Sequence record: CP071152.1
Strand: one strand, 5' to 3'
DNA: 64,000 nt
From: a plasmid
Part shown: positions 1 to 64,000 of the stretch, piece after piece
Layout of the letters: each line of letters opens with the position of its first letter
Position numbering within the stretch: the first letter of the stretch is position 1
Translations under genes and position numbers: made by a program
The notes under the pieces: model-generated
Told to the model about the DNA's origin: nothing
What the model saw: only the letters and a program-made list of their open reading frames with translations
The model's database searches: none

Positions 1-2
1 TG

Positions 3-236
3 TTTATCTACCGCGACAGTGTCTACGACGACAAATCCGGCTGGGGCTCGGTTGCGGAACTCATCAACGGCAAGCGCCGCCGGGGTGAAGCTCAGAGCAG
101 TTACCTGGACTTCAAAGCGGGCCACTTCTGCGATGTGCCTCCGGGCTTTACGCCGCCTATTGCACAGATACAGGCGGCCAGCGCCAGTCAGCGCAGCTTT
201 AAGACGATGCGGGGCCTTCGCACCTATGACTATTAG
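3..236 (+). CDS. C-terminal fragment of a protein starting upstream of the window (frame 3; ...FIYRDSVYDDKSGWGSVAELINGKRRRGEAQSSYLDFKAGHFCDVPPGF...)
   Basis: Open frame runs from the window edge to a stop at 234-236. Plausible amino-acid composition; it overlaps the frame-1 ORF 19..540, which looks less protein-like at its 5' end. Confidence 0.3.
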   Translation, partial: FIYRDSVYDDKSGWGSVAELINGKRRRGEAQSSYLDFKAGHFCDVPPGFTPPIAQIQAASASQRSFKTMRGLRTYDY

Positions 237-540
237 TTTCCTGTGGATGCTCGGTTTGCTGATGGCTGACTCGGTACCGCTTGAAGTAAAAGACCTGCTC
301 TGTGAAGAGATCAAGCAGGGCCAAGATCTGGAGAACACGAAGCAGCTGTTGGAGCTGAGCTGGCTCTCGAAGGGGGACACTGTGACGGGTCATACCGCCA
401 TCGCAGATGTCCTTGGAGGAGAATCAGGGGCCATTGAATCGGTGACCGAGAGTTCGGTCGCGGATTATGCGCCCGGCACACAGTTGCAGTTCACCAGGGT
501 TGAATCGGAAGGAAAGGAATGGGTATGCGTAAAACAATGA
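226..540 (+). CDS. Hypothetical small protein (MTISFLWMLGLLMADSVPLEVKDLL...)
   Basis: Internal ATG of ORF 19..540; the upstream part of that ORF overlaps a better frame-3 ORF. Start choice is uncertain. Confidence 0.25.
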   Translation: MTISFLWMLGLLMADSVPLEVKDLLCEEIKQGQDLENTKQLLELSWLSKGDTVTGHTAIADVLGGESGAIESVTESSVADYAPGTQLQFTRVESEGKEWVCVKQ

Positions 541-1232
541 TCGCCCTGTTGGCTGCCAGCGCCAGCATATCGGCTCTGGCCAACACCAATGGGTCTGACA
601 TCTGGCAGCAATATACGCCATTGATGGTCACCGAGATCTACGCGATGACGGCCAGCAGTGACGAGGTGGTGTCGGTATTGCAGGCGGAGGGTGACTTTTT
701 GCTGTCAAACCTGGGTGTAGCGCACAATCCCCGCCTCCAGAGCATGAGCCAGGCGATCCTCGCCATGGAGGAACGCGGCATGTTTCGCGGCACGCTCGAC
801 ATGCTGGGTGAGGCCCTGCTGGTACCGGAGCTACTCCCAACGCTGCCGCGAGACGAGACCATTGCCGTGCTGATGGCCAAGCCTGACACCTTCACGGCGA
901 TCAAGGGCTGTCTTCGGGACGACGAGTTCAGCAAGCAGGCTGCCTGCCACGCGCTGGGGCTCTATATGGCAGCTGTCCGGGTCAAACCAAAGCCCGATGA
1001 GCTGAAAGTGTTGGCTAACGAGTTCATGAACCCGATAGGGGTCTATCCGACCATCCTCGATATTTCTCGCTTCCTGGTGAAGAGCAACATGCAGGAGATC
1101 CCGATCGTGGATACCGGCTCTGCCCATTCCGCGTCCACCCATGCTGTCGGGCAGCACGAAGCGGGATTAGAGGTGATGAAGGCAAAGCGGCTTATTATCA
1201 ATGCGGTCGGGGAGGTCAGCCGATTGGAGTAA
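525..1232 (+). CDS. Hypothetical secreted protein with an N-terminal signal peptide (MRKTMIALLAASASISALA)
   Basis: ORF 519..1232; hydrophobic signal-like N-terminus after the second Met; no recognised domain. Confidence 0.5.
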   Translation: MRKTMIALLAASASISALANTNGSDIWQQYTPLMVTEIYAMTASSDEVVSVLQAEGDFLLSNLGVAHNPRLQSMSQAILAMEERGMFRGTLDMLGEALLVPELLPTLPRDETIAVLMAKPDTFTAIKGCLRDDEFSKQAACHALGLYMAAVRVKPKPDELKVLANEFMNPIGVYPTILDISRFLVKSNMQEIPIVDTGSAHSASTHAVGQHEAGLEVMKAKRLIINAVGEVSRLE

Positions 1233-1309
1233 GGGCTGTAGGTGCAGGGCCCCAAATTAACGGGGCCTTATCGACAGTGGTCGCAAGCTGAACCAAGCGA
1301 CCTGCTCAA

Positions 1310-2455
1310 TCACGAGGAATGTGGTGCTTTCCCCGACAACGCCGCAATCAAGTCCACGTTCTGCTTCGTCAAACTCGTCAGGTGACCTTCCAACCGTGCA
1401 ACCTCGACACGGGCTTGAGTCGCCTCTTCCTGCGCTTTGACGGCCTCCTGGAGGCTAATCTCGCAATCTTCTTTGGCGCTTGCGAGGGCCTGCTCTTGAG
1501 CAGTCAGCTTCTCGCTATCCCGGCCCTGTCGCTGGATCAACTCCTCACGGGAGTGAGTGAGCTCGTCGATCTGCTGGCGTAACCCGCCAATCTCCTCCAG
1601 GGACGCAGAGTTAGCCTTGGTAAGAGCCTCATTGGCCGCCTGGAGGGCAGACTCGGCAGTGGCACGGCGTTCACGCTGTTGCACCAACTCTTCATGGAGT
1701 GTGTCTCTCTCACGCTTGACCTCATCAAGCTGAGTGAGAACCGCCTGTTTGTCCTCGGTAGACTCGGAGATTGCCTTGGCATGGGCCGCAGCGGCGTTCT
1801 TCATTGCTTCCTCAGTGCCGGTCAGACGCTCGCGCAGTTGAACCAGCTCATCATGCAGCTGGCCCTTCACCTTGTTGATCTCAGCAACTTGAATAGCGAG
1901 TTCCTTGTTGTCCTCAATGCACTTTTGCTCTGCCTGTTCAACGGCGCTGAGCCGCTCCCGCAGCTGCGCCACCTCGATCGCTAGTAGCTCGCGCTGGGCG
2001 TTGGCAGATTTGAGGTCATCGTTCAGGCCAGTGATGGTCTCCTGAGCCTCGCGCAAATCATTGGTGACCTGCTCATTGATGTTTGAGGCCTCTTCCAGAT
2101 CACCGAGCAATTCCTCTCTGTATCGCTGGGCCTTTGCTTGCTCTTCGCTCACCCGAAGATCGGCGCTCACTATGGCCTGATGGTGAAGTTCTGTGACGGT
2201 ATCAATCAGAAACTTAGAGATGTCAGCGGTCTTTTTCTCCAACTCCACCTCAACGTGGAGGGGCAGGGGCAACTTACTCTCGTCCCCGGCAAGCACCTGT
2301 GTCTTCAAAAAATCCGTCCACACCTTCATCAAACGTGTGGGATTGCCCCCCTTGCACTCACGAGCAAGCTTGAACCCAGAGATCGTAGTGTCGGCTTTTA
2401 GCAGTCTATTTCCAGCTTCGATGATGACTTCATCGCTGATCTCGGGTGTCCGCAT
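1310..2455 (-). CDS. KfrA-like plasmid/ICE protein: N-terminal DNA-binding region plus a long Ala/Glu/Gln/Leu-rich coiled coil
   Basis: Heptad-rich low-complexity coiled coil (EELLGDLEEASN..., LRERL..., EQAEQK...) typical of KfrA-family proteins. Start taken at MRTPEISDEV, internal to ORF 1310..2701. Confidence 0.55.
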   Translation of the reverse strand: MRTPEISDEVIIEAGNRLLKADTTISGFKLARECKGGNPTRLMKVWTDFLKTQVLAGDESKLPLPLHVEVELEKKTADISKFLIDTVTELHHQAIVSADLRVSEEQAKAQRYREELLGDLEEASNINEQVTNDLREAQETITGLNDDLKSANAQRELLAIEVAQLRERLSAVEQAEQKCIEDNKELAIQVAEINKVKGQLHDELVQLRERLTGTEEAMKNAAAAHAKAISESTEDKQAVLTQLDEVKRERDTLHEELVQQRERRATAESALQAANEALTKANSASLEEIGGLRQQIDELTHSREELIQRQGRDSEKLTAQEQALASAKEDCEISLQEAVKAQEEATQARVEVARLEGHLTSLTKQNVDLIAALSGKAPHSS

Positions 2456-2948
2456 GGCAAATCTCCAAAAATGTGTTCGGGGGAGTATAGGGTAAGCATT
2501 AGTACAAACAAACGAACAAACTAACAAACAAACAAAAGAACTTATGCGCAAAGGGTGTCGAGCGAGTCTATTAAGGTTTACCGCGAGCTGGAACACTAGA
2601 CGGTCTTGCCTGTGGTGAATTACCAGGGACATTGACCAGCAGCGCCCACGTTGGCGTAGGGCCTGGCTCACCGGAAGGTGGGTATCAAGGGGCAGATCCA
2701 ACCACTCAGGCCGCCAAGGTGCTGGCTAAGATCGGCCAGATCGTGGTGGTGCAATTGCTGCTTGGCCACCCTGAACCCGATCATGAACCGCCCTACCTGG
2801 ATGGTGAGGCCAGATGTTCTCAGGCAGGCATTTATGGTGCTCTTATGAGTAGAAATTCACTATTTACGTAGATACATATGTTGACACATTACCGAGTGAG
2901 GAATAATGTAGATACATGTGTTGCTACAGCCGTGTGTGAGGATTTTAT

Positions 2949-3209
2949 ATGCAAAGTGAAATTAAGCGTTGGGGGAACAGTGCGGCGGTTCGCATACCCA
3001 GCAAGATTTTGGCGCAAGCCAATCTGGATGTATCCAGCCCAATCAGCATTGAAGTAAAGGCTGGGAAAATTGTTATTGGCGCTGACGTGAATACAAAGCG
3101 AAAGGTGAACCTGCCGTTCAGTGAAGCCTTTTTGCTGGAAGGACTGGATGCACATAGCGCCCATGCTGATGAGCTTGCTCAACCTTCAATTACTGAGCTG
3201 GGGGCTTGA
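2949..3209 (+). CDS. MazE/PemI-type antitoxin (SpoVT/AbrB fold)
   Basis: Signature RWGNSAAVRIP motif; 86 aa; 4-bp ATGA overlap with the downstream toxin gene. Confidence 0.8.
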   Translation: MQSEIKRWGNSAAVRIPSKILAQANLDVSSPISIEVKAGKIVIGADVNTKRKVNLPFSEAFLLEGLDAHSAHADELAQPSITELGA

Positions 3210-3571
3210 TGGCGCAGTACATACCAGATCGTAACGACATCATTATGCTGGACTTTGAACCCATCAAGGGCAAGGAGATCGGTAAATACCGACCCGCCCT
3301 GGTACTGTCCTCGAAGCAGTACAACAAGCAAACCGGATTGCTTATCTGCTGCCCAATCAGCACCAGTATTCGCAATCATCCGACCGAAGTCTCGGTAGGC
3401 AATATTGATGATCCATCTGTTGTTGCCTCAAGCCTGATCCAAACCCTCTCGTGGAAGGAGCGCCGAGCCAAGTTCGTCGCCAAGGCAGAGCCCGGAGTCA
3501 TGGATGAGGTGCTGGTGAGGATCATTCCATTGATCGGGGCTGATGGCGTCATCGAGAAATTCATCGAGTAA
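3206..3571 (+). CDS. MazF/PemK-type endoribonuclease toxin
   Basis: PemK/MazF-like motifs (PDRNDIIMLDFEPIKGKEIGKYRPALVLS); 121 aa; translationally coupled to the antitoxin. Confidence 0.85.
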   Translation: MMAQYIPDRNDIIMLDFEPIKGKEIGKYRPALVLSSKQYNKQTGLLICCPISTSIRNHPTEVSVGNIDDPSVVASSLIQTLSWKERRAKFVAKAEPGVMDEVLVRIIPLIGADGVIEKFIE

Positions 3572-3798
3572 TAGGAAAAATGGACTTGCAAGCGTGAGAT
3601 TGGTTAGACGGGCAAAGGCTGCTGCAAAGGCAAGTGCTCAAGCGTCTGCCGCCAACAAGATTGGGTTGAGGCATTTAAATCAGAGTACGGCCACGACGAT
3701 ATTTCAGATGCGCTTGTGGAACACATCGACTACGTGAAAGCGGACGGCAAAGAAGACGCCAAACTCACCGCCGAGTTTATCGACACTCATTCTTTCTA

Positions 3799-4413
3799 GT
3801 GATGGACAAGATAATGACAAATTTGAGCAAATGGATGTCGGAACGTGAAGTACCTATGGTGCTTCCCGTTATCCTGGGACTGCCGCTCCCAAGCCTACTG
3901 ATTTTTGGCTGCTTGTTACCCAATGCGATAAGCGTTATCTATGGACTACCGCACCTTAACATTCTTGTTTCGGGTAGCGGGTTACCCCATGAGGTAACGC
4001 TGCTATACACCCGCTTCTGCATCGCGCTAGTTTGCCATATGTGGCTGGTTTCTGGTTGGTACAAGAGGTTTAAAATTGAAACCTTTGCCAACCCAACTAG
4101 CTTACTCCGTGGCCCTCTCACCCTGATGATTAAAGGAATACCCGCAGACTTCTTCGATCGGTTTAATGATGAAATGTATATCGCACACAGTAACTTTAGT
4201 AAGAACAACTACTGTCTCGACCTCCACAATCCTCACGTGATAAATATCGTTGTCCCAGCCAGACACAGATACCTCAAGAGGGCCTTGGCCATTCACGCCA
4301 TGACGCATGGGTGCCAGATCCGATTCATTGATGGAGCCATATTCGAGGTGCTTGGACAAACAACCATGCTAGAGAGAAAAACAGATGCCCAAGGTGCTTG
4401 TTCAGCGCAATAA
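3799..4413 (+). CDS. Hypothetical protein in a low-GC (~47%) islet; hydrophobic N-terminus
   Basis: Longest ORF in a compositionally atypical segment; no recognisable motif. Confidence 0.35.
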   Translation: MMDKIMTNLSKWMSEREVPMVLPVILGLPLPSLLIFGCLLPNAISVIYGLPHLNILVSGSGLPHEVTLLYTRFCIALVCHMWLVSGWYKRFKIETFANPTSLLRGPLTLMIKGIPADFFDRFNDEMYIAHSNFSKNNYCLDLHNPHVINIVVPARHRYLKRALAIHAMTHGCQIRFIDGAIFEVLGQTTMLERKTDAQGACSAQ

Positions 4414-4536
4414 ATGGCACCAGGCCTTCGATAGCGTGTGCGTGACATAGTCCTGATGGACAACGCCATCGCCGATACCCGAGGGCGCAAAGATCTCAAG
4501 ACGGCTCACCGGAGTGAGGGGCTGCCAGCAGGGCAC

Positions 4537-4980
4537 CTAGCCGGGCAGATCAAAGGGCTTGTTGTTAGGCAGGTATTGACGACGTTCGATCTGAACGAGC
4601 AGCGCATCCCAATGGGCCTGCACCAGCCCGAGCTGTAAGCGCCCCTCCTGCCAAAACCCGGGAGAGATTTTGACGGTCTCCCAGATCCGCATCTCATCGA
4701 CAGTCAGCAGATCAGCACGAAGCCGGGCCAGATTACACAGCCTGGTTGGCTCATCGGTAGACCAGATCTGATCGACCATCGCCAGAAATGAGATCCCCTC
4801 ACCACCCTCACTCATTAAGAACGTATCGGCAGCGGCCCGCTCAACCGACCGCTCGATGACCGCAGTCAAGCCGCGCTTCTGCTCTCTGCCAAGCAGGTCT
4901 ATCAGGTATTTCGAGCGGGGATCCAGCCGCAACGACAAGGTGACGCTGGTGGGGCTCTTGGATTTGTTCTGGATGGTCAT
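4537..4980 (-). CDS. Hypothetical protein, possibly ribbon-helix-helix-like N-terminus (SVTLSLRLDPRSKYLIDLLGREQKRGLTAVIERSV)
   Basis: Start at MTIQNK inside ORF 4537..5160; located at the distal end of the minus-strand transfer operon. Confidence 0.4.
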   Translation of the reverse strand: MTIQNKSKSPTSVTLSLRLDPRSKYLIDLLGREQKRGLTAVIERSVERAAADTFLMSEGGEGISFLAMVDQIWSTDEPTRLCNLARLRADLLTVDEMRIWETVKISPGFWQEGRLQLGLVQAHWDALLVQIERRQYLPNNKPFDLPG

Positions 4981-5099
4981 GGGCAGTGATGATGACGAAA
5001 TGAGGGGGACATGATAGCACTGGCGAGATCCGGTGGAGGCAGATGGTCCTCCAGGGACAACAATGAGCACCAGCCCGAGGAGCTGGTGCCCATGTCCGG

Positions 5100-7709
5100 T
5101 TAACGACGCATCCGTTTGATGTCCTCGGTCGCGTGGATAATGGCGTCGCGTGGGCTGCAACCCTTGTCGATGTACGACTTGATGATCTTCTTCTCGTCCG
5201 GGTCTGTGGTGTGAACCGTCATGGAGCGATCATCCATGTAGAGCCGCATGACCTGGTACAGGCCCTCGTACTGGATCATCAACTCCGAGAACATCCCTTT
5301 ATCGGTTCGAACCGACTCCATCAGGTTGAACACAAAGTTTGGGGCATCCATCAGCTTGTCGGTCTTGAGACGGCTGATAACCGGCCCCTCTTGCGCCAGG
5401 GTGAACAGCCACGGCGAGTTGGCAAAGATCGCCTTCCCGGTGCGCGATGAGTAGTAGTCCGATACCTGCTGGGTGATACAGACCCCCATCGCCTGCGTTT
5501 TACGGAATCGCCGCCAGCCAGCTTCGATAAATTCCGCGAAGAAGGCGTTGTTAGAGGCGGCTGCGCCGTCCGTAATGTACTCCCAGGCCTCGTCGAGGAT
5601 GAAGGCACGGCGACGACCGTCGTCCTTCTGGAACATCGCATCCTGCGCTTGCTGGATGACGCTCATCAGCACCACCGTCTGTAGGTTCGGTTGCGCCTTG
5701 AGCTGGCCCAATTCCGCCACGATGAAGCGTGATGAGAACCGGATGGTTGGTGATAGCCGCCGGTCAAAGAGGCGAGCGTACTTGCCATGGATAGTGAAGT
5801 CGTAGAGCTGGGCCCCGATGTCACGCACCCGCTGATCTTCGTGTTTGTTACACATCTCGGCAAACAGGGTGATGCTCGCCTCGTTGGGCGAATCCACGCA
5901 CATTTTCAACAAGATCTGCGACATGACGCTCATCTGGAAGTTGTCCATATTCCCGTCGGGAGCGGCCATCAACTTGATGATGTTGGAGATCATGGTCAGC
6001 TTGAGCGAGCCAGCCAAGGTCACATAGCCGCGGCCATTGTCCATCGTGGAATCTAACCCCGAGTTGTCATCATCGGTGAGGCCGGTGAGGTCGCAGAACG
6101 GGTCGATTGAGAAGGATTGGCCTTCGCCAAACTCAATGTACTGGGAGGAGTGGAACTGGGCAGCCAGCGCCTTGTAAGAGCCCCCCGAGTCGATGGCAAA
6201 GACTTGGCCGCCGTCCTCCGAGTGCAGGTTGCCGGGCACGCCCGTGGTCAGCAATTGTTTGACCAGGTTACCCGCCAGCACCGATTTACCGGCCCCTGAC
6301 CGCGCCGCGATGGCGATATTGAACGAGGCGTTCGTTTTGAAGGGGTCGATGCTGATGATTTGACCCTCGCGGGAGTAGCCAACCAGCACCGGGTTGTTGC
6401 TATTGCCTTTCCACGGGCCATAGATGGGCGCGGCACAGGAGAGGTACTTACTGGTGAAGACCTCTTGGCGCTGCAACATACCCCGGATCTGCTGATCATA
6501 CCCGTGGCATAGCGGCATGATTTCCATCATCAGAGGCATGGCCACGAAGCGATCCACCGCGTAGCCGAAGCCACGACCATCCAGGAAGGTGGTGGCCGCT
6601 TTGGTGGCCTCATCCTGGCTCCCGTCGTTGTCGAGGAACAGCGTAACCTGAGTCCAGCAGTTGACGATGACCTGATTCTCTTGCTCAAGCTCGTGCTCGA
6701 TGGCCTTCAAATCTTCGTACTGATAGCGCAGCCGGTTGGAATACTTCATCACGCCAGCGGATTCCTGGTTGGTAACCAGCACCTTTTTGGCATCAAATGA
6801 GGACTTTGACTTTTTGCGGTTCGGAAAGTGGATGTTGAGGGAGACCATGAAATCGGAGCTCAGCCCGCCAAAGCCCTTTTCCCAATCGCTGTAGAAGCCG
6901 TACATGTCACCGATGGAGGCGTAGTCAGGGCGCTTGAAGCAGTTCAGCACCCGCACCACACGGTTCTCGTCCGGGTTGGCGGGATTGCCCTGGAGCACCA
7001 CACCATCATTGTCCACGGTGATCATTCGGCCAGGCTGGAGCACTTGATGTCTCAGCGGGACACTGGGCTTGAAATGCACTTTGCCTTTGGCCCACGAAGT
7101 TTGCTTGCCCGGATTGAGCATCACCTGCATCCGGCGCAACCACATCTCGTTGTTGGCGACAATGGGAGAGGCCCCCATGGACTTGAGGCTCTGGAGCATG
7201 TCTTTTTTGATCTCGACCGCCCGATCGACCTCTGCCTGTGTCGGGATCTGGTTCGCAATGGGAAACGTCAGGGAGTACCACACCTCAAAATCGCGGGCCT
7301 TGAGGGGGGATTTGCCCGGACGCAGGCCATCATCGGAGGCTGAGTGCATGTAGTCCTGGGCGAGCTCACCTAGCAGGTTTTCAAACTCCCAATCCTCCTT
7401 CTCCATCCGACCCCAGCGCAATTTGTCCCAGGCGTTGTTCACACCGACCATGTCCCGGTTAGCAACCGTGCTGATCACCATGGTGGTGTCGTCGGGGTAT
7501 TGGTAGGTGAACATGGAGCCGAGCAGGTTGCGCATTTCAGCCGAGACGCCGTTGAGCGGCTGACACACGATCATGAAGCCAATCGTGGCCGGGTCGAGCA
7601 GGAACAGTTGCTCATCGACGTAATAATCCAGCACGGGAACCATGTCCCCGAACTTGTTGTGTTCGCTCATCGAGCGCAAACGCTGGGTGATAGACGAGAA
7701 CATAGCCAT
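5100..7709 (-). CDS. traC: Conjugative transfer ATPase, VirB4/TraC-like, of the ICEclc/PAPI-1 (PFL_4706-type) family
   Basis: 869 aa; Walker A GAGKSVLAGN; strong overall resemblance to ICE-type TraC ATPases. Confidence 0.9.
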   Translation of the reverse strand: MAMFSSITQRLRSMSEHNKFGDMVPVLDYYVDEQLFLLDPATIGFMIVCQPLNGVSAEMRNLLGSMFTYQYPDDTTMVISTVANRDMVGVNNAWDKLRWGRMEKEDWEFENLLGELAQDYMHSASDDGLRPGKSPLKARDFEVWYSLTFPIANQIPTQAEVDRAVEIKKDMLQSLKSMGASPIVANNEMWLRRMQVMLNPGKQTSWAKGKVHFKPSVPLRHQVLQPGRMITVDNDGVVLQGNPANPDENRVVRVLNCFKRPDYASIGDMYGFYSDWEKGFGGLSSDFMVSLNIHFPNRKKSKSSFDAKKVLVTNQESAGVMKYSNRLRYQYEDLKAIEHELEQENQVIVNCWTQVTLFLDNDGSQDEATKAATTFLDGRGFGYAVDRFVAMPLMMEIMPLCHGYDQQIRGMLQRQEVFTSKYLSCAAPIYGPWKGNSNNPVLVGYSREGQIISIDPFKTNASFNIAIAARSGAGKSVLAGNLVKQLLTTGVPGNLHSEDGGQVFAIDSGGSYKALAAQFHSSQYIEFGEGQSFSIDPFCDLTGLTDDDNSGLDSTMDNGRGYVTLAGSLKLTMISNIIKLMAAPDGNMDNFQMSVMSQILLKMCVDSPNEASITLFAEMCNKHEDQRVRDIGAQLYDFTIHGKYARLFDRRLSPTIRFSSRFIVAELGQLKAQPNLQTVVLMSVIQQAQDAMFQKDDGRRRAFILDEAWEYITDGAAASNNAFFAEFIEAGWRRFRKTQAMGVCITQQVSDYYSSRTGKAIFANSPWLFTLAQEGPVISRLKTDKLMDAPNFVFNLMESVRTDKGMFSELMIQYEGLYQVMRLYMDDRSMTVHTTDPDEKKIIKSYIDKGCSPRDAIIHATEDIKRMRR

Positions 7710-7718
7710 ATGAATCCC

Positions 7719-8342
7719 TCACTTCTTGAGCAATTCAGAGGGCACAGCTACAACGCCCGGAGTGTTGCTGATCTTCTTGACGCCCAACGGGTCGACGGTG
7801 TTGTTGACCTTGGCCTTATGGCCCAGGTTGCCGTCAGCATCTTGCCGCATTTGAAGAGGGATGATCTTGGCAGGCTGCTTGTTGGCGGCAGCACCGACGA
7901 GCCAGCGTTTAGGCTCGACCTCGACATAGGCGTAGCCGGGCATGTTGAGGGACTGTGCTTCGTCTTCATAGGCAGCAAACAGCACCCGCAAGATCCGCGC
8001 ATCAGCACGAACGGCCATGGGCTCAGGTGCGGAGAAGTCGTCGCGATAGAGAGAGAGGGAGTTGGATGGCACGACCCCTACCGCAGGAACGTCGACGACA
8101 GCGCCAGAGTCGTCGGCCTTATCTCCAGCGGCAACCGGCTTTTTTTCGTCGTCATCCAGACCGTCCTGTGACCCGTCAAACAAGCTGGTCTTGCTGTTGG
8201 TGATCTCATACACCTCCCGGGGGCCTTTACACACATAACCGTTAGGCTTGCCCGGACAGCTGGATTCCGATTGGCCAACGACGGAGCAACCCACCAGGGG
8301 CAGCGTCAACATAAACAACAGGGTTCGCGCAGTGATCCGCAT
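7719..8342 (-). CDS. ICE conjugative lipoprotein (lipobox LTLPLVGC)
   Basis: Start chosen at MRITARTLLFMLTLPLVGCS to avoid an 83-bp overlap with the upstream gene; signal peptide plus lipobox cysteine. Confidence 0.55.
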   Translation of the reverse strand: MRITARTLLFMLTLPLVGCSVVGQSESSCPGKPNGYVCKGPREVYEITNSKTSLFDGSQDGLDDDEKKPVAAGDKADDSGAVVDVPAVGVVPSNSLSLYRDDFSAPEPMAVRADARILRVLFAAYEDEAQSLNMPGYAYVEVEPKRWLVGAAANKQPAKIIPLQMRQDADGNLGHKAKVNNTVDPLGVKKISNTPGVVAVPSELLKK

Positions 8343-8352
8343 AATCGTATCC

Positions 8353-9120
8353 TTACTTCTCAGCATCATCAGACGGGCGACGTTCATTGAGGAACGCCAA
8401 TAAATCAGGTGGGGTACCGGCTTGAGCAAGCCCATCTACCCGCCAGATGGCAGGCAGCCCCTTGAGGTTGAAGGTGCGCGTCAGCATGGTGTTGAGTAAC
8501 ACCCGCTGTCCTTTGCACGCCTTCTGCTCGGGCAGTGTCGGGTAGGGCTGGCCCTTGAAGAGCAGATCCAGCACCTCCCGGCCCTTGTTGTAGTTGGTTT
8601 CGTAGGTACACCACAGATTGAGCGCAGTCAGAATGGACTCCTGCCCAGAGATCGGGGTGATCATGATCTCGACATGGACCTTGTCGCGGTTCTCCGCCAG
8701 CTGCTTGAGCAATGCAGTACACGAAGGACAATAGGGGTCCACCATGATGCGAGCCTGGAGCGGCAGCTGCGGGTTGCCGTAGGGGATGGTGCCGATGTCG
8801 ACCAGGTTGAGACCCATGTTGCCCAAGGTGAGGTACTGGGCATCCACGGCGTCCTTCACATTACGGACAGCTTTGTTGGTGTAGACATCCTGTAGGTATC
8901 CCTTGAGGAAATAACGACCATTCGTGCTGACGATGACATCGTTGCCATTTTTGTCCTTGGCGGCCACCAACCCATCCAGCGGGAGCGGGACTGATTTAAC
9001 TACGTTCTGTCCTACGGCCTTCTCCGTCTCCTGCTGGGACAAGGGGGGCGCTTCTGCAAAGGCAAGGGCGCTCACCAGGAGGGGAAGTGTTGCTATCAGT
9101 GTTGGCTTTATTCGCATCAT
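8353..9120 (-). CDS. DsbC-like thiol:disulfide interchange protein associated with the ICE T4SS
   Basis: Signal peptide MMRIKPTLIATLPLLVSALAFA; thioredoxin-fold CPSC active-site motif. Confidence 0.75.
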   Translation of the reverse strand: MMRIKPTLIATLPLLVSALAFAEAPPLSQQETEKAVGQNVVKSVPLPLDGLVAAKDKNGNDVIVSTNGRYFLKGYLQDVYTNKAVRNVKDAVDAQYLTLGNMGLNLVDIGTIPYGNPQLPLQARIMVDPYCPSCTALLKQLAENRDKVHVEIMITPISGQESILTALNLWCTYETNYNKGREVLDLLFKGQPYPTLPEQKACKGQRVLLNTMLTRTFNLKGLPAIWRVDGLAQAGTPPDLLAFLNERRPSDDAEK

Positions 9121-9132
9121 CGCTCCTATGGA

Positions 9133-10932
9133 TTATTCGTCGTCGTCGTCGTTGACTTGGGTGGCACGGCCTTCACCACGCTTAATCTCCTCATCCCTGC
9201 AAAGGACCAAGGCGGTGTTGATCGTCTCCACGCTGCCAGGGTCTTTGAAGGTGATGATCCCGCGACTGCCTATCTGCTCGAAGGTGAAGAACCGGCAGTC
9301 CGCTACGAAAGTGGGGATGTCGGAAGGCTTGATGCCGCGCTCCTTCATCAGGTCTGCCACCAGAGTTCGGATCTCCGCTGTCGCCATGTTCTGGGCGGTG
9401 CAGCTGGTTTCCAGCTCCAGCTTCTCGGCCAGGAACCGTTGAACCTTGGGAGTCTGACTTGCTCGGGCGACCAGGTGTTCGCTGTTGAGGCGCTTGATGA
9501 CGGCACCGGCGATCTGGGAGTGGGTGATGTTGACGCGGCTAATCCCCAGCAGCACACGTTCCAAGGCATTGGCGATGTTGACGCGCAATACGCCCCGGCG
9601 CGAGATGATGTCAGACACTTCCACCACGCTGCCGGTCAGTTGCAGCGGGTCGGCCTCTAAATCGACGCCATTGATCAGCTTGCTTGCCCGCCCGGTGAGG
9701 ATCCGGTACTCGGCAAACACGCTCTTCTCGTTGGTGTCCACCATGGAGTCCGAGATGAAATCGTTGATGGCTACCAGATACTCGGGCTTATCGAGGGTGA
9801 TGGTCATCTTGCGGCCTTCGATCGCCGCGCTGTAGTACCGGGTACGGATGCAGCGTTTGTCAGCGTCAGACAGGCCAAAGGCATTACGCAGCAGCATGGG
9901 GGCCGGGCGCTCGATGGTGGACGGATCCACGCCGACCAGATGGCACAAGGTCTGCTCGATAATTTTGAAATCCCGACTCTTTAACCGGTGATTCGAGCCA
10001 ATGGCATGGGTGATCTCAAAGATGTGCGACCCAAGCTTGGTCACGCCGTCCACCACGGACCCTTGTGGGGACTTGGCGATGATATTAACCAGCCCATCCC
10101 GCAGTTCGGTGACGCTCATCAAGGTGGTGTCGAGCTCGCGGGTGTGCTCAGCCGCGTCGACCAAAAATTCGTTCATTTTGGTTCGCAGCTGCGCCTTAAA
10201 CGACACGATCATGTCGTCTTTGCTCCGCTTCACCTCAAAATATTTGGTTTTGACGGTTTTGGTCTCGTGCAGCCCCATTTCGCGGTACCGCTCCAGGACG
10301 CTTGCCGCTATGTGGGAGCCTTCATTCTCATAGCTGGATATGTTCGGGTAGTCCTCGCGGCTGACCATGGCGGCCACTTGCGAGAAGAGCTCCAGGGTGT
10401 TGCCAGCGAGTTTGCCGTTTTTGGTGAAGCCGGGCGAAATGATGAACCGTTGGCCGTTGATCTGGCAGTGATAGCCCTCGGCGGAGACGGTGTGCTTGGA
10501 GGCCGGGCCGGAGTTCATGGCAAAGCAGTCGTAGGCACAGGACATGAGGGTGCGCAGCCGGGAACCGACATCCCCGATACGCGGGTGCAGCATGGCCGAG
10601 TTGCGATTGGTGATCGACTTGAAGTTCAAGAAGGATTTCCAGCAGGCTTCCTCACTGACGAACTCGCCAGCTTTGTACATGCTCAGGTACATCAGCAGCT
10701 CCATGGAGCGGCTGACGATGCTCGGCGGCTCTTGGTCACCACGCTCCCACTTCGAGTACGTGTTGGTGCTGGTGCAACCTAACCGTTTGGCCATGGTCTC
10801 CTGACTCAGCAGGGGAATACCATCAAAGGTGGCAAGGTAGGCCCGCATCAAACTGAAATCGTGCCAGGTCAATACGTTCTGGGTGTCATTGTTGTCGCGC
10901 ACTTCTGCGTTAACAGTTGGTTTACGTGCCAT
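9133..10932 (-). CDS. Large (599 aa) protein with an N-terminal XRE-type HTH (LGCTSTNTYSKWERGDQEPP) and an uncharacterised C-terminal ~500 aa
   Basis: Start taken at MARKPTVNAEV; HTH motif shared with ORFs 12497..12835 and 40484..40702; embedded within the T4SS operon. Confidence 0.55.
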   Translation of the reverse strand: MARKPTVNAEVRDNNDTQNVLTWHDFSLMRAYLATFDGIPLLSQETMAKRLGCTSTNTYSKWERGDQEPPSIVSRSMELLMYLSMYKAGEFVSEEACWKSFLNFKSITNRNSAMLHPRIGDVGSRLRTLMSCAYDCFAMNSGPASKHTVSAEGYHCQINGQRFIISPGFTKNGKLAGNTLELFSQVAAMVSREDYPNISSYENEGSHIAASVLERYREMGLHETKTVKTKYFEVKRSKDDMIVSFKAQLRTKMNEFLVDAAEHTRELDTTLMSVTELRDGLVNIIAKSPQGSVVDGVTKLGSHIFEITHAIGSNHRLKSRDFKIIEQTLCHLVGVDPSTIERPAPMLLRNAFGLSDADKRCIRTRYYSAAIEGRKMTITLDKPEYLVAINDFISDSMVDTNEKSVFAEYRILTGRASKLINGVDLEADPLQLTGSVVEVSDIISRRGVLRVNIANALERVLLGISRVNITHSQIAGAVIKRLNSEHLVARASQTPKVQRFLAEKLELETSCTAQNMATAEIRTLVADLMKERGIKPSDIPTFVADCRFFTFEQIGSRGIITFKDPGSVETINTALVLCRDEEIKRGEGRATQVNDDDDE

Positions 10933-10989
10933 AGAATGTCCTTTAATAATTGCCCGATAGTATCCTATTCGGGTAAAATCGTGCAAATA

Positions 10990-11724
10990 TCAATGTTGGG
11001 TTTGCGTGTTGACTGCATCTCGCCGACGAATGGCGGTACTGAGACTGGTCATGACACTATCTGTTGACATGCCGGGATAATTCTCGACGTAGATGGATAA
11101 CATCATGTGGGCTATCTGTAGCGCCTCCATCAGCGGGATCGGCACAGCCTTGGGTGGCTTGTTCTGCTCAAACACGGAGCAGAAGACCGACTTGCCCTGA
11201 TGGGTCAGCTGGAAGCCCTTCTTAGCCCCGCCCTGGGGGCCGTGGTTGTCGAACTTCACCGTGGGATTGTTGCCCATCCCAAGCAGCACCGCGACGACCT
11301 CCAGGTATTCACCTCGGGTGAACTGGATGCGGGTTTTCTGCTGCCAGTTGTAGACGCGGGTCGCCGGGTTCAACATCTCAGCGCCTTCAAGGGAGACCGT
11401 CAGGAAATTTTTGCGGGTGACATCGGGACAAAAATTTAGGGCAGCGCGGGAACCATGCACTTTTAAACTGAAATACTCAGGGTACTTGTCGAGCAGGGGG
11501 GACTTCCCGCCCTCTGGTTCGCTCCGGGAAGCGGGACGTTGCGCGTTGCCTTGCCGAGGGGCATTAGCTGGTGGCTGAGTCTCGTAGTGAGGCGCGGGAT
11601 CGTACTGCTCGTACTGCTCGTACTGATCATATCCCTGGTAGTTCTGTTGGGTTTCATTCCGCGCGGGAGCCGCAGTCGACTCAGTTGCGACAGGTCTGGT
11701 ATGATTGTGGTAATTGCGGTACAT
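10990..11724 (-). CDS. Hypothetical protein with a Q/Y/E-rich low-complexity N-terminus (QGYDQYEQYEQYDPAPHYE) and a globular C-terminal part
   Basis: 244-aa ORF directly following 9133..10932 on the same strand. Confidence 0.45.
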   Translation of the reverse strand: MYRNYHNHTRPVATESTAAPARNETQQNYQGYDQYEQYEQYDPAPHYETQPPANAPRQGNAQRPASRSEPEGGKSPLLDKYPEYFSLKVHGSRAALNFCPDVTRKNFLTVSLEGAEMLNPATRVYNWQQKTRIQFTRGEYLEVVAVLLGMGNNPTVKFDNHGPQGGAKKGFQLTHQGKSVFCSVFEQNKPPKAVPIPLMEALQIAHMMLSIYVENYPGMSTDSVMTSLSTAIRRRDAVNTQTQH

Positions 11725-11821
11725 GATGCGCTCCTGACGGTTTCACAAAATAACTATAACATACCGCCTGGGATAGTCAGAAGCATTTATCAAATTTCCG
11801 CCTACTTTATTTTTTATTCCC

Positions 11822-11854
11822 TCCCAAAAAGCAAAAACCGCCACAGTGGGCGGT
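11822..11854 (-). terminator. Putative rho-independent terminator (minus strand): ACCGCC-acagtg-GGCGGT stem followed by TTTTTGCTTTTT
   Basis: Perfect 6-bp stem and a T-run on the minus strand. Confidence 0.45.
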
Positions 11855-12002
11855 CATGTCACTCTCTGGCCAGATCACGCTGGCAAGCGATAGAGCAGCC
11901 AGTTGTTCACCCAGAGCACCGCCCAGTGCAGCACCCAGTAGACCAATGCCACGAGAACTGGCCCAAACAGGCACGCCAGCGCCGTTTTGTGCCAACGTCC
12001 AA

Positions 12003-12467
12003 TCACTCCAAAAAACCTGAGCAGCAGCTTGCCCATCTTAAATGCGAAAGGGGACTCCCTCCGACGTAGGTGGGAGGGGAATTTCGCCGGGGCGTCAGCC
12101 CCGCTGGTTTTGAATGTATTGCTTGATCACCTCCAACGGTGCTCCGCCGCAAGAGCCCGCAAAGTAAGAGCGTGACCAGAGTACGGGTTTGCTGTAAGCA
12201 CCTCTCAAGTCCAGAAAATGTTTTGATGGCGGTGATCAGGCCGGAATAGTAACCCGCCACCCAGTTATAGGGGACGGCGAGTGCCTGCCAGTGGGCAATC
12301 AGGTTAAGCACCGACTTGGCGAAATTGAAGAGCCACACGAGCACAGCGCCTATCAGCAAGAACCCGCAGATTATGCCGAGCCCTTTGGCCGAATCGGCAG
12401 CCGTTTCAGAAATCGGCTCTACGAACCCCTCTAGCTCTCCGTTCTTATCGTACACAGGGATCTTCAT
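12003..12467 (-). CDS. Possible small membrane protein (MKIPVYDKNGELEGFVEPI...GLGIICGFLLIGAVLVWLF); distal half of the ORF looks non-coding
   Basis: ORF present but its C-terminal half has odd composition; may be shorter or frameshifted. Confidence 0.3.
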   Translation of the reverse strand: MKIPVYDKNGELEGFVEPISETAADSAKGLGIICGFLLIGAVLVWLFNFAKSVLNLIAHWQALAVPYNWVAGYYSGLITAIKTFSGLERCLQQTRTLVTLLLCGLLRRSTVGGDQAIHSKPAGLTPRRNSPPTYVGGSPLSHLRWASCCSGFLE

Positions 12468-12496
12468 TCATCACCTCACTGCGTTCAGTTGATAGC

Positions 12497-12835
12497 TCAG
12501 GCGTTGGCCTCACCCTTACCGGCGTCGCGGGTGAACCTTGCTAACAGCGCCATCGCATGGCTTTCGCCTTTGAAGTGGCCCTTGTTGGCGAGCGTCACAT
12601 AGAGCAGCAATTCGACGGCGCGGCAGGCGAACGGCGGCGGGGGTTGGTAACCTCTTTCCCATTTGGAATACGTGTTGCAGGCAACGCCGAGCAGATCGGC
12701 CATTTGATGTTGGCTCAACTTCTGATCTGGCCGCAGGTGGGCGATGAAGAGTCGCACCTGGAGGAAATCATTGGCGTTGAGCGGGGATGGTTTGCCCTCT
12801 ATCCATGGGGTGGCGTGGGGGGCGCGGGCTGTCAC
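12497..12835 (-). CDS. XRE-family HTH DNA-binding protein
   Basis: LLGVACNTYSKWERGYQPPP helix-turn-helix; 112 aa. Confidence 0.6.
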   Translation of the reverse strand: MTARAPHATPWIEGKPSPLNANDFLQVRLFIAHLRPDQKLSQHQMADLLGVACNTYSKWERGYQPPPPFACRAVELLLYVTLANKGHFKGESHAMALLARFTRDAGKGEANA

Positions 12836-12840
12836 GGCAG

Positions 12841-13446
12841 TTACCGGAAGGCGGCAAAGCTGGGGGTCGGCTTGCCAGCGTCCTTGGTGGACGCCGAGAC
12901 GGATGTGCGGGCCAGCATCGCCGGGATCGGCATGGTGGGCACGGCTCGCTCGTCACTCAGGGCGGCGAACTGCACCGGCTCAGCCGGTTGCGTGAACTGC
13001 ACCCGGGCGGGGGTGAAGCCGTACTGCTTCTTGAGGCGGTTGTAGTGGCCCAGGAATCGCTGCAAGTAGACGCTGCGCTTGCTCGGGGTGACGGAGTGAT
13101 AGTCGCCCACCCCCTCCCAGATGACCCCGCCCCGGTTGCGGATCTTGGATTTGAGGAACCAGGTACCCACCATGATGTTCACGCACGGGTTGTAGGTGAT
13201 GTGCCGCCAGGTGAGGAACGGGTACTCCTTGTTGATGATCTTGAGGTTGATGGTGTTGATCTGCATCGGCCCCAGATCGAATGAGCCGTTGGTGTTGCGC
13301 GACATGGTCCCTACCTGTCCTCCCTCCACTTTGAGGATGGAGCGGATCACCAGCTCCGGTACGCCGTAGGTGCGCGAGGCGGTAGCCACACACTGAGAAA
13401 CGACAGGCTCGGGAATGGGGTAGGGGGGCGGGGCAACGGCGGGCAT
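12841..13446 (-). CDS. Lytic transglycosylase (SLT domain), T4SS-associated
   Basis: SLT-like motifs (ELVIRSILKVEGG..., GPMQIN) typical of ICE/T4SS peptidoglycan hydrolases. Confidence 0.75.
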   Translation of the reverse strand: MPAVAPPPYPIPEPVVSQCVATASRTYGVPELVIRSILKVEGGQVGTMSRNTNGSFDLGPMQINTINLKIINKEYPFLTWRHITYNPCVNIMVGTWFLKSKIRNRGGVIWEGVGDYHSVTPSKRSVYLQRFLGHYNRLKKQYGFTPARVQFTQPAEPVQFAALSDERAVPTMPIPAMLARTSVSASTKDAGKPTPSFAAFR

Positions 13447-13449
13447 CGG

Positions 13450-13974
13450 TCATTCTCCCTGATTGATAGTGTCAACTGGGTACATTTTAAAGTCCGGCGA
13501 GGCGATGATCACGCTGTTCTCATTGAGCACAATGCCGTTGTTGGCCCGTAACCGCTCAATGAGGATGCGCTGCGCCTCGACAGGGTCTTTGGCCATCATC
13601 GCCTTGGCGGCGATCTCCTCTGGCGTGCTGTAGTAGATCATCGGGGCGTCCTTGATCTCGTAGTAGGACATCGTGAACAGCTTGAACCCCAGCAGCACCG
13701 CTGCCCCCAGGTTGATCACGCACAGCGTTACCAGCACCGGCACCAGTTTTGACTCCTTGGTGGCGGGGGCCGGGGCGGAGGCCTCCGGTGAAGACTCGGG
13801 CCCAGCGAACGGGTGGGGGCTGAACATATCGGGCTCGAAGTCATCCTCCGGCTTCTCTTGCTCAACCACCTTATCCTTCTGCTCATCCTCCTTCCCAATG
13901 GTCGACGGCTCTGGCTGTCCTGCGGGGACATCACCATGGGCGTTAAACGGCGGTAATTCACGATCGTTGCTCAT
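13450..13974 (-). CDS. ICE membrane protein (single TM segment; Pro/Glu-rich N-terminus)
   Basis: Hydrophobic stretch LVPVLVTLCVINLGAAVLLGF; position within the T4SS operon. Confidence 0.5.
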   Translation of the reverse strand: MSNDRELPPFNAHGDVPAGQPEPSTIGKEDEQKDKVVEQEKPEDDFEPDMFSPHPFAGPESSPEASAPAPATKESKLVPVLVTLCVINLGAAVLLGFKLFTMSYYEIKDAPMIYYSTPEEIAAKAMMAKDPVEAQRILIERLRANNGIVLNENSVIIASPDFKMYPVDTINQGE

Positions 13975-13978
13975 AGAC

Positions 13979-15358
13979 TCACTCCACTACCGGCAAGCTC
14001 ATGCCTTTTTCGAGGAAAAAGGTCACGGGGGTACCGGGGCTGATCTCGATGACCGGCCATTGTTGTTCGGCGATGGAGATGGCGTACTGGGCCAGACGGT
14101 CTGCACCACCCGAGAGACCACCCATCGCACCGGACTTGCCAACATCGGTCATGTCGGGTGTTTGGAAGGTGGTTGTTTCACCCGGATTCTGGTCGAGCGT
14201 CGGGATGGCCTGGGGCTTTGTCGCTTCGGCCACAGCTGACAAGAACGACGCACCGAAGGTGGCGATCAGCGCCTTGCCTGCACGGGACACCACTGTACCT
14301 CGGATCCCGTTACGACCGTCGTAGTCCGACACCGCATAGCCGATCATCCCCGTTTCCAGCGACTCGCCCCGCTCGTTGATACAGCTCATAGTCACCGAGC
14401 GGATATAGACGCGTTCAGAGGCCAGATCCCCGGTCACAGATCCAATCACAAAGCAGTCTGCGAGATCCGCATTGTAGGAGTTGGGCATCAGCACATCGAG
14501 CTTGACCCGGATGGTGGTGGGCAGGGGGGACGCATTCTTACTCAACGCGGTAGGCGCGTCCACGCCATTCAGCATCACGCCTGAAATGATGGAACCAGCA
14601 GGGATGTAGGTTTTGGCTTTCTGCTTAACCATGTCCCGCTTTTTCTTTTCAATTTCAGGGTTCTTCGGGTTTTTTTCGATGGCCGCCTGTTGTGCAGAGC
14701 TCGGCTTCACCTTTCCGCTGGGATCGCGTTCGACGTACTGGACGACAATGGGCGTCTCCTCAACTTCACCGGTCTTCTTGATGTTGGTGATGGAGGTCTG
14801 GCTGACCGTGCGGATCATACCGTTGGTTTCGCGTCCGCGTGCCCGAGAGACGTTCTGGTACTGCGGGGTGAGGGCCGCGCCGGGGCCTTGCACGACAGGG
14901 CCAGATCCGCCATTTTCGCCGGTCACGCCGGTTTCTCTGGCCCGAGTAATGCGCGGGTCATTGATGTTGGCATTGATCTGCTGGTTGTTGCGGGTCAGGA
15001 CGCTGATCACCTGGTTCTGATCGGCCACCTGGCGCTGCAACTCGGTCATCTTCTGCAAGACCTTATCCAGGTCTTTCTTCTGGCTTTCACTCATGCGCTG
15101 GGTGTCGCGCTTGATGTTCATCAGCTCCTTCTTCTGCTGGTCGTAGGTGGCTTGGGCCATGTCGGTGTCCACCTTCTCCAGTGCGCCGGTATCGAACACA
15201 TTCGACTCGACTAGATCACGGCGAACCTTCTTGGCGACGGGGGCCTCTTCATTCCAGTTCAGCGCCGTTTGTGCAACGGCCAGCACAGTGATGAAGGTCA
15301 CCCCCATCAGGCCCATCCGTACCGGCTTTTTCTTCAATAATTCCTGAATGCGGCTCAT
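13979..15358 (-). CDS. ICE conjugative protein with a TM segment plus coiled coil (PFL_4711/TIGR03752-like)
   Basis: Start at MSRIQELLKKKPVRMGLMGVTFITVLAVA; coiled-coil region (QKKELMNIKRDTQRMSESQKKDLDKVLQKMTELQRQVADQN). Confidence 0.6.
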   Translation of the reverse strand: MSRIQELLKKKPVRMGLMGVTFITVLAVAQTALNWNEEAPVAKKVRRDLVESNVFDTGALEKVDTDMAQATYDQQKKELMNIKRDTQRMSESQKKDLDKVLQKMTELQRQVADQNQVISVLTRNNQQINANINDPRITRARETGVTGENGGSGPVVQGPGAALTPQYQNVSRARGRETNGMIRTVSQTSITNIKKTGEVEETPIVVQYVERDPSGKVKPSSAQQAAIEKNPKNPEIEKKKRDMVKQKAKTYIPAGSIISGVMLNGVDAPTALSKNASPLPTTIRVKLDVLMPNSYNADLADCFVIGSVTGDLASERVYIRSVTMSCINERGESLETGMIGYAVSDYDGRNGIRGTVVSRAGKALIATFGASFLSAVAEATKPQAIPTLDQNPGETTTFQTPDMTDVGKSGAMGGLSGGADRLAQYAISIAEQQWPVIEISPGTPVTFFLEKGMSLPVVE

Positions 15359-15368
15359 CTGGTGCCCC

Positions 15369-16556
15369 TCACTTGACGGCGGATGTGGTTGGCATGAAGG
15401 GTTTTCCACCTGCAACCTGGCGATAGCCATTCAAGCCAAAGGTGCCGTTGTTATCCAAGCGGGGTCGGGTCTGCATCTGTTGCTGCTTCTTGGACCAGTT
15501 CTTGTCCCGCACGATATAGACCTCCGTGCTGGCACCTGGTCGCAAGGCTGCCGCATCCATCACGCCGACGGCCAAGGCGTCCCGGCTCAGGCACATTTCC
15601 TCTTTGATGTTCGATTCATAGGTCGTGTTATTACTCACCAAGACCACATCAATGTACTCACGGGCCCCGACCATCCTCTGTCCGAGTTTGTTGGTGAGCC
15701 CCTGGAACTTGCAGGGCACCTTGTAACCTCTGGGCACTTCGGAGAGGTCATCGGCCAGCGTGAAACCGGCGGGCACCTGGCCTAATGCCGTGGTACGCAG
15801 GATCTCTTTGATGCGTTCGGTGTGACGGTCAGAACGCACGATCTCTTCTTCCTCCGAGATCGCCTTATCGACCATCTCGGCCTCGCGGTTCTTGCGCTGG
15901 TACTGATAGGCGTCGTTGAGCATGTCGCCTGACATCGGAATGCGGACCTTCACCAGTGCCGGGGGAACATCGACTGGCACAGCGGTCAGGTTGATGGCGC
16001 TGTTGGGGACACCCTGCTCCATCAGGATGAGACCCACGGCTTCTGATTTGTTGATGGTCAGGTAGAGCACGCCGCCATCGACTTCCAGCACGGCGGCCTC
16101 GTCGGAGGTTTTGACGGACACGTTTTTAAAATTGGTCTCGATCCGGTTCATCAGCCCGAGCGAAACGGGCACCATGACGTTGCCAGACGGGCGCACAGTC
16201 ATGGTTTGCGTCGGTGAGTATTTGGACTTCACCATTTCCGCCCAAACGTCATTGGCGCTTTCCCCGAGCTCAAGGTTCTGCGGGGAGTTTGACGATGGAC
16301 TCACCTTGCCCTGCTCCCGTTGCGTCATTTGCAGCAACAGCTTTTGTTCTTCCGGCATGGCGGGCACGTTGACCGGCAGGGGAGTAGAAGTCGGCGTGCC
16401 CAGGCTATCGGAGATGATCCCGCCCACGGTCTGAACCGGATTATCTGCGGCGAGCTTTTCCGGGTGGGCGACTTCCAAGGGCAGCGGGCTCTCTGCGTGA
16501 GCCAGCGAACCCAGCAGCAGCGCGATGGTTAGAGAAAGGGGGGCGATACGCATCAA
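15369..16556 (-). CDS. ICE conjugative periplasmic protein (TIGR03749-like) with a signal peptide
   Basis: MMRIAPLSLTIALLLGSLAHA signal peptide; 395 aa; 4-bp overlap with the next gene. Confidence 0.6.
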   Translation of the reverse strand: MMRIAPLSLTIALLLGSLAHAESPLPLEVAHPEKLAADNPVQTVGGIISDSLGTPTSTPLPVNVPAMPEEQKLLLQMTQREQGKVSPSSNSPQNLELGESANDVWAEMVKSKYSPTQTMTVRPSGNVMVPVSLGLMNRIETNFKNVSVKTSDEAAVLEVDGGVLYLTINKSEAVGLILMEQGVPNSAINLTAVPVDVPPALVKVRIPMSGDMLNDAYQYQRKNREAEMVDKAISEEEEIVRSDRHTERIKEILRTTALGQVPAGFTLADDLSEVPRGYKVPCKFQGLTNKLGQRMVGAREYIDVVLVSNNTTYESNIKEEMCLSRDALAVGVMDAAALRPGASTEVYIVRDKNWSKKQQQMQTRPRLDNNGTFGLNGYRQVAGGKPFMPTTSAVK

Positions 16557-17422
16557 TGCTGCTCCTTAGTGGGCTTGGCTTGCTGAACTTTACTGCTCGA
16601 TTTCTTGGGTGGCTCGATCACCATCCCTTCTTCTGTCACGCCGTTCGCCCGATCAAAGCGCGGCAGACCATCGTACTGGTCGATGTGGGTGACCACGGGC
16701 ATCCCCAACTCGTTGAGCCTGATGATGAACTCGAACGTCCAGCGGCGGCGATCTGCGGAGTCTTCGGTGGCGGAGGTGGCTTGTTTATTCGAGGAGGCGA
16801 GCTGCGTGGTCTTGTAGCCCCAGACCCAGACCATGCGGGTACTGGCTTCGTACTTGAGATCCTGCACCTCAAAACTCTGGGTGAGGTTGGACATACGCAT
16901 CATGTCGACAATCCGGCGGATGTCACGCTCCTTCTCCAGCTGTAGGTTGGTGGAGAGCATGGCGACCACCTGTTTACTGACAAACTCGACGTTGCGCGGG
17001 TTGATGTTGCCGATCATGTGGGCCAGATACAGGGCCCAGCTTTCCTGCCACTCCTTGTTGGGCAGGCCGTCTTCGATACGAATTTCACCGGTGAGGACGG
17101 GGGGTTTGATCACCACGGTCGGCTTTTGGTTCAGCTGTGACCACAAGCTCATCATCAGCAGCAGCACCAGGCCTACGTTGGAGACCAGCAGGAAGTTGGT
17201 CTTGACCATCGCGGCTGACCAGGAGGTGTGGGAGCCGTGCTCACGGTCCTCGCCGGACAGGGTGTAGGAACGAGGGGCGAAAGGTACGTCGGGCTCTACG
17301 GTGAGGGTGGCAGCCCCCCCAGCGGCATCAGGGCCGACAGTCGGTTCGTCGCGCTCCTGCTTCTGGCTTGGCATCTTCCGATTGAACAAAGCTTTGAAAA
17401 AATTGCCGATGGGGTCTGACAT
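16553..17422 (-). CDS. ICE conjugative membrane protein (TIGR03746-like)
   Basis: TM segment FLLVSNVGLVLLLMMSLW; position within the operon. Confidence 0.55.
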   Translation of the reverse strand: MSDPIGNFFKALFNRKMPSQKQERDEPTVGPDAAGGAATLTVEPDVPFAPRSYTLSGEDREHGSHTSWSAAMVKTNFLLVSNVGLVLLLMMSLWSQLNQKPTVVIKPPVLTGEIRIEDGLPNKEWQESWALYLAHMIGNINPRNVEFVSKQVVAMLSTNLQLEKERDIRRIVDMMRMSNLTQSFEVQDLKYEASTRMVWVWGYKTTQLASSNKQATSATEDSADRRRWTFEFIIRLNELGMPVVTHIDQYDGLPRFDRANGVTEEGMVIEPPKKSSSKVQQAKPTKEQH

Positions 17423-17456
17423 ATGACATCCAAAGTTGGCTATGAAACTGTCCTGT

Positions 17457-17512
17457 CAGGATAGCTAACTACGGATTACAGTCAATGACAAAATGCCGCT
17501 AACTATCCTATT
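17457..17512. promoter_or_regulatory. Promoter region carrying an inverted AGGATAG ... CTATCCTAT motif pair
   Basis: CAGGATAG at 17457-17464 and AACTATCCTATT at 17501-17512; the same CTATCCTAT box recurs at 19514 and 22204. Confidence 0.35.
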
Positions 17513-17529
17513 GGGTTATGTTCTGACGC

Positions 17530-19479
17530 TCACGAATCAAGTTGAGCGATAAAGTTCTCAACATCATCGACGTTGATTGGGCGTCGCGGGAGAAGGCTGG
17601 TGCCTGCTCCAGCCTGAGTCGTGCCCTTGCCCAGATCGCCGCAACCGCGCAGCCGAAGGTCTGCCATGGCTACGTCATAGCCTTGGGTGCAACTGGTCAG
17701 GATCGCCATCCGCTTGAGAGTGGTGGGAGACGCCGGGGTAGGCAGGTAGAGGTCAAAATAGCCATGGCCACCGGCCCGCACGAGGCGGCCCCGCAGTTGG
17801 TGCAACTGGACGGCACCGAGGCGGTCGGCGTGATAGACGATCACATGGTTAAGTCCATAGAGCGAGATGCCGGTCTCGACAATGCTGGTGGCGATGAGGA
17901 TGTGGGCCTCGCGGCTCTTCATGGCCTCCAGTGCGGCTTCGTTCTCTTCCGCTTCCCGCCCGCCAGTGGCATACACGATTTGAGGTGTGAACCCCAAGCT
18001 GGCGCTCATTCGTGCCTGGATACTCTCGAAGCTCTTGACCACTCGCTCGACGCTTGCCTGCTCAGTCTCCTCCGTGGACTTCGGCGATTTTTTGCCTTTG
18101 GCCGGGGCCTCCTCCTTGCGGGGACACACCACCATCACCTGACCGCCGCCCGCAATTGTTCGCATGACCCGCTCCATCATCTGACGGCGATGCTCAGCGG
18201 TGAACACCTGGGTGTCGATCTGACGCTCAACGGGGGCCTGAGTGAGGCGGAAGATCTTAATAGACGAGCCCCAGCGGGCCAGCGCCATCGTGCGGCAGAT
18301 GGGGGTAGCGGTGCTCTCGACAATGTGGTGGGCGGACATCCGTTCACGCTGCTCCACGCTGAACTTCTGCTGCTCGTCGACCACCAGGAGATCCCACGGC
18401 TGTTGCCAGCTCTGGAACAGCAGGCCGGTGGTGCCAACCCATAGCCGGGTCTTGTCGTTTTCTAATTCCCCCTCACGCTCGTCATCGAGCACAGCGGGAC
18501 AAAGCTCGGGCATCAGGGACATGAACAGGGCGTGCATCTGATTGACCAAGATGCGGCTGGGCAACATGACAGCCACCCGCCCGCCGCCACGCACCACCGC
18601 AGCGGCCATCAAACTGATGCAGTAACTTTTTCCCGTTCCGACATCACCCAGCAAAAGGGACTGAGAGGGGGTGGTCTGCTGACACGCAGCCAAGATCTGA
18701 GAAGAGACCAAGATCTGCTCTCCGGTGAGCGGGAAGGGTACTCGCGATGGGATGCCCTCAAACCCGCCGTTGGGTAGCGGTGGCACTTGCCGGGGTGGTA
18801 GCTGCTCGGTCGCCTTGAGGCGGTAGGCCAGCACATAGGCGGCGAGTCGCTCAAGGATCTTGATGCAGGCCTCTCCCTGTCGCACGGAGGTCGGCCAATG
18901 CACGGCGCGGATCAGCTGCTCGAAGTTCCAGGTGCGACAGCCGATCGCTGCCCGCATAGGGCCCGATGGGATGTCAGCTACCTTGGCGCGTAACCATTGC
19001 AGGGATGGGGGGGTGCAGGGGCCAATCTGTGAGGCCATCAATGAGAACACCCCTTCCCGGGTCACCCGGCCCTTGAGCGCGGGATAGACCGGCACGACCC
19101 GGCCTATCAGGGCAACGGGCTCCAGGTTGGTGCGATTGAGGTAGCAGCGCCCGACGTAGTCGCCCGTCACCTCACCGGAAAACGCAGCGTGCGCCTGGTG
19201 GGGGATCTCGGCCACTTGCTCGGCGGTGCCGAACAGCGACAGGGAGAGGCTGTTCCCGTTGGCGTCGAACAGCTGAACGCAATAGCGCGGCTTCGGGCCA
19301 CTCGCCCATCCCTGATGAACACAATGTCCCTGAACCACAACCATCTTGCCGATGAACTGGTTCAGCTGGCTGAAATCGTCAACGACCAGGGAGAGATCCC
19401 TGTAGGACGCTGGAAGCAGCAAGGGCAGCTCGTGTTGCTCCACACCGAGGATTTCCCAAGGGGCGAGTTTTGCGCTCAT
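17530..19479 (-). CDS. DEAD/DEAH-like superfamily-2 helicase (RecG-like), ICE-associated
   Basis: Walker A GDVGTGKS; DExx-like LLVVDEQQKF; helicase C-terminal motifs; 649 aa. Confidence 0.7.
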   Translation of the reverse strand: MSAKLAPWEILGVEQHELPLLLPASYRDLSLVVDDFSQLNQFIGKMVVVQGHCVHQGWASGPKPRYCVQLFDANGNSLSLSLFGTAEQVAEIPHQAHAAFSGEVTGDYVGRCYLNRTNLEPVALIGRVVPVYPALKGRVTREGVFSLMASQIGPCTPPSLQWLRAKVADIPSGPMRAAIGCRTWNFEQLIRAVHWPTSVRQGEACIKILERLAAYVLAYRLKATEQLPPRQVPPLPNGGFEGIPSRVPFPLTGEQILVSSQILAACQQTTPSQSLLLGDVGTGKSYCISLMAAAVVRGGGRVAVMLPSRILVNQMHALFMSLMPELCPAVLDDEREGELENDKTRLWVGTTGLLFQSWQQPWDLLVVDEQQKFSVEQRERMSAHHIVESTATPICRTMALARWGSSIKIFRLTQAPVERQIDTQVFTAEHRRQMMERVMRTIAGGGQVMVVCPRKEEAPAKGKKSPKSTEETEQASVERVVKSFESIQARMSASLGFTPQIVYATGGREAEENEAALEAMKSREAHILIATSIVETGISLYGLNHVIVYHADRLGAVQLHQLRGRLVRAGGHGYFDLYLPTPASPTTLKRMAILTSCTQGYDVAMADLRLRGCGDLGKGTTQAGAGTSLLPRRPINVDDVENFIAQLDS

Positions 19480-19513
19480 GCTCTAAACTCCTTTATTTCA
19501 GAATTGTGTGATT

Positions 19514-19526
19514 ATATCCTATCAGC
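19514..19526. promoter_or_regulatory. TATATCCTATCAG box upstream of traD
   Basis: Shared motif with 17501-17512 and 22204-22217. Confidence 0.35.
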
Positions 19527-19555
19527 ACAGTTAAAAGTAAATATGGAGATGTGAA

Positions 19556-21484
19556 ATGAGTGTGATCGGCAAGGCTCACACCCGCACGTTGCTCTACCGA
19601 ACCTGTTTTGAGTGGAATGCCGCATTGGGCTGGTACCTGGCCACCTTCATCATGGTGGGGATCCTCTCAAGCTCCTGGCTGGAACTGTCACGGGAGGCGA
19701 GGTGGGTCTATCTCGGGGTGCTGGCCTATTCGGTGTTGGCCGGTTGCAAGAACATGATCGCAGCCATACCCATCCTCAAGGCACAAGCGCGGTTGTTCGT
19801 GACAGGCATGATCTTCATCACCCCCAGCGAGTTGCGGCTGCACAACCACGTAGGCAAGAAGAAGGGGCGCGAACTCATCAGCAATGACGACAATCGGGAA
19901 ACGTTGCTGGGTTACGGGTTTGACTGGGGCCCTGAGCACACCAACATGTCCTATCAGCTGATGAACATGGACAGCAAGCGCAGCCAGATAGTGATGCCGC
20001 TGCCAGTGCGCTGGTATGTGCAGCAACACGAGGCCGAGACCCGCAAGATGGGTGGGGCCGCGTGGATCTACAACCTGGGGGAAAATGCGCTGCAACGGGT
20101 GCGGGCCGACAACTGGTACGGCCATACCCTGATCACCGGCAACGTCGGCTCAGGGAAAACGACGCTGCTGCGGTTATTGTCCTGCGGGGCCATCCACTGC
20201 GGCAACGTGGTGTTGGCGGTGGACCCCAAGAACGACCAGGACTGGCGCGATGCCATGAAGGCGGAATGTGAAGCGTTGGGCATCCCTTTCTATTCATTTC
20301 ACCCCAGCCGCCCCTCTACCTCTGTGGCCATCGACCCCCTGCGAAATTACAACCGGGATACCGAGATAGCGTCACGGATCGCTGGGATTGTGTCCGACCC
20401 CTCCAAGTCAGACCCGTTTAGAGACTTTTCCTGGTACGCCATCTATCGCACCACCATTTTCTGCCGTTACGTCGGTGAGCGGCCTACGCTGGTGCGCCTG
20501 AAAAACTACCTCATCACCCAACGGGCCATCCTGTTTGAGAAGGTGCTTAATCGCTACTACCAGCTGCATTTGGGTGCCGAGTGGTGGGATCAGATTGGCG
20601 ATGAAGTGGATGAACTCGGTGAGGGCGACAAACTTACCGGCATGGTGCGCTACTACGAGGAGCAGATGATGCAGCAGGTACCGGAGATCGCCTGCGATGA
20701 AGTCTGCGCGGCGTTTCGGCACCCATATGAGCACTATCAGAAAATGACGACCAGCTTGCTGCCGCTGATGTCGAACCTCACGGCGGCCCCGCTCGATGTG
20801 CTGTTGTCCCCCGAGTACGACACGGAATCTGGCCGCGAGATCATTGATCTCAAGTCGCTGTTTGATACCGGCGGGGTCTTGCATATCGCCATCGACTCCC
20901 TCTCCGATACCCAGACCGCGCAAAAGCTGGTGCAACTGCTGGTGGCCGATGCCGCCGGTATTGCGGGCTCGCGTTATAACACCGAGGGCGCGGATCACTC
21001 GTTGAAAAACATGAGGCGGGTGTCGCTCTTCTTTGACGAGGCCCACGCCGCACTGTGCGAGCAGCTGCTCTCCCTGCTCGCGCAAGGCCGAGCTGCCAAG
21101 CTCGAAATGACCATCGTGACGCAGACCATCCCTGACCTTGTCTCCAAGGCCACCGAGGCGGTCGCAGATCGGGTCATTGGCCTTTGCAACAACTGGATCA
21201 CCACCCGTATCAGCGATCCGACCACGCAGATGAAGATGGCGGCAAACTTCTCGAAGGTGGACGTTGAGCAACGGTCGGTGAGTCTGTCTCAGCGTACCGA
21301 CACCGTCGATAGCGTCGATAAGTTCGCTGGTGGCTACTCGGAAAGTCTCAGCACGGTCGAGCGAGAGGGGTTCCCAAGCAACCTGTTGGGCGACCTTCCC
21401 AAGCTCCAGTGCGTGGCCCGCTTTGCTGATGGCCGCAAAATGCTGCTCAAGATCCCCGTCGTCGTGAAGGAGCCGGGCAAATGA
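19556..21484 (+). CDS. traD: Type IV coupling protein TraD/VirD4-like (ICE family)
   Basis: Walker A GNVGSGKTT; N-terminal TM segments; 642 aa. Confidence 0.85.
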   Translation: MSVIGKAHTRTLLYRTCFEWNAALGWYLATFIMVGILSSSWLELSREARWVYLGVLAYSVLAGCKNMIAAIPILKAQARLFVTGMIFITPSELRLHNHVGKKKGRELISNDDNRETLLGYGFDWGPEHTNMSYQLMNMDSKRSQIVMPLPVRWYVQQHEAETRKMGGAAWIYNLGENALQRVRADNWYGHTLITGNVGSGKTTLLRLLSCGAIHCGNVVLAVDPKNDQDWRDAMKAECEALGIPFYSFHPSRPSTSVAIDPLRNYNRDTEIASRIAGIVSDPSKSDPFRDFSWYAIYRTTIFCRYVGERPTLVRLKNYLITQRAILFEKVLNRYYQLHLGAEWWDQIGDEVDELGEGDKLTGMVRYYEEQMMQQVPEIACDEVCAAFRHPYEHYQKMTTSLLPLMSNLTAAPLDVLLSPEYDTESGREIIDLKSLFDTGGVLHIAIDSLSDTQTAQKLVQLLVADAAGIAGSRYNTEGADHSLKNMRRVSLFFDEAHAALCEQLLSLLAQGRAAKLEMTIVTQTIPDLVSKATEAVADRVIGLCNNWITTRISDPTTQMKMAANFSKVDVEQRSVSLSQRTDTVDSVDKFAGGYSESLSTVEREGFPSNLLGDLPKLQCVARFADGRKMLLKIPVVVKEPGK

Positions 21485-22149
21485 TCTTTACCGAAGATAG
21501 GCAAGACGTTGGCCAGAAGGACACTTTTGGTGACTTGGTGCGGTTACTGGCGTTCCTGGTGGTCTGCTTCCTCCCATTCCTGCAAGAGCGCGCGCAGTAC
21601 CAATACACCATTGAGCGGGAGGTGCTGGCCAACCAGGAGGTGATGACTAGCCCCGGCTATGGCACGGCGCAAGGCGTCGCCAAGGGGTTCTACAACGTGG
21701 TCATGACCGATCTTGGGGTCTATCGCTTCCTGCATGTGACCCTCGTCAACACCAAAACACCCTCGGACAAATTCGAGGAGTTCTGGGCCAAGTTCCTCAT
21801 CGTGTCGGAGCGCATCGTCGATAACGTGCCGCTGCTCGTCTACCAGATAGGCTGGCGCTTGGGCGTGGTGGGGTACTGGATCCTCTACTTCATCCCGTTC
21901 TTCGGGGCGAACATCTATAGCGGTGTGCAGCACTGGAAGCTCTCTTTGGCGCAGGCCTCAGGGGCCAAAATCGAACGCTTCAAGGTGTACCGAACCGTTG
22001 TTCGCTACTCGCTGTTTGCCTTCGTGCTCTACCTGTTGATCCCCAGTGCTGGGGCGGCTACTGCCGCCAAATACCTCGTGCCGGGCGGCCTGTTCGTCTG
22101 CGCGGTCATGATCAACAAGATGGTCAGCGCGTACCACAAGATGGTGTAA
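21481..22149 (+). CDS. ICE integral membrane protein (TIGR03747-like)
   Basis: Multiple TM segments; 4-bp overlap with the traD stop. Confidence 0.6.
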   Translation: MIFTEDRQDVGQKDTFGDLVRLLAFLVVCFLPFLQERAQYQYTIEREVLANQEVMTSPGYGTAQGVAKGFYNVVMTDLGVYRFLHVTLVNTKTPSDKFEEFWAKFLIVSERIVDNVPLLVYQIGWRLGVVGYWILYFIPFFGANIYSGVQHWKLSLAQASGAKIERFKVYRTVVRYSLFAFVLYLLIPSAGAATAAKYLVPGGLFVCAVMINKMVSAYHKMV

Positions 22150-22203
22150 CGAAAAAAATTGCAGCATTTTCGAAACAGGGTATTGACTCGACAAATTAAC
22201 TGT

Positions 22204-22217
22204 AACTATCCTATCAG
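22204..22217. promoter_or_regulatory. AACTATCCTATCAG box upstream of the pilin-like gene
   Basis: Same motif as at 17501 and 19514. Confidence 0.35.
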
Positions 22218-22251
22218 CGTTGTTTGAACCATCCAGTATGTAAGGAAACAT

Positions 22252-22581
22252 ATGCAAACCTCAATCGCTCTGCCTCAAGTACCAGCTCAAAACACCTCCA
22301 TGTTCAAATACGCCGTACTGCTGGCGATTGTCGTGGCCCTCGTCTTCTCCCTGGCTCACGCCGGTGCAGATACCACCGCTGTCGATGATGTCTGGGACCA
22401 GCTCTCCGGCTGGGCTAAAGGCGCTCCTGGTAAGATCATCGCCCTGTTGTCCTTCATGTCCGCCATCTGGTTCGGCATCGTAAAACCCAACTACACCAAC
22501 GCGATTGGCTCCATCATCTTCTGCTTGATGATGGCCAACGCGACCGACATCATCGAAAACTTCCTGGCAATGTCCCTGTAA
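22252..22581 (+). CDS. Small hydrophobic pilin-like/VirB2-like ICE protein (TIGR03745-like)
   Basis: 109 aa; two hydrophobic segments; good RBS (TAAGGAAACATATG); followed by a terminator. Confidence 0.6.
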   Translation: MQTSIALPQVPAQNTSMFKYAVLLAIVVALVFSLAHAGADTTAVDDVWDQLSGWAKGAPGKIIALLSFMSAIWFGIVKPNYTNAIGSIIFCLMMANATDIIENFLAMSL

Positions 22582-22617
22582 GTTTCTGTCCTCGCCAGAC
22601 ATTGATGTGTTGTGTAA

Positions 22618-22645
22618 AGCCCCGACATTCGGGGCTTTTCTCGTT
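22618..22645 (+). terminator. Rho-independent terminator (AGCCCC-gacattc-GGGGCT + TTTCTCGTTT)
   Basis: Stem-loop plus T-tract immediately after the pilin-like gene. Confidence 0.5.
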
Positions 22646-22662
22646 TATGGAGACCAGAAATC

Positions 22663-22953
22663 ATGAGTGAAGGCCCGTATCGCGTTCCGTTTCGCCAGAA
22701 TCACCCGACGATGATCATGGGGGTGGAGGCACCGAAGCTGGTGGGCTCGGTGATTTTGTGGGTGGGCATGTCGATCCTGGGGTTAAACACCATCGGGATT
22801 GGGGTGGCCGTGGCCTACTGGATTTTCTACAACCGTACTCAACGGGAAGGAGGGATGAAGGGTGGGGTGCTGCACGTTCTGTGGCGGCAAGGGCTGTGGA
22901 TGGATGGGAAAAAATCAAAATACAATCCGACCGATCCAGACCTTTACAGCTAA
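22663..22953 (+). CDS. Small ICE membrane protein (TIGR03758-like)
   Basis: TM segment LVGSVILWVGMSILGL; 96 aa. Confidence 0.5.
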   Translation: MSEGPYRVPFRQNHPTMIMGVEAPKLVGSVILWVGMSILGLNTIGIGVAVAYWIFYNRTQREGGMKGGVLHVLWRQGLWMDGKKSKYNPTDPDLYS

Positions 22954-22999
22954 TGAAAAATGTCCTAATGTATCCCAAGCGGACAATATGAGGTGTTTT

Positions 23000-23767
23000 A
23001 TGAAAAAGAGCATAATCGCACTGACCATCCTGGCCTCGCTGCTTACTGGCTGTGCCAGTGATGCCGAAAAGATGGCCCAAGACCAGCTGGCGCTGGAACA
23101 GGCTCGCCGCGACGGAGCCGCCGAAGCACGGGCGCAACTCACTGCCCAGATGGAAGAGGAGATGGCTGAGGTGGTGCCGAGCTGGTACCTCGATCCGCCC
23201 AAGATGGATGGCACCGGCGTGTACGGCGTGGGTACTGCCCACACCAAAGATCTGGGCTTCGCCGTGCGCAAGGCCAAGCTCGTCGCAATCTATGAAGCCG
23301 CCAAGGTGTTCAAGATGGAGATGTCCGGTCAAGAGCGTTCCATGACCCGTGATGCGGGTGATGAGGGGGAGGTGGCTGATCGCACTGAGTTGCTGATCGA
23401 CGCGCTGGTGGCCCGGGTGCCTGTTAGCGGCTACGACATCGTCAAAACGAACGTGAAGCCCTATGAGGGGCAGTTCCACGCCTACGTCTTGGCCAAGATC
23501 CCGTTTGACGAGTTCAACTCGGTGATGAAGAACAACAAGGACGAGCTCAAGGGCGAATTTGACGGTGCATTCCAAGCACTTGAGGCCCGCCTGAACGAGC
23601 GTGAAGCGCGTGCCCAAGCGAGCACAGTGACCCCCACCCAACCGGGGGGCAAGCCTGCTGAGTTGGCCAGCCCGCTCCCGAACGGTGGAGCAGCTGCCGC
23701 GCCGCAAACGCCCGCACAGGCAAACGCGGAAATCGCCTCCATGGTTGCCGGTGACCTAAAAAATTGA
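23000..23767 (+). CDS. ICE conjugative lipoprotein (lipobox LLTGCASD)
   Basis: Start at MKKSIIALTILASLLTGC, internal to ORF 22862..23767; signal peptide plus lipobox. Confidence 0.6.
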   Translation: MKKSIIALTILASLLTGCASDAEKMAQDQLALEQARRDGAAEARAQLTAQMEEEMAEVVPSWYLDPPKMDGTGVYGVGTAHTKDLGFAVRKAKLVAIYEAAKVFKMEMSGQERSMTRDAGDEGEVADRTELLIDALVARVPVSGYDIVKTNVKPYEGQFHAYVLAKIPFDEFNSVMKNNKDELKGEFDGAFQALEARLNEREARAQASTVTPTQPGGKPAELASPLPNGGAAAAPQTPAQANAEIASMVAGDLKN

Positions 23768-24255
23768 TGGGAGTCAGCCATCAGGCATTCGGTATCTGTT
23801 TGGCCGCAATAGCGGTAAACGCGGGCTATCTCGACATGTCGATGTGGTTTGCGTTGCCGCTGGCCAGCGCGGGATCGCTTTTTCCTGATGTTGACAGTCA
23901 CCACTCAAAGCTTGGGCGGCGCATCTACCCCGTGTCGGCTCTGATCAACCAGCTGGTGGGTCACCGCACCTTCTTTCATTCACTGATAGCCTGGGGATTA
24001 ACGACGGCAGGCTTCTACTACCTCAACACCCTCTGGCCGGATCTGCCGCAGCAGTTGTGGGCGGCACTTTCCCTCGGGCACCTCAGCCACCTCGTAGGTG
24101 ATATGGCCTTTGGGGGGGGTGTCCAGCTTTTCTGGCCCTATAAGCGGCGGATTAAAGTCATACCCAGTAGGTGGTCAGTCGGGGGGCTCCACGAGTTCGC
24201 TTTTCTGTGCATCTTCCTTGCGACCACTGCCTTTGCCACCGGCTTTCACCTTTAA
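23764..24255 (+). CDS. Membrane-bound metal-dependent hydrolase (DUF457/YdjM-like)
   Basis: His-rich TM protein (DVDSHHSKLGRR..., HRTFFHSL, HLSHLVGD); 4-bp overlap with the upstream gene. Confidence 0.55.
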   Translation: MMGVSHQAFGICLAAIAVNAGYLDMSMWFALPLASAGSLFPDVDSHHSKLGRRIYPVSALINQLVGHRTFFHSLIAWGLTTAGFYYLNTLWPDLPQQLWAALSLGHLSHLVGDMAFGGGVQLFWPYKRRIKVIPSRWSVGGLHEFAFLCIFLATTAFATGFHL

Positions 24256-24380
24256 TGTTTTCCTCGCGTGACAAATAAGTAACAAATCCATGCTCCGACT
24301 CAAGTAAGCCTGTTGGAATTTCTGCTCGTCTCCATATAATGCTAAATGGCTTTAACTATACTGAGGGGAGTGTGGTGGGT

Positions 24381-26744
24381 ATGTATCTAAACAAGCTGAC
24401 AGCACTTATCGCACTGGCGTTATCGACCAGCGCCACCGCGCAGGTCTACGAGCTCAACTTCACTGACACCAATGCGAAGTCAGTTGTGAAGGCCCCGACC
24501 GCGACTTGGTTCAACCCAACTGACTCGGTGATCGTCACCGCCATCTCTGGGCTGGACCGCAAGATCAAGCTGGAACTCATCAAGGGCACGACCGTTGAGC
24601 AGAGCCAAACCTCATCGCTCATCACGCTCGCCAACCGTATTGTCGCATCCGATGGCTCCGAGTTTTATGGCACCAAGTTCACGCTGACCCGGCCAGCTGA
24701 TGGCAATTACACGCTTCGCTCTACCGTGCTCGACATCAAAGGGGTGGTCGTCACCACCAACAGCTACACGTTCAACGTCGATACCGTGGGCCCGTCCACG
24801 CCCAATGCGTTCAAGTTCACCATGGGGGCGGGAACCGGCGGCTCGATTGATGTGTTTGGCACCGACCAAGCAGGCAACGCACTTACCCTCGACGGTCTGA
24901 CCGATGCAGGCAGTGGTATAGATGGCGACAAGGTCACCTACTTCACCATTGATGCGGGTGGGGTGAGGCGCGAGAAGGCGACTGCGATCAGCTCTTCCTA
25001 CCCGGCTACCTGGAACCAGAAGTGTAAGTGGGCAGCGGCGTCCGATGTCGCTCCGGTACAGGGCTTCTACACCTGGGGGTTGGTGCTCGCGGATCGTGCA
25101 GGGAACCTCAGCACGTTCCAGCGCCAGTCCTCGATGGACAACGTAATCCCGCCCTGGTCGATCGAGGTGTGGAACTCACAGACCAGCCAGTGGGTCGCCT
25201 TCGCTAGCGCCGTCAGCTATGAGAATCCGGTACGTTTTCGGATGAAAGTAGACAAGACGAAGCACGTTAGTTTCAACGGCACCAGCTTTGGCATTGCCAC
25301 CAATCCCACTTCGACAGATGCCAATTTTGCCTACTACGAGTACACGGTGCTTATACCGCAGGGCTCGGCAAAATACTGGCGGTTAACCACCAAGGCAGGC
25401 CATTTCACAGACTATAACGCGACAAGTCTGAGCAAGGTTCCGCTTGGCGGCAGCGCCGTGCCGGGGCCGCAAGAGATTAGTTTCCAGTACGGCCTGGTGG
25501 GGCAGCCCCTCACTACCGGAAACACGCTGCGTTTCGCGGCTCCATTCACCATTGACCGGTTATCGGTGAACGTTGCTGCCCGTACCTACCCGCAACGGGC
25601 TGTGGTGGGCAGTAGCAACTGCACTATCCCAGCGGGGAGCACCAACTGCGTCTTGAACCCAAACATCGGTCAGACGGCAGGCCGAGCGTATTCGCTCTAT
25701 ACCCGAAAGTTAGAAAATGCCGACACGCCCTCGATGTACTATCAGGGCACCAACTTCTACGTTATTCACGATTTCAACGCGCCGACTATCGACTCGTTTT
25801 CGTTTGTCCCCGAGACCCGCAAGCTCATCATGCAGGTGACCGACAACGACCGGACCGACAACGACCGCCTTTCCGTTTGGGATACCCGCACGTTCAAAGC
25901 GACAGCCCTTAGCAGCAAGGGCCAGAGCTACACCTTGACCCAGACCCTCTATCGAGAGGAAACCTTCAAGAATAAATACGTCGAGTTCAGCACGGCCAGC
26001 TTGCCCGATGGGCTCTACACCTTCACGGGTCAGGCCATTGATACCGATGGCCATGTTGCCAGCCAAGACCTGCCTGCCACCCTGATCGACGGTGAGGCTC
26101 CTGTCCTCACCATGACGACCGTCAGCGGTGGCGCGGTGACCTCGATTGAGACGCTAAAGGACGTTCGGATCGGCCTGACTGATAACGTCGATGACGAGCC
26201 GATGATCACCAGCCTGACCCTCAAGGGCGGGCCCATCAACGATAACCTGCAACTCGGCTTCTCCAAGGTGTCTGACGGCTACCAGCCCGAAGTGCCCCGG
26301 ATGTTCCCCTCACTGGAAGCGGGGCAAGAGTACACCCTGAAAGTGGATGCCAGGGACACTCAGGGTAACAAGGCCTCCCTGTCGAAAGTCATTTCATTGA
26401 CCCCGCAGAACATGGTCGGGTCAAACCCCATCAACATGCTCTCCGTGGCGAAGTCCTTGCTGGACAAGCACGACCAGCCGCTTGGCGTGGTCAAGTTCAA
26501 GGGTTCGCTGACTGACGGCGGCACCCAGTCTCGCGGTCTCCAGGCAGGCTTTATCACCCTGCGTCGTGACTCGAATTTCTCTGTGATGTTTAACGGCGAT
26601 TTGGTTGCCCCAGGGGAAACCAAGGACATCGTCATTCCGCTCAACGAAGTGGGCGAAGCCGAGCTGCCGGTATGGCCTGCAAACCCAGGTGTGAACGGGA
26701 AGGCTTCATTCATGCTCGACATCCCCCAACTGACTGCCAACTAA
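24381..26744 (+). CDS. Secreted ~790-aa protein, tandem paralogue 1 (type-A core), BIg/cadherin-like beta-rich
   Basis: Signal peptide MYLNKLTALIALALSTSATAQ; strong RBS GAGGGGAG upstream. The conserved N- and C-terminal modules match the three downstream paralogues (e.g. N-terminal QVYEL..., C-terminal ...GKASFM(I/L)DIPQ). Confidence 0.8.
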   Translation: MYLNKLTALIALALSTSATAQVYELNFTDTNAKSVVKAPTATWFNPTDSVIVTAISGLDRKIKLELIKGTTVEQSQTSSLITLANRIVASDGSEFYGTKFTLTRPADGNYTLRSTVLDIKGVVVTTNSYTFNVDTVGPSTPNAFKFTMGAGTGGSIDVFGTDQAGNALTLDGLTDAGSGIDGDKVTYFTIDAGGVRREKATAISSSYPATWNQKCKWAAASDVAPVQGFYTWGLVLADRAGNLSTFQRQSSMDNVIPPWSIEVWNSQTSQWVAFASAVSYENPVRFRMKVDKTKHVSFNGTSFGIATNPTSTDANFAYYEYTVLIPQGSAKYWRLTTKAGHFTDYNATSLSKVPLGGSAVPGPQEISFQYGLVGQPLTTGNTLRFAAPFTIDRLSVNVAARTYPQRAVVGSSNCTIPAGSTNCVLNPNIGQTAGRAYSLYTRKLENADTPSMYYQGTNFYVIHDFNAPTIDSFSFVPETRKLIMQVTDNDRTDNDRLSVWDTRTFKATALSSKGQSYTLTQTLYREETFKNKYVEFSTASLPDGLYTFTGQAIDTDGHVASQDLPATLIDGEAPVLTMTTVSGGAVTSIETLKDVRIGLTDNVDDEPMITSLTLKGGPINDNLQLGFSKVSDGYQPEVPRMFPSLEAGQEYTLKVDARDTQGNKASLSKVISLTPQNMVGSNPINMLSVAKSLLDKHDQPLGVVKFKGSLTDGGTQSRGLQAGFITLRRDSNFSVMFNGDLVAPGETKDIVIPLNEVGEAELPVWPANPGVNGKASFMLDIPQLTAN

Positions 26745-26753
26745 GGACGCAGC

Positions 26754-29162
26754 ATGAGACACAGTCGGAGACTGAAAAAGATTGCGTTGGCTATCGGATT
26801 GCTCTGCACCGGCACCCTTGCCCAGGCACAGGTCTACGAATTGTCCTTCGTGGACACGCTGGGGGCGACCAAGGTCAGAAAGCCCACCGCTACCTGGTAC
26901 AACCCGGCATCGCAGCTGGTGGTGACCACCATCAGTGGGCTGGATCGGATGGTCAAGCTTGAACTGATTAAGGGGACGACAGTTGTTGAGACCCAGACCT
27001 CGCCGCTCATCACGCTCGCAAACCGGATCGTTGCTTCTGATGCCAGCGAGTTTTACGGGGTCAAGTTCAGCCTTACCCCGCCCGCTGATGGCAACTACAC
27101 GCTGCGTACCACCGTGCTCGACATCAACGGCACCCCCGTATCGAGCAACAACTACACGTTCAACGTGGACACAGTTGCGCCAACCGCCGCCCCGATCATT
27201 TCTCAAAACAGCGGGTATAGCCAGGTTACGACCGGTGCTGAATGGAAACTGGGGCTTGGTAACTCCGGCTATGAATACTTCTTCCTGAACTCGGTGGCTG
27301 ATAGCAGTGGCGTCGCCAGCGGCAAATACATCGTCTACCGGCAGGATGGGACTATCTACAAGAGCGTGGATGTGCCGTTCACCTCCGCCACCAACTCGTT
27401 CACCTACGCCATTGAGAACAGCTTCCCCAATTCGAATTTGCAGGAGGTCTTCAAGATTGGCTTCGACGTTACTGACCTTGCTGGCAACGTCTTTATCAGT
27501 CCTCGTCAGGGGGTGCGCTACGACAACATGCTGGGTACACCGTCCCAGCCGTTCGGTGTCTACGATCCGACCTCTAGCAACGTGCTCGGCCCCGGGCTTG
27601 ATGGCTTCGTGCCTTACGTGTCTGGGATGACGGTGAAGACCAACCCGATCCGGCTGGCCTACCGGATCCCGGTGAGTGACTACGGTGGATATTACGAGTG
27701 GGGCACCCGACTCCTGAATGGAGGCGGCGAGAACATCAAGGTGGGTGAGGACGCGAACTACGTCTACATCACCATGTCCGCTCCCTTTGGCCTCAAGGAC
27801 ATCAACACCATCCGCTGGACCACCTTTGGCCAGTGGGGTTATGGCTATTTCGATTACAACCTGGTGCAGGATGCCACTGCCCCTGTCACCCCCGCAATGT
27901 CCTCCGTGCAGTATGAGTACAGCGACATCGGCTGGTCCGATTGGGCACGTAACGTGCTGAACGACGCTCTGCCGGTCACCATCACCGGTTACCGGGTTAC
28001 CGCAAAGGCCCGCACCTACGACCAGACGTTTTCCCATCGCGGTGGTACATGCGTCATCCCGGCAGGAGACACCACCTGTACCATCACCGCCAACAAGGTG
28101 CTGAATAAGGGGACTGCGGGTGGCATACATGATCAGGCAAACCTGAAAAATCCCGGCGGCACCCTCTGGTCGAATCCGGGCTGGGCTGATGTGTACTGGA
28201 ACGATCTTTACTACCCCCAAGTCACACCGGAGTACAATGACAGCACCAAGATCCTGAAACTGCTCATCAAGCTGCCAGGCTACGGTGGTAGTGGCGGACG
28301 GATCAATCTGAGCTCACTCACCCTGGAGAGCAAGGGGGTGAAGGTCACTCCAACCGGCGGCAAAATTGCGCAAAGCGGCGGGGATTTCACCTACCAATAC
28401 GACTTGGCCACCCTGCCAGAGGCGACCTATGACCTCGCTGTGGTAGCGAAGGAGACGTTTGGCCCGACCACAAAACTGGATCTGTTCCATTTTGTCTCCG
28501 ACCGCACTGCTCCCACCCTCGCAATGACCTACAAGGGTGGCGCTGTCCCAACGGGCGTCGAAACCATCAAAGATCTTCGGGTGCAGATCGCCGACACGGT
28601 CGACACCCACCCGCAAATCACTCGCATGACCCTCAAGGGCGGCCCGATCAATGACGCGCTGGATTTGGGCTTCTCCCAGCTGGCCGACGGGTACGCACCC
28701 GAGGTACCCCGGATGTTCCCGACACTGGAAGCCGGGCAGTCCTACACCCTGAAAGTCGATGCCCAGGATAGCCAAGGGAACAAGACGAGCCTGACTAAAG
28801 TCTTCTCGCTCAGTCCCCAGAACATGGTGAGCGCAGACCCCGTCAACATGATGTCGGTCTCGAAGTCCTTGATGGACGCCAACGACAAACCCCTCGCGCT
28901 GGTGAAATTCAAAGGCAGTTTGACCGACGGCGGCACCCAGTCACGCGGACCCCAGACCGGGTACATCACCCTGCGCCGCGACGCCAATTTCTCGGTGATG
29001 TTCAACGGCACCCAGATTGCCCCAGGCGAGACCAAAGACATCGTTATCCCACTCGACCAAACCGGTGAGGCAAATCTGCCGGTATGGCCAGCCGAGCCCG
29101 GCGTCGACGGAAAGGCGTCGTTCATGATCGACATCCCCCAAGTTGTCGCGGTCAGTGAGTAA
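26754..29162 (+). CDS. Secreted 802-aa protein, tandem paralogue 2 (type-B core)
   Basis: Signal peptide MRHSRRLKKIALAIGLLCTGTLAQAQ. N- and C-terminal modules shared with paralogues 1, 3 and 4; middle ~430 aa matches paralogue 4. Confidence 0.8.
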   Translation: MRHSRRLKKIALAIGLLCTGTLAQAQVYELSFVDTLGATKVRKPTATWYNPASQLVVTTISGLDRMVKLELIKGTTVVETQTSPLITLANRIVASDASEFYGVKFSLTPPADGNYTLRTTVLDINGTPVSSNNYTFNVDTVAPTAAPIISQNSGYSQVTTGAEWKLGLGNSGYEYFFLNSVADSSGVASGKYIVYRQDGTIYKSVDVPFTSATNSFTYAIENSFPNSNLQEVFKIGFDVTDLAGNVFISPRQGVRYDNMLGTPSQPFGVYDPTSSNVLGPGLDGFVPYVSGMTVKTNPIRLAYRIPVSDYGGYYEWGTRLLNGGGENIKVGEDANYVYITMSAPFGLKDINTIRWTTFGQWGYGYFDYNLVQDATAPVTPAMSSVQYEYSDIGWSDWARNVLNDALPVTITGYRVTAKARTYDQTFSHRGGTCVIPAGDTTCTITANKVLNKGTAGGIHDQANLKNPGGTLWSNPGWADVYWNDLYYPQVTPEYNDSTKILKLLIKLPGYGGSGGRINLSSLTLESKGVKVTPTGGKIAQSGGDFTYQYDLATLPEATYDLAVVAKETFGPTTKLDLFHFVSDRTAPTLAMTYKGGAVPTGVETIKDLRVQIADTVDTHPQITRMTLKGGPINDALDLGFSQLADGYAPEVPRMFPTLEAGQSYTLKVDAQDSQGNKTSLTKVFSLSPQNMVSADPVNMMSVSKSLMDANDKPLALVKFKGSLTDGGTQSRGPQTGYITLRRDANFSVMFNGTQIAPGETKDIVIPLDQTGEANLPVWPAEPGVDGKASFMIDIPQVVAVSE

Positions 29163-29172
29163 GGAAGACCAG

Positions 29173-31539
29173 ATGAAGCTGAAAACACAAGTGACAAGGA
29201 TTGCGCTGGCGGTTGGGGTGCTCTGTTTGGCCAGCGTTGCCCAGGCTCAGATCTACGAAATGTCATACACGGACACCAACGGAGCCTTGCAGGTCAAGGG
29301 CCCTGCGGTGACCTGGTACAGCACCAACAGCGATGTGGTGGTGACGGCCATTTCCGGGCTTGACCGCAAAGTGAAGCTGGAACTGGTGAAGGGGACCACG
29401 GTGGTTCAAAGCCAGACCTCGGGGCTTATCACGGTTGCAAACCGGATCACCGCCGCCGATGGCAAGGAGTTCTATGGCACCAAGTTCACCCTGACCCGAC
29501 CGGCGGACGGGAACTACACCCTGCGCTCTACCGTGCTGGACATCAACAATGCGGTGGTGACAGCCACTAACTACACCTTCAACGTCGATACCGTGGGGCC
29601 CTATTCGACGCAGGCCTTCTCCTTCACGGTAGGTGGGGGTACAGGTGGTTCGGTGGCGGTGTTTGGCCCGGATTCGGGTGGGAACTCCATCAACCTCAAT
29701 GGCATTGTGGATGATGGCAGTGGCGTAGCCTCCGCGACCTATTACACCATCGACTCAGCCGGGACCAAGCGCGAGAAGGCGACAACACTCACCTCCACGA
29801 CGCCAGCAAACTGGAACGTCAAAGCGAACTGGGCTTCTGCGAGCAACGTAACCCCGACTCAGGGGCTTTACACCATTGGCCTCGCTATGACCGATGTGGC
29901 AGGCAACATCGGGAAAAAAGAGAACCAGAGCTATATCGACCCGATCCTGCCACCGCTGGTATCGGAGATCTGGAACTCATCCACCGGGCTGTGGCAACCG
30001 CTGGCCGGAGCCGTCAGCTACGAGAACCCGGTGAAGGTTAGGGTCAAGATCCCCAAGACCGACCATGTGAACTTCAATGGCACCAACTACGGCTTCGTGC
30101 AGTCGCCGCACAGTACCGATGCCACCTATGCCTACTACCAATACACGGCGTCAGCGCCCTCGTCCTATGGCTACTGGCGCTTTACCACCAAGGCTGGCCT
30201 CTATCGCGATGTCCAAACGTCGGTCGTGAATAGCGTCACCCTGCTTGGCAGTGCAGCCCCCGGACCGGCCTACACCAACATGCAGTACGGGGTGGTGGGC
30301 AAGGCCATGGTCAACTCAGGCTGGGTACGATTTAGTGTGCCAACGACCGTCGATCGCGTGACGGTGAATGTGGCCGCCCGTTCCTATCCGCAAAAAATCA
30401 CGGTCAACAACGCCAACTGTGTCGTGCCGATTGACGGAACCACCTGCACGATGGACCCGCTGGTGAGTTACACCACTGGGCGCGGGTACATCCCGTACAC
30501 CATCAACATCACCAACACGGTCAATACCTCGCAGAGCGTGAACGTGGGGTATTTCTACACCTATTGGGATTTCAACCCGCCTGTCATAGACGACTTCACC
30601 TATACCTCCGACGCCCGCAAGCTCTTCTTGTACGTCACGGACAATGACCGCACCGATAACTGGCAGTTAAGCGCGTGGGATACCCGCGATTTCACGGTCA
30701 AGGCCACCAATAGCGCGAACCAAGTGTTCACCATGCCGCTGATCACCTCCAGAGACGAGAGCTACAAGAACAAGTACGCAGAGTTCAACACCGCCTCGTT
30801 GGCCGAAGGGGTGTACGACTTCACGGCGACCGCGACTGACACCTACGGCAACGCCGCGACAAGAACGCTCTCCGGGGTGGTGGTTGACTCGACTGGCCCG
30901 AGTATCAGCGTGACCAACAAGGGCGGCTCGATGACCAGCGTGGAAACCATCAAGGATTTCCGCGTGTCCTTGGAGGACAGCGTCGACCCGGAGCCGGTCA
31001 TCACCTCGATGAGCCTGGTGGGTGGCCCCATCAATGACAAGCTGCTGCTGGGTTACTCCAAGCTCTCCGACGGATGGCAACCCGAAGTACCCCGGATGTT
31101 CCCCACCCTCAAGCCGGGCCAGGAATACACCTTCAAGGTGGAGGCCAAGGACTTCCAGGGCAACAAATCCACGTACAGCAAGACCTTCTCGTTGACCCAA
31201 CAGAACCTTGTCGAAGCGGACGGGGTCAGTGTGATGGCGGTCTCGAAGTCCCTCATGGACTCCCACGATCAACCCCTCGGGATGGTTGAGTTCAAAGCTG
31301 CCTTGACGGACGGCGGCACCCAAAGCCGTGGGCCACAAGCTGGGTACATCACCCTGCGTAGCGATGCGGCCTTTGGCGTGATTTTTAACGGCCAGCCAGT
31401 GCAACCCGGTGAAACCAAGGATGTGGTGATCCCGCTCGATGTGGAAGGGATGGCGAAACTGCCGGTGTGGCCAGCGACATCTGGAACCAATGGCGTAGCG
31501 AGTTACATGATCGACATCCCCCAACTGGTCGCCAACTAA
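29173..31539 (+). CDS. Secreted ~788-aa protein, tandem paralogue 3 (type-A core)
   Basis: Start at MKLKTQVTRIALAVGVLCLASVAQAQ (RBS AAGGAAG). Middle region homologous to paralogue 1. Confidence 0.8.
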   Translation: MKLKTQVTRIALAVGVLCLASVAQAQIYEMSYTDTNGALQVKGPAVTWYSTNSDVVVTAISGLDRKVKLELVKGTTVVQSQTSGLITVANRITAADGKEFYGTKFTLTRPADGNYTLRSTVLDINNAVVTATNYTFNVDTVGPYSTQAFSFTVGGGTGGSVAVFGPDSGGNSINLNGIVDDGSGVASATYYTIDSAGTKREKATTLTSTTPANWNVKANWASASNVTPTQGLYTIGLAMTDVAGNIGKKENQSYIDPILPPLVSEIWNSSTGLWQPLAGAVSYENPVKVRVKIPKTDHVNFNGTNYGFVQSPHSTDATYAYYQYTASAPSSYGYWRFTTKAGLYRDVQTSVVNSVTLLGSAAPGPAYTNMQYGVVGKAMVNSGWVRFSVPTTVDRVTVNVAARSYPQKITVNNANCVVPIDGTTCTMDPLVSYTTGRGYIPYTINITNTVNTSQSVNVGYFYTYWDFNPPVIDDFTYTSDARKLFLYVTDNDRTDNWQLSAWDTRDFTVKATNSANQVFTMPLITSRDESYKNKYAEFNTASLAEGVYDFTATATDTYGNAATRTLSGVVVDSTGPSISVTNKGGSMTSVETIKDFRVSLEDSVDPEPVITSMSLVGGPINDKLLLGYSKLSDGWQPEVPRMFPTLKPGQEYTFKVEAKDFQGNKSTYSKTFSLTQQNLVEADGVSVMAVSKSLMDSHDQPLGMVEFKAALTDGGTQSRGPQAGYITLRSDAAFGVIFNGQPVQPGETKDVVIPLDVEGMAKLPVWPATSGTNGVASYMIDIPQLVAN

Positions 31540-31548
31540 GGAGCAAAG

Positions 31549-33960
31549 ATGAGCATGAATTTGAACCTGACAAAACTGGCGGCGGCCATTGGATTGCTCT
31601 GTAGCGCGAGCTTTGCCCACGCTCAAGTTTACGAATTGTCGTATACGGACCCTTACTCAGCCGTGAAAGTGCAGAAGCCGTCCGTGAAGTTTATCAACCC
31701 CGCTTCGGGGCTGACGGTAACGGCCATTTCTGGCCTTGACCGCAAGGTGAGACTGGAACTTATCAAGGGCACCACCGTAGTCCAGAGCCAGACCTCCCCG
31801 CTGATCACGGTCGCCAACCGGATTGTGGCCTCCGATAGCAACGAGTTTTACGGCACCAAATTCACCGTCAGCGACCCGGGCGATGGCAACTACATCCTGC
31901 GCTCTACCATCCTCGACATCTCCGGGGTGGTGGTTGCTACCACCGACTATCCGCTGATGCTGGACCGCGTTGCGCCTACCTCTAACCCTATCGCCGTGCA
32001 AAATAGCACCGGCTACAGTCAGGTATCGAGCGGGCCTGAGTGGAAGTTGGGGACGGGCGGATCCGAGACCCCCGACATCCTGATCACCGGCCTGTCCGAT
32101 AGCAGTGGTATCGCTAGCGGAAAATTCGTGGTCTATCGGGAGAGTGGCGCGGTCTACAAGAGCGTGGCGCTCAGCTACAACGCGAGCTCGAACAGCTTTG
32201 CCTATCCGAAAAATTCCACGTTCCCGAGTTCGAACCTGGATGAGTTGTTCAAGCTCCAGTTTGAAGTGACAGACCTCGCGGGCAACGTCTACAAGACCCC
32301 GTTGCAAGGGGCCCGCTGGGATAACATCGCCAACCCGCCGGGTGTGTTCGGTGTGTATAACCCGAACACCAGCTCCACGCTGGCCCCAGGCCTGACCGGT
32401 TTCGACCCCTATGTGAGCGGCATGACCGTCATGACCAACCCGATCCGGCTAGCCTATCGGCTTGCTCGCACCAACTATGCCGGTTACGTCCAATCGGGGA
32501 TCAACTTGACGAACGGGGTGGGGGAAGTCACCAAAGTCGGTGAGGATGCCGACTATGTCTACCTGACCATGACGACGCCCTTTGGTTTTACCGATGGCAA
32601 CTACGTGCGTTGGGTCAACTTTGGTTCTTGGGCTGGTGGCAACATCGGCTACAACCTGGTGCTCTCTCCCAGTGCGGCGCAAACCCCGGTGATGAGCAAA
32701 GTCGAGTATCTGTACAGTGACATTGGCTGGGCCAGCTGGAACCGCTGGGATGTTCAAAATGACCTGCTGCCCATCACGATCACTCAGGAGCGGGTCACCG
32801 TTCAAGCGCGGCCCTACGATCAGAAGTGGTCTCACCACGCGACCTGTACCATTCCGGCGGGCCAAACGTCCTGTACCAACAACTGGACCGCCACCATGGC
32901 GCTGGGCACCACCGGTTACCTGCATGACGGGGCCATGTTGACCAACGTGGACGGCAGTCTCAGGGGAAATCCAGGCTGGGCCAACGTCACCTGGAACGAC
33001 AGACATTACCCCGCCATCGCCACTGAGTACGATGCCGCTACCAAGTCCCTCAAGTTGATGATCAACCAGCCTGGACGGGGATCCTACTTCGACCATCTTC
33101 GACTCAAAGATGTGTGGCTGGAGGGCAATGGTGTGAAGGTGACCCCGACTGGCGGCAAGATTGCCGAAAGTGGTCCCGACTACACCTATCAGTACAACCT
33201 CGCCTCGCTGCCAGAAGGTGTCTACAACAACCTCGCTGTGTTTGCGCTGGAGATGCACGGCCCGAAAACCAAGGTCAGTCTCTTTGACTTCACCTCCGAC
33301 CGTACCCCGCCCACATTGACGATGAGCTACAAAGGCGGCGCAGTACCCGCTGGGGTTGAAACCATCAAAGATCTGCGCGTGAAGGTCACCGACACGGTGG
33401 ACACCAAGCCGCAGATCACCCGCATGACGCTCAAGGGCGGCCCGATCAATGACGCGCTGGATCTGGGGTTTACCCTGCAAGGCGGTGAATACGCACCCGA
33501 GGTGCCCCGGATGTTCCCGACACTGGAAGCCGGGCAAACCTACACGCTGAAAGTTGAGGCTCAGGACAACCAGAGCAACAAATCGAGCCTGACCCAAACC
33601 CTCTCGTTGTCCCCCCAGAACATGGTGAGCGCAGACCCCGTCAACATGATGTCGGTCTCGAAGTCCTTGATGGACGCCAACGACAAACCCCTCGCGCTGG
33701 TGAAGTTCAGAGGCAGCCTGACAGACGGGGGTTCGCAGTCACGCGGCCCGCAGTCCGGCTACATCACGCTGCGTCGTGATTCGAACTTCTCCGTGATGTT
33801 CAACGGCACCCTGATCGCCCCCGGCGAAACCAAGGACATCGTGATCCCGTTGGACACCGCAGGCGAGGCGAGTCTGCCGGTGTGGCCAGCCGAGCCCGGC
33901 GTGAATGGTAAAGCGAGCTACATGATTGATATTCCTCAAGTTGTGACAGTCGACGAATAA
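31549..33960 (+). CDS. Secreted 803-aa protein, tandem paralogue 4 (type-B core)
   Basis: Signal peptide MSMNLNLTKLAAAIGLLCSASFAHAQ. A C-terminal ~95-nt tract is nucleotide-identical to paralogue 2 (33608-33700 vs 28806-28898). Confidence 0.8.
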   Translation: MSMNLNLTKLAAAIGLLCSASFAHAQVYELSYTDPYSAVKVQKPSVKFINPASGLTVTAISGLDRKVRLELIKGTTVVQSQTSPLITVANRIVASDSNEFYGTKFTVSDPGDGNYILRSTILDISGVVVATTDYPLMLDRVAPTSNPIAVQNSTGYSQVSSGPEWKLGTGGSETPDILITGLSDSSGIASGKFVVYRESGAVYKSVALSYNASSNSFAYPKNSTFPSSNLDELFKLQFEVTDLAGNVYKTPLQGARWDNIANPPGVFGVYNPNTSSTLAPGLTGFDPYVSGMTVMTNPIRLAYRLARTNYAGYVQSGINLTNGVGEVTKVGEDADYVYLTMTTPFGFTDGNYVRWVNFGSWAGGNIGYNLVLSPSAAQTPVMSKVEYLYSDIGWASWNRWDVQNDLLPITITQERVTVQARPYDQKWSHHATCTIPAGQTSCTNNWTATMALGTTGYLHDGAMLTNVDGSLRGNPGWANVTWNDRHYPAIATEYDAATKSLKLMINQPGRGSYFDHLRLKDVWLEGNGVKVTPTGGKIAESGPDYTYQYNLASLPEGVYNNLAVFALEMHGPKTKVSLFDFTSDRTPPTLTMSYKGGAVPAGVETIKDLRVKVTDTVDTKPQITRMTLKGGPINDALDLGFTLQGGEYAPEVPRMFPTLEAGQTYTLKVEAQDNQSNKSSLTQTLSLSPQNMVSADPVNMMSVSKSLMDANDKPLALVKFRGSLTDGGSQSRGPQSGYITLRRDSNFSVMFNGTLIAPGETKDIVIPLDTAGEASLPVWPAEPGVNGKASYMIDIPQVVTVDE

Positions 33961-33971
33961 GGAAGGACTAG

Positions 33972-36900
33972 ATGAAGATGAATAAAACAAAAATTGCCGT
34001 AGTGGTCAGTGCGGTCCTCGCACAACCAGCCTTCGCTGCTTCGATGACTGTGACAGGCGAGATCAACACCACCACCCCGACCGTGCAGGTGACGCCCAAA
34101 GGGACACTCTACGAGGGGGTCAAGGAGTCTGAGATCAAGCTCTCCTCGAACAACGAGGGCTGCCGCGTGGTCTACAAAGAGTCCGCGCTGGAAACCCTGC
34201 AACCGGGGGTATTGGGCTGCTACCTGGTGATCGACCCCGCTGATTTGCCGGTAGGGATCGAGTTCGACCCAGGCCAAGCCAGGCTGATTGGCACCACTGC
34301 CCAAAGCGGGCAAAAGGCAGTGCCCTATAAGCTCTTCTACAAATCCGGTAGTGCTGGCACCCCGGAGGAAGTTGGCTCTGGCGTGCTGCCGTTCCTGATC
34401 ACCCCGACCCTGCCGCCGGTCATCACCAACATCTTCGGTCGCTTTGACGAGCCGGTGTGGGATCTGGGCAAAGAGCCCTCCGTTCATCGCCGCTCGACCT
34501 CTGGCCAGCTCAAGTTCATGGTGGAGCCGCGCCCGTTTGACCAGCGGATCGTGATCAGCGACTTCTCGAACTGCGTGGTGAAGGAGGGGGAAGACAACTG
34601 CGTGGCGGTGAACAATTCCATGCAGAACATTCTGGGTGAGAGTGAGACGGGCAACAAGCCGATGCTGGTGTCCGCCAACTCCACCAACAACTACTTTGCG
34701 CCAGTGAACGATCAGGTTGCTCTGTCCTGGGACTTTAGGCCGCCGCTGGTGGGCGCGAACGTGCAGGGTAATACCGAATCGCCGCTCCAAACCATCGAGA
34801 CCACCGAAGGGGTGCAAGATGTGCCGTATTCGACCATCGCGGTCATCGTCAACTCGCCCCACAATGACCAGACCAAGAGCTGGTGGCACCCAGCCACCCT
34901 CAAGATGGTGCTGACGCCCGACCCAGAATCGCCGCGCAAGATCTATCTGTCCTACAAGAGTCGGCAACTGCTGAGTGTCGCGGGCACCACCCACGACAAC
35001 ACCACCGTGGCGGCCACGCCAGTAGGCAAATACATCGTTACCGGCCCGCAGCAGTTCCGGTACAACTTCGACATGAACACCATCAAGGATGGTGACTTCC
35101 TGGTGAAGATGGAGGTAACCGACCAGTACGGCAACACCAGCACCTCGGACGCCAGGCCCATCCGTCTGGACCGCTATGGCCCGCAAGTCGGCCTGTATGG
35201 GCCCGACCTGTCTGCTGTGGCCGATGGCGAAGTGGTGTTCTTCCCCGAACGCCTGACGGTCGCCTCCTACAACGGGTATACCGGCGGCGTGGTCGAGACG
35301 AAGGCCACCCTGGGCGGCGTTGAGTTGCCGTTGTCCCCCACGGACACTGAGGGTGTGTTCACCGTTGGCAAAACCGACCTCTCTGCCCTGACCTCGGGTG
35401 AATCCTACCCGCTGATCGTGACTGCCAAGGACAAGGCCGATCGGGTCACCACCAAGACCTACCAGGTCCGCTATGCCGCGACCGCGCTTAGCCTCTCACC
35501 GACTCCGGCCAACCCTGTACAGTTTGTGCAGCGGGTGTCCGTGAAGGTCGACAACACCGGCTACAACTGCCCCATTAACTACACCCAGGAGCAGGCCGCA
35601 GAGATGGCGGCGACCTACAACAAGATTGCCTGCTATGCCGAGTGGGATCTGCCACCGGGCATGGAAGCGACCGTGAGCGTTCTGGGTAACGTTGTGCTCG
35701 AAGGCTTCGTGGACGACACCGTGGGCCGTATCGGCTACACGCTCCACGCGGTAAGCCCCGAAGGGTATGTTATGGAGGTCACCAAGGGCTCCGTGGATCT
35801 GAAACCCACGCCTGCCACCGAACCTGTCATCTCCTTCCAGGGACGGCGCAAGCAGGGCGATGATGGCCTGATGATCGACATTAATGGCGGGGTGGCCGGT
35901 AGTGCAATCGTCAACTCGTCGCCGGGCGATCTGGATCTGACCGTGAACATTCCGGGTGTGGGTGAGACGACCAACTCCATCCGTATGCGCCCGCGTCCGA
36001 CTGGCGGGGACTCCAAGACCTCCGCAATCATCAAGGTGCCGAAGGGCGACATCTGGACCGTCTACCCGGTCGAGATCAAGGCCAAGTATTCTCGTACCAA
36101 TGAGCTGTCCGCTACCAAGGAAGGCAAGGTTTATATCGTGCCGTCCAAGAACTTGAAGATAAACATGAGCGGGATGGATCGGGAGTCGGTGGATAACGAA
36201 ACCTCCACGATCTCCTCGTCCATCGGGGAGTTCGACAGCAAGACCAAGCAGATCAACTACCGCCAGAACGAGCACGGCGAGTGGAACATGCGCTTGATGC
36301 AGGTCGTCACCAGCTACAAGGACGGCAATCAGTCCAAGACCTTTGTCCCGCTCACCGACATTAAGAAGACCGATGCCGAAGGCAAGGTGGATCTGGTGTT
36401 CGACCCGAGCAAGGCAGAAGGCCGGTCCATCACCTACGTGACCGAGGGTGAGGTTATTTCGCCCTTTGCCCAGTTCAAGCTCAAGATTGTCTCTGCCAAA
36501 CGCCACCTGAACCTCATCAAGGGGGTAGGGGTGGATGGTACGCCCAACGTGACCGAAATCGTTGACCAGGTGCCGATGAAGGCGACCATCAAGGTCAAGC
36601 CGGATTCCGAGCAAGATAAGGATGCGCTAGGCGAGGTGGAGTGGCAGATCCGCAGCGGCGATTCCGGTGCATGGGTGCCTGCACCCGAAGCAACGGGCCG
36701 CTTGAGCTACGTGTTCACCACCGAGGAGCCGGGCAAATGGCAGGTGCGGGCCATCCTGCACAACCGCTTGACCAACGTCACCAACCCGACCGACATCACC
36801 ACCCTGGTTGCCTATGCCAAACCTGACATCCAGCTGGTGCAGAAGAAGATCGTCCTCAAGGGTCAACCAATCCCGCTGGAAGTGACCGGCAGCCATGGCG

Positions 36901-38177
36901 CTGAGATCGATGATGCGCTCAACGTGCAATGGTCCACCGATGGCAAGCACTGGGAAGATGGTGATCGGGAAACGGAAATGATGGTCGCACCCGACAGCAA
37001 CTATCTCTATGCCCGTGCTGAGTTCGCCAACAGTCAATCGGAGGCGGAAGCCAGCAGTTGGGTGACCACCAAGATCATGCCGAAGGTGCTGACACCGGCG
37101 CAAGTGCGGGCCAGCGTGACCGGTCCCGATAAGGTCGAGATCAACAAGCCGTTCACCCTGACAGGCTCGTACAAGAACGATTACCAGCTGGTCGAAGGCG
37201 TCAAGTATCAGGAAGAGTGGGTGCTGCCGGATGGTACCGTTCGCAGCGGGCACGATGTTGTCTACACGCCGACCGAAGATGGCAAGACCCTGCCGTTCAC
37301 CTACCGTGTCTGGCTCGACGGCTACAAGGAGACCACCGTCAAGGAAGTCGTGAAGGAGGTCGATACCTGGGCCTACTACTTCCCGACCTTCTACAGCGGC
37401 CAGCGCCAGTATTTCAAACTGGCCCCGACCACTATCGAGGTGCGCAACACCACTAAACTCCCGTCGTTCCCGGGCGTGGTGTACGACATCAAGGTTACGC
37501 ACGGGGAGGGTGTGACCGATGTGAGCTTTGACAAGGAGAAGGGCCGCTATGTCGGTACCATCAACGAGCCAGGCATTCACAGCGTCTTCATTACCCTGAG
37601 CGATAACCGGGGCAACTCAGAGACCCAAGAGCATCTGTTTGCCGTCGATGAGTCCGAACCCATGCAGGCGAAGATCACCCCGAGCTACAGCAACAAGTTC
37701 ATGCGGGCCCCGCTGTCGGTGAACATGAGCAGTAGCATCGAGCTGGATCACCCCTCTGACAACCTCAAGGAGTTCAGCTGGGTGCTCGATGGCGTGCTGG
37801 TCAAGGACACAATGCGCCGTCAGCTGTTCGCCAACCTGCCCGAAGGTGACCACACCATCGAGTTCAAGGCGCTCAGTGACTTCGGCCAGCGTGCGCTGGT
37901 GAGCCACGACTTCACCGTGCTCAAGAACAAGCCAGCCGAGTGTGACTTGCAGCAGAGCGACACGACCACTTCATGGCGCGTGAAGATGTCCTGCGTGGAC
38001 ACCGATGGCCGTATCGTGGCCTATCGCTGGAAGATCGACGGCGAGACCATCGGCAACACCAGCTATGCAATCTCGCTGACCAAGGCGTTGAACCCTGGCT
38101 CGCACGAGATTGAGGCGGTGGCTATCGACGACTCCGGTGACGAAACCAAAGATTCGACCACGCTTACCGGGCAGTGA
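33972..38177 (+). CDS. Secreted 1401-aa multidomain protein with C-terminal tandem Ig/PKD-like ~90-aa modules
   Basis: Signal peptide MKMNKTKIAVVVSAVLAQPAFAAS. Repeated W..DG....G......L..G.H.I.....D.G modules (e.g. EWQIRSGDSGAW..., QWSTDGKHW..., FSWVLDGVLV..., YRWKIDGETIG...). RBS AAGGAAGG. Confidence 0.8.
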   Translation: MKMNKTKIAVVVSAVLAQPAFAASMTVTGEINTTTPTVQVTPKGTLYEGVKESEIKLSSNNEGCRVVYKESALETLQPGVLGCYLVIDPADLPVGIEFDPGQARLIGTTAQSGQKAVPYKLFYKSGSAGTPEEVGSGVLPFLITPTLPPVITNIFGRFDEPVWDLGKEPSVHRRSTSGQLKFMVEPRPFDQRIVISDFSNCVVKEGEDNCVAVNNSMQNILGESETGNKPMLVSANSTNNYFAPVNDQVALSWDFRPPLVGANVQGNTESPLQTIETTEGVQDVPYSTIAVIVNSPHNDQTKSWWHPATLKMVLTPDPESPRKIYLSYKSRQLLSVAGTTHDNTTVAATPVGKYIVTGPQQFRYNFDMNTIKDGDFLVKMEVTDQYGNTSTSDARPIRLDRYGPQVGLYGPDLSAVADGEVVFFPERLTVASYNGYTGGVVETKATLGGVELPLSPTDTEGVFTVGKTDLSALTSGESYPLIVTAKDKADRVTTKTYQVRYAATALSLSPTPANPVQFVQRVSVKVDNTGYNCPINYTQEQAAEMAATYNKIACYAEWDLPPGMEATVSVLGNVVLEGFVDDTVGRIGYTLHAVSPEGYVMEVTKGSVDLKPTPATEPVISFQGRRKQGDDGLMIDINGGVAGSAIVNSSPGDLDLTVNIPGVGETTNSIRMRPRPTGGDSKTSAIIKVPKGDIWTVYPVEIKAKYSRTNELSATKEGKVYIVPSKNLKINMSGMDRESVDNETSTISSSIGEFDSKTKQINYRQNEHGEWNMRLMQVVTSYKDGNQSKTFVPLTDIKKTDAEGKVDLVFDPSKAEGRSITYVTEGEVISPFAQFKLKIVSAKRHLNLIKGVGVDGTPNVTEIVDQVPMKATIKVKPDSEQDKDALGEVEWQIRSGDSGAWVPAPEATGRLSYVFTTEEPGKWQVRAILHNRLTNVTNPTDITTLVAYAKPDIQLVQKKIVLKGQPIPLEVTGSHGAEIDDALNVQWSTDGKHWEDGDRETEMMVAPDSNYLYARAEFANSQSEAEASSWVTTKIMPKVLTPAQVRASVTGPDKVEINKPFTLTGSYKNDYQLVEGVKYQEEWVLPDGTVRSGHDVVYTPTEDGKTLPFTYRVWLDGYKETTVKEVVKEVDTWAYYFPTFYSGQRQYFKLAPTTIEVRNTTKLPSFPGVVYDIKVTHGEGVTDVSFDKEKGRYVGTINEPGIHSVFITLSDNRGNSETQEHLFAVDESEPMQAKITPSYSNKFMRAPLSVNMSSSIELDHPSDNLKEFSWVLDGVLVKDTMRRQLFANLPEGDHTIEFKALSDFGQRALVSHDFTVLKNKPAECDLQQSDTTTSWRVKMSCVDTDGRIVAYRWKIDGETIGNTSYAISLTKALNPGSHEIEAVAIDDSGDETKDSTTLTGQ

Positions 38178-38224
38178 TATGAGAGAATTGCGGGCCGGGG
38201 TGACCTGGCCCGTAGGAGGAATAG

Positions 38225-38512
38225 ATGGACGCAGTGCTTGATGATTGCATGGAGGTAGGCCCCGCCTATCTGCACGAACAGCCCCGCCGACATCCTCTGC
38301 TTTGCCAGTTCGATGCGGGGGTGCAAGAGTTTGAGGGAGCGTTTCGCCGCCGCTGTCGTGGGCGAACACCAGTGGGGGAACTGCTCGCTCTGGGGGCGGT
38401 GAGGCAGTGCTACTGGCTACTGTTGGCGGAAGGGGCAACAACTCAAGCAACGGAAATTGCCAACTGGTGGTATAACAACGCTGCCGTACATGGCCTCGGT
38501 CAGCATATCTGA
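38225..38512 (+). CDS. Hypothetical 95-aa protein
   Basis: ORF with a strong RBS (GTAGGAGGAATAGATG) immediately after the giant gene. Confidence 0.35.
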   Translation: MDAVLDDCMEVGPAYLHEQPRRHPLLCQFDAGVQEFEGAFRRRCRGRTPVGELLALGAVRQCYWLLLAEGATTQATEIANWWYNNAAVHGLGQHI

Positions 38513-38649
38513 TCGAGTACAGCTGGTTATCTTTGACGACTTAACCACCTGCTTTGCCCTCGGTCACCCCGAGGGCTCTTTTCAGGTGCTTTCCTACTCA
38601 CCTTCATTCCCTCGCTCGCAACGCGCAACAAACCGACCACAGGTGACAC

Positions 38650-39099
38650 ATGACCAACTCTGTCGACGCTAAAAAAGAATTTTTGGGGTATTTCCCTGTT
38701 GCCCTCTCAGATAACCTGGTTGACCCGCGTCACCCTCATTGCGAGCCCTACAATCGTTTGTTGCGCCTGGTGCAACCGCTTATTGTCGAATACAACAATT
38801 CGTTAAGCCCGATGCAGGACATAGTGGGCTTCATCCTCAAGCGCAGTCAAAAAGACTTGCCCTGTGGTCGCCTTCGCACCATCTACGGTTTTGACTTTGA
38901 TTTTGCGGGATTGAAGGTTCCTGACAGCCCGATCAGCAAACTGGTGGAAGGGATAGCCGCAGCGATAATGAGCTTCACGGTGACCAAACTGACGGTGCGC
39001 GACATCCAGGACGGTGTCGAGTTCGATCTGAGTGGGTGGCAACTAGACGCCGACTGCACCGACCCCGAAGAGCTTGAAGAGTTTGAAGAGTTTGAATAA
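38650..39099 (+). CDS. Hypothetical 149-aa protein with an acidic C-terminus (DPEELEEFEEFE)
   Basis: ORF only; no recognised motif. Confidence 0.4.
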   Translation: MTNSVDAKKEFLGYFPVALSDNLVDPRHPHCEPYNRLLRLVQPLIVEYNNSLSPMQDIVGFILKRSQKDLPCGRLRTIYGFDFDFAGLKVPDSPISKLVEGIAAAIMSFTVTKLTVRDIQDGVEFDLSGWQLDADCTDPEELEEFEEFE

Positions 39100-39301
39100 A
39101 TGTCTGGCCACACTGGTCATCGCGGGCAGAGAACGCGCTAGTCGACAGCCCTAATGCCGCTAGCGCCTTGATGGTTTCCTCCAGGGACGCGCGGGTTGCC
39201 GGACCAGAACGCAACCCCCAAAGCCAACCCCCTTGCTGTTGTCCTCAAAGGACGATGAGCCTAGTCGTCGTACTCATCCCAACGAGCGGCTTGTTCATGT
39301 G

Positions 39302-39362
39302 GGATGAAAATAAAGTGTCATCCCCGAAAATAGAGTTTCATCCTTGAAAATAAAGTCACACC
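39302..39362. repeat. Three tandem ~20-bp direct repeats (GAAAATAAAGTGTCATCC / GAAAATAGAGTTTCATCC / GAAAATAAAGTCACACCC)
   Basis: Read directly from the sequence; lies ~110 bp upstream of the recombinase pseudogene. Confidence 0.6.
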
Positions 39363-39386
39363 CTAACTTTCCGTGAACACCGCTCA

Positions 39387-39425
39387 GGGCCTGCTGGTAT
39401 GATCACCAGGAGGCCCTTTTCCTTC
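39387..39425 (+). terminator. Stem-loop GGGCCTGCTGG-tatgatca-CCAGGAGGCCC followed by TTTTCCTTCTTTCT (putative terminator/attenuator)
   Basis: 11-bp stem with one mismatch followed by a T-rich run. Confidence 0.4.
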
Positions 39426-39472
39426 TTTCTCAGTCCACCGCCGAGAACTGGCACTAAACAGAGAGAGCCCCC

Positions 39473-40151
39473 ATGTACTACCACCCCAAACCCGCCGCCA
39501 GTCATGCCGCTTCCCTTCGCCCTGGGCAACTTCGCCATGTGATCCGGGTCGCCTCGATCACTGGTCGCCAGCCCGTCCGTGATGTGATGTTGCTCTGGCT
39601 CACCCATTCAACCGGTGTGCGCGTCACCGAGCTGGCCAGCATCGAGATCCGCGACCTGCTGCACCCATCCGGCCAGATGCGCGAGGAGGTCTATCTGCGG
39701 GCCTCTATCACGAAGCACAGCAGGCCCCGCACCATCTCCCAAGACCATCGCAGCCATTGAGGCGTGGCTCGCTTACCGCTGCGCCCGTGGTTGGGGCCTC
39801 TCATCCGATCCTGAGTACCGAGGCTTTCGCCCTGATGAGCGCCTGGTGCTGACCCACAAGGGGCGAGCCTTCGAGCTGGCCCGCAAAGTTCGCGAGCTCA
39901 ACACCGGTCCCGTTGAGTACCGGTGCTGTGATGCGCTCCAGCAACTGATGAGCAGGCTATATCGGCAGGCGGGGATAAAGGGGGGATCCAGCCACTCAGG
40001 CCGCCGCACCCTGGCGGCCAAGGTGCTGGCCACGACCGGCAAGGTCGAGCTGGTGCAGCTGCTGCTCGGCCATGCCGAGGCGGATCATGTGTGGCCGTAT
40101 CTGGACGTGAGGAATGAGGAGATAAGGAGGGCGTTTGATCTGGCTCTGTGA
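39473..40151 (+). pseudogene. Small (~225 aa) FimB/FimE-sized tyrosine recombinase, frameshifted near 39720-39735
   Basis: Two overlapping frames (39473..39760 and 39615..40151). The downstream frame carries the tyrosine-recombinase catalytic box HSGRRT...LLGH...W(P)Y; the upstream frame resembles the FimB N-terminal region (R..E...L...D). Confidence 0.55.
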
Positions 40152-40280
40152 TGCTTAAATGCAGCCTTAAATTTATGACACTAATCACACAAATAACCTT
40201 GTAGGCTATAACCGGCTAGGTTATATTTATTTCAAGAGGTGAGGCAAAGGTGCCGAGCCAAAAGTAGAAAGGTGACAAAA

Positions 40281-40484
40281 ATGAGTAACGCAGCCATCGA
40301 GTTCATCAATGTAATCGGTTCAAACATGGAAGAAGTGAACAAGCCGCTTATCTCAATAAAGAATGTCTTGGAGGATGGTGAAGCGCTGGGTTATCTGGGG
40401 GTGACTGATGAAGATCAAGGGATGGTCGAGGAGGCTCACGATATTGTCAGCAACTGGATAAAAGAAGGTAAAGAGTTCCTCTAA
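40281..40484 (+). CDS. Hypothetical small protein (MSNAAIEFINVIGSNMEEV...)
   Basis: ORF with an internal start; first gene of the small-gene operon. Confidence 0.4.
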   Translation: MSNAAIEFINVIGSNMEEVNKPLISIKNVLEDGEALGYLGVTDEDQGMVEEAHDIVSNWIKEGKEFL

Positions 40485-40702
40485 TGACCCCAGAGCAAGT
40501 CAAACAGGCCCGGTTAACTCTGGGCCTTAGTCAGTCTCAAATGTGCAAGGCTTTGAGGCTCACTAGCGTCATGACCTACGCCAAGTGGGAGCAAGGGACA
40601 GCCAAGCCAACCGCATCGGCAGCCGCATCCATAGAGATGTTGCTTTATATGAGAACTGCTGGAGTGCTGGATGGTTGGATTGCCAAACATGCAAACAGTT
40701 AG
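40484..40702 (+). CDS. XRE-type HTH protein (LGLSQSQMCKALRLTSVMTYAKWEQGTAKP)
   Basis: HTH motif related to those at 12497..12835 and 9133..10932. Confidence 0.55.
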   Translation: MTPEQVKQARLTLGLSQSQMCKALRLTSVMTYAKWEQGTAKPTASAAASIEMLLYMRTAGVLDGWIAKHANS

Positions 40703-40717
40703 AGGAAAAAACAGACC

Positions 40718-40939
40718 ATGGAAATGAACTGGATCAGCGTAAAGGACGAGCTACCGAAATTGGGTGAGCCTGTGCTGTTGTGTGATTGGTCTGGGGTGGT
40801 TCAGAAGCAAACATTCTACAGGGACTACGATGATGTATCGGATTTCTGGCAGGACGTTGGCGATAACCATGACGGCGTGCCGCTAAATATCGGCGATCAC
40901 TGGATGCCGTTACCACCCCCCTCGCATATTGCTGGTTGA
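40718..40939 (+). CDS. DUF551-like phage-associated small protein
   Basis: WISVKDELP...DHWMPLP pattern typical of DUF551; preceded by the GAGGAAAAAACAGACC motif. Confidence 0.45.
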   Translation: MEMNWISVKDELPKLGEPVLLCDWSGVVQKQTFYRDYDDVSDFWQDVGDNHDGVPLNIGDHWMPLPPPSHIAG

Positions 40940-40956
40940 TAGAGGAAAAACAGACC

Positions 40957-41265
40957 ATGAGCAAGAAGGTATATCCGCTCGATATTCAGAGCGTTGGTGG
41001 CGATGAATACATCGTCATGTCTCGCGGCCATCACGATATGCACGACTTCATGAAGGCGGTGCGGGCCGAGGGCTATGAGTGGCCCCTGGGTGTCCCTGAG
41101 CATCGCTGGGCGAAGGTCACACCGGATTCAACCGGTGAATGCACCTGCCTTTACCACTTCGTTGAGGAAGGTACTCGCGGGGCGTTTCCGGTGACGTACT
41201 CATGGGAAGCATATGGGGATGATGCCTATGAGGCTAAATACCCATCTATGGCCGCAGCAAGTTAA
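40957..41265 (+). CDS. Hypothetical protein (MSKKVYPLDIQSVGGDEYIV...)
   Basis: Start chosen after the GAGGAAAAACAGACC motif. Confidence 0.45.
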   Translation: MSKKVYPLDIQSVGGDEYIVMSRGHHDMHDFMKAVRAEGYEWPLGVPEHRWAKVTPDSTGECTCLYHFVEEGTRGAFPVTYSWEAYGDDAYEAKYPSMAAAS

Positions 41266-41280
41266 GGGAAAAACGGACTC

Positions 41281-41553
41281 ATGAGTAACGAAAATCACCA
41301 GCTATTCACCACCGAGCAGATCCGCCAGCGCCTTGAGGAAGGGGGCGAATCTGCCCGCTGGTTGGCTCAGGCTGTTGTCTCCTACTACCGGCCAGCAGCA
41401 CCGGCCCCTAGCTTGTTTGCCTTCTCTACGGAGCTGGACGAAGAGGCGCAGGGAATGTTTTTCCAACTGCTGTTGATCCGCAGCAAGCCGGATTGGTCTG
41501 ATGACCAGCTCGCCGCCCTGGTGCGCGAGTGCGAACAGCACCTCACCAACTGA
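41281..41553 (+). CDS. Hypothetical 90-aa protein
   Basis: ORF preceded by AAGGGAAAAACGGACTC. Confidence 0.45.
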   Translation: MSNENHQLFTTEQIRQRLEEGGESARWLAQAVVSYYRPAAPAPSLFAFSTELDEEAQGMFFQLLLIRSKPDWSDDQLAALVRECEQHLTN

Positions 41554-41565
41554 TCGAGGAAAAGA

Positions 41566-42567
41566 GTGACAAAATCTATAGCCGCGATGCAGCCGGGTTT
41601 TTTGGATCAGCAATTGCGCACCAACATGAATGTGGAGTCCAAAAAACCAGAAAGGTGCTTGGTAGAATGCGGACGAAAATTCTCAAAGGTTTGGAATAGT
41701 ATCGAGCAAGTACGTGCCAGACGCGGTATATCTTTACCAATGTGGCCGGATTGGTGTTTTTTTCCGATGTCAGGTTGGGCCACTTTGACGCATGAACTCT
41801 TGTCATCTGAGGCTGGCGGCAAGCTTACCTTTAGCGATGCAAAAGTGCTTGCTGTTCAAGGCGGAGCAATGGGCACTTGGCGCTACAGTCAGGGTATTTA
41901 TCGCTTCGATGAATCTGTGTATAGCAGTCTGGTAAGTTCGGCACTGCAAGGTGATATTCCCTCTGAAGTGCTAACGCGGCTTCCAGAATGGGCGGTATAT
42001 ATCGAAACACCAAATTTATTACAAGGGAGGTGCGATGGATTCTGGGCGTTACTGGACTGGGGGACAGATGGTATTTCGGATAAGTTAATTATAGTTCTTA
42101 ACCTACGTGGCAATCTTGTGTCGATGCTGCTGTCCCTTGGGGGTGGGTCTATTCAGGAATCACTTGAGCGAACTTTCAAGGAATGTGGTCACGTTGACAG
42201 CGAGGAAGCTGTTGTACAAGCCAAATTTGGCGCACTAATCGCAGCACCTTGCATTTCTCTGCTGCTCTACCTCTGTCAGTCTGAGCCGGAGATTGAGGAT
42301 GAACGTGTCCCAGGTAGTTTTCCCTCAAGGGCAGCACCTCGAAAGGTTAAAGGGGGGATGCGATTATTCCCCGCCGACCGAGTACGCACATGGGTCGTCG
42401 GCAAAGAGACCGGGGAAAAGATCCGTCAAGCGTGGCAAGGTGGGGAAGGTGGCAAGGTCACACCTCACCTGCGAAGGGCCCATTGGCACGGCTTCTGGAA
42501 GGGGCCTCTCAATGGCGAGCGTACATTTAGCTACAAATGGCTGCCACCTATCCCTGTGGGTGGATAA
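41566..42567 (+). CDS. Hypothetical 333-aa protein (GTG start; C-terminal RAHWHGFWKGP motif)
   Basis: ORF preceded by GAGGAAAAGA; no recognised domain. Confidence 0.45.
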   Translation: MTKSIAAMQPGFLDQQLRTNMNVESKKPERCLVECGRKFSKVWNSIEQVRARRGISLPMWPDWCFFPMSGWATLTHELLSSEAGGKLTFSDAKVLAVQGGAMGTWRYSQGIYRFDESVYSSLVSSALQGDIPSEVLTRLPEWAVYIETPNLLQGRCDGFWALLDWGTDGISDKLIIVLNLRGNLVSMLLSLGGGSIQESLERTFKECGHVDSEEAVVQAKFGALIAAPCISLLLYLCQSEPEIEDERVPGSFPSRAAPRKVKGGMRLFPADRVRTWVVGKETGEKIRQAWQGGEGGKVTPHLRRAHWHGFWKGPLNGERTFSYKWLPPIPVGG

Positions 42568-42676
42568 GACAGGGCTTCGACTAGGAACGGAGTTTTGGCC
42601 TTGCTGTCGTGAATGCCAGAGCGCCATTGAAGATTTAGAGTGCCTTGATGGCGCATAAGTTAAGGGAAAAACGACG

Positions 42677-43228
42677 ATGACTCCACAACAACAAGCCAGC
42701 GCATGGCTTCTCAATTGCGCGATTTTGGATACGGAAACTACTGGGCTATATGACGACGCCGAGATCGTCGAGATCAGCATCATCGACGAAAATGGTGGTG
42801 TCCTGCTGGATACCCTCGTCAAGCCCCTCAAGCCGATTCCGGCAGAGGCAACCGCCATCCACGGCATCACCAATGAAATGGTGGCCACGGCCCCGACATG
42901 GGCCGCCATCCATGAGCAGGTGGCCAAGATTGTCGCCAGCAAACCGCTGGTGATTTATAACGCCGATTACGATCTGCGTTTGATGGCTCAAACCGCCGTG
43001 CAATACGGGCTCACTCCGATAGGGACAGAGGCAGGCTGCGCCATGCTGACCTATGCCGAGCACTATGACGAATGGAACGAGTACAAAGGTACGTACCGCT
43101 GGCAGAAGCTGACCAACGCCGCTGCCCAGCAAGGAGTGGTTATCGACGGCAAGGCGCACCGCGCCCTTGCTGATGTGAAGATGACGCTCGGGGTGATCAA
43201 AGCTATGGCTGGACTTAGTTCTAACTGA
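42677..43228 (+). CDS. DnaQ-like 3'-5' exonuclease (DEDDh family)
   Basis: Exo I ILDTETTGL, Exo II-like VIYNADYDLRL, Exo III HRALADV. Confidence 0.75.
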   Translation: MTPQQQASAWLLNCAILDTETTGLYDDAEIVEISIIDENGGVLLDTLVKPLKPIPAEATAIHGITNEMVATAPTWAAIHEQVAKIVASKPLVIYNADYDLRLMAQTAVQYGLTPIGTEAGCAMLTYAEHYDEWNEYKGTYRWQKLTNAAAQQGVVIDGKAHRALADVKMTLGVIKAMAGLSSN

Positions 43229-43241
43229 TCGAGGAAAAATA

Positions 43242-43604
43242 ATGCTCACTAAAAACGATATATTCCCAATGTTCGTAAATGTAAGTCTCATCATCGGAGG
43301 CGTGGTTTTGATTTGTCTGGCTGGAACGGATGAATCACTGACACAGCATGTTCAAGCATCTGTGACCTGGACAACCTCGATTTGCACCTTCATAGTCAAC
43401 TCGATCATTGCGCTCGCTACATTCAACGCATCACTGAAACTTTGGAACGGTAGCCGATACCTATGTGTAGGCGTTATTGCGTTAGGGATTGGTTTATTAA
43501 CCGCAACCCAAGTCTTCCTTTTGCCTTTTTTGGAGCAAACTTTTGGAGCCACTGGGGATTATTTTGTCGAGTATGTGAAGCTCATTTCCAATCCAGCCAA
43601 TTGA
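43242..43604 (+). CDS. Small membrane protein (~3 TM segments)
   Basis: Hydrophobic segments; lower GC than the neighbouring genes. Confidence 0.4.
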   Translation: MLTKNDIFPMFVNVSLIIGGVVLICLAGTDESLTQHVQASVTWTTSICTFIVNSIIALATFNASLKLWNGSRYLCVGVIALGIGLLTATQVFLLPFLEQTFGATGDYFVEYVKLISNPAN

Positions 43605-44158
43605 GAGTCTGAGCGACATTTTTGTAGATCTCGTAAGTGTATAATTAGGGAAGGTGCGAATAAGTCATATGGCACGAGAGCATTTACTGGTAACCCATTG
43701 ATATTAAATGACTAAAATTTTCATTTTTTGTTCTTGGGATACTTGTTCGCACTGTCCCTATCAGTTGTGGGCTGGTGGGTGAGCCACCAGTGATGGTCTG
43801 CTACATGGTTGTCCACCCGCTACATTGGCGAGCCGTATCGACAAGATCTTTGGCGAAGGTGTGTTCATGCTGGCGCATTCGTGCTTGGGTCAGCATATCG
43901 AGGACGTAGGTGAAGTTGGTCTCTGACAATTGCACCTCGCTGTCGACTCGGACCATTATGCGAGATGCACTCCCGTCCTAGCAGCTGATCGCTTTCCAAG
44001 ATCCCGTCTTGATCCGTCATGAAGAGCCGCTTTGAACTCTGGATCGAGAAATACTGCTTCATCATCTGCCATCACCTCACCCGTTACCTGGAGACCCAAT
44101 CATATCTGGATGCGCAGCGCGATACAGAGTGATCGCGCTGCTACCAGGTACCTTTTCC

Positions 44159-45217
44159 TCACAGGAACAGCTTGAGGTTATCGTCTAGCTCAACCCCAAG
44201 CTGGGTTGCCAGCATGGCGGCGGTGAGGGCCACCGCGTCCCCACTTTTAGTGATCTTGCTCAACGTAATGCACCGCCCATCCCACAAACCACTGGCCCGG
44301 GCCGTCAGCCCCTCGCGTTCCAAGCTGACAAGGTCGTGCAGCTGGGCGGGGTTGCGCAGCAGGGGGAAGACCCGACAGATGGCGAGAAAGCCGACGTTGT
44401 GGGGCAGTATCGACAACTGGCGCAGCATGGGCAGCCCGCCTGCCTCTTTGCTGAGCTCACGATAGACCTGCCAGAGTTCCCGTGTGTAGGGTGCCCATTT
44501 GTCCCAGCTCGATTCGAGCCGGTCCAGAGACAGGCTGGCCAGCTGTTTCAGGCTGACGCCCAGCAGGCCCGCCATCGCTTCCTTAAAAATTCCGGGGGTC
44601 ACCAGCTTGTCCGAAGTCTTGGAGACCGTTGCCTTCTCGCTCTCCATCACCTCAGCCGGGCAATTCATGGTGATGAAACCGCCGAGTGGGTTGGAGTGGT
44701 CGTAGATGGCGTTCAAGGACGGAGAGACCTTTGCCGCCGTGCCGTTTATGGAGGCAAACAACTGCTGCTTGTGGATCAGCTCCTCGGTACCCACAACATG
44801 TAGTGGTATGGTCTCATTCCATTCGGGATCCTGTTCGGCTCGCAGAATGCAGCTCTTGACGCGCTTTTGACCATCTACGAGGTAGATGTCGGTCAACTCC
44901 ACCTCCACCAGGTTTGGCACCCCGGCCACCGGCGTTTCACTGATCACCTTGGCCGTCGCGATAGGTGAGCCGAAGGCTCGCACGGAGCGGTCCAGGTAGC
45001 CGTTGATCCTGCGAACGTGACCCATATCAATGACCCGTTGCGCCCGCAACATGGGGTCGTTGGCATCGAGCGCGTCAGCGAAATAGGCCGAGAACATCGC
45101 ACCCAACCGCTGAGTCGGGATTGAACCGGTGTAGGTCTCAAACTGGCCGAAGGTTCCCTTAAAGGCAAAGATGCGTTGGGTCATGTGATGTCTCGTCGTG
45201 TGGTTTGATAAATACAC
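44159..45217 (-). CDS. DndB-like / DGQHR-domain protein (ParB-like nuclease superfamily)
   Basis: 352 aa; DGQKR motif in YLVDGQKRVKS, resembling the DGQHR signature of DndB regulators. Confidence 0.65.
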   Translation of the reverse strand: MYLSNHTTRHHMTQRIFAFKGTFGQFETYTGSIPTQRLGAMFSAYFADALDANDPMLRAQRVIDMGHVRRINGYLDRSVRAFGSPIATAKVISETPVAGVPNLVEVELTDIYLVDGQKRVKSCILRAEQDPEWNETIPLHVVGTEELIHKQQLFASINGTAAKVSPSLNAIYDHSNPLGGFITMNCPAEVMESEKATVSKTSDKLVTPGIFKEAMAGLLGVSLKQLASLSLDRLESSWDKWAPYTRELWQVYRELSKEAGGLPMLRQLSILPHNVGFLAICRVFPLLRNPAQLHDLVSLEREGLTARASGLWDGRCITLSKITKSGDAVALTAAMLATQLGVELDDNLKLFL

Positions 45218-45276
45218 TGGACTATTCCAAACGGATAGTCAATAATGATTTACGAAATCACGATGAGGAGCTGGTA

Positions 45277-45510
45277 ATGAGCGAGTCACTGGATGTTGTC
45301 GGGCTGGAGTGCGAAGAGGCAATGTTCTACATCAAGGATGTGTTGCGCAAAGGCCACGGCCTGCCCCTGGCAGTGCGCTCAGCCAGCGCCCCGTTTCACC
45401 AACTGCTGAGTCTGTGGGCAAGCTCGACAGACCATCTGCTACACCCTGCGATCAAGCCGGTGCAGGGGGAGGTCTGGGAATTGACGGTCAGTAAGGTGAT
45501 GCCATGTTGA
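45277..45510 (+). CDS. Hypothetical small protein between the dndB-like and dndC-like genes
   Basis: ORF 45205..45510 with an internal Met start MSESLD. Confidence 0.25.
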   Translation: MSESLDVVGLECEEAMFYIKDVLRKGHGLPLAVRSASAPFHQLLSLWASSTDHLLHPAIKPVQGEVWELTVSKVMPC

Positions 45511-46622
45511 GCCATGTGGTGGGGTTGGCCGAGGTGGAAGCCTCCCTGCTCGGCGGCGAGCTGGCGGTGGCCAACATCGACCCGCGTCGAGAAGCCATTT
45601 TCGCTGCGGCCCGCGAACTGTACGAGAGCCTGATCGAAGGGCGCATCTTGCCGCTCATTCAGGCCCACAAAATACGCCTCGCCTGCTCGATGGGGAAGGA
45701 TTCATTGACTCTTTTGAATCTGTATGTAGAGGCTCACCGCCGCGCCAAGGAGCGGGACATTCCCGTTGCCGGGCCCCTTATTGTGACTCATGCGGACACA
45801 AAAATTGAGAGTCCAGTGATGAGCATGTTTGCAAAGCGGCAGCTGCGCCTGCTGGCGGCGTATCTGGATCAGCATGGGATTGCCCATCGGATCCTGACCG
45901 CAGAGCCGCAGCCTCGTTACTCATGGCCGGTACTCTACGTCGGTGGACTCAAGTTGATGACGGTCGGGGCGAGTGTCACCAGTGATTGCACGGTCGAGTT
46001 GAAGATTAACCCACTGCGAGCGTTGGAGCGCAAGTTGGAGAGGGAGTTCCCCGGGCTGGTGCTGGCCACCGGGGTGAGGCTGGACGAGAGTATCGCGCGT
46101 TCGCAGTCCATCAAGGAGATCGGGCTAGAGAGAGGCGAAGTGGTCGTTGGCGCGGATGGTTCCCGCAATGTGGCCCCTATCGTCGACTTGTCGACCCCTG
46201 AGGTGTGGCTCCTGTTGCGCTGTATGGGTGTAGGAGCGAAGCGCGAGTACGGCGATCACCTGCCGCACTGGGATTCATCTACAGCCTATCTCCGCCGCCT
46301 CTATAGCGACCAGGATGAGAGCAACTGTCCTATCTCTGGGTCGTCGGTGCTCCCCACGCGGGGTGGCTGTGGTGGGAGCAGCCTTCGCTCAGGCTGTGCG
46401 CTCTGCACAGTCGTCAACTCCGATAAACAGGCCGAGTCGTTGACCGACTTGCCCCAGTATCCCCAGCTGCGCAATCTGTTGGCCGTGAGGAACTGGTTAT
46501 CGAACAACTTCGCCAACATGCAGTACCGGCGCTTTCTGGCCCGCAAACCCTCCGCCGATGGGTACCTCAAACTCCAAGGTGACTGCTCCCCGCCGCAAGC
46601 GGCGAGGCTTCCCACTTCTTAG
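45504..46622 (+). CDS. DndC-like phosphoadenosine-phosphosulfate (PAPS) reductase-family PP-loop protein
   Basis: PP-loop SMGKDS (SGGKDS variant) and a C-terminal cysteine cluster (GCGGSSLRSGCALC); 372 aa. Confidence 0.65.
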   Translation: MLSHVVGLAEVEASLLGGELAVANIDPRREAIFAAARELYESLIEGRILPLIQAHKIRLACSMGKDSLTLLNLYVEAHRRAKERDIPVAGPLIVTHADTKIESPVMSMFAKRQLRLLAAYLDQHGIAHRILTAEPQPRYSWPVLYVGGLKLMTVGASVTSDCTVELKINPLRALERKLEREFPGLVLATGVRLDESIARSQSIKEIGLERGEVVVGADGSRNVAPIVDLSTPEVWLLLRCMGVGAKREYGDHLPHWDSSTAYLRRLYSDQDESNCPISGSSVLPTRGGCGGSSLRSGCALCTVVNSDKQAESLTDLPQYPQLRNLLAVRNWLSNNFANMQYRRFLARKPSADGYLKLQGDCSPPQAARLPTS

Positions 46623-46640
46623 GCCGCTACTGCCGAATTG
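46596..46640. repeat. IS200/IS605-family right-end hairpin/inverted repeat, copy 1 (GCTCCCCGCCGCAAGCGGCGAGGCTTCCCACTTCTTAGGCCGC)
   Basis: Matches the reverse complement of 51103-51145 at about 38 of 42 positions. Confidence 0.65.
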
Positions 46641-46645
46641 GCAGA

Positions 46646-47788
46646 TTAACGCTGGCCTCCATGGGTAGAAACGACGTGTCCCGCCGCCTTTAATTCCAAT
46701 ATGCCTTGTTGCTGGATATTCATGGCCGCGTTAATGTCGCGGTCATGCCCTGCCCCACGCTGGACATACCCACTGCCGCTGATGCAACGGCATGTCCGGC
46801 ATCTTGTGGCCGCAATCGCTACACAGTTTCGAGCTGGCAAACCACTGATCAAGTTTGATTAGGTGGCGACCCGCCGCTTGTGCCTTGTACTCCAGCTTCA
46901 TGATGAAACCATGCCAACCAGCATCGCCAATGGCGCGGGCCAGTTTGTGATTTTTCATCATGTTCGCTGATTTCAATGTCTCCACGATGACCGCTTGGTT
47001 TTCGTCAACCATCGTGTGAGAGAGTTTGTGCTGAAAATCGGCGCGGGCATTGGCTACCCGTTCGTGCAGGGCGGCCAGTTGCCGTCTTGCCTTGCCACGG
47101 TTGGCGCTGCCCTTTTTCTTGCGAGACAGTGCCTTTTGCTTGCGTCGTAGATTGCGACTGGCGTTGATAAGGTGGCGTGGATTGGCAATCTTTTTGCCGC
47201 TCGACTCAATGAGGTAGTGGGACAGCCCCATATCACAGCCAGTCACGTCCGTGATGAAGGTGGGCTTGGCGGGAGCCTCGCAGCCATCCTCGCAAAGGAT
47301 GGAAGCATAGTATTTCCCTGTCGGGCCACGGCTGACTGTGATGCTGGATACCACGCCGATAATATCTCGATGAATGACCGCCCTGATGGGCGTCATCTTC
47401 GGCAACTGGATAGCCGCTGTGAGCACCTTTCCGTTGGGGTGATAGCTGGATTGCCTGCCCCGTTTGCTCTTGAAGGTAGGCATTCGTGCCTTGAGCTTGG
47501 GATTGAAGAAGTTGGCGAATGCCTTGTCGAGATTAATCACCGCTTGCTGCAAGGCGAGTGAATCGTACTCCTTTAGCCAGCCGTATTTGCGCGATTTTTC
47601 GCCACTGCGAGCATGGGTTTCAGGTCGCGTTTCGGTTTCAGTGAAATCCCGTGACGCTTGAACATGTGTCGTTGAATATGAAGGGCCTTGTTGTACGCGA
47701 ACCGCACCGCGCCGAACTGGGCATTCAAGAATGCCGCTTGTTCGTCGGTCGGATAAATGCGTACTTTCGTTGCTCTTCTCAAAGTCAC
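46646..47788 (-). pseudogene. tnpB: IS605-family tnpB (RNA-guided nuclease homologue) disrupted by at least two frameshifts
   Basis: Three frames (46646..46852, 46743..47810, 47573..47788) together align along the intact TnpB at 49931..51103. Confidence 0.7.
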
Positions 47789-47815
47789 CGCTCGCTGCTA
47801 GGATACCCATACAGT

Positions 47816-48265
47816 ATGACTTTTAACGGAGTATTGCAAGTGAGTGTGCATCATGATGATTTGACTAGGTATCTGCGGAGGCGTCACTCCGTCAGCAAGC
47901 TAGTTGTGCATTTAATCTTCACCACGAAGTACCGCCGCAAACTGCTTGATGGCACCATGATCGAGCAGATGCGCGGCGCATTTTTATCTGCGGCAGAGAA
48001 GTTGGAGATCGACATTCTGGAGATGGATGGCGAAGCCGATCACGTTCATCTGCTCGTAGCCTATCCACCGAAGTTGGCCGTCAGTGTGTTGGTCAATAAT
48101 TTGAAGTCGATCAGTAGCCGCCAGATCCGCATATTGAATACGCACCTACGAAAGCAAAGTAATAGCGGGCTCCTGTGGTCGCGCTCTTACTTTGCTTGCA
48201 GTGCTGGCGGGGCCACTATCGAAACGCTCAAGGCGTATGTGGCCTCGCAGAACACACCAGATTAG
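47816..48265 (+). CDS. tnpA: IS200-type Y1 (HUH) transposase TnpA
   Basis: HSVSKLVVHLIFTTKYRRKLL...HVHLLVAYPPKLAVS...LWSRSYFACSAGG; start at MTFNGV inside ORF 47651..48265. Confidence 0.75.
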   Translation: MTFNGVLQVSVHHDDLTRYLRRRHSVSKLVVHLIFTTKYRRKLLDGTMIEQMRGAFLSAAEKLEIDILEMDGEADHVHLLVAYPPKLAVSVLVNNLKSISSRQIRILNTHLRKQSNSGLLWSRSYFACSAGGATIETLKAYVASQNTPD

Positions 48266-48266
48266 C

Positions 48267-48307
48267 TCCCCTTATATCCCCGCCCTAACGGCGAGGGTTT
48301 ACGGGGC
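48267..48307. repeat. Internal hairpin end (CCCCTTATATCCCCGCCCTAACGGCGAGGGTTTACGGGG)
   Basis: Inverted copy at 49836-49872. Confidence 0.6.
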
Positions 48308-48320
48308 AGTTGCTAACACA

Positions 48321-49817
48321 ATGAATGAGGTCTGGATGGTGAAGGTGCTCCGATGGCTGTTGCAATGCGACCGTGACGAGCAGCTGCGGGCCGAACAGTT
48401 CCATCAAGACCTGCTTACCGGGGAGTGGAGGGTTCACCCTGGGGTGCAAGCCATCATCCAGGATCACAAGCTGACGCCCGCACAGCGCATCGAGTGGCTG
48501 CACAGCTATCTCGAAGACATGGCGATCCCGACGTTCGAGCTAGTCACGCCTACCCAACTGTTGCTGATCGACGCCTTCTGGTCCAGAGACGGTTATAGGT
48601 TGGCCGCCTTCCAAGCATTATCCATCTGGCGTGAGGTTCATCACCTGGGCATCACCGTGCCCTACCCCGAGCTGGTGGGCGAGCGGGTGAAAGAGGAGAT
48701 CCCCGCACCGGTCTACTACCCGATCGGCAATGACCCGGCGCTGTTGTCCCTTGGAGACATCGAGCAGAGCGCGGTATTTGACCGCTACCTGGCCGATTTA
48801 GCGTCGTTGAGCTTCGGCAGCTGCGGTGGCGCGACCAAAATTGTGCGCAAGCAGGTGAGCAGCGAGCCGGTTCGCTACGGCGAGGTGGCCGGTGCCACAC
48901 TGTCCGGCTGGTTTGGCGACACGGAATCGGTCCCCCTCGTGGTCGAGGCCGAAGAAGGGGAGTGCGGCTACACGGTGGACGCGGAGGCCGCCGAGTGGAT
49001 ATGCGGCCCGATGATCTCGGACTATTTGGGGCAGATTGGCGAGCTGGACAAGCGGAGCAATGTGGCACTGCGCCGGTTGATCAGCGAAGGGGTGCTGCGG
49101 TTGTCGGTGCAGGCCCAGCGCAACACGGCAAGGTTGATGGCTCGTGCAGACATGTATGAGTCTGCCGGTATGAGCAGGCTCGAAGATGGGGATCCCGTGT
49201 TCTTGGCTGACTGCATCAGTCAGGCCGAATACGAGCGCCAGGTGGCCAGTTCCACGAACTCCACGAAGGACAACGAGCCGGCACCGGGCACCGAGGTCAT
49301 GGTCAGTGTCGAGCAGCAGTGGGCCGATCTGAACCGGGCTGTCGATTCGGTGCTGGCCTTGCACGCTCGCCTCGAACAGAAGCGGTTCGCGGTCACCCTG
49401 ACGCTGAATCAAATGGGCCAGAGCTTCCGCTTTGATGGGGTCAGGTACCAGGAGCTTCAACGGGTCATCAGCAACCAGCTCCAGGCCATCCAACTCCTCT
49501 TCGCCAAGCCCGAGTCCACCCTTGCCCTGTTGCCCTCTACGGCGAGCCTGTGTCGTGCCTTTGGCCGGGAGCGCACCCAACGCCTGCGGTTGCTCCAGCA
49601 ACGCGCCGGTGCTGCGATGCAGGGCCATCGTGAAGCAGCTCTTCGGGCGCTGGATGAGGCAGTCTGTCTCGCGCAGTCTGAAATGGGTCAGGGACCGACA
49701 CCATTCTTCATGGTGGGGGGTGGGATGGGCTTTATCGTGGAGGGGGCCAAGGCACGAGATTATCTGGATCTGATGCACCGCCTGCACAGCTTCAAGCGGC
49801 TGGCGAGAGCCAGTTGA
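48321..49817 (+). CDS. Hypothetical 498-aa protein bracketed by IS605 hairpin ends (passenger gene)
   Basis: Long ORF starting at MNEVWMVKVLRW; no recognisable motif; flanked by inverted hairpins. Confidence 0.5.
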   Translation: MNEVWMVKVLRWLLQCDRDEQLRAEQFHQDLLTGEWRVHPGVQAIIQDHKLTPAQRIEWLHSYLEDMAIPTFELVTPTQLLLIDAFWSRDGYRLAAFQALSIWREVHHLGITVPYPELVGERVKEEIPAPVYYPIGNDPALLSLGDIEQSAVFDRYLADLASLSFGSCGGATKIVRKQVSSEPVRYGEVAGATLSGWFGDTESVPLVVEAEEGECGYTVDAEAAEWICGPMISDYLGQIGELDKRSNVALRRLISEGVLRLSVQAQRNTARLMARADMYESAGMSRLEDGDPVFLADCISQAEYERQVASSTNSTKDNEPAPGTEVMVSVEQQWADLNRAVDSVLALHARLEQKRFAVTLTLNQMGQSFRFDGVRYQELQRVISNQLQAIQLLFAKPESTLALLPSTASLCRAFGRERTQRLRLLQQRAGAAMQGHREAALRALDEAVCLAQSEMGQGPTPFFMVGGGMGFIVEGAKARDYLDLMHRLHSFKRLARAS

Positions 49818-49835
49818 GTTAGCAGATGCCCCGTA

Positions 49836-49872
49836 AACCCTCGCCGGGCGGGGATATAAGGGGAGCGAATCA
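49836..49872. repeat. Internal hairpin end, inverted copy (CCCCGTAAACCCTCGCCGGGCGGGGATATAAGGGG)
   Basis: Near-perfect reverse complement of 48267-48307. Confidence 0.6.
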
Positions 49873-49930
49873 AGTCTTGTCTTGAAAAGTTAGTTGATAC
49901 TGTATATCTTTACAGTATCGCGTTTGAGTT

Positions 49931-51103
49931 TTGACTGTGAAAAGAGCCACTAAGGTACGCATCTACCCCACCGACGAACAAGCGGCATTCCTCAATGCCC
50001 AGTTCGGCGCAGTGCGGTTCGCGTACAACAAGGCCCTTCAACTCAAACGCCACATGTATCAACGTCATGGCGTATCGCTTTCGCCAAAGCGTGACCTGAA
50101 ACCCCTGCTTGCAGTAGCGAAAAGGTCGCGCAAATACGGCTGGCTGAAAGAGTACGATTCGCAAGCCTTGCAGCAGGCGGTGATCAATCTGGATAAGGCA
50201 TTCGCCAACTTCTTCAATCCCAAGCTCAAGGCTCAAATGCCCACCTTCAAGAGCAAGCGGGGCAGACAATCAAGCTATCACCCCAACGGGAAAGTGCTGG
50301 CTGAGGCCATCCAATTGCCGAAGATGACGCCTATCAAGGCAGTCATTCATCGTGACATTGTTGGCGTAGTGTCCAGCATTACGGTCAGTCGCGGCCCGAC
50401 AGGCAAATATTATGCTTCCATCCTCTGCGAGGATGGCTGCGAGGCACCGACCAAGCCTACGTTCATCACGAATGTGACCGGCTGCGATATGGGACTATCC
50501 CACTACCTCATCCAGTCCAGCGGCAAGAAGATTGCCAACCCGCGCCACCTGCTCAATGCCAGCCGGAACTTGCGGCGCAAACAAAAGGCGTTGGCTCGCA
50601 AGAAATGGGGTAGTGCCAACCGCAGTAAAGCAAGGCGGCAACTGGCAGCCCTGCACGAGCGGGTAGCCAATGCCCGCGCCGATTTTCAGCACAAACTCTC
50701 TCGCACCTTGATTGGCGATAGCCAAGCGATCATCGTGGAGACCCTAAAATCAGCCAACATGATGAAAAACCATAAGCTGGCCCGCGCCATCGGTGATGCA
50801 GGCTGGCATGGTTTCATCATGAAGCTGGAATACAAAGCCACAGCAGCAGGAGTGCATCTGGTCAAAGTTGACCAGTGGTTCGCCAGCTCTAAAACATGCC
50901 ATTGTTGCGGCCACAAGCTGACTGAGTTGAAACTCAGTGAACGGAGTTGGCAGTGTCCTTCCTGTCTGGTTATCAATGACCGCGACCTCAATGCCGCGCT
51001 CAACATCAGACAGAAAGGCATTCTGGAATTAAAAGCGGCGGGACTCGTCGTTTCAGCCCATGGAGGCCAGCGTAAATCCGTCACAGCGACGGTAGCGGCC
51101 TAA
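49931..51103 (+). CDS. tnpB: IS605-family TnpB (OrfB), intact
   Basis: 390 aa; zinc-finger CHCCGHK...CPSC; ~90% identical to the disrupted copy. Confidence 0.8.
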   Translation: MTVKRATKVRIYPTDEQAAFLNAQFGAVRFAYNKALQLKRHMYQRHGVSLSPKRDLKPLLAVAKRSRKYGWLKEYDSQALQQAVINLDKAFANFFNPKLKAQMPTFKSKRGRQSSYHPNGKVLAEAIQLPKMTPIKAVIHRDIVGVVSSITVSRGPTGKYYASILCEDGCEAPTKPTFITNVTGCDMGLSHYLIQSSGKKIANPRHLLNASRNLRRKQKALARKKWGSANRSKARRQLAALHERVANARADFQHKLSRTLIGDSQAIIVETLKSANMMKNHKLARAIGDAGWHGFIMKLEYKATAAGVHLVKVDQWFASSKTCHCCGHKLTELKLSERSWQCPSCLVINDRDLNAALNIRQKGILELKAAGLVVSAHGGQRKSVTATVAA

Positions 51104-51145
51104 GAAGTGGGAAGCCTCGCCGTTAGGGCGGGGAGCAGTCACCTT
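51103..51145. repeat. IS200/IS605 right-end hairpin, copy 2; expected to encode part of a TnpB-associated omega/right-end RNA
   Basis: Reverse complement matches 46596-46640; lies immediately 3' of the intact tnpB. Confidence 0.6.
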
Positions 51146-51205
51146 TTGTGGCTCTATTGAAAATTGAGTATCGTGGCGTTTTGCCTTGAACAAGGAGTGT
51201 TCTTG

Positions 51206-52381
51206 ATGTCGTTGTCTCCCATGGATCTTGCTCAGCATTACCTTGTTGATGATATACCCGCTGCGATCTCGATTGGCGATCCGCTCCATAGTCTGCTTGA
51301 GGCCATTTTCAGGAACGAGCCGCTGTCTGCCAGCAGCTATGGCATTCTCGCCAGCCACGGCCTCAGCGCCTTGAGAGGCTTTACCGAAGGCAATATGACT
51401 CTCACTGAGTTCAGACGCATGTCAGGTGAGGAGCGGGCGCAGCGCAGTTTAGCGACAGGCTTTTATAAGGGGCGGAAGATTGTGCATTCCTACCGACCAA
51501 CAACCTCGATGCCTCCAGCGCCCCAGCGAGAGTCGGAGCAGGTGAAGAGGATGATGCTGTTGCATGAACAACAGCGGAAGCTCCCAGCGCATAACGTCGC
51601 AGCTAAGAAGGGTATTCAGGGGGCGCTGAAAGCCATTGAAGCGCGACTGAACGTTGAGCGGGTCAAGCGTGTGAACGACCCCGAGCAGATCGCTAGGGTG
51701 AAGAACCAGGCGCTCAGGGAGAAATACGCCGTCCTTGCCTTTGTCGAACCTGACCACTTCAAACCACTCATGGCCATCCTGGACAAACTGGATGCTGGCA
51801 CCAGGTTACTTGAGGCCGAGACGATCTGGCTCAAGAGTACGGGGCGCAAGTATGAGACCAAGGCGGTCGTTCACGCCCACAACCGGCTGGAAGCCGACCA
51901 TTGGCTTGCCGAATACCGTAACAGCAAAAACCCTTGGAGTGCGGTCAATGCCAGCGGCCATTTACGCAAATGCGCTGCATCTGGTGAGGCGATCACTCTG
52001 CTCGCTGCCATCCCGGCCAAGCGCCAGGAACAGCCCAAACTCAAGTCCGCCATTCTGACTACCCATGGTGGCGCATTGCGTGACCAAGGCAATAGGACTG
52101 ATGCCATGGCCATGGGAGAGGAAGCACACCGCCTTCAACCCAAGAATTTCAGGCCATGCACACTCCTTGGCGCGGTCTGTATGGAGCTGGGCATGATCGT
52201 TGAAGGCCATGAGTGGTACGGCAAGGCAGAAGTCAGAGGCGCTAGCCGTGACAGCATAGAGGCCGATGTCCGGTCACTGCTGACCCGCATGACTGCCGAG
52301 AGGCGCGATTCGGTCGTTGCGGAGCTGCTGCGGATTGATCCAGCGCAATATCGGTGGCTTCGCAAACTGAGAACGGCTTAA
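51206..52381 (+). CDS. Hypothetical ~390-aa alpha-helical (TPR-like?) protein
   Basis: Start at MSLSPMDLAQ inside ORF 51164..52381; helical repeat-like composition. Confidence 0.4.
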   Translation: MSLSPMDLAQHYLVDDIPAAISIGDPLHSLLEAIFRNEPLSASSYGILASHGLSALRGFTEGNMTLTEFRRMSGEERAQRSLATGFYKGRKIVHSYRPTTSMPPAPQRESEQVKRMMLLHEQQRKLPAHNVAAKKGIQGALKAIEARLNVERVKRVNDPEQIARVKNQALREKYAVLAFVEPDHFKPLMAILDKLDAGTRLLEAETIWLKSTGRKYETKAVVHAHNRLEADHWLAEYRNSKNPWSAVNASGHLRKCAASGEAITLLAAIPAKRQEQPKLKSAILTTHGGALRDQGNRTDAMAMGEEAHRLQPKNFRPCTLLGAVCMELGMIVEGHEWYGKAEVRGASRDSIEADVRSLLTRMTAERRDSVVAELLRIDPAQYRWLRKLRTA

Positions 52382-52682
52382 CGTTCATCAGGGACAGCGA
52401 GCCCGGTTGTCCTCGAAGGACATCGCAATAATATGCCATCTTGCTTGTGTCACCCTGCGGGGGTCTTCACTGTCACCTCCTGCTGCAACCCCGACCATCT
52501 GAGGGTTTATTTCCCACTGCATCATTCTCTTTCGCTTCTTTTCGCTCTCTTCGTCTCTCTCTCACTGGGCCAGTTCACGCCCCCGAGGCTCAGCTGATGG
52601 GGTAGGGGAGGCGCACCGGTACCGAGGCGCTACCCAAGGACACCGCAACAGGCTATCATATTCGCAAATTGATTCATCAAAT

Positions 52683-52940
52683 GTGAGATATGACATGGAA
52701 GAGCTGAAAGCGAAATGGATCTTTGAGCAGGGTGGGTTCTCAAAGGCGATGATCGTGCCGACGCCGATGGGTCAGGGCTACCACCTGCACCTGGTTCAGT
52801 TCGGCAAACAGAGCGAAACCGTTGTCCTGGAACGACAACGCGGTGGCTGGCGTGTGTTCAAGAGCATCGACGCGGCGGCCAACACCGCAAACAACATTGG
52901 ATTTAGGCGGATAGAGGTCGATTTGTCGTCGATCCGCTGA
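52683..52940 (+). CDS. Hypothetical 85-aa protein
   Basis: ORF only. Confidence 0.3.
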   Translation: MRYDMEELKAKWIFEQGGFSKAMIVPTPMGQGYHLHLVQFGKQSETVVLERQRGGWRVFKSIDAAANTANNIGFRRIEVDLSSIR

Positions 52941-52982
52941 TGTCCTCCATGGAAAGCGAAGGCCATTGCGGCAGAAAGACTG

Positions 52983-53360
52983 TAATAGGATAAAAACCTA
53001 TTAGCCGTCTCCTGAATGCTATTGCATTGGTGATCATGTCGAAACTACCGCATAGGTAGATCAGTCATACCCTCGCTACCGTGGGGCTGGCAGTTGGCAT
53101 TGGCCAAAAGTCGGTCGTGCTCACCGTAACGGACGGTCAGGGTGAAGGCCTGCGTGTAATTGGCAACTCGGCACCGAGGTCTACGGGTGAGCGTCGCCAC
53201 GGTGAAGAAGATAAAAAGAATAGGTTGAGATCCTATTAGACAAGGGTGGTACTGGGCACATCACCCCTCAGCCCAGCTGGGCCACAATCCGATGAGCTTG
53301 ATCTCCTCCGTGGACATTGGCTATAACTGCTATGATTTCGGTGATAGGTTAAGATCCTAT
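52983..53360. repeat. Three dispersed AATAGG-N7-CCTATT-type palindromes (52983-53003, 53219-53237, 53344-53360)
   Basis: TAATAGGATAAAAACCTATTA; AATAGGTTGAGATCCTATT; ATAGGTTAAGATCCTAT. Confidence 0.55.
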
Positions 53361-53512
53361 TATTCATTACTCGCGATTCCGTTATTGACCTCCAAATAGC
53401 GGCACTTTCATTGACCACCCTCTAGCGGTACTCGAAATTGACCTCCATCTGGCATGACTATTACCAGCAGCACCGAAGCCTCTAGAGGTACCTGGTTGAG
53501 CAGTGCGAGCCC

Positions 53513-53893
53513 TTGTATGTGGTACCTGGGCACGAGCCCGAGTACGAGACCTACCAGCTTGTGGATGGGACAACCCGCGAGAGACTGCCAAAGTTCATTC
53601 ACTGGATAGGCCGATTCAAAGGGGATCATAGAGAGTATCAGGACCGCATGGCTGATCTGGAGGCGAGCTTCAAGCAGGCGATAGGCATCAAGTTCCGGCG
53701 ATACCCCATCAATTTACCGACACTTCACCACAACATCGAGCAGGTGAATATCAGCAGGCACCAGGCGTATCAGTCGACACAGGTGACCGGCCCACGCTTG
53801 GCCCTGGGCTCCCGTGATATGCCCAAGAACGCCATCAACCAGGAGTCGCTCAGGGAGGGGAGCCCGCAGAATTCGGAAAAAATCGTACGCTAA
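53513..53893 (+). CDS. Hypothetical 126-aa ORF whose 3' end runs into the Tn501-like inverted repeat (possibly a gene truncated by the transposon insertion)
   Basis: The ORF continues through the IR at 53857-53894. Confidence 0.3.
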
Positions 53894-56855
53894 GGTTTTC
53901 CGGGCATCCGTAAGGGCCGAAACTTCCCGTCTTCCAGTCTGCGGCTCTGCCGCCAGACGTAATCGCCGGTTAGGTTGATGTGCTCCCAGCCCAGCGGCGA
54001 CAGGAATTGCAGCAGCTCGCCGTCCACCGGCTTGCCGGCCTCGACCAACCCCTGGGTGGCGCGTTCCAGGTACACCGTGTTCCACAGCACGATAGCCGCC
54101 GTCACCAGGTTGAGGCCGCTGGCCCGGTAGCGCTGCTGCTCGAAGCTCCGATCCTGATTTCCCCAAGGCGGTTGAAGAACACCGCCCTGGCCAGCGAGTT
54201 GCGCGCCTCACCTTTGTTCAGGCCGGCATGCACGCGGCGGCGCAGTTCAACACTTTGCAGCCAGTCCAGGATGAACAGCGTGCGCTCGATCCGGCCCAGC
54301 TCGCGCAGGGCCACGGCCAGTCCGTTCTGGCGCGGGTAGCTGCCGAGCTTGCGCAGCATCAGCGAGGCGGTGACGGTGCCCTGCTTGATCGAGCTGGCCA
54401 GGCGCAGGATGTCGTCCCAGTGGGCACGCACGTGCTTGATGTTCAGGGTGCCGCCGATCAGCGGGCGCAACGTCGGGTAGGCTTGCACGCCCTGCGGCAC
54501 GTACAGCTTGGTTTCGCCGAGGTCGCGGATGCGCGGCGCGAAGCGGAAGCCTAGCAGGTGCATCAGGGCAAAGACGTGATCGGTGAAGCCGGCCGTGTCG
54601 GTGTAGTGCTCCTCGATCCGCAGGTCGGACTCGTGGTACAGCAGGCCGTCGAGCACATAGGTGGAATCGCGGACGCCGACATTCACCACGCGGGTGCTGA
54701 ACGGCGCGTACTGGTCGGAGATATGGGTATAGAACAGCCGTCCCGGCTCGCTACCGTACTTCGGGTTGACGTGCCCGGTGCTCTCGCCCCGGCCACCCGC
54801 GCGGAAGCGCTGGCCATCGGAGGATGAGGTCGTGCCGTCGCCCCAGTGGGCGGCAAAGGCGTGGCGATACTGGTGGTTGACCAGCTCGGCCAAGGCCGCC
54901 GAATAGGTTTCGTCGCGGATGTGCCAGGCTTGCAGCCAGGACAGCTTGGCGTAGGTCAGGCCGGGGCTCGACTCGGCCATCTTGGTCAGCCCGAGGTTGA
55001 TCGCATCACCGAGGATTGCGGACAGCAGCAACGTCCTGTCTTTGGCCTCGGCCCCGTCCTTCAAGTGGGTGAAGTGGCGGCTGAAGCCCGTCCAGTCGTC
55101 CACGTCCATCAGCAGTTCGGTGATCTTGATGCGCGGCAGTAACTGGCTGGTTTGGTCGATCAGCGCCTGCGCCCGATCCGGCACCGCCGCATCCAGCGGG
55201 GTGATTTTCAGCCCTGACTCGGTGAGGATGGCATCGGGCAGCTCGTTGTCCTTGGCCAGGCGGGTGACGGTGGCCAACTGCTCGTCCAGCAGCTGCAAAC
55301 GCTCTTCCAGGTACTGGTCGCTGTTCGGGTTGATCGCCAGGGGCAGGGCCTGCTCGCGCTTGAGTGCGGCGAACTTCTCGGCCGGCAGCAGGTAGTCGTC
55401 GAAGTCGCGGAACTGCCGCGAGCCCTTGACCCAGATGTCGCCGGAGCGCAGGGCGTTCTTCAGCTCGGACAGGGCGCAGATTTCGTAGAAGCGCCGGTCG
55501 AGGCCTTCCGGGGTGATCACCAGTGGCTTCCAGCGCGGCTTGATGAAGGCGGTGGGAGCATCGGCCGGCACCTTGCGCAGGTTGTCGGCGTTCATCTCGC
55601 GCAGCGTCTGCACGGCTGCCAGCACGCCCTGCGCGGCCGGGGCGGCGCGCAGCTCCAATACCTCCAGCAGAGCCGGCGTGTAGCGGCGCAGGGTGGCGAA
55701 GTTCTCGCCGACTAGGTGCAGGTGGTCGAAGCCCTCCGGCCGGGCCAGCAGCTCGGCTTCGCTGACGCTCTCGGTGAACTCGTCCCAGGGAATCACCGCC
55801 TCGATGGCGGCATAGGGGTCGCTGCCGGCTTCCTTGGCCTCCAGCAGCGCCTGGCCGATCTTGGAGTACAGGCGCACCTTGTCGTTGATCGCCTTGCCCT
55901 GCTTCTGGAACTGCTGCTGATGCTTGTGCTTCGCGCCGCTGAACAGCTTGACTAGGATGCGGTCGTGCAGATCCACCAGCTCATCAATCACGGTTGCAGT
56001 GCTCTCCAGCACCACGGCGGCCAGGGTCGCATAGCGCCGCTGCGGCTCGAACTTGCCGAGGTCTTTGGGCGTCATCTGCCCACCCTCGCGGGCCAGCTTG
56101 AGCAGGCGGTTCTGGTGGATGTGCCGGCCCAGGACTTCGGGCAAGTCCACCAGCTGAAATGTCTTCAGCCGCTCGATGTGCTCAAGCATGTGCCGAGAGT
56201 TGGGTTTCAGCGGTGCCTGGCGCAGCCAGGTCAACCAGGTGATGCTGCTGCCGGCCTTGAGCTTCAACAGCTCGTCTAGCTTGGCCCGATGCGAGTCCGT
56301 GAGCGGTTCAACCAAGGCGCGGTAGACCCGCCGATTGGCCCGCGCAATGGCTTCCGAGCAGGCCCGGTCAATCACGCTCAGCGCCGGCAGGATGCGCCGC
56401 TTCTGCCGCAGGCTCTCCAGCGCCTGACCGGCCAGCAACAAGCTCTTGTCGGTCTGCTGGGCCAGTTCGGTCAACTCACGCACCAAGGCGCGGAAGTCGG
56501 ACAGGCCGAACGGGGCCAGTTGCAGGTAGGTGCGCAGCTCCAGGGCGTGCTCGCGACGGGTCACGTCGCGCTCGCCGTACTTTGCCCAGCTCGTCGGATC
56601 GGCCTGGATTTGCTTGGCCACCCACAGGATGACCGGCTCGGGCAGCTCGCTGTCAGTGCCCAGCGCGTAGCCGGGGTAGCGCAGCAGGCAGAGCTGCACG
56701 GCGAAGCCGAGGCGGTTGGCGTCGCCGCGCCGCTGACGGATCAGCGACAGGTCGGAGTCGTTGAAGGTGTAGTAGCGGATCAGGTCATCCTGGCTTTCTG
56801 GCAACGCGAGCAGGGTGCCCCGCTCCGTGGCCGAGAGGATCAAGCGACGCGGCAT
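53890..56855 (-). pseudogene. tnpA: Tn21/Tn501-family TnpA transposase with a frameshift near 54100-54200 (or a sequencing error)
   Basis: 917-aa ORF 54102..56855 plus the C-terminal 71-aa frame 53890..54105 (...[17 protein letters not shown]...). The combined length equals the ~988-aa TnpA. Confidence 0.8.
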
Positions 56856-56858
56856 GTG

Positions 56859-57419
56859 TCAGTCGTCCGTGCGGAGGTACTGGTAGAGGGTTTCCCGGCT
56901 GATGTTGAACTCGCGGGCAAGCTGCGCCTTGGGCTCGCCGGCCGTCGCTCGCTGCCGCAGGGTAGCAGCCTGCTCATCGGACAGGGCTTTCTTGCGGCCC
57001 CGGTACGCGCCACGCTGCTTGGCCAAGGTGATGCCCTCACGCTGCCGCTCGCGGATCAGGGCGCGCTCGAACTCAGCGAAGGCCCCCATCACCGACAGCA
57101 TCAGGTTGGCCATCGGCGAGTCCTCGCCAGTGAACACCAGGCCCTCCTTCAGGAACTCGATGCGCACGCCGCGTTGAGTCAGCTTCTGTACCAAGCGACG
57201 CAGGTCATCGAGGTTGCGGGCCAGCCGGTCCATGCTGTGCACCACCACTGTATCGCCTTCGCGGACGAAGCTCAGCAGCGCTTCGAGCTGGGGGCGCTGG
57301 GTGTCCTTGCCCGATGCCTTGTCGGTGAACACCTTGCTCACCTTTGTCTGTTCCAGCTGGCGTTCCGGGTTCTGGTCGAAGCTGCTGACCCGGACGTAGC
57401 CGATGCGGTGCCCCTGCAC
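56859..57419 (-). CDS. tnpR: Tn21/Tn501 resolvase TnpR (serine recombinase)
   Basis: MQGHRIGYVRVSSFDQNPERQ...; 186 aa. Confidence 0.9.
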   Translation of the reverse strand: MQGHRIGYVRVSSFDQNPERQLEQTKVSKVFTDKASGKDTQRPQLEALLSFVREGDTVVVHSMDRLARNLDDLRRLVQKLTQRGVRIEFLKEGLVFTGEDSPMANLMLSVMGAFAEFERALIRERQREGITLAKQRGAYRGRKKALSDEQAATLRQRATAGEPKAQLAREFNISRETLYQYLRTDD

Positions 57420-57594
57420 GATGTCTCCTTGGTTGAAGGCGGCTTAAGTGCTCCTTCTGTTCCGTTGTGCCTCAAACCCCGTTTCTGTCAGGCTGAAATC
57501 TATGACCTTCGCAGGCATGTGTCAAAAAATGCGAAAGATGACTCTATTCTGACGAAGCGGCGCGGCCCTGCCTGACATCCAGTTAGGGTATGCC
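57420..57594. promoter_or_regulatory. Expected res (resolution) site and tnpR promoter region
   Basis: Position between tnpR and urf2 as in Tn501/Tn21; individual res subsites were not aligned. Confidence 0.45.
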
Positions 57595-58584
57595 TCAGTC
57601 TGACAGTGATGAGTCGCAGGCGTTCGGATCGGCATCGGTTTCGCTCCCGGTCTTGGCGCGCGCCTGGAAGCGCTGATAGCACTCCAGCCCGCAGAAGTGC
57701 TCGACGTATTCCGCGCCTTCCGGGGTGAAGGCGGCATCGAGCGGGATTTCCTTGCAGCACACGCAGCAACTGGTGGCAGTCGGATCATTTGCATTCATGG
57801 TGGCACCCCTCCATTGACTGACGAAGACGGCGAATGCCGCCGCCGGCATCGGCTTGGCGAACAGGAAGCCTTGTCCTGTGTCGCAGTCCGCTTGTCGCAA
57901 CAAATCAAGACTCGCCGATGTTTCCACGCCTTCGGCCACTACTTCCATGCCAAGCCCATGCGCAAGCTGAATCACGGTGCGCACGATGGTCTGGTCGCGG
58001 TGGTCGTTGGCGAGTCCGGCGACAAACGATTGGTCGATCTTGAGCGTGCTGATGGGGCAGCATTTCAGGTGTTGCAGGCAGGAATAGCCGGTGCCGAAGT
58101 CGTCGGCGGCGAAGCGCACACCGATCTGTCGCAAAGCTTCCAGGGCGGGGAAGATCGCCGGATCACCGAACGCAACCGATTCGGTCAGCTCAATTTCAAG
58201 ATACGCGGCGGGCAACCCGGCATCGGCCAGCACGCCCTTTACCCACTTGTCGAAATCTGGCCCCACTTGGCTCGCCGCAACATTGACGGCCAGCCGGAAC
58301 GGTTGCCATGCCAGCACCCGCCAGTCGCGCATTTGACGGCAGGCTGCGCCCAGCACCCATGCGCCGATTTCCGGCATCAGGCCGGACGATTCGATCACGG
58401 GCAGGAACTGGCCCGGCGGCAACAGTCCGAGCGTCGGATGACGCCAGCGCAACAGGGCTTCCGCGCCGACAATCTGCTCACTGCGCAAATCGACAATCGG
58501 CTGGTAGTGCAGCTCAAGCTGCCCGCGCTCGACCGCCTGCGCCAGTTGCGCCACTGTCCATTCAATTGGCTGGGAAGCGCTCAT
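57595..58584 (-). CDS. urf2: urf2 (EAL-domain protein of the Tn21/Tn501 mer module)
   Basis: EAL-domain motifs (QPIVDL...EALLRW); start at MSASQPIEW; 4-bp overlap with merE. Confidence 0.7.
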
Positions 58585-58817
58585 GATCGACCTCTGAAGG
58601 CCCGCAGCAGCCGCGTCACAGACAGGACAAACAAGCCGGTCAGCGTGAGGGCTGCAATACCCCAGTGCTCGCCGATGAACGCGCCGGCCGTCGTGCCGGC
58701 CAGCACAATGGCGAGAATCGGCAAATGACAGGGACAGGTGAGCACCGCCAGCGCACCCCACAGGTAGCCGGTGAACGGCTTGTGTGTCTCGGTCGGCAAG
58801 CGCTCGGGGCTGTTCAT
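58581..58817 (-). CDS. merE: MerE mercury transporter
   Basis: 78 aa; [39 protein letters not shown]. Confidence 0.85.
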
Positions 58818-59179
58818 GGCAGACTCTCCGCTTGCTGGGCCGGCGCGGTCGGCATCGCGGCCAACTGCACTTCCAGATCGGCCAACGCTTCGCGTCGGCG
58901 TTCGACGAACTGACTCAGCACGGCAAGCTGTGCGGCTGTTTCATCGCAGTCCGCCGCATCCAGCGCCCGGCACAACCGCGCCAATGCGTCCAGGCCGATG
59001 CCCGCCTCAAAAGCGGCCCGCACAAAGCACAGCCGCTGCAAGGCGGCGTCATCGAACAAGCCGTAGCCGCCCGTGGTGCAGGCGACTGGCCGCAGCAATC
59101 CGCGCAGCAGGTAGTCGCGCACGATATGCACGCTCACCCCGGCCTCAAGGGCCAGTCGGGACACTGTGTAGGCGTTCAT
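58814..59179 (-). CDS. merD: MerD co-regulator
   Basis: 121 aa; [29 protein letters not shown]. Confidence 0.85.
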
Positions 59180-59196
59180 CGAACACCTCCTTTTCC

Positions 59197-60945
<1,749 letters not shown>

Positions 60946-60953
60946 TCAGTGCC

Positions 60954-61229
60954 TCACTTCTTGACGCTGGACGGATAGCCTGCGTCTTCGGTGGCCTTGG
61001 TCAGCTTCTGCACGCTGGTCTTGGCATCATCGAAGGTGACAACCGCTTCGCGTGTCTCGAAGGTCACGTTAACTTTGCTGACGCCTTCGACCTTGGAAAT
61101 CGCCTTCTTGACGGTGATCGGACAAGCGGAGCAGGTCATGCCCGGTACGGACAGCGTGACGGTCTGGGTGGCGGCCCACACGGGGGCAACAACGGCAGCG
61201 ATGGCGAGAGAGGCAAACAGTTTTTTCAT
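60954..61229 (-). CDS. merP: Periplasmic mercury-binding protein MerP
   Basis: 91 aa; signal peptide plus GMTCSAC. Confidence 0.9.
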   Translation of the reverse strand: MKKLFASLAIAAVVAPVWAATQTVTLSVPGMTCSACPITVKKAISKVEGVSKVNVTFETREAVVTFDDAKTSVQKLTKATEDAGYPSSVKK

Positions 61230-61244
61230 GATGAACTCCTGTGA

Positions 61245-61595
61245 TTAATAGAAAAATGGCATGACGTAGGGAAATCCGAGCGCGACCAGAACCAGCGCGG
61301 CCACGACCCAGAAAATGAGCTTGTAAGTAGCGCGCACTTGGGGAATCGCACACACATCCCCTGGTTTGCAGGCTTGCGCCGGTCGGTAGATGCGCCGCCA
61401 GGCGAAAAACAGCGCCACCAACGCCGCGCCGATGAAGATCGGGCGATAAGGTTCCAACACCGTCAAGTTGCCGATCCAAGCGCCGCTGAACCCCAGGGCG
61501 ATCAGAACCAGCGGCCCCAGGCAGCAAGCCGAGGCGAGGATGGCGGCTAGCCCGCCAGTGAAGAGCGCCCCGCGCCCGTTTTGAGGTTCAGACAT
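61245..61595 (-). CDS. merT: Mercury transporter MerT
   Basis: 116 aa; TM protein with a CC pair (ASACCLGPL). Confidence 0.9.
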
Positions 61596-61624
61596 ACGCT
61601 TGTCCTTTCAAATCTGGATTGGAT

Positions 61625-61662
61625 AGCTTAAGCTTACTTCCGTACCAATGTACGGAGTCAAG
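61625..61662. promoter_or_regulatory. mer operator/promoter: MerR dyad TCCGTAC-CAAT-GTACGGA (61639-61656) between the PmerT -35 TTGACT and -10 TAAGCT (minus strand)
   Basis: Palindrome and hexamers read directly from the sequence; matches the canonical Tn501 merOP architecture with a long spacer. Confidence 0.8.
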
Positions 61663-61665
61663 CGA

Positions 61666-62101
61666 TATGGAAAAAAATTTGGAGAATCTGACTATTGGCG
61701 TTTTCGCCAAGGCGGCCGGGGTCAACGTGGAAACAATCCGGTTCTATCAGCGCAAGGGCTTGTTGCCGGAGCCGGACAAGCCCTATGGCAGCATCCGCCG
61801 CTATGGCGAGGCGGATGTGACGCGGGTGCGCTTCGTGAAATCAGCCCAGCGGCTCGGATTCAGCCTCGACGAGATCGCAGAGCTGCTGAGGCTGGATGAC
61901 GGCACCCACTGCGAGGAAGCCAGCAGCCTGGCCGAGCACAAGCTTCAGGACGTGCGCGAAAAAATGACCGACCTGGCGCGCATGGAAACCGTGCTATCCG
62001 AACTTGTGTTCGCCTGCCATGCGCGGCAAGGGAACGTTTCTTGCCCGCTGATTGCTTCGCTGCAAGGGGAGAAAGAGCCGCGTGGTGCCGACGCGGTGTA
62101 G
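61666..62101 (+). CDS. merR: MerR Hg(II)-responsive transcriptional regulator
   Basis: [33 protein letters not shown]...; metal-binding Cys residues; divergent from merT. Confidence 0.9.
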
Positions 62102-62280
62102 CCGAGGGTAGTTACGCCTTAGCGTGCTTTATTTTCCGTTTTCTGAGACGACCCCTATTTGTCCACCCTGTGGATGAATAGCTTTTTTTTTGGGAGGACA
62201 CTGTGATGCTAGCTTTTGTTTTCACCTAAATCCTGTTTGCTGCATAAAAAATTTCAAGAGCTAAACAGGAGTAAATAAAA

Positions 62281-63756
62281 ATGAGTTTAATTATTAAAGC
62301 GAGAAACATACGCTTGGATTATGCTGGGCGTGATGTTTTGGATATTGATGAATTGGAAATTCACTCTTATGACCGTATTGGTCTTGTGGGTGATAACGGA
62401 GCAGGAAAGAGTAGTTTACTCAAAGTACTTAATGGCGAAATTGTTTTAGCCGAAGCGACATTACAGCGTTTTGGTGATTTTGCACATATCAGCCAACTGG
62501 GCGGAATCGAAATAGAAACGGTCGAAGACCGGGCAATGTTATCTCGCCTTGGTGTTTCCAATGTACAAAACGACACAATGAGTGGCGGAGAGGAAACTCG
62601 TGCAAAAATTGCTGCCGCATTTTCCCAACAAGTACATGGCATTCTAGCGGATGAACCAACCAGCCACCTTGATCTCAATGGAATAGATCTACTTATTGGT
62701 CAACTTAAAGCATTTGATGGAGCATTACTTGTTATCAGTCATGACCGATATTTTCTTGATATGGTTGTAGACAAGATATGGGAGTTAAAAGACGGTAAAA
62801 TTACGGAATATTGGGGTGGTTACTCGGATTACTTGCGTCAAAAAGAAGAAGAGCGACAACACCAAGCCGTAGAATATGAGCTGATGATGAAGGAACGGGA
62901 GCGATTAGAATCTGCTGTGCAAGAAAAACGCCAGCAAGCTAATCGATTAGACAATAAGAAAAAAGGAGAAAAATCCAAAAACTCTACCGAAAGTGCTGGA
63001 CGACTTGGGCATGCAAAAATGACTGGCACCAAGCAAAGAAAACTGTATCAGGCAGCTAAGAGTATGGAAAAGCGTTTGGCTGCATTAGAAGATATTCAAG
63101 CACCAGAGCATTTGCGTTCTATTCGTTTTCGTCAAAGTTCAGCCCTAGAACTGCACAATAAGTTCCCGATTACGGCAGATGGTCTGAGCTTAAAATTTGG
63201 TAGCCGTACTATCTTTGATGACGCTAACTTTATAATACCGCTTGGCGCTAAAGTCGCTATAACTGGATCGAATGGAACAGGGAAAACGTCCTTGTTAAAA
63301 ATGATATCAGAACGTGCTGATGGATTAACCATATCTCCAAAAGCTGAAATTGGCTACTTTACACAAACAGGATATAAATTTAACACGCATAAATCTGTGC
63401 TCTCCTTTATGCAGGAAGAGTGCGAGTACACAGTTGCGGAAATTCGTGCAGTATTGGCTTCAATGGGGATCGGAGCGAATGATATTCAAAAAAACTTATC
63501 CGACTTATCGGGAGGTGAAATCATCAAACTGCTTTTATCCAAAATGCTTTTAGGAAAATATAATATTTTGCTTATGGATGAACCAGGAAACTATCTTGAC
63601 CTAAAAAGTATTGCCGCATTAGAAACAATGATGAAGTCCTATGCAGGAACTATTATCTTCGTATCTCATGACAAGCAATTGGTCGATAATATTGCTGACA
63701 TTATCTACGAGATCAAAGACCACAAAATCATCAAGACTTTTGAGAGAGATTGTTAA
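62281..63756 (+). CDS. msr(E): ABC-F ribosomal-protection protein Msr(E) (macrolide resistance)
   Basis: 491 aa; two ABC ATPase domains ([23 protein letters not shown] signatures); low-GC context; recognised as the msr(E) sequence. Confidence 0.85.
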
Positions 63757-63811
63757 TGATAGCCAATCTAATCCGAACATTAATTATTGAACTCTTTAAA
63801 GGAAATTAAAA

Positions 63812-64000
63812 ATGACAATTCAAGATATTCAATCACTTGCTGAAGCACACGGCTTGTTGCTTACGGACAAAATGAATTTCAATGAAATGGGCATTGATTT
63901 TAAGGTCGTTTTTGCTCTTGATACAAAGGGGCAACAATGGTTGCTGCGTATTCCTCGTCGTGATGGCATGAGGGAACAAATCAAGAAAGAAAAACGCATT
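63812..64000 (+). CDS. mph(E): Macrolide 2'-phosphotransferase Mph(E), N-terminal part truncated by the window end
   Basis: MTIQDIQSLAEAHGLLLTDKMNFNEMGIDFKVVFALDTKGQQWLLRIPRRDGMREQIKKEKRI; canonical partner located downstream of msr(E). Confidence 0.8.
   Translation, partial: MTIQDIQSLAEAHGLLLTDKMNFNEMGIDFKVVFALDTKGQQWLLRIPRRDGMREQIKKEKRI

Follow-up and report, generated by a model that had tools for sequence, protein, structure and literature searches.

Organization of the locus

The stretch of plasmid DNA analysed here (the window) is 64,000 nt long and contains five co-directional genes, called g1 to g5 below, downstream of a gene for a conjugative pilin (Table 1). A sequence-only reading had described them as a run of genes with signal peptides and strong ribosome-binding sites, and this description holds. 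All five are open reading frames whose neighbours are separated by gaps of 9-11 nt, and each is preceded, 6-10 nt 5' of its start, by a Shine-Dalgarno-like AAGGA or GGAG. For g1, a longer reading frame opens at 24339, upstream of the RefSeq start at 24381. The candidate promoter lies 41 nt upstream of g1, and the sequence upstream of the first gene that holds this site is retained in an A. rivipollensis plasmid. The homologue of the pilin gene is annotated as "TraA family conjugative transfer protein" in pE31A, a related plasmid, and as "pili assembly chaperone" in pMCR5_045096.

Table 1. Genes, candidate signals and repeat features at the locus (window coordinates)
Feature	Position	Strand	Description	Basis
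traD	19556-21484		5' of pilin gene	
DUF4400 gene	21481-22149		Between traD and pilin gene	
Pilin gene	22252..22581	+	Conjugative pilin (TraA family), upstream of operon	Annotation of homologous gene
Terminator-like hairpin	22616-22638		After pilin gene	Consensus-type scan
Candidate promoter	24313..24340	+	TTGGAA, 16-nt spacer, TATAAT	Consensus scan, 10/12 matches
g1	24381..26744	+	RSP2-like, type A core, 787 aa from RefSeq start	Pfam DUF4165 + Big_3_2 + Big_3_3
Crossover site	26664..26677	+	CTGCCGGTATGGCC in g1, common to g2 at 29076-29089	
g2	26754..29162	+	RSP2-like, type B core, 802 aa	Pfam DUF4165 + Big_3_2 + Big_3_3
Identical tract, g2	28815..28906	+	92 nt, identical to 33613-33704	Longest exact match between any gene pair
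g3	29173..31539	+	RSP2-like, type A core, 788 aa	Pfam
g4	31549..33960	+	RSP2-like, type B core, 803 aa	Pfam
Identical tract, g4	33613..33704	+	Partner of the g2 tract	Exact match to 28815-28906
g5	33972..38177	+	RSP-like, 1401 aa	tblastn to annotated rsp
Terminator-like hairpin	38556..38576	+	~380 nt past g5; 8-bp stem, 7 G-C pairs, then T-rich tail	Consensus scan

Features of the encoded proteins

The N-termini of all five proteins resemble signal peptides: each begins with basic residues, followed by a hydrophobic stretch whose Kyte-Doolittle mean over 10 residues is 2.3-3.0 and then by an A-x-A site that precedes a conserved QVYEL. The four paralogues encoded by g1-g4 share their ends, with amino acid identities of 63-72% in the N module and 59-83% in the C module. 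Their cores are of two kinds, as the sequence-only reading had noticed: g1 and g3 (type A) are 48% identical and g2 and g4 (type B) 56%, while types A and B share just 20-25%, giving the order A-B-A-B along the array. Pfam assigns DUF4165, Big_3_2 and Big_3_3 to each of the four ~800-aa proteins with scores over the curated cut-offs and finds Ig-like domains in all five, as had been suspected; of the PKD modules proposed for g5, there is a sub-threshold match at residues 1339-1396, with no stretch passing alone. An AlphaFold2 model of the g2 protein is all-beta and multi-domain. Foldseek matches are confined to rod-like multi-Ig proteins of a generic kind, among them the adhesin SiiE and an RTX adhesin from Aeromonas. 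In the five proteins, scans with Pfam and NCBIfam detect neither a chaperone, usher or autotransporter-barrel domain nor a type I secretion signal or a sortase motif, and Pfam finds no chaperone, usher or autotransporter beta-barrel domain in the products of the two genes immediately upstream. With usher, chaperone and beta-barrel domains absent from these scans, the operon does not appear to encode a chaperone-usher or type V secretion adhesin, an identity that had been left as a possibility.

Relation to RSP2 and RSP of IncHI plasmids

The architecture of g1-g4 was first thought to belong to no described family, but the combination of DUF4165, Big_3_2 and Big_3_3 is the published layout of RSP2 (R0055) from plasmid R27, a protein of 794 aa (Huttener et al. 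2022, PMC8730810). The length class is the same (787-803 aa in g1-g4), the order and positions of the domains are those of pHCM1/R27 RSP2 (DUF4165 at ~23-142, Big_3_2, Big_3_3 at ~540-695), and R27 RSP2 likewise has a signal-peptide-like N-terminus, while its plasmid, too, is of the MOBH type and has an F-type pilus. By BLASTP, g1 aligns with pHCM1 RSP2 (WP_000666931.1) over its full length and nearly without gaps at 32% identity (E 7e-121), and g2 at 26% (E 3e-63). Both g2 and g4 are nearer to a second, 818-aa IncHI1 paralogue, WP_001226764.1, than to RSP2 (33% identity to g2 by tblastn). Turning to g5, its residues 3-1400 match genes annotated as "rsp: IncHI-type conjugal transfer protein RSP" at 26.8% identity (tblastn, E 4e-125). 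RSP (R0009 of IncHI1/IncHI2; Huttener et al. 2019, PMC6764697) is a 155-kDa protein similar in size to g5, and both are nearly all beta-strand. Residues 108-502 of g5 also match an RSP2-family profile (hhalign probability 96.5%). Since an NCBIfam scan of g5 gave no relevant match and its RefSeq name is "Ig-like domain-containing protein", it is better regarded as a distant homologue than as a strict IncHI RSP. Judged by homology, then, g1-g4 are Aeromonas relatives of RSP2 and g5 is a relative of RSP, all within a described family.

The arrangement of the genes differs among plasmid groups. In R27, each type is represented by a single gene, RSP2 for type A and a paralogue for type B, and these occupy separate sites apart from rsp, which is located in the Tra2 region; in the Aeromonas array, two A and two B genes stand in tandem within a single operon whose last gene is the rsp homologue. 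The N and C modules of the Aeromonas array are just 30-40% identical to those of the R27/IncHI lineage. In IncA/C (IncC) plasmids, a Big protein of ~1830-1845 aa (ALG87338.1 of pKAZ3; WP_000606835.1 of pSH111_166) is a single fused polypeptide. Its first ~800 aa are RSP2-like, with a core of type B (46-52% identical to the cores of g2 and g4, with g4 at 52%; 40% to g2 as a whole by tblastn), and its last ~900 aa align with residues 507-1396 of g5 (E 2e-57), leaving the first ~500 residues of g5 without a counterpart. The gene follows the pilin gene traA, with neither a type A copy nor an array. Whereas in Aeromonas a stop codon and 11 nt of intergenic sequence keep g4 and g5 apart, the 1828-aa IncC protein resembles the product of a g4-type gene joined to a g5-type gene. 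In the Klebsiella IncHI-like plasmid p12208-IMP, three ~800-aa DUF4165/Big genes lie in tandem with a fourth nearby; all four are type B, the gaps exceed 130 nt and the rsp homologue is not beside the array. Multi-copy arrays are therefore not peculiar to Aeromonas.

Plasmid setting and distribution

The sequence-only reading took the operon for cargo of an integrative and conjugative element. This does not agree with the matches: the tra region and the operon both match circular plasmid records at 99.4-99.9%, the operon DNA being that close to three Aeromonas plasmids of 241-244 kb typed MOBH, and the one recombinase gene nearby has a RefSeq CDS of just 663 bp (~220 aa). The operon keeps company with TraC, TraE, TraK, TrbI/TraB, TraD, a DUF4400 protein and pilin. 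It sits within the conserved transfer region, after traD, the DUF4400 gene and traA, in two plasmid lineages, and the position after traA is also found in pE31A and, for the homologous Big gene, in IncC plasmids. The operon is thus most probably part of the backbone of a large MOBH Aeromonas plasmid with an F-type pilus.

Homologues are common among PLSDB plasmids, with 3058 carrying one of g2 and 2966 one of g5, about 90% of which are typed conjugative. RSP2-like genes are present in two to four copies in the IncHI1, IncHI2 and Klebsiella IncHI-like plasmids sampled, and array copy number ranges from 3 to 5 among related plasmids. Both core types are kept in IncHI1, IncHI2 and Aeromonas plasmids; type A is single-copy in ~1400 plasmids and duplicated here. 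The A-B-A-B alternation is not conserved: the order in pE31A is A-A-B-B-B, with the core of gene 1 being 91% identical to that of g3.

Recombination and selection among the paralogues

A nucleotide-identical tract between paralogues had been reported at 33608-33700 and 28806-28898, where only 23 of 93 positions match. The tract itself is real and lies a few nucleotides away in g2 and g4 (Table 1). At 92 nt it far exceeds every other exact match between the genes, among which are some of 20-33 nt, and given a flanking identity of 77% the probability of such a run is ~7e-9, so chance does not explain it. Collapsed repeats are also ruled out as the source, because the same 13.8 kb recurs, with 99.4-99.9% identity, in three complete plasmid assemblies that are independent of one another. 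The tract falls within a gene-conversion tract of the C module, and dS between g2 and g4 drops to 0.41-0.56 at alignment columns 641-760, with every other window ranging from ~0.7 to saturated. Further evidence for the recombination that had been proposed comes from the A. rivipollensis plasmid p1, in which one 2412-bp unit was lost through an unequal crossover between g1 and g2 at CTGCCGGTATGGCC. The first gene of L007 tracks g1 to window position 26663 and g2 from 29090 onward, every informative site past the switch having the g2 state.

Across orthologue and same-type paralogue comparisons, dN/dS is 0.14-0.23 and no window exceeds 1; all copies are therefore under purifying selection and each is maintained. 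The effect of recombination is to keep the conserved ends alike, not to diversify the cores, which stay divergent and intact. Core types A and B are ancient, while the N and C modules have been homogenised within each plasmid lineage. The sequence-only reading had suggested a variable surface cassette. A system in which gene conversion between paralogues would make new variants against phage, predators or immunity draws on the conversion tracts, the unequal crossover and the range in copy number, but it is highly improbable in view of the low dN/dS, of recombination that evens out ends already conserved and bypasses the cores, and of an array in which all copies are full-length with Shine-Dalgarno-like motifs in one operon and no silent cassettes, invertible promoter or neighbouring invertase were seen.

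Proposed role in plasmid transfer

In Salmonella carrying R27, rather than in Aeromonas, RSP and RSP2 are secreted and promote conjugation (PMC6764697, PMC8730810). Export of RSP requires trhC and proceeds by way of an intermediate in the periplasm (PMC6764697); export of RSP2 depends on RSP, TrhH and TrhA, and each of the two proteins attaches to flagella as well as pili (PMC8730810). The IncA/C homologue of pKAZ3, also studied in Salmonella, is required for conjugation at 25 deg C. Against this background, the locus is probably a conjugation-accessory operon of the plasmid backbone, comprising four RSP2-type genes (two with A and two with B cores) and one RSP-type gene. Because g1-g5 share just 27-33% identity with the characterised proteins, we infer their function from those homologues. 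By analogy with R27 and pKAZ3 in Salmonella, the five proteins would pass the inner membrane via Sec into the periplasm and would then require the plasmid's type IV secretion ATPase (TraC/TrhC) and pilin for release to the surface or medium. Outside the cell, rod-like chains of beta-sandwich domains could bind the conjugative pilus and flagella, which may lower motility and steady the contact between donor and recipient. The net effect would be more plasmid transfer, chiefly in liquid and at environmental temperatures. In the single published attempt to transfer pMCR5_045096, which is near-identical, no transconjugants were obtained (PMC6548960), and the transfer system of this lineage may therefore be defective or need other conditions.

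Beyond the published mechanism, it is suggested here that the lineage-homogenised N and C modules may dock onto lineage-specific partners such as the pilus, RSP or the secretion machine, and that the ancient A and B cores may have different binding functions. Taken further, RSP2-type arrays could form a modular recognition repertoire in which the ends plug into the plasmid's own pilus, RSP and secretion system and the cores bind differing surfaces; this is a speculative extension with a small chance of being correct. If it were true, the A and B cores and their sub-variants would have different targets among the appendages or surfaces of donors and recipients, and array make-up, reshuffled by recombination at the conserved ends, would adjust the efficiency of mating or the range of hosts in aquatic communities. 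A related explanation, itself unlikely, is that each core type recognises another structure on the recipient, so that the array sets the mating host range. The persistence of two ancient core types in IncHI1, IncHI2 and Aeromonas plasmids, purifying selection on every copy, array make-up that varies between lineages and the doubling here of a type A core that is single-copy in ~1400 plasmids all agree with recipient recognition, but the published binding is to the donor's own pilus and flagella (PMC8730810), and the Klebsiella plasmids have type B copies only.

The sequence-only reading also entertained adhesins, with a role in mating contact or in biofilms. Secreted Ig-like proteins tied to conjugation, with a role in mating contact, fit what is published on RSP and RSP2 (PMC6764697, PMC8730810). 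It is quite unlikely that the proteins are accessory cargo acting as adhesins of a general kind or in biofilms, which would serve the host cell in attaching to surfaces or a host organism and take no part in transfer. Ig-like domains are not specific to conjugation and the Foldseek matches include adhesins, but the family is linked to MOBH/MPF_F plasmids, it lies within the tra region beside the pilin gene across distant plasmid groups, its characterised members work in conjugation (PMC8730810), and the scans described above detected none of the usher, barrel, type I secretion or sortase features.

Implications for the RSP2 family

The family and the architecture of RSP2 and RSP were already known; what these comparisons add is the history of the A and B cores, the homogenised ends, the loss by g1/g2 crossover, the apparent IncC fusion and the purifying selection on all copies. 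In the published view RSP2 occurs only in IncHI1 and in one IncN group; RSP2-like genes are much more widespread than that. The family has two core types of long standing, whose ends undergo concerted evolution within a plasmid lineage, and the array suggests a simple way in which the fused IncA/C protein could have arisen. RSP-type proteins, being surface-exposed and coded by resistance plasmids, have been put forward as targets for antibodies or nanobodies (PMC11268884). The family now extends to large Aeromonas resistance plasmids, in a lineage that includes the mcr-5 plasmid pMCR5_045096. No new kind of system is revealed, and the use of these findings lies in annotation and in the choice of conserved targets.

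Identity and Layout of the Operon

The four paralogues of about 800 amino acids (g1 to g4) and the 1401-amino-acid g5 are encoded by consecutive ORFs separated by 9, 10, 9 and 11 nt. A Shine-Dalgarno-like AAGGA or GGAG motif lies upstream of every start, and all five N-termini combine a basic start, a hydrophobic stretch and an A-x-A site, so that they look like Sec signal peptides. The sequence-only reading of five co-directional genes with ribosome-binding-type motifs and signal-peptide-like N-termini is thereby upheld.

Features of the operon and the rest of the window
Feature	Coordinates	Strand	Remarks
MazF/PemK-MazE type toxin-antitoxin pair	2764-3582		92.8% identity to modules on small A. 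salmonicida plasmids
Helix-turn-helix protein	9133-10986	-	617 aa
DEAD/helicase-related protein	17530-19479	-	649 aa
Pilin gene traA	22252-22581		
Three small genes	22663-24255	+	between pilin gene and Big operon
Promoter-like site	24313-24340		TTGGAA, 16-nt spacer, TATAAT; consensus match only
g1	24381-26744	+	RefSeq start; longer ORF starts at 24339
g2	26754-29162	+	ORF
g3	29173-31539	+	ORF
g4	31549-33960	+	ORF
g5	33972-38177	+	ORF
Terminator-like hairpin	38556-38576		consensus match only
DndB-like gene	44159-45217	-	PF14072
PAPS-reductase-like gene	45504-46622	+	divergent from DndB-like gene
TnpB-type gene	46743-47810	-	IS605 OrfB, RNA-guided nuclease family
ORF without Pfam match	48192-49817		541 aa, between the two TnpB-type genes
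TnpB-type gene	49931-51103	+	IS605 OrfB, RNA-guided nuclease family
Shared plasmid region	53858-63900		99.3% identity to region common to many Aeromonas and other plasmids
TnAs1-type transposase	54102-56855		Tn3 family

The proteins had been taken for an undescribed family, a view that the domain layout contradicts. Proteins g1 to g4 carry DUF4165 (residues about 23-140), Big_3_2 and Big_3_3 (about 544-695), all exceeding the Pfam curated cut-offs. The same layout is published for RSP2 (R0055), an Ig-like conjugation-helper protein of plasmid R27 with 794 amino acids, in which DUF4165 spans residues 23-142, Big 143-254 and Big_3 537-693 (Huttener et al. 2022, PMC8730810). The RSP2 copy of pHCM1 (WP_000666931.1, 794 amino acids) shares the Pfam layout of g1 to g4 and aligns nearly gap-free with g1 (32% identity, E 7e-121) and, with gaps in the core, with g2 (26%). 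Residues 3-1400 of g5 match RefSeq genes named 'rsp: IncHI-type conjugal transfer protein RSP' (26.8% identity, E 4e-125). The locus therefore belongs to the RSP/RSP2-type plasmid Big proteins, which are already known. What sets it apart from known RSP/RSP2 loci is its arrangement as a tandem operon of two copies with a type A core, two with a type B core and an RSP gene.

Since a word-indexed protein search gave only 14 matches, too few for describing the family, an exhaustive profile search was needed. It returned 282 clusters (50% identity) at E <= 1e-30, with best matches chiefly in two length classes of about 800 and about 1820-1870 amino acids. By tblastn against PLSDB, relatives of g2 occur in 3058 plasmids and those of g5 in 2966, about 90% of the carriers being typed as conjugative; the inspected plasmids and the sizes of the listed ones indicate that the carriers are mostly IncC and IncHI-type. 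A scan of genome contigs yielded only four loci because its back-translated patterns were narrow, one of them being the informative Aeromonas rivipollensis plasmid p1.

AlphaFold2 models g2 as a chain of beta-sandwich domains (mean pLDDT 74). Sequence searches of solved structures with g2 and g5 gave nothing significant, and Foldseek matched the g2 model in the PDB to generic multi-Ig rods only (TM-scores 0.1-0.17), which offers no specific functional lead.

Two Core Types with Lineage-Specific Ends

The g1 to g4 proteins can be aligned end to end. Amino-acid identity among them is 63-72% in the N module and 59-83% in the C module. Cores of the same type share 48% (g1/g3) or 56% (g2/g4) while A and B cores share 20-25%, so the A-B-A-B order described from the sequence is correct.

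Module-wise identities from an alignment of 18 family members from six plasmids show that the cores fall into two ancient types. Type A comprises g1, g3, two genes of the A. media plasmid pE31A, the R27-type RSP2 and one IncHI2 gene, with 28-35% identity across plasmid groups. Type B comprises g2, g4, three pE31A genes, the second IncHI1 paralogue, two IncHI2 genes, the Klebsiella tandem genes and the N-terminal part of the IncC protein, with 29-52% across groups. Identity between the types is 17-25%. The type A core is found in 1439 PLSDB plasmids, nearly always as a single copy, with two copies in Aeromonas plasmids. One Klebsiella plasmid carries four copies that are all of type B, which rules out that the types always co-occur.

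The N and C modules group by plasmid lineage rather than by core type. Within Aeromonas plasmids, A and B copies share 61-73% in the N module and 57-75% in the C module, while the Aeromonas ends share 26-40% with those of IncHI, Klebsiella and IncC proteins of either type. The IncHI1 A and B copies share 57% (N), 48% (C) and 18% (core). Ends that are similar by lineage and not by core type are a clear signature of concerted evolution, for which no description was found for RSP2-type ends in the literature searched.

The IncHI2 plasmid p131681 encodes three proteins of about 800 amino acids with DUF4165, Big_3_2 and Big_3_3, at 7993-10383 (-), 14004-16424 (+) and 20618-23074 (-), one of which has a type A core with 35% identity to that of the R27-type RSP2. 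This gene content contrasts with the statement that IncHI2 plasmids are without rsp2 (PMC8730810).

The g5 protein belongs to the same superfamily as g1 to g4. Its residues 108-502 align with columns 325-677 of the RSP2-family profile (hhalign probability 96.5%, E 8.5e-10), the match including a common R-x-[YF]-x-Q...C...C motif, and its residues 507-1396 correspond to IncC protein residues 935-1826 (E 2e-57). In its N-terminal part, the IncC protein has a core that is nearest to that of g4 (52%), the gene directly upstream of g5. The IncC protein thus resembles the product of fusing a g4-type with a g5-type gene.

Recombination, Copy Number and Selection

Recombination among the paralogues, proposed earlier from an identity between 33608-33700 and 28806-28898, is borne out, although those coordinates are out of register (23 of 93 positions match). 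The exact repeat is 92 nt long and joins 28815-28906 in g2 to 33613-33704 in g4. No other exact match in any pair of g1 to g5 comes near this length, the next being 20-33 nt, and given 77% flanking identity such a run has a probability of about 7e-9. An assembly artefact is rejected because the same array recurs in three independent complete plasmids.

The shifts in dS and dN are direct evidence for recombination in the C modules. Gene 3 of pE31A, the orthologue of g2, shares about 90% identity with it across the N module and core; starting at alignment column about 641, dS climbs from 0.3-0.8 to mostly 1-3 and dN from 0.01 to 0.15-0.32, which indicates replacement of the C module. Between g2 and g4, dS drops to 0.41-0.56 at columns 641-760, with the 92-nt identity inside this interval.

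Array size is three, four or five genes of the 800-residue class. In A. rivipollensis p1, which has only three, the first gene is g1-like, upstream region included, to window position 26663 and g2-like from 29090 to the stop codon, with the g2 state at all informative sites beyond the switch. By this pattern, an unequal crossover in the shared CTGCCGGTATGGCC has deleted exactly one 2412-bp unit. The alternation is not conserved, pE31A having the order A-A-B-B-B.

Orthologues give dN/dS values of 0.14-0.17, and paralogues of the same type give 0.23. These ratios show purifying selection on the array genes and rule out diversifying selection, leaving the suggested role in surface variation without support.

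Plasmid Setting

Three complete Aeromonas plasmids of 241-244 kb, among them the MOBH-typed pMCR5_045096, match the 13.8-kb operon region at 99.4-99.9% identity and the 24 kb upstream of it at 99.6-99.8%. One of the three is classed as conjugative by MOB-suite. Operon DNA had no match in E. coli complete genomes. By Pfam, the flanks encode TraC, TraE, TraK, TrbI/TraB, the coupling protein TraD and a DUF4400 protein. The same block of traD, DUF4400 and traA recurs in the more distant pE31A, followed by an IS-rich stretch, five genes of the 800-residue class and a 1401-amino-acid gene. Rather than cargo of an ICE, as once supposed, the operon is plasmid backbone within the transfer region.

The three small genes next to traA encode a hypothetical protein of 96 amino acids, a product that matches LPP20 lipoprotein below threshold and a membrane hydrolase of the YdjM family; insertion sequences disrupt the matching interval in pE31A. 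The helix-turn-helix and DEAD/helicase-related proteins lie among the mating-pair-formation genes (traC, traV, traB, traK, traE). The DndB-like and PAPS-reductase-like pair, a possible module for DNA modification or defence, is missing at the matching position in pMCR5_045096. The shared region near the window end also carries mercury-resistance genes and msr(E); GC content reaches 62-66% across 54-62 kb and drops to 41% where the window ends.

Function of the Homologues

Published functional work on RSP, RSP2 and the IncA/C protein was all carried out in Salmonella carrying R27 or pKAZ3. RSP is located in the periplasm and medium, its release requiring the type IV secretion ATPase TrhC; it binds flagella, reduces motility and is necessary for R27 conjugation (PMC6764697). 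RSP2 interacts with RSP, its release requires RSP, TrhH and the pilin TrhA, and both proteins decorate the conjugative pilus (PMC8730810). The IncA/C protein of 1843 amino acids has the three Pfam domains as well and is secreted; conjugation depends on it at 25 but not 37 °C.

Plasmid pMCR5_045096 has a seemingly extensive F-type tra set plus RSP and RSP2 homologues. The accessible part of its published account reports one mating attempt with no transconjugants, gives no mating temperature and calls the plasmid non-self-transmissible (PMC6548960), yet homologues of its RSP-type proteins are important at 25 °C, and the conditions chosen may explain the failure.

The adhesin-like, conjugation-linked role first proposed for the cassette fits the literature on the RSP and RSP2 homologues. 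By homology and genomic context, the Aeromonas operon proteins would act by the RSP/RSP2 mechanism.
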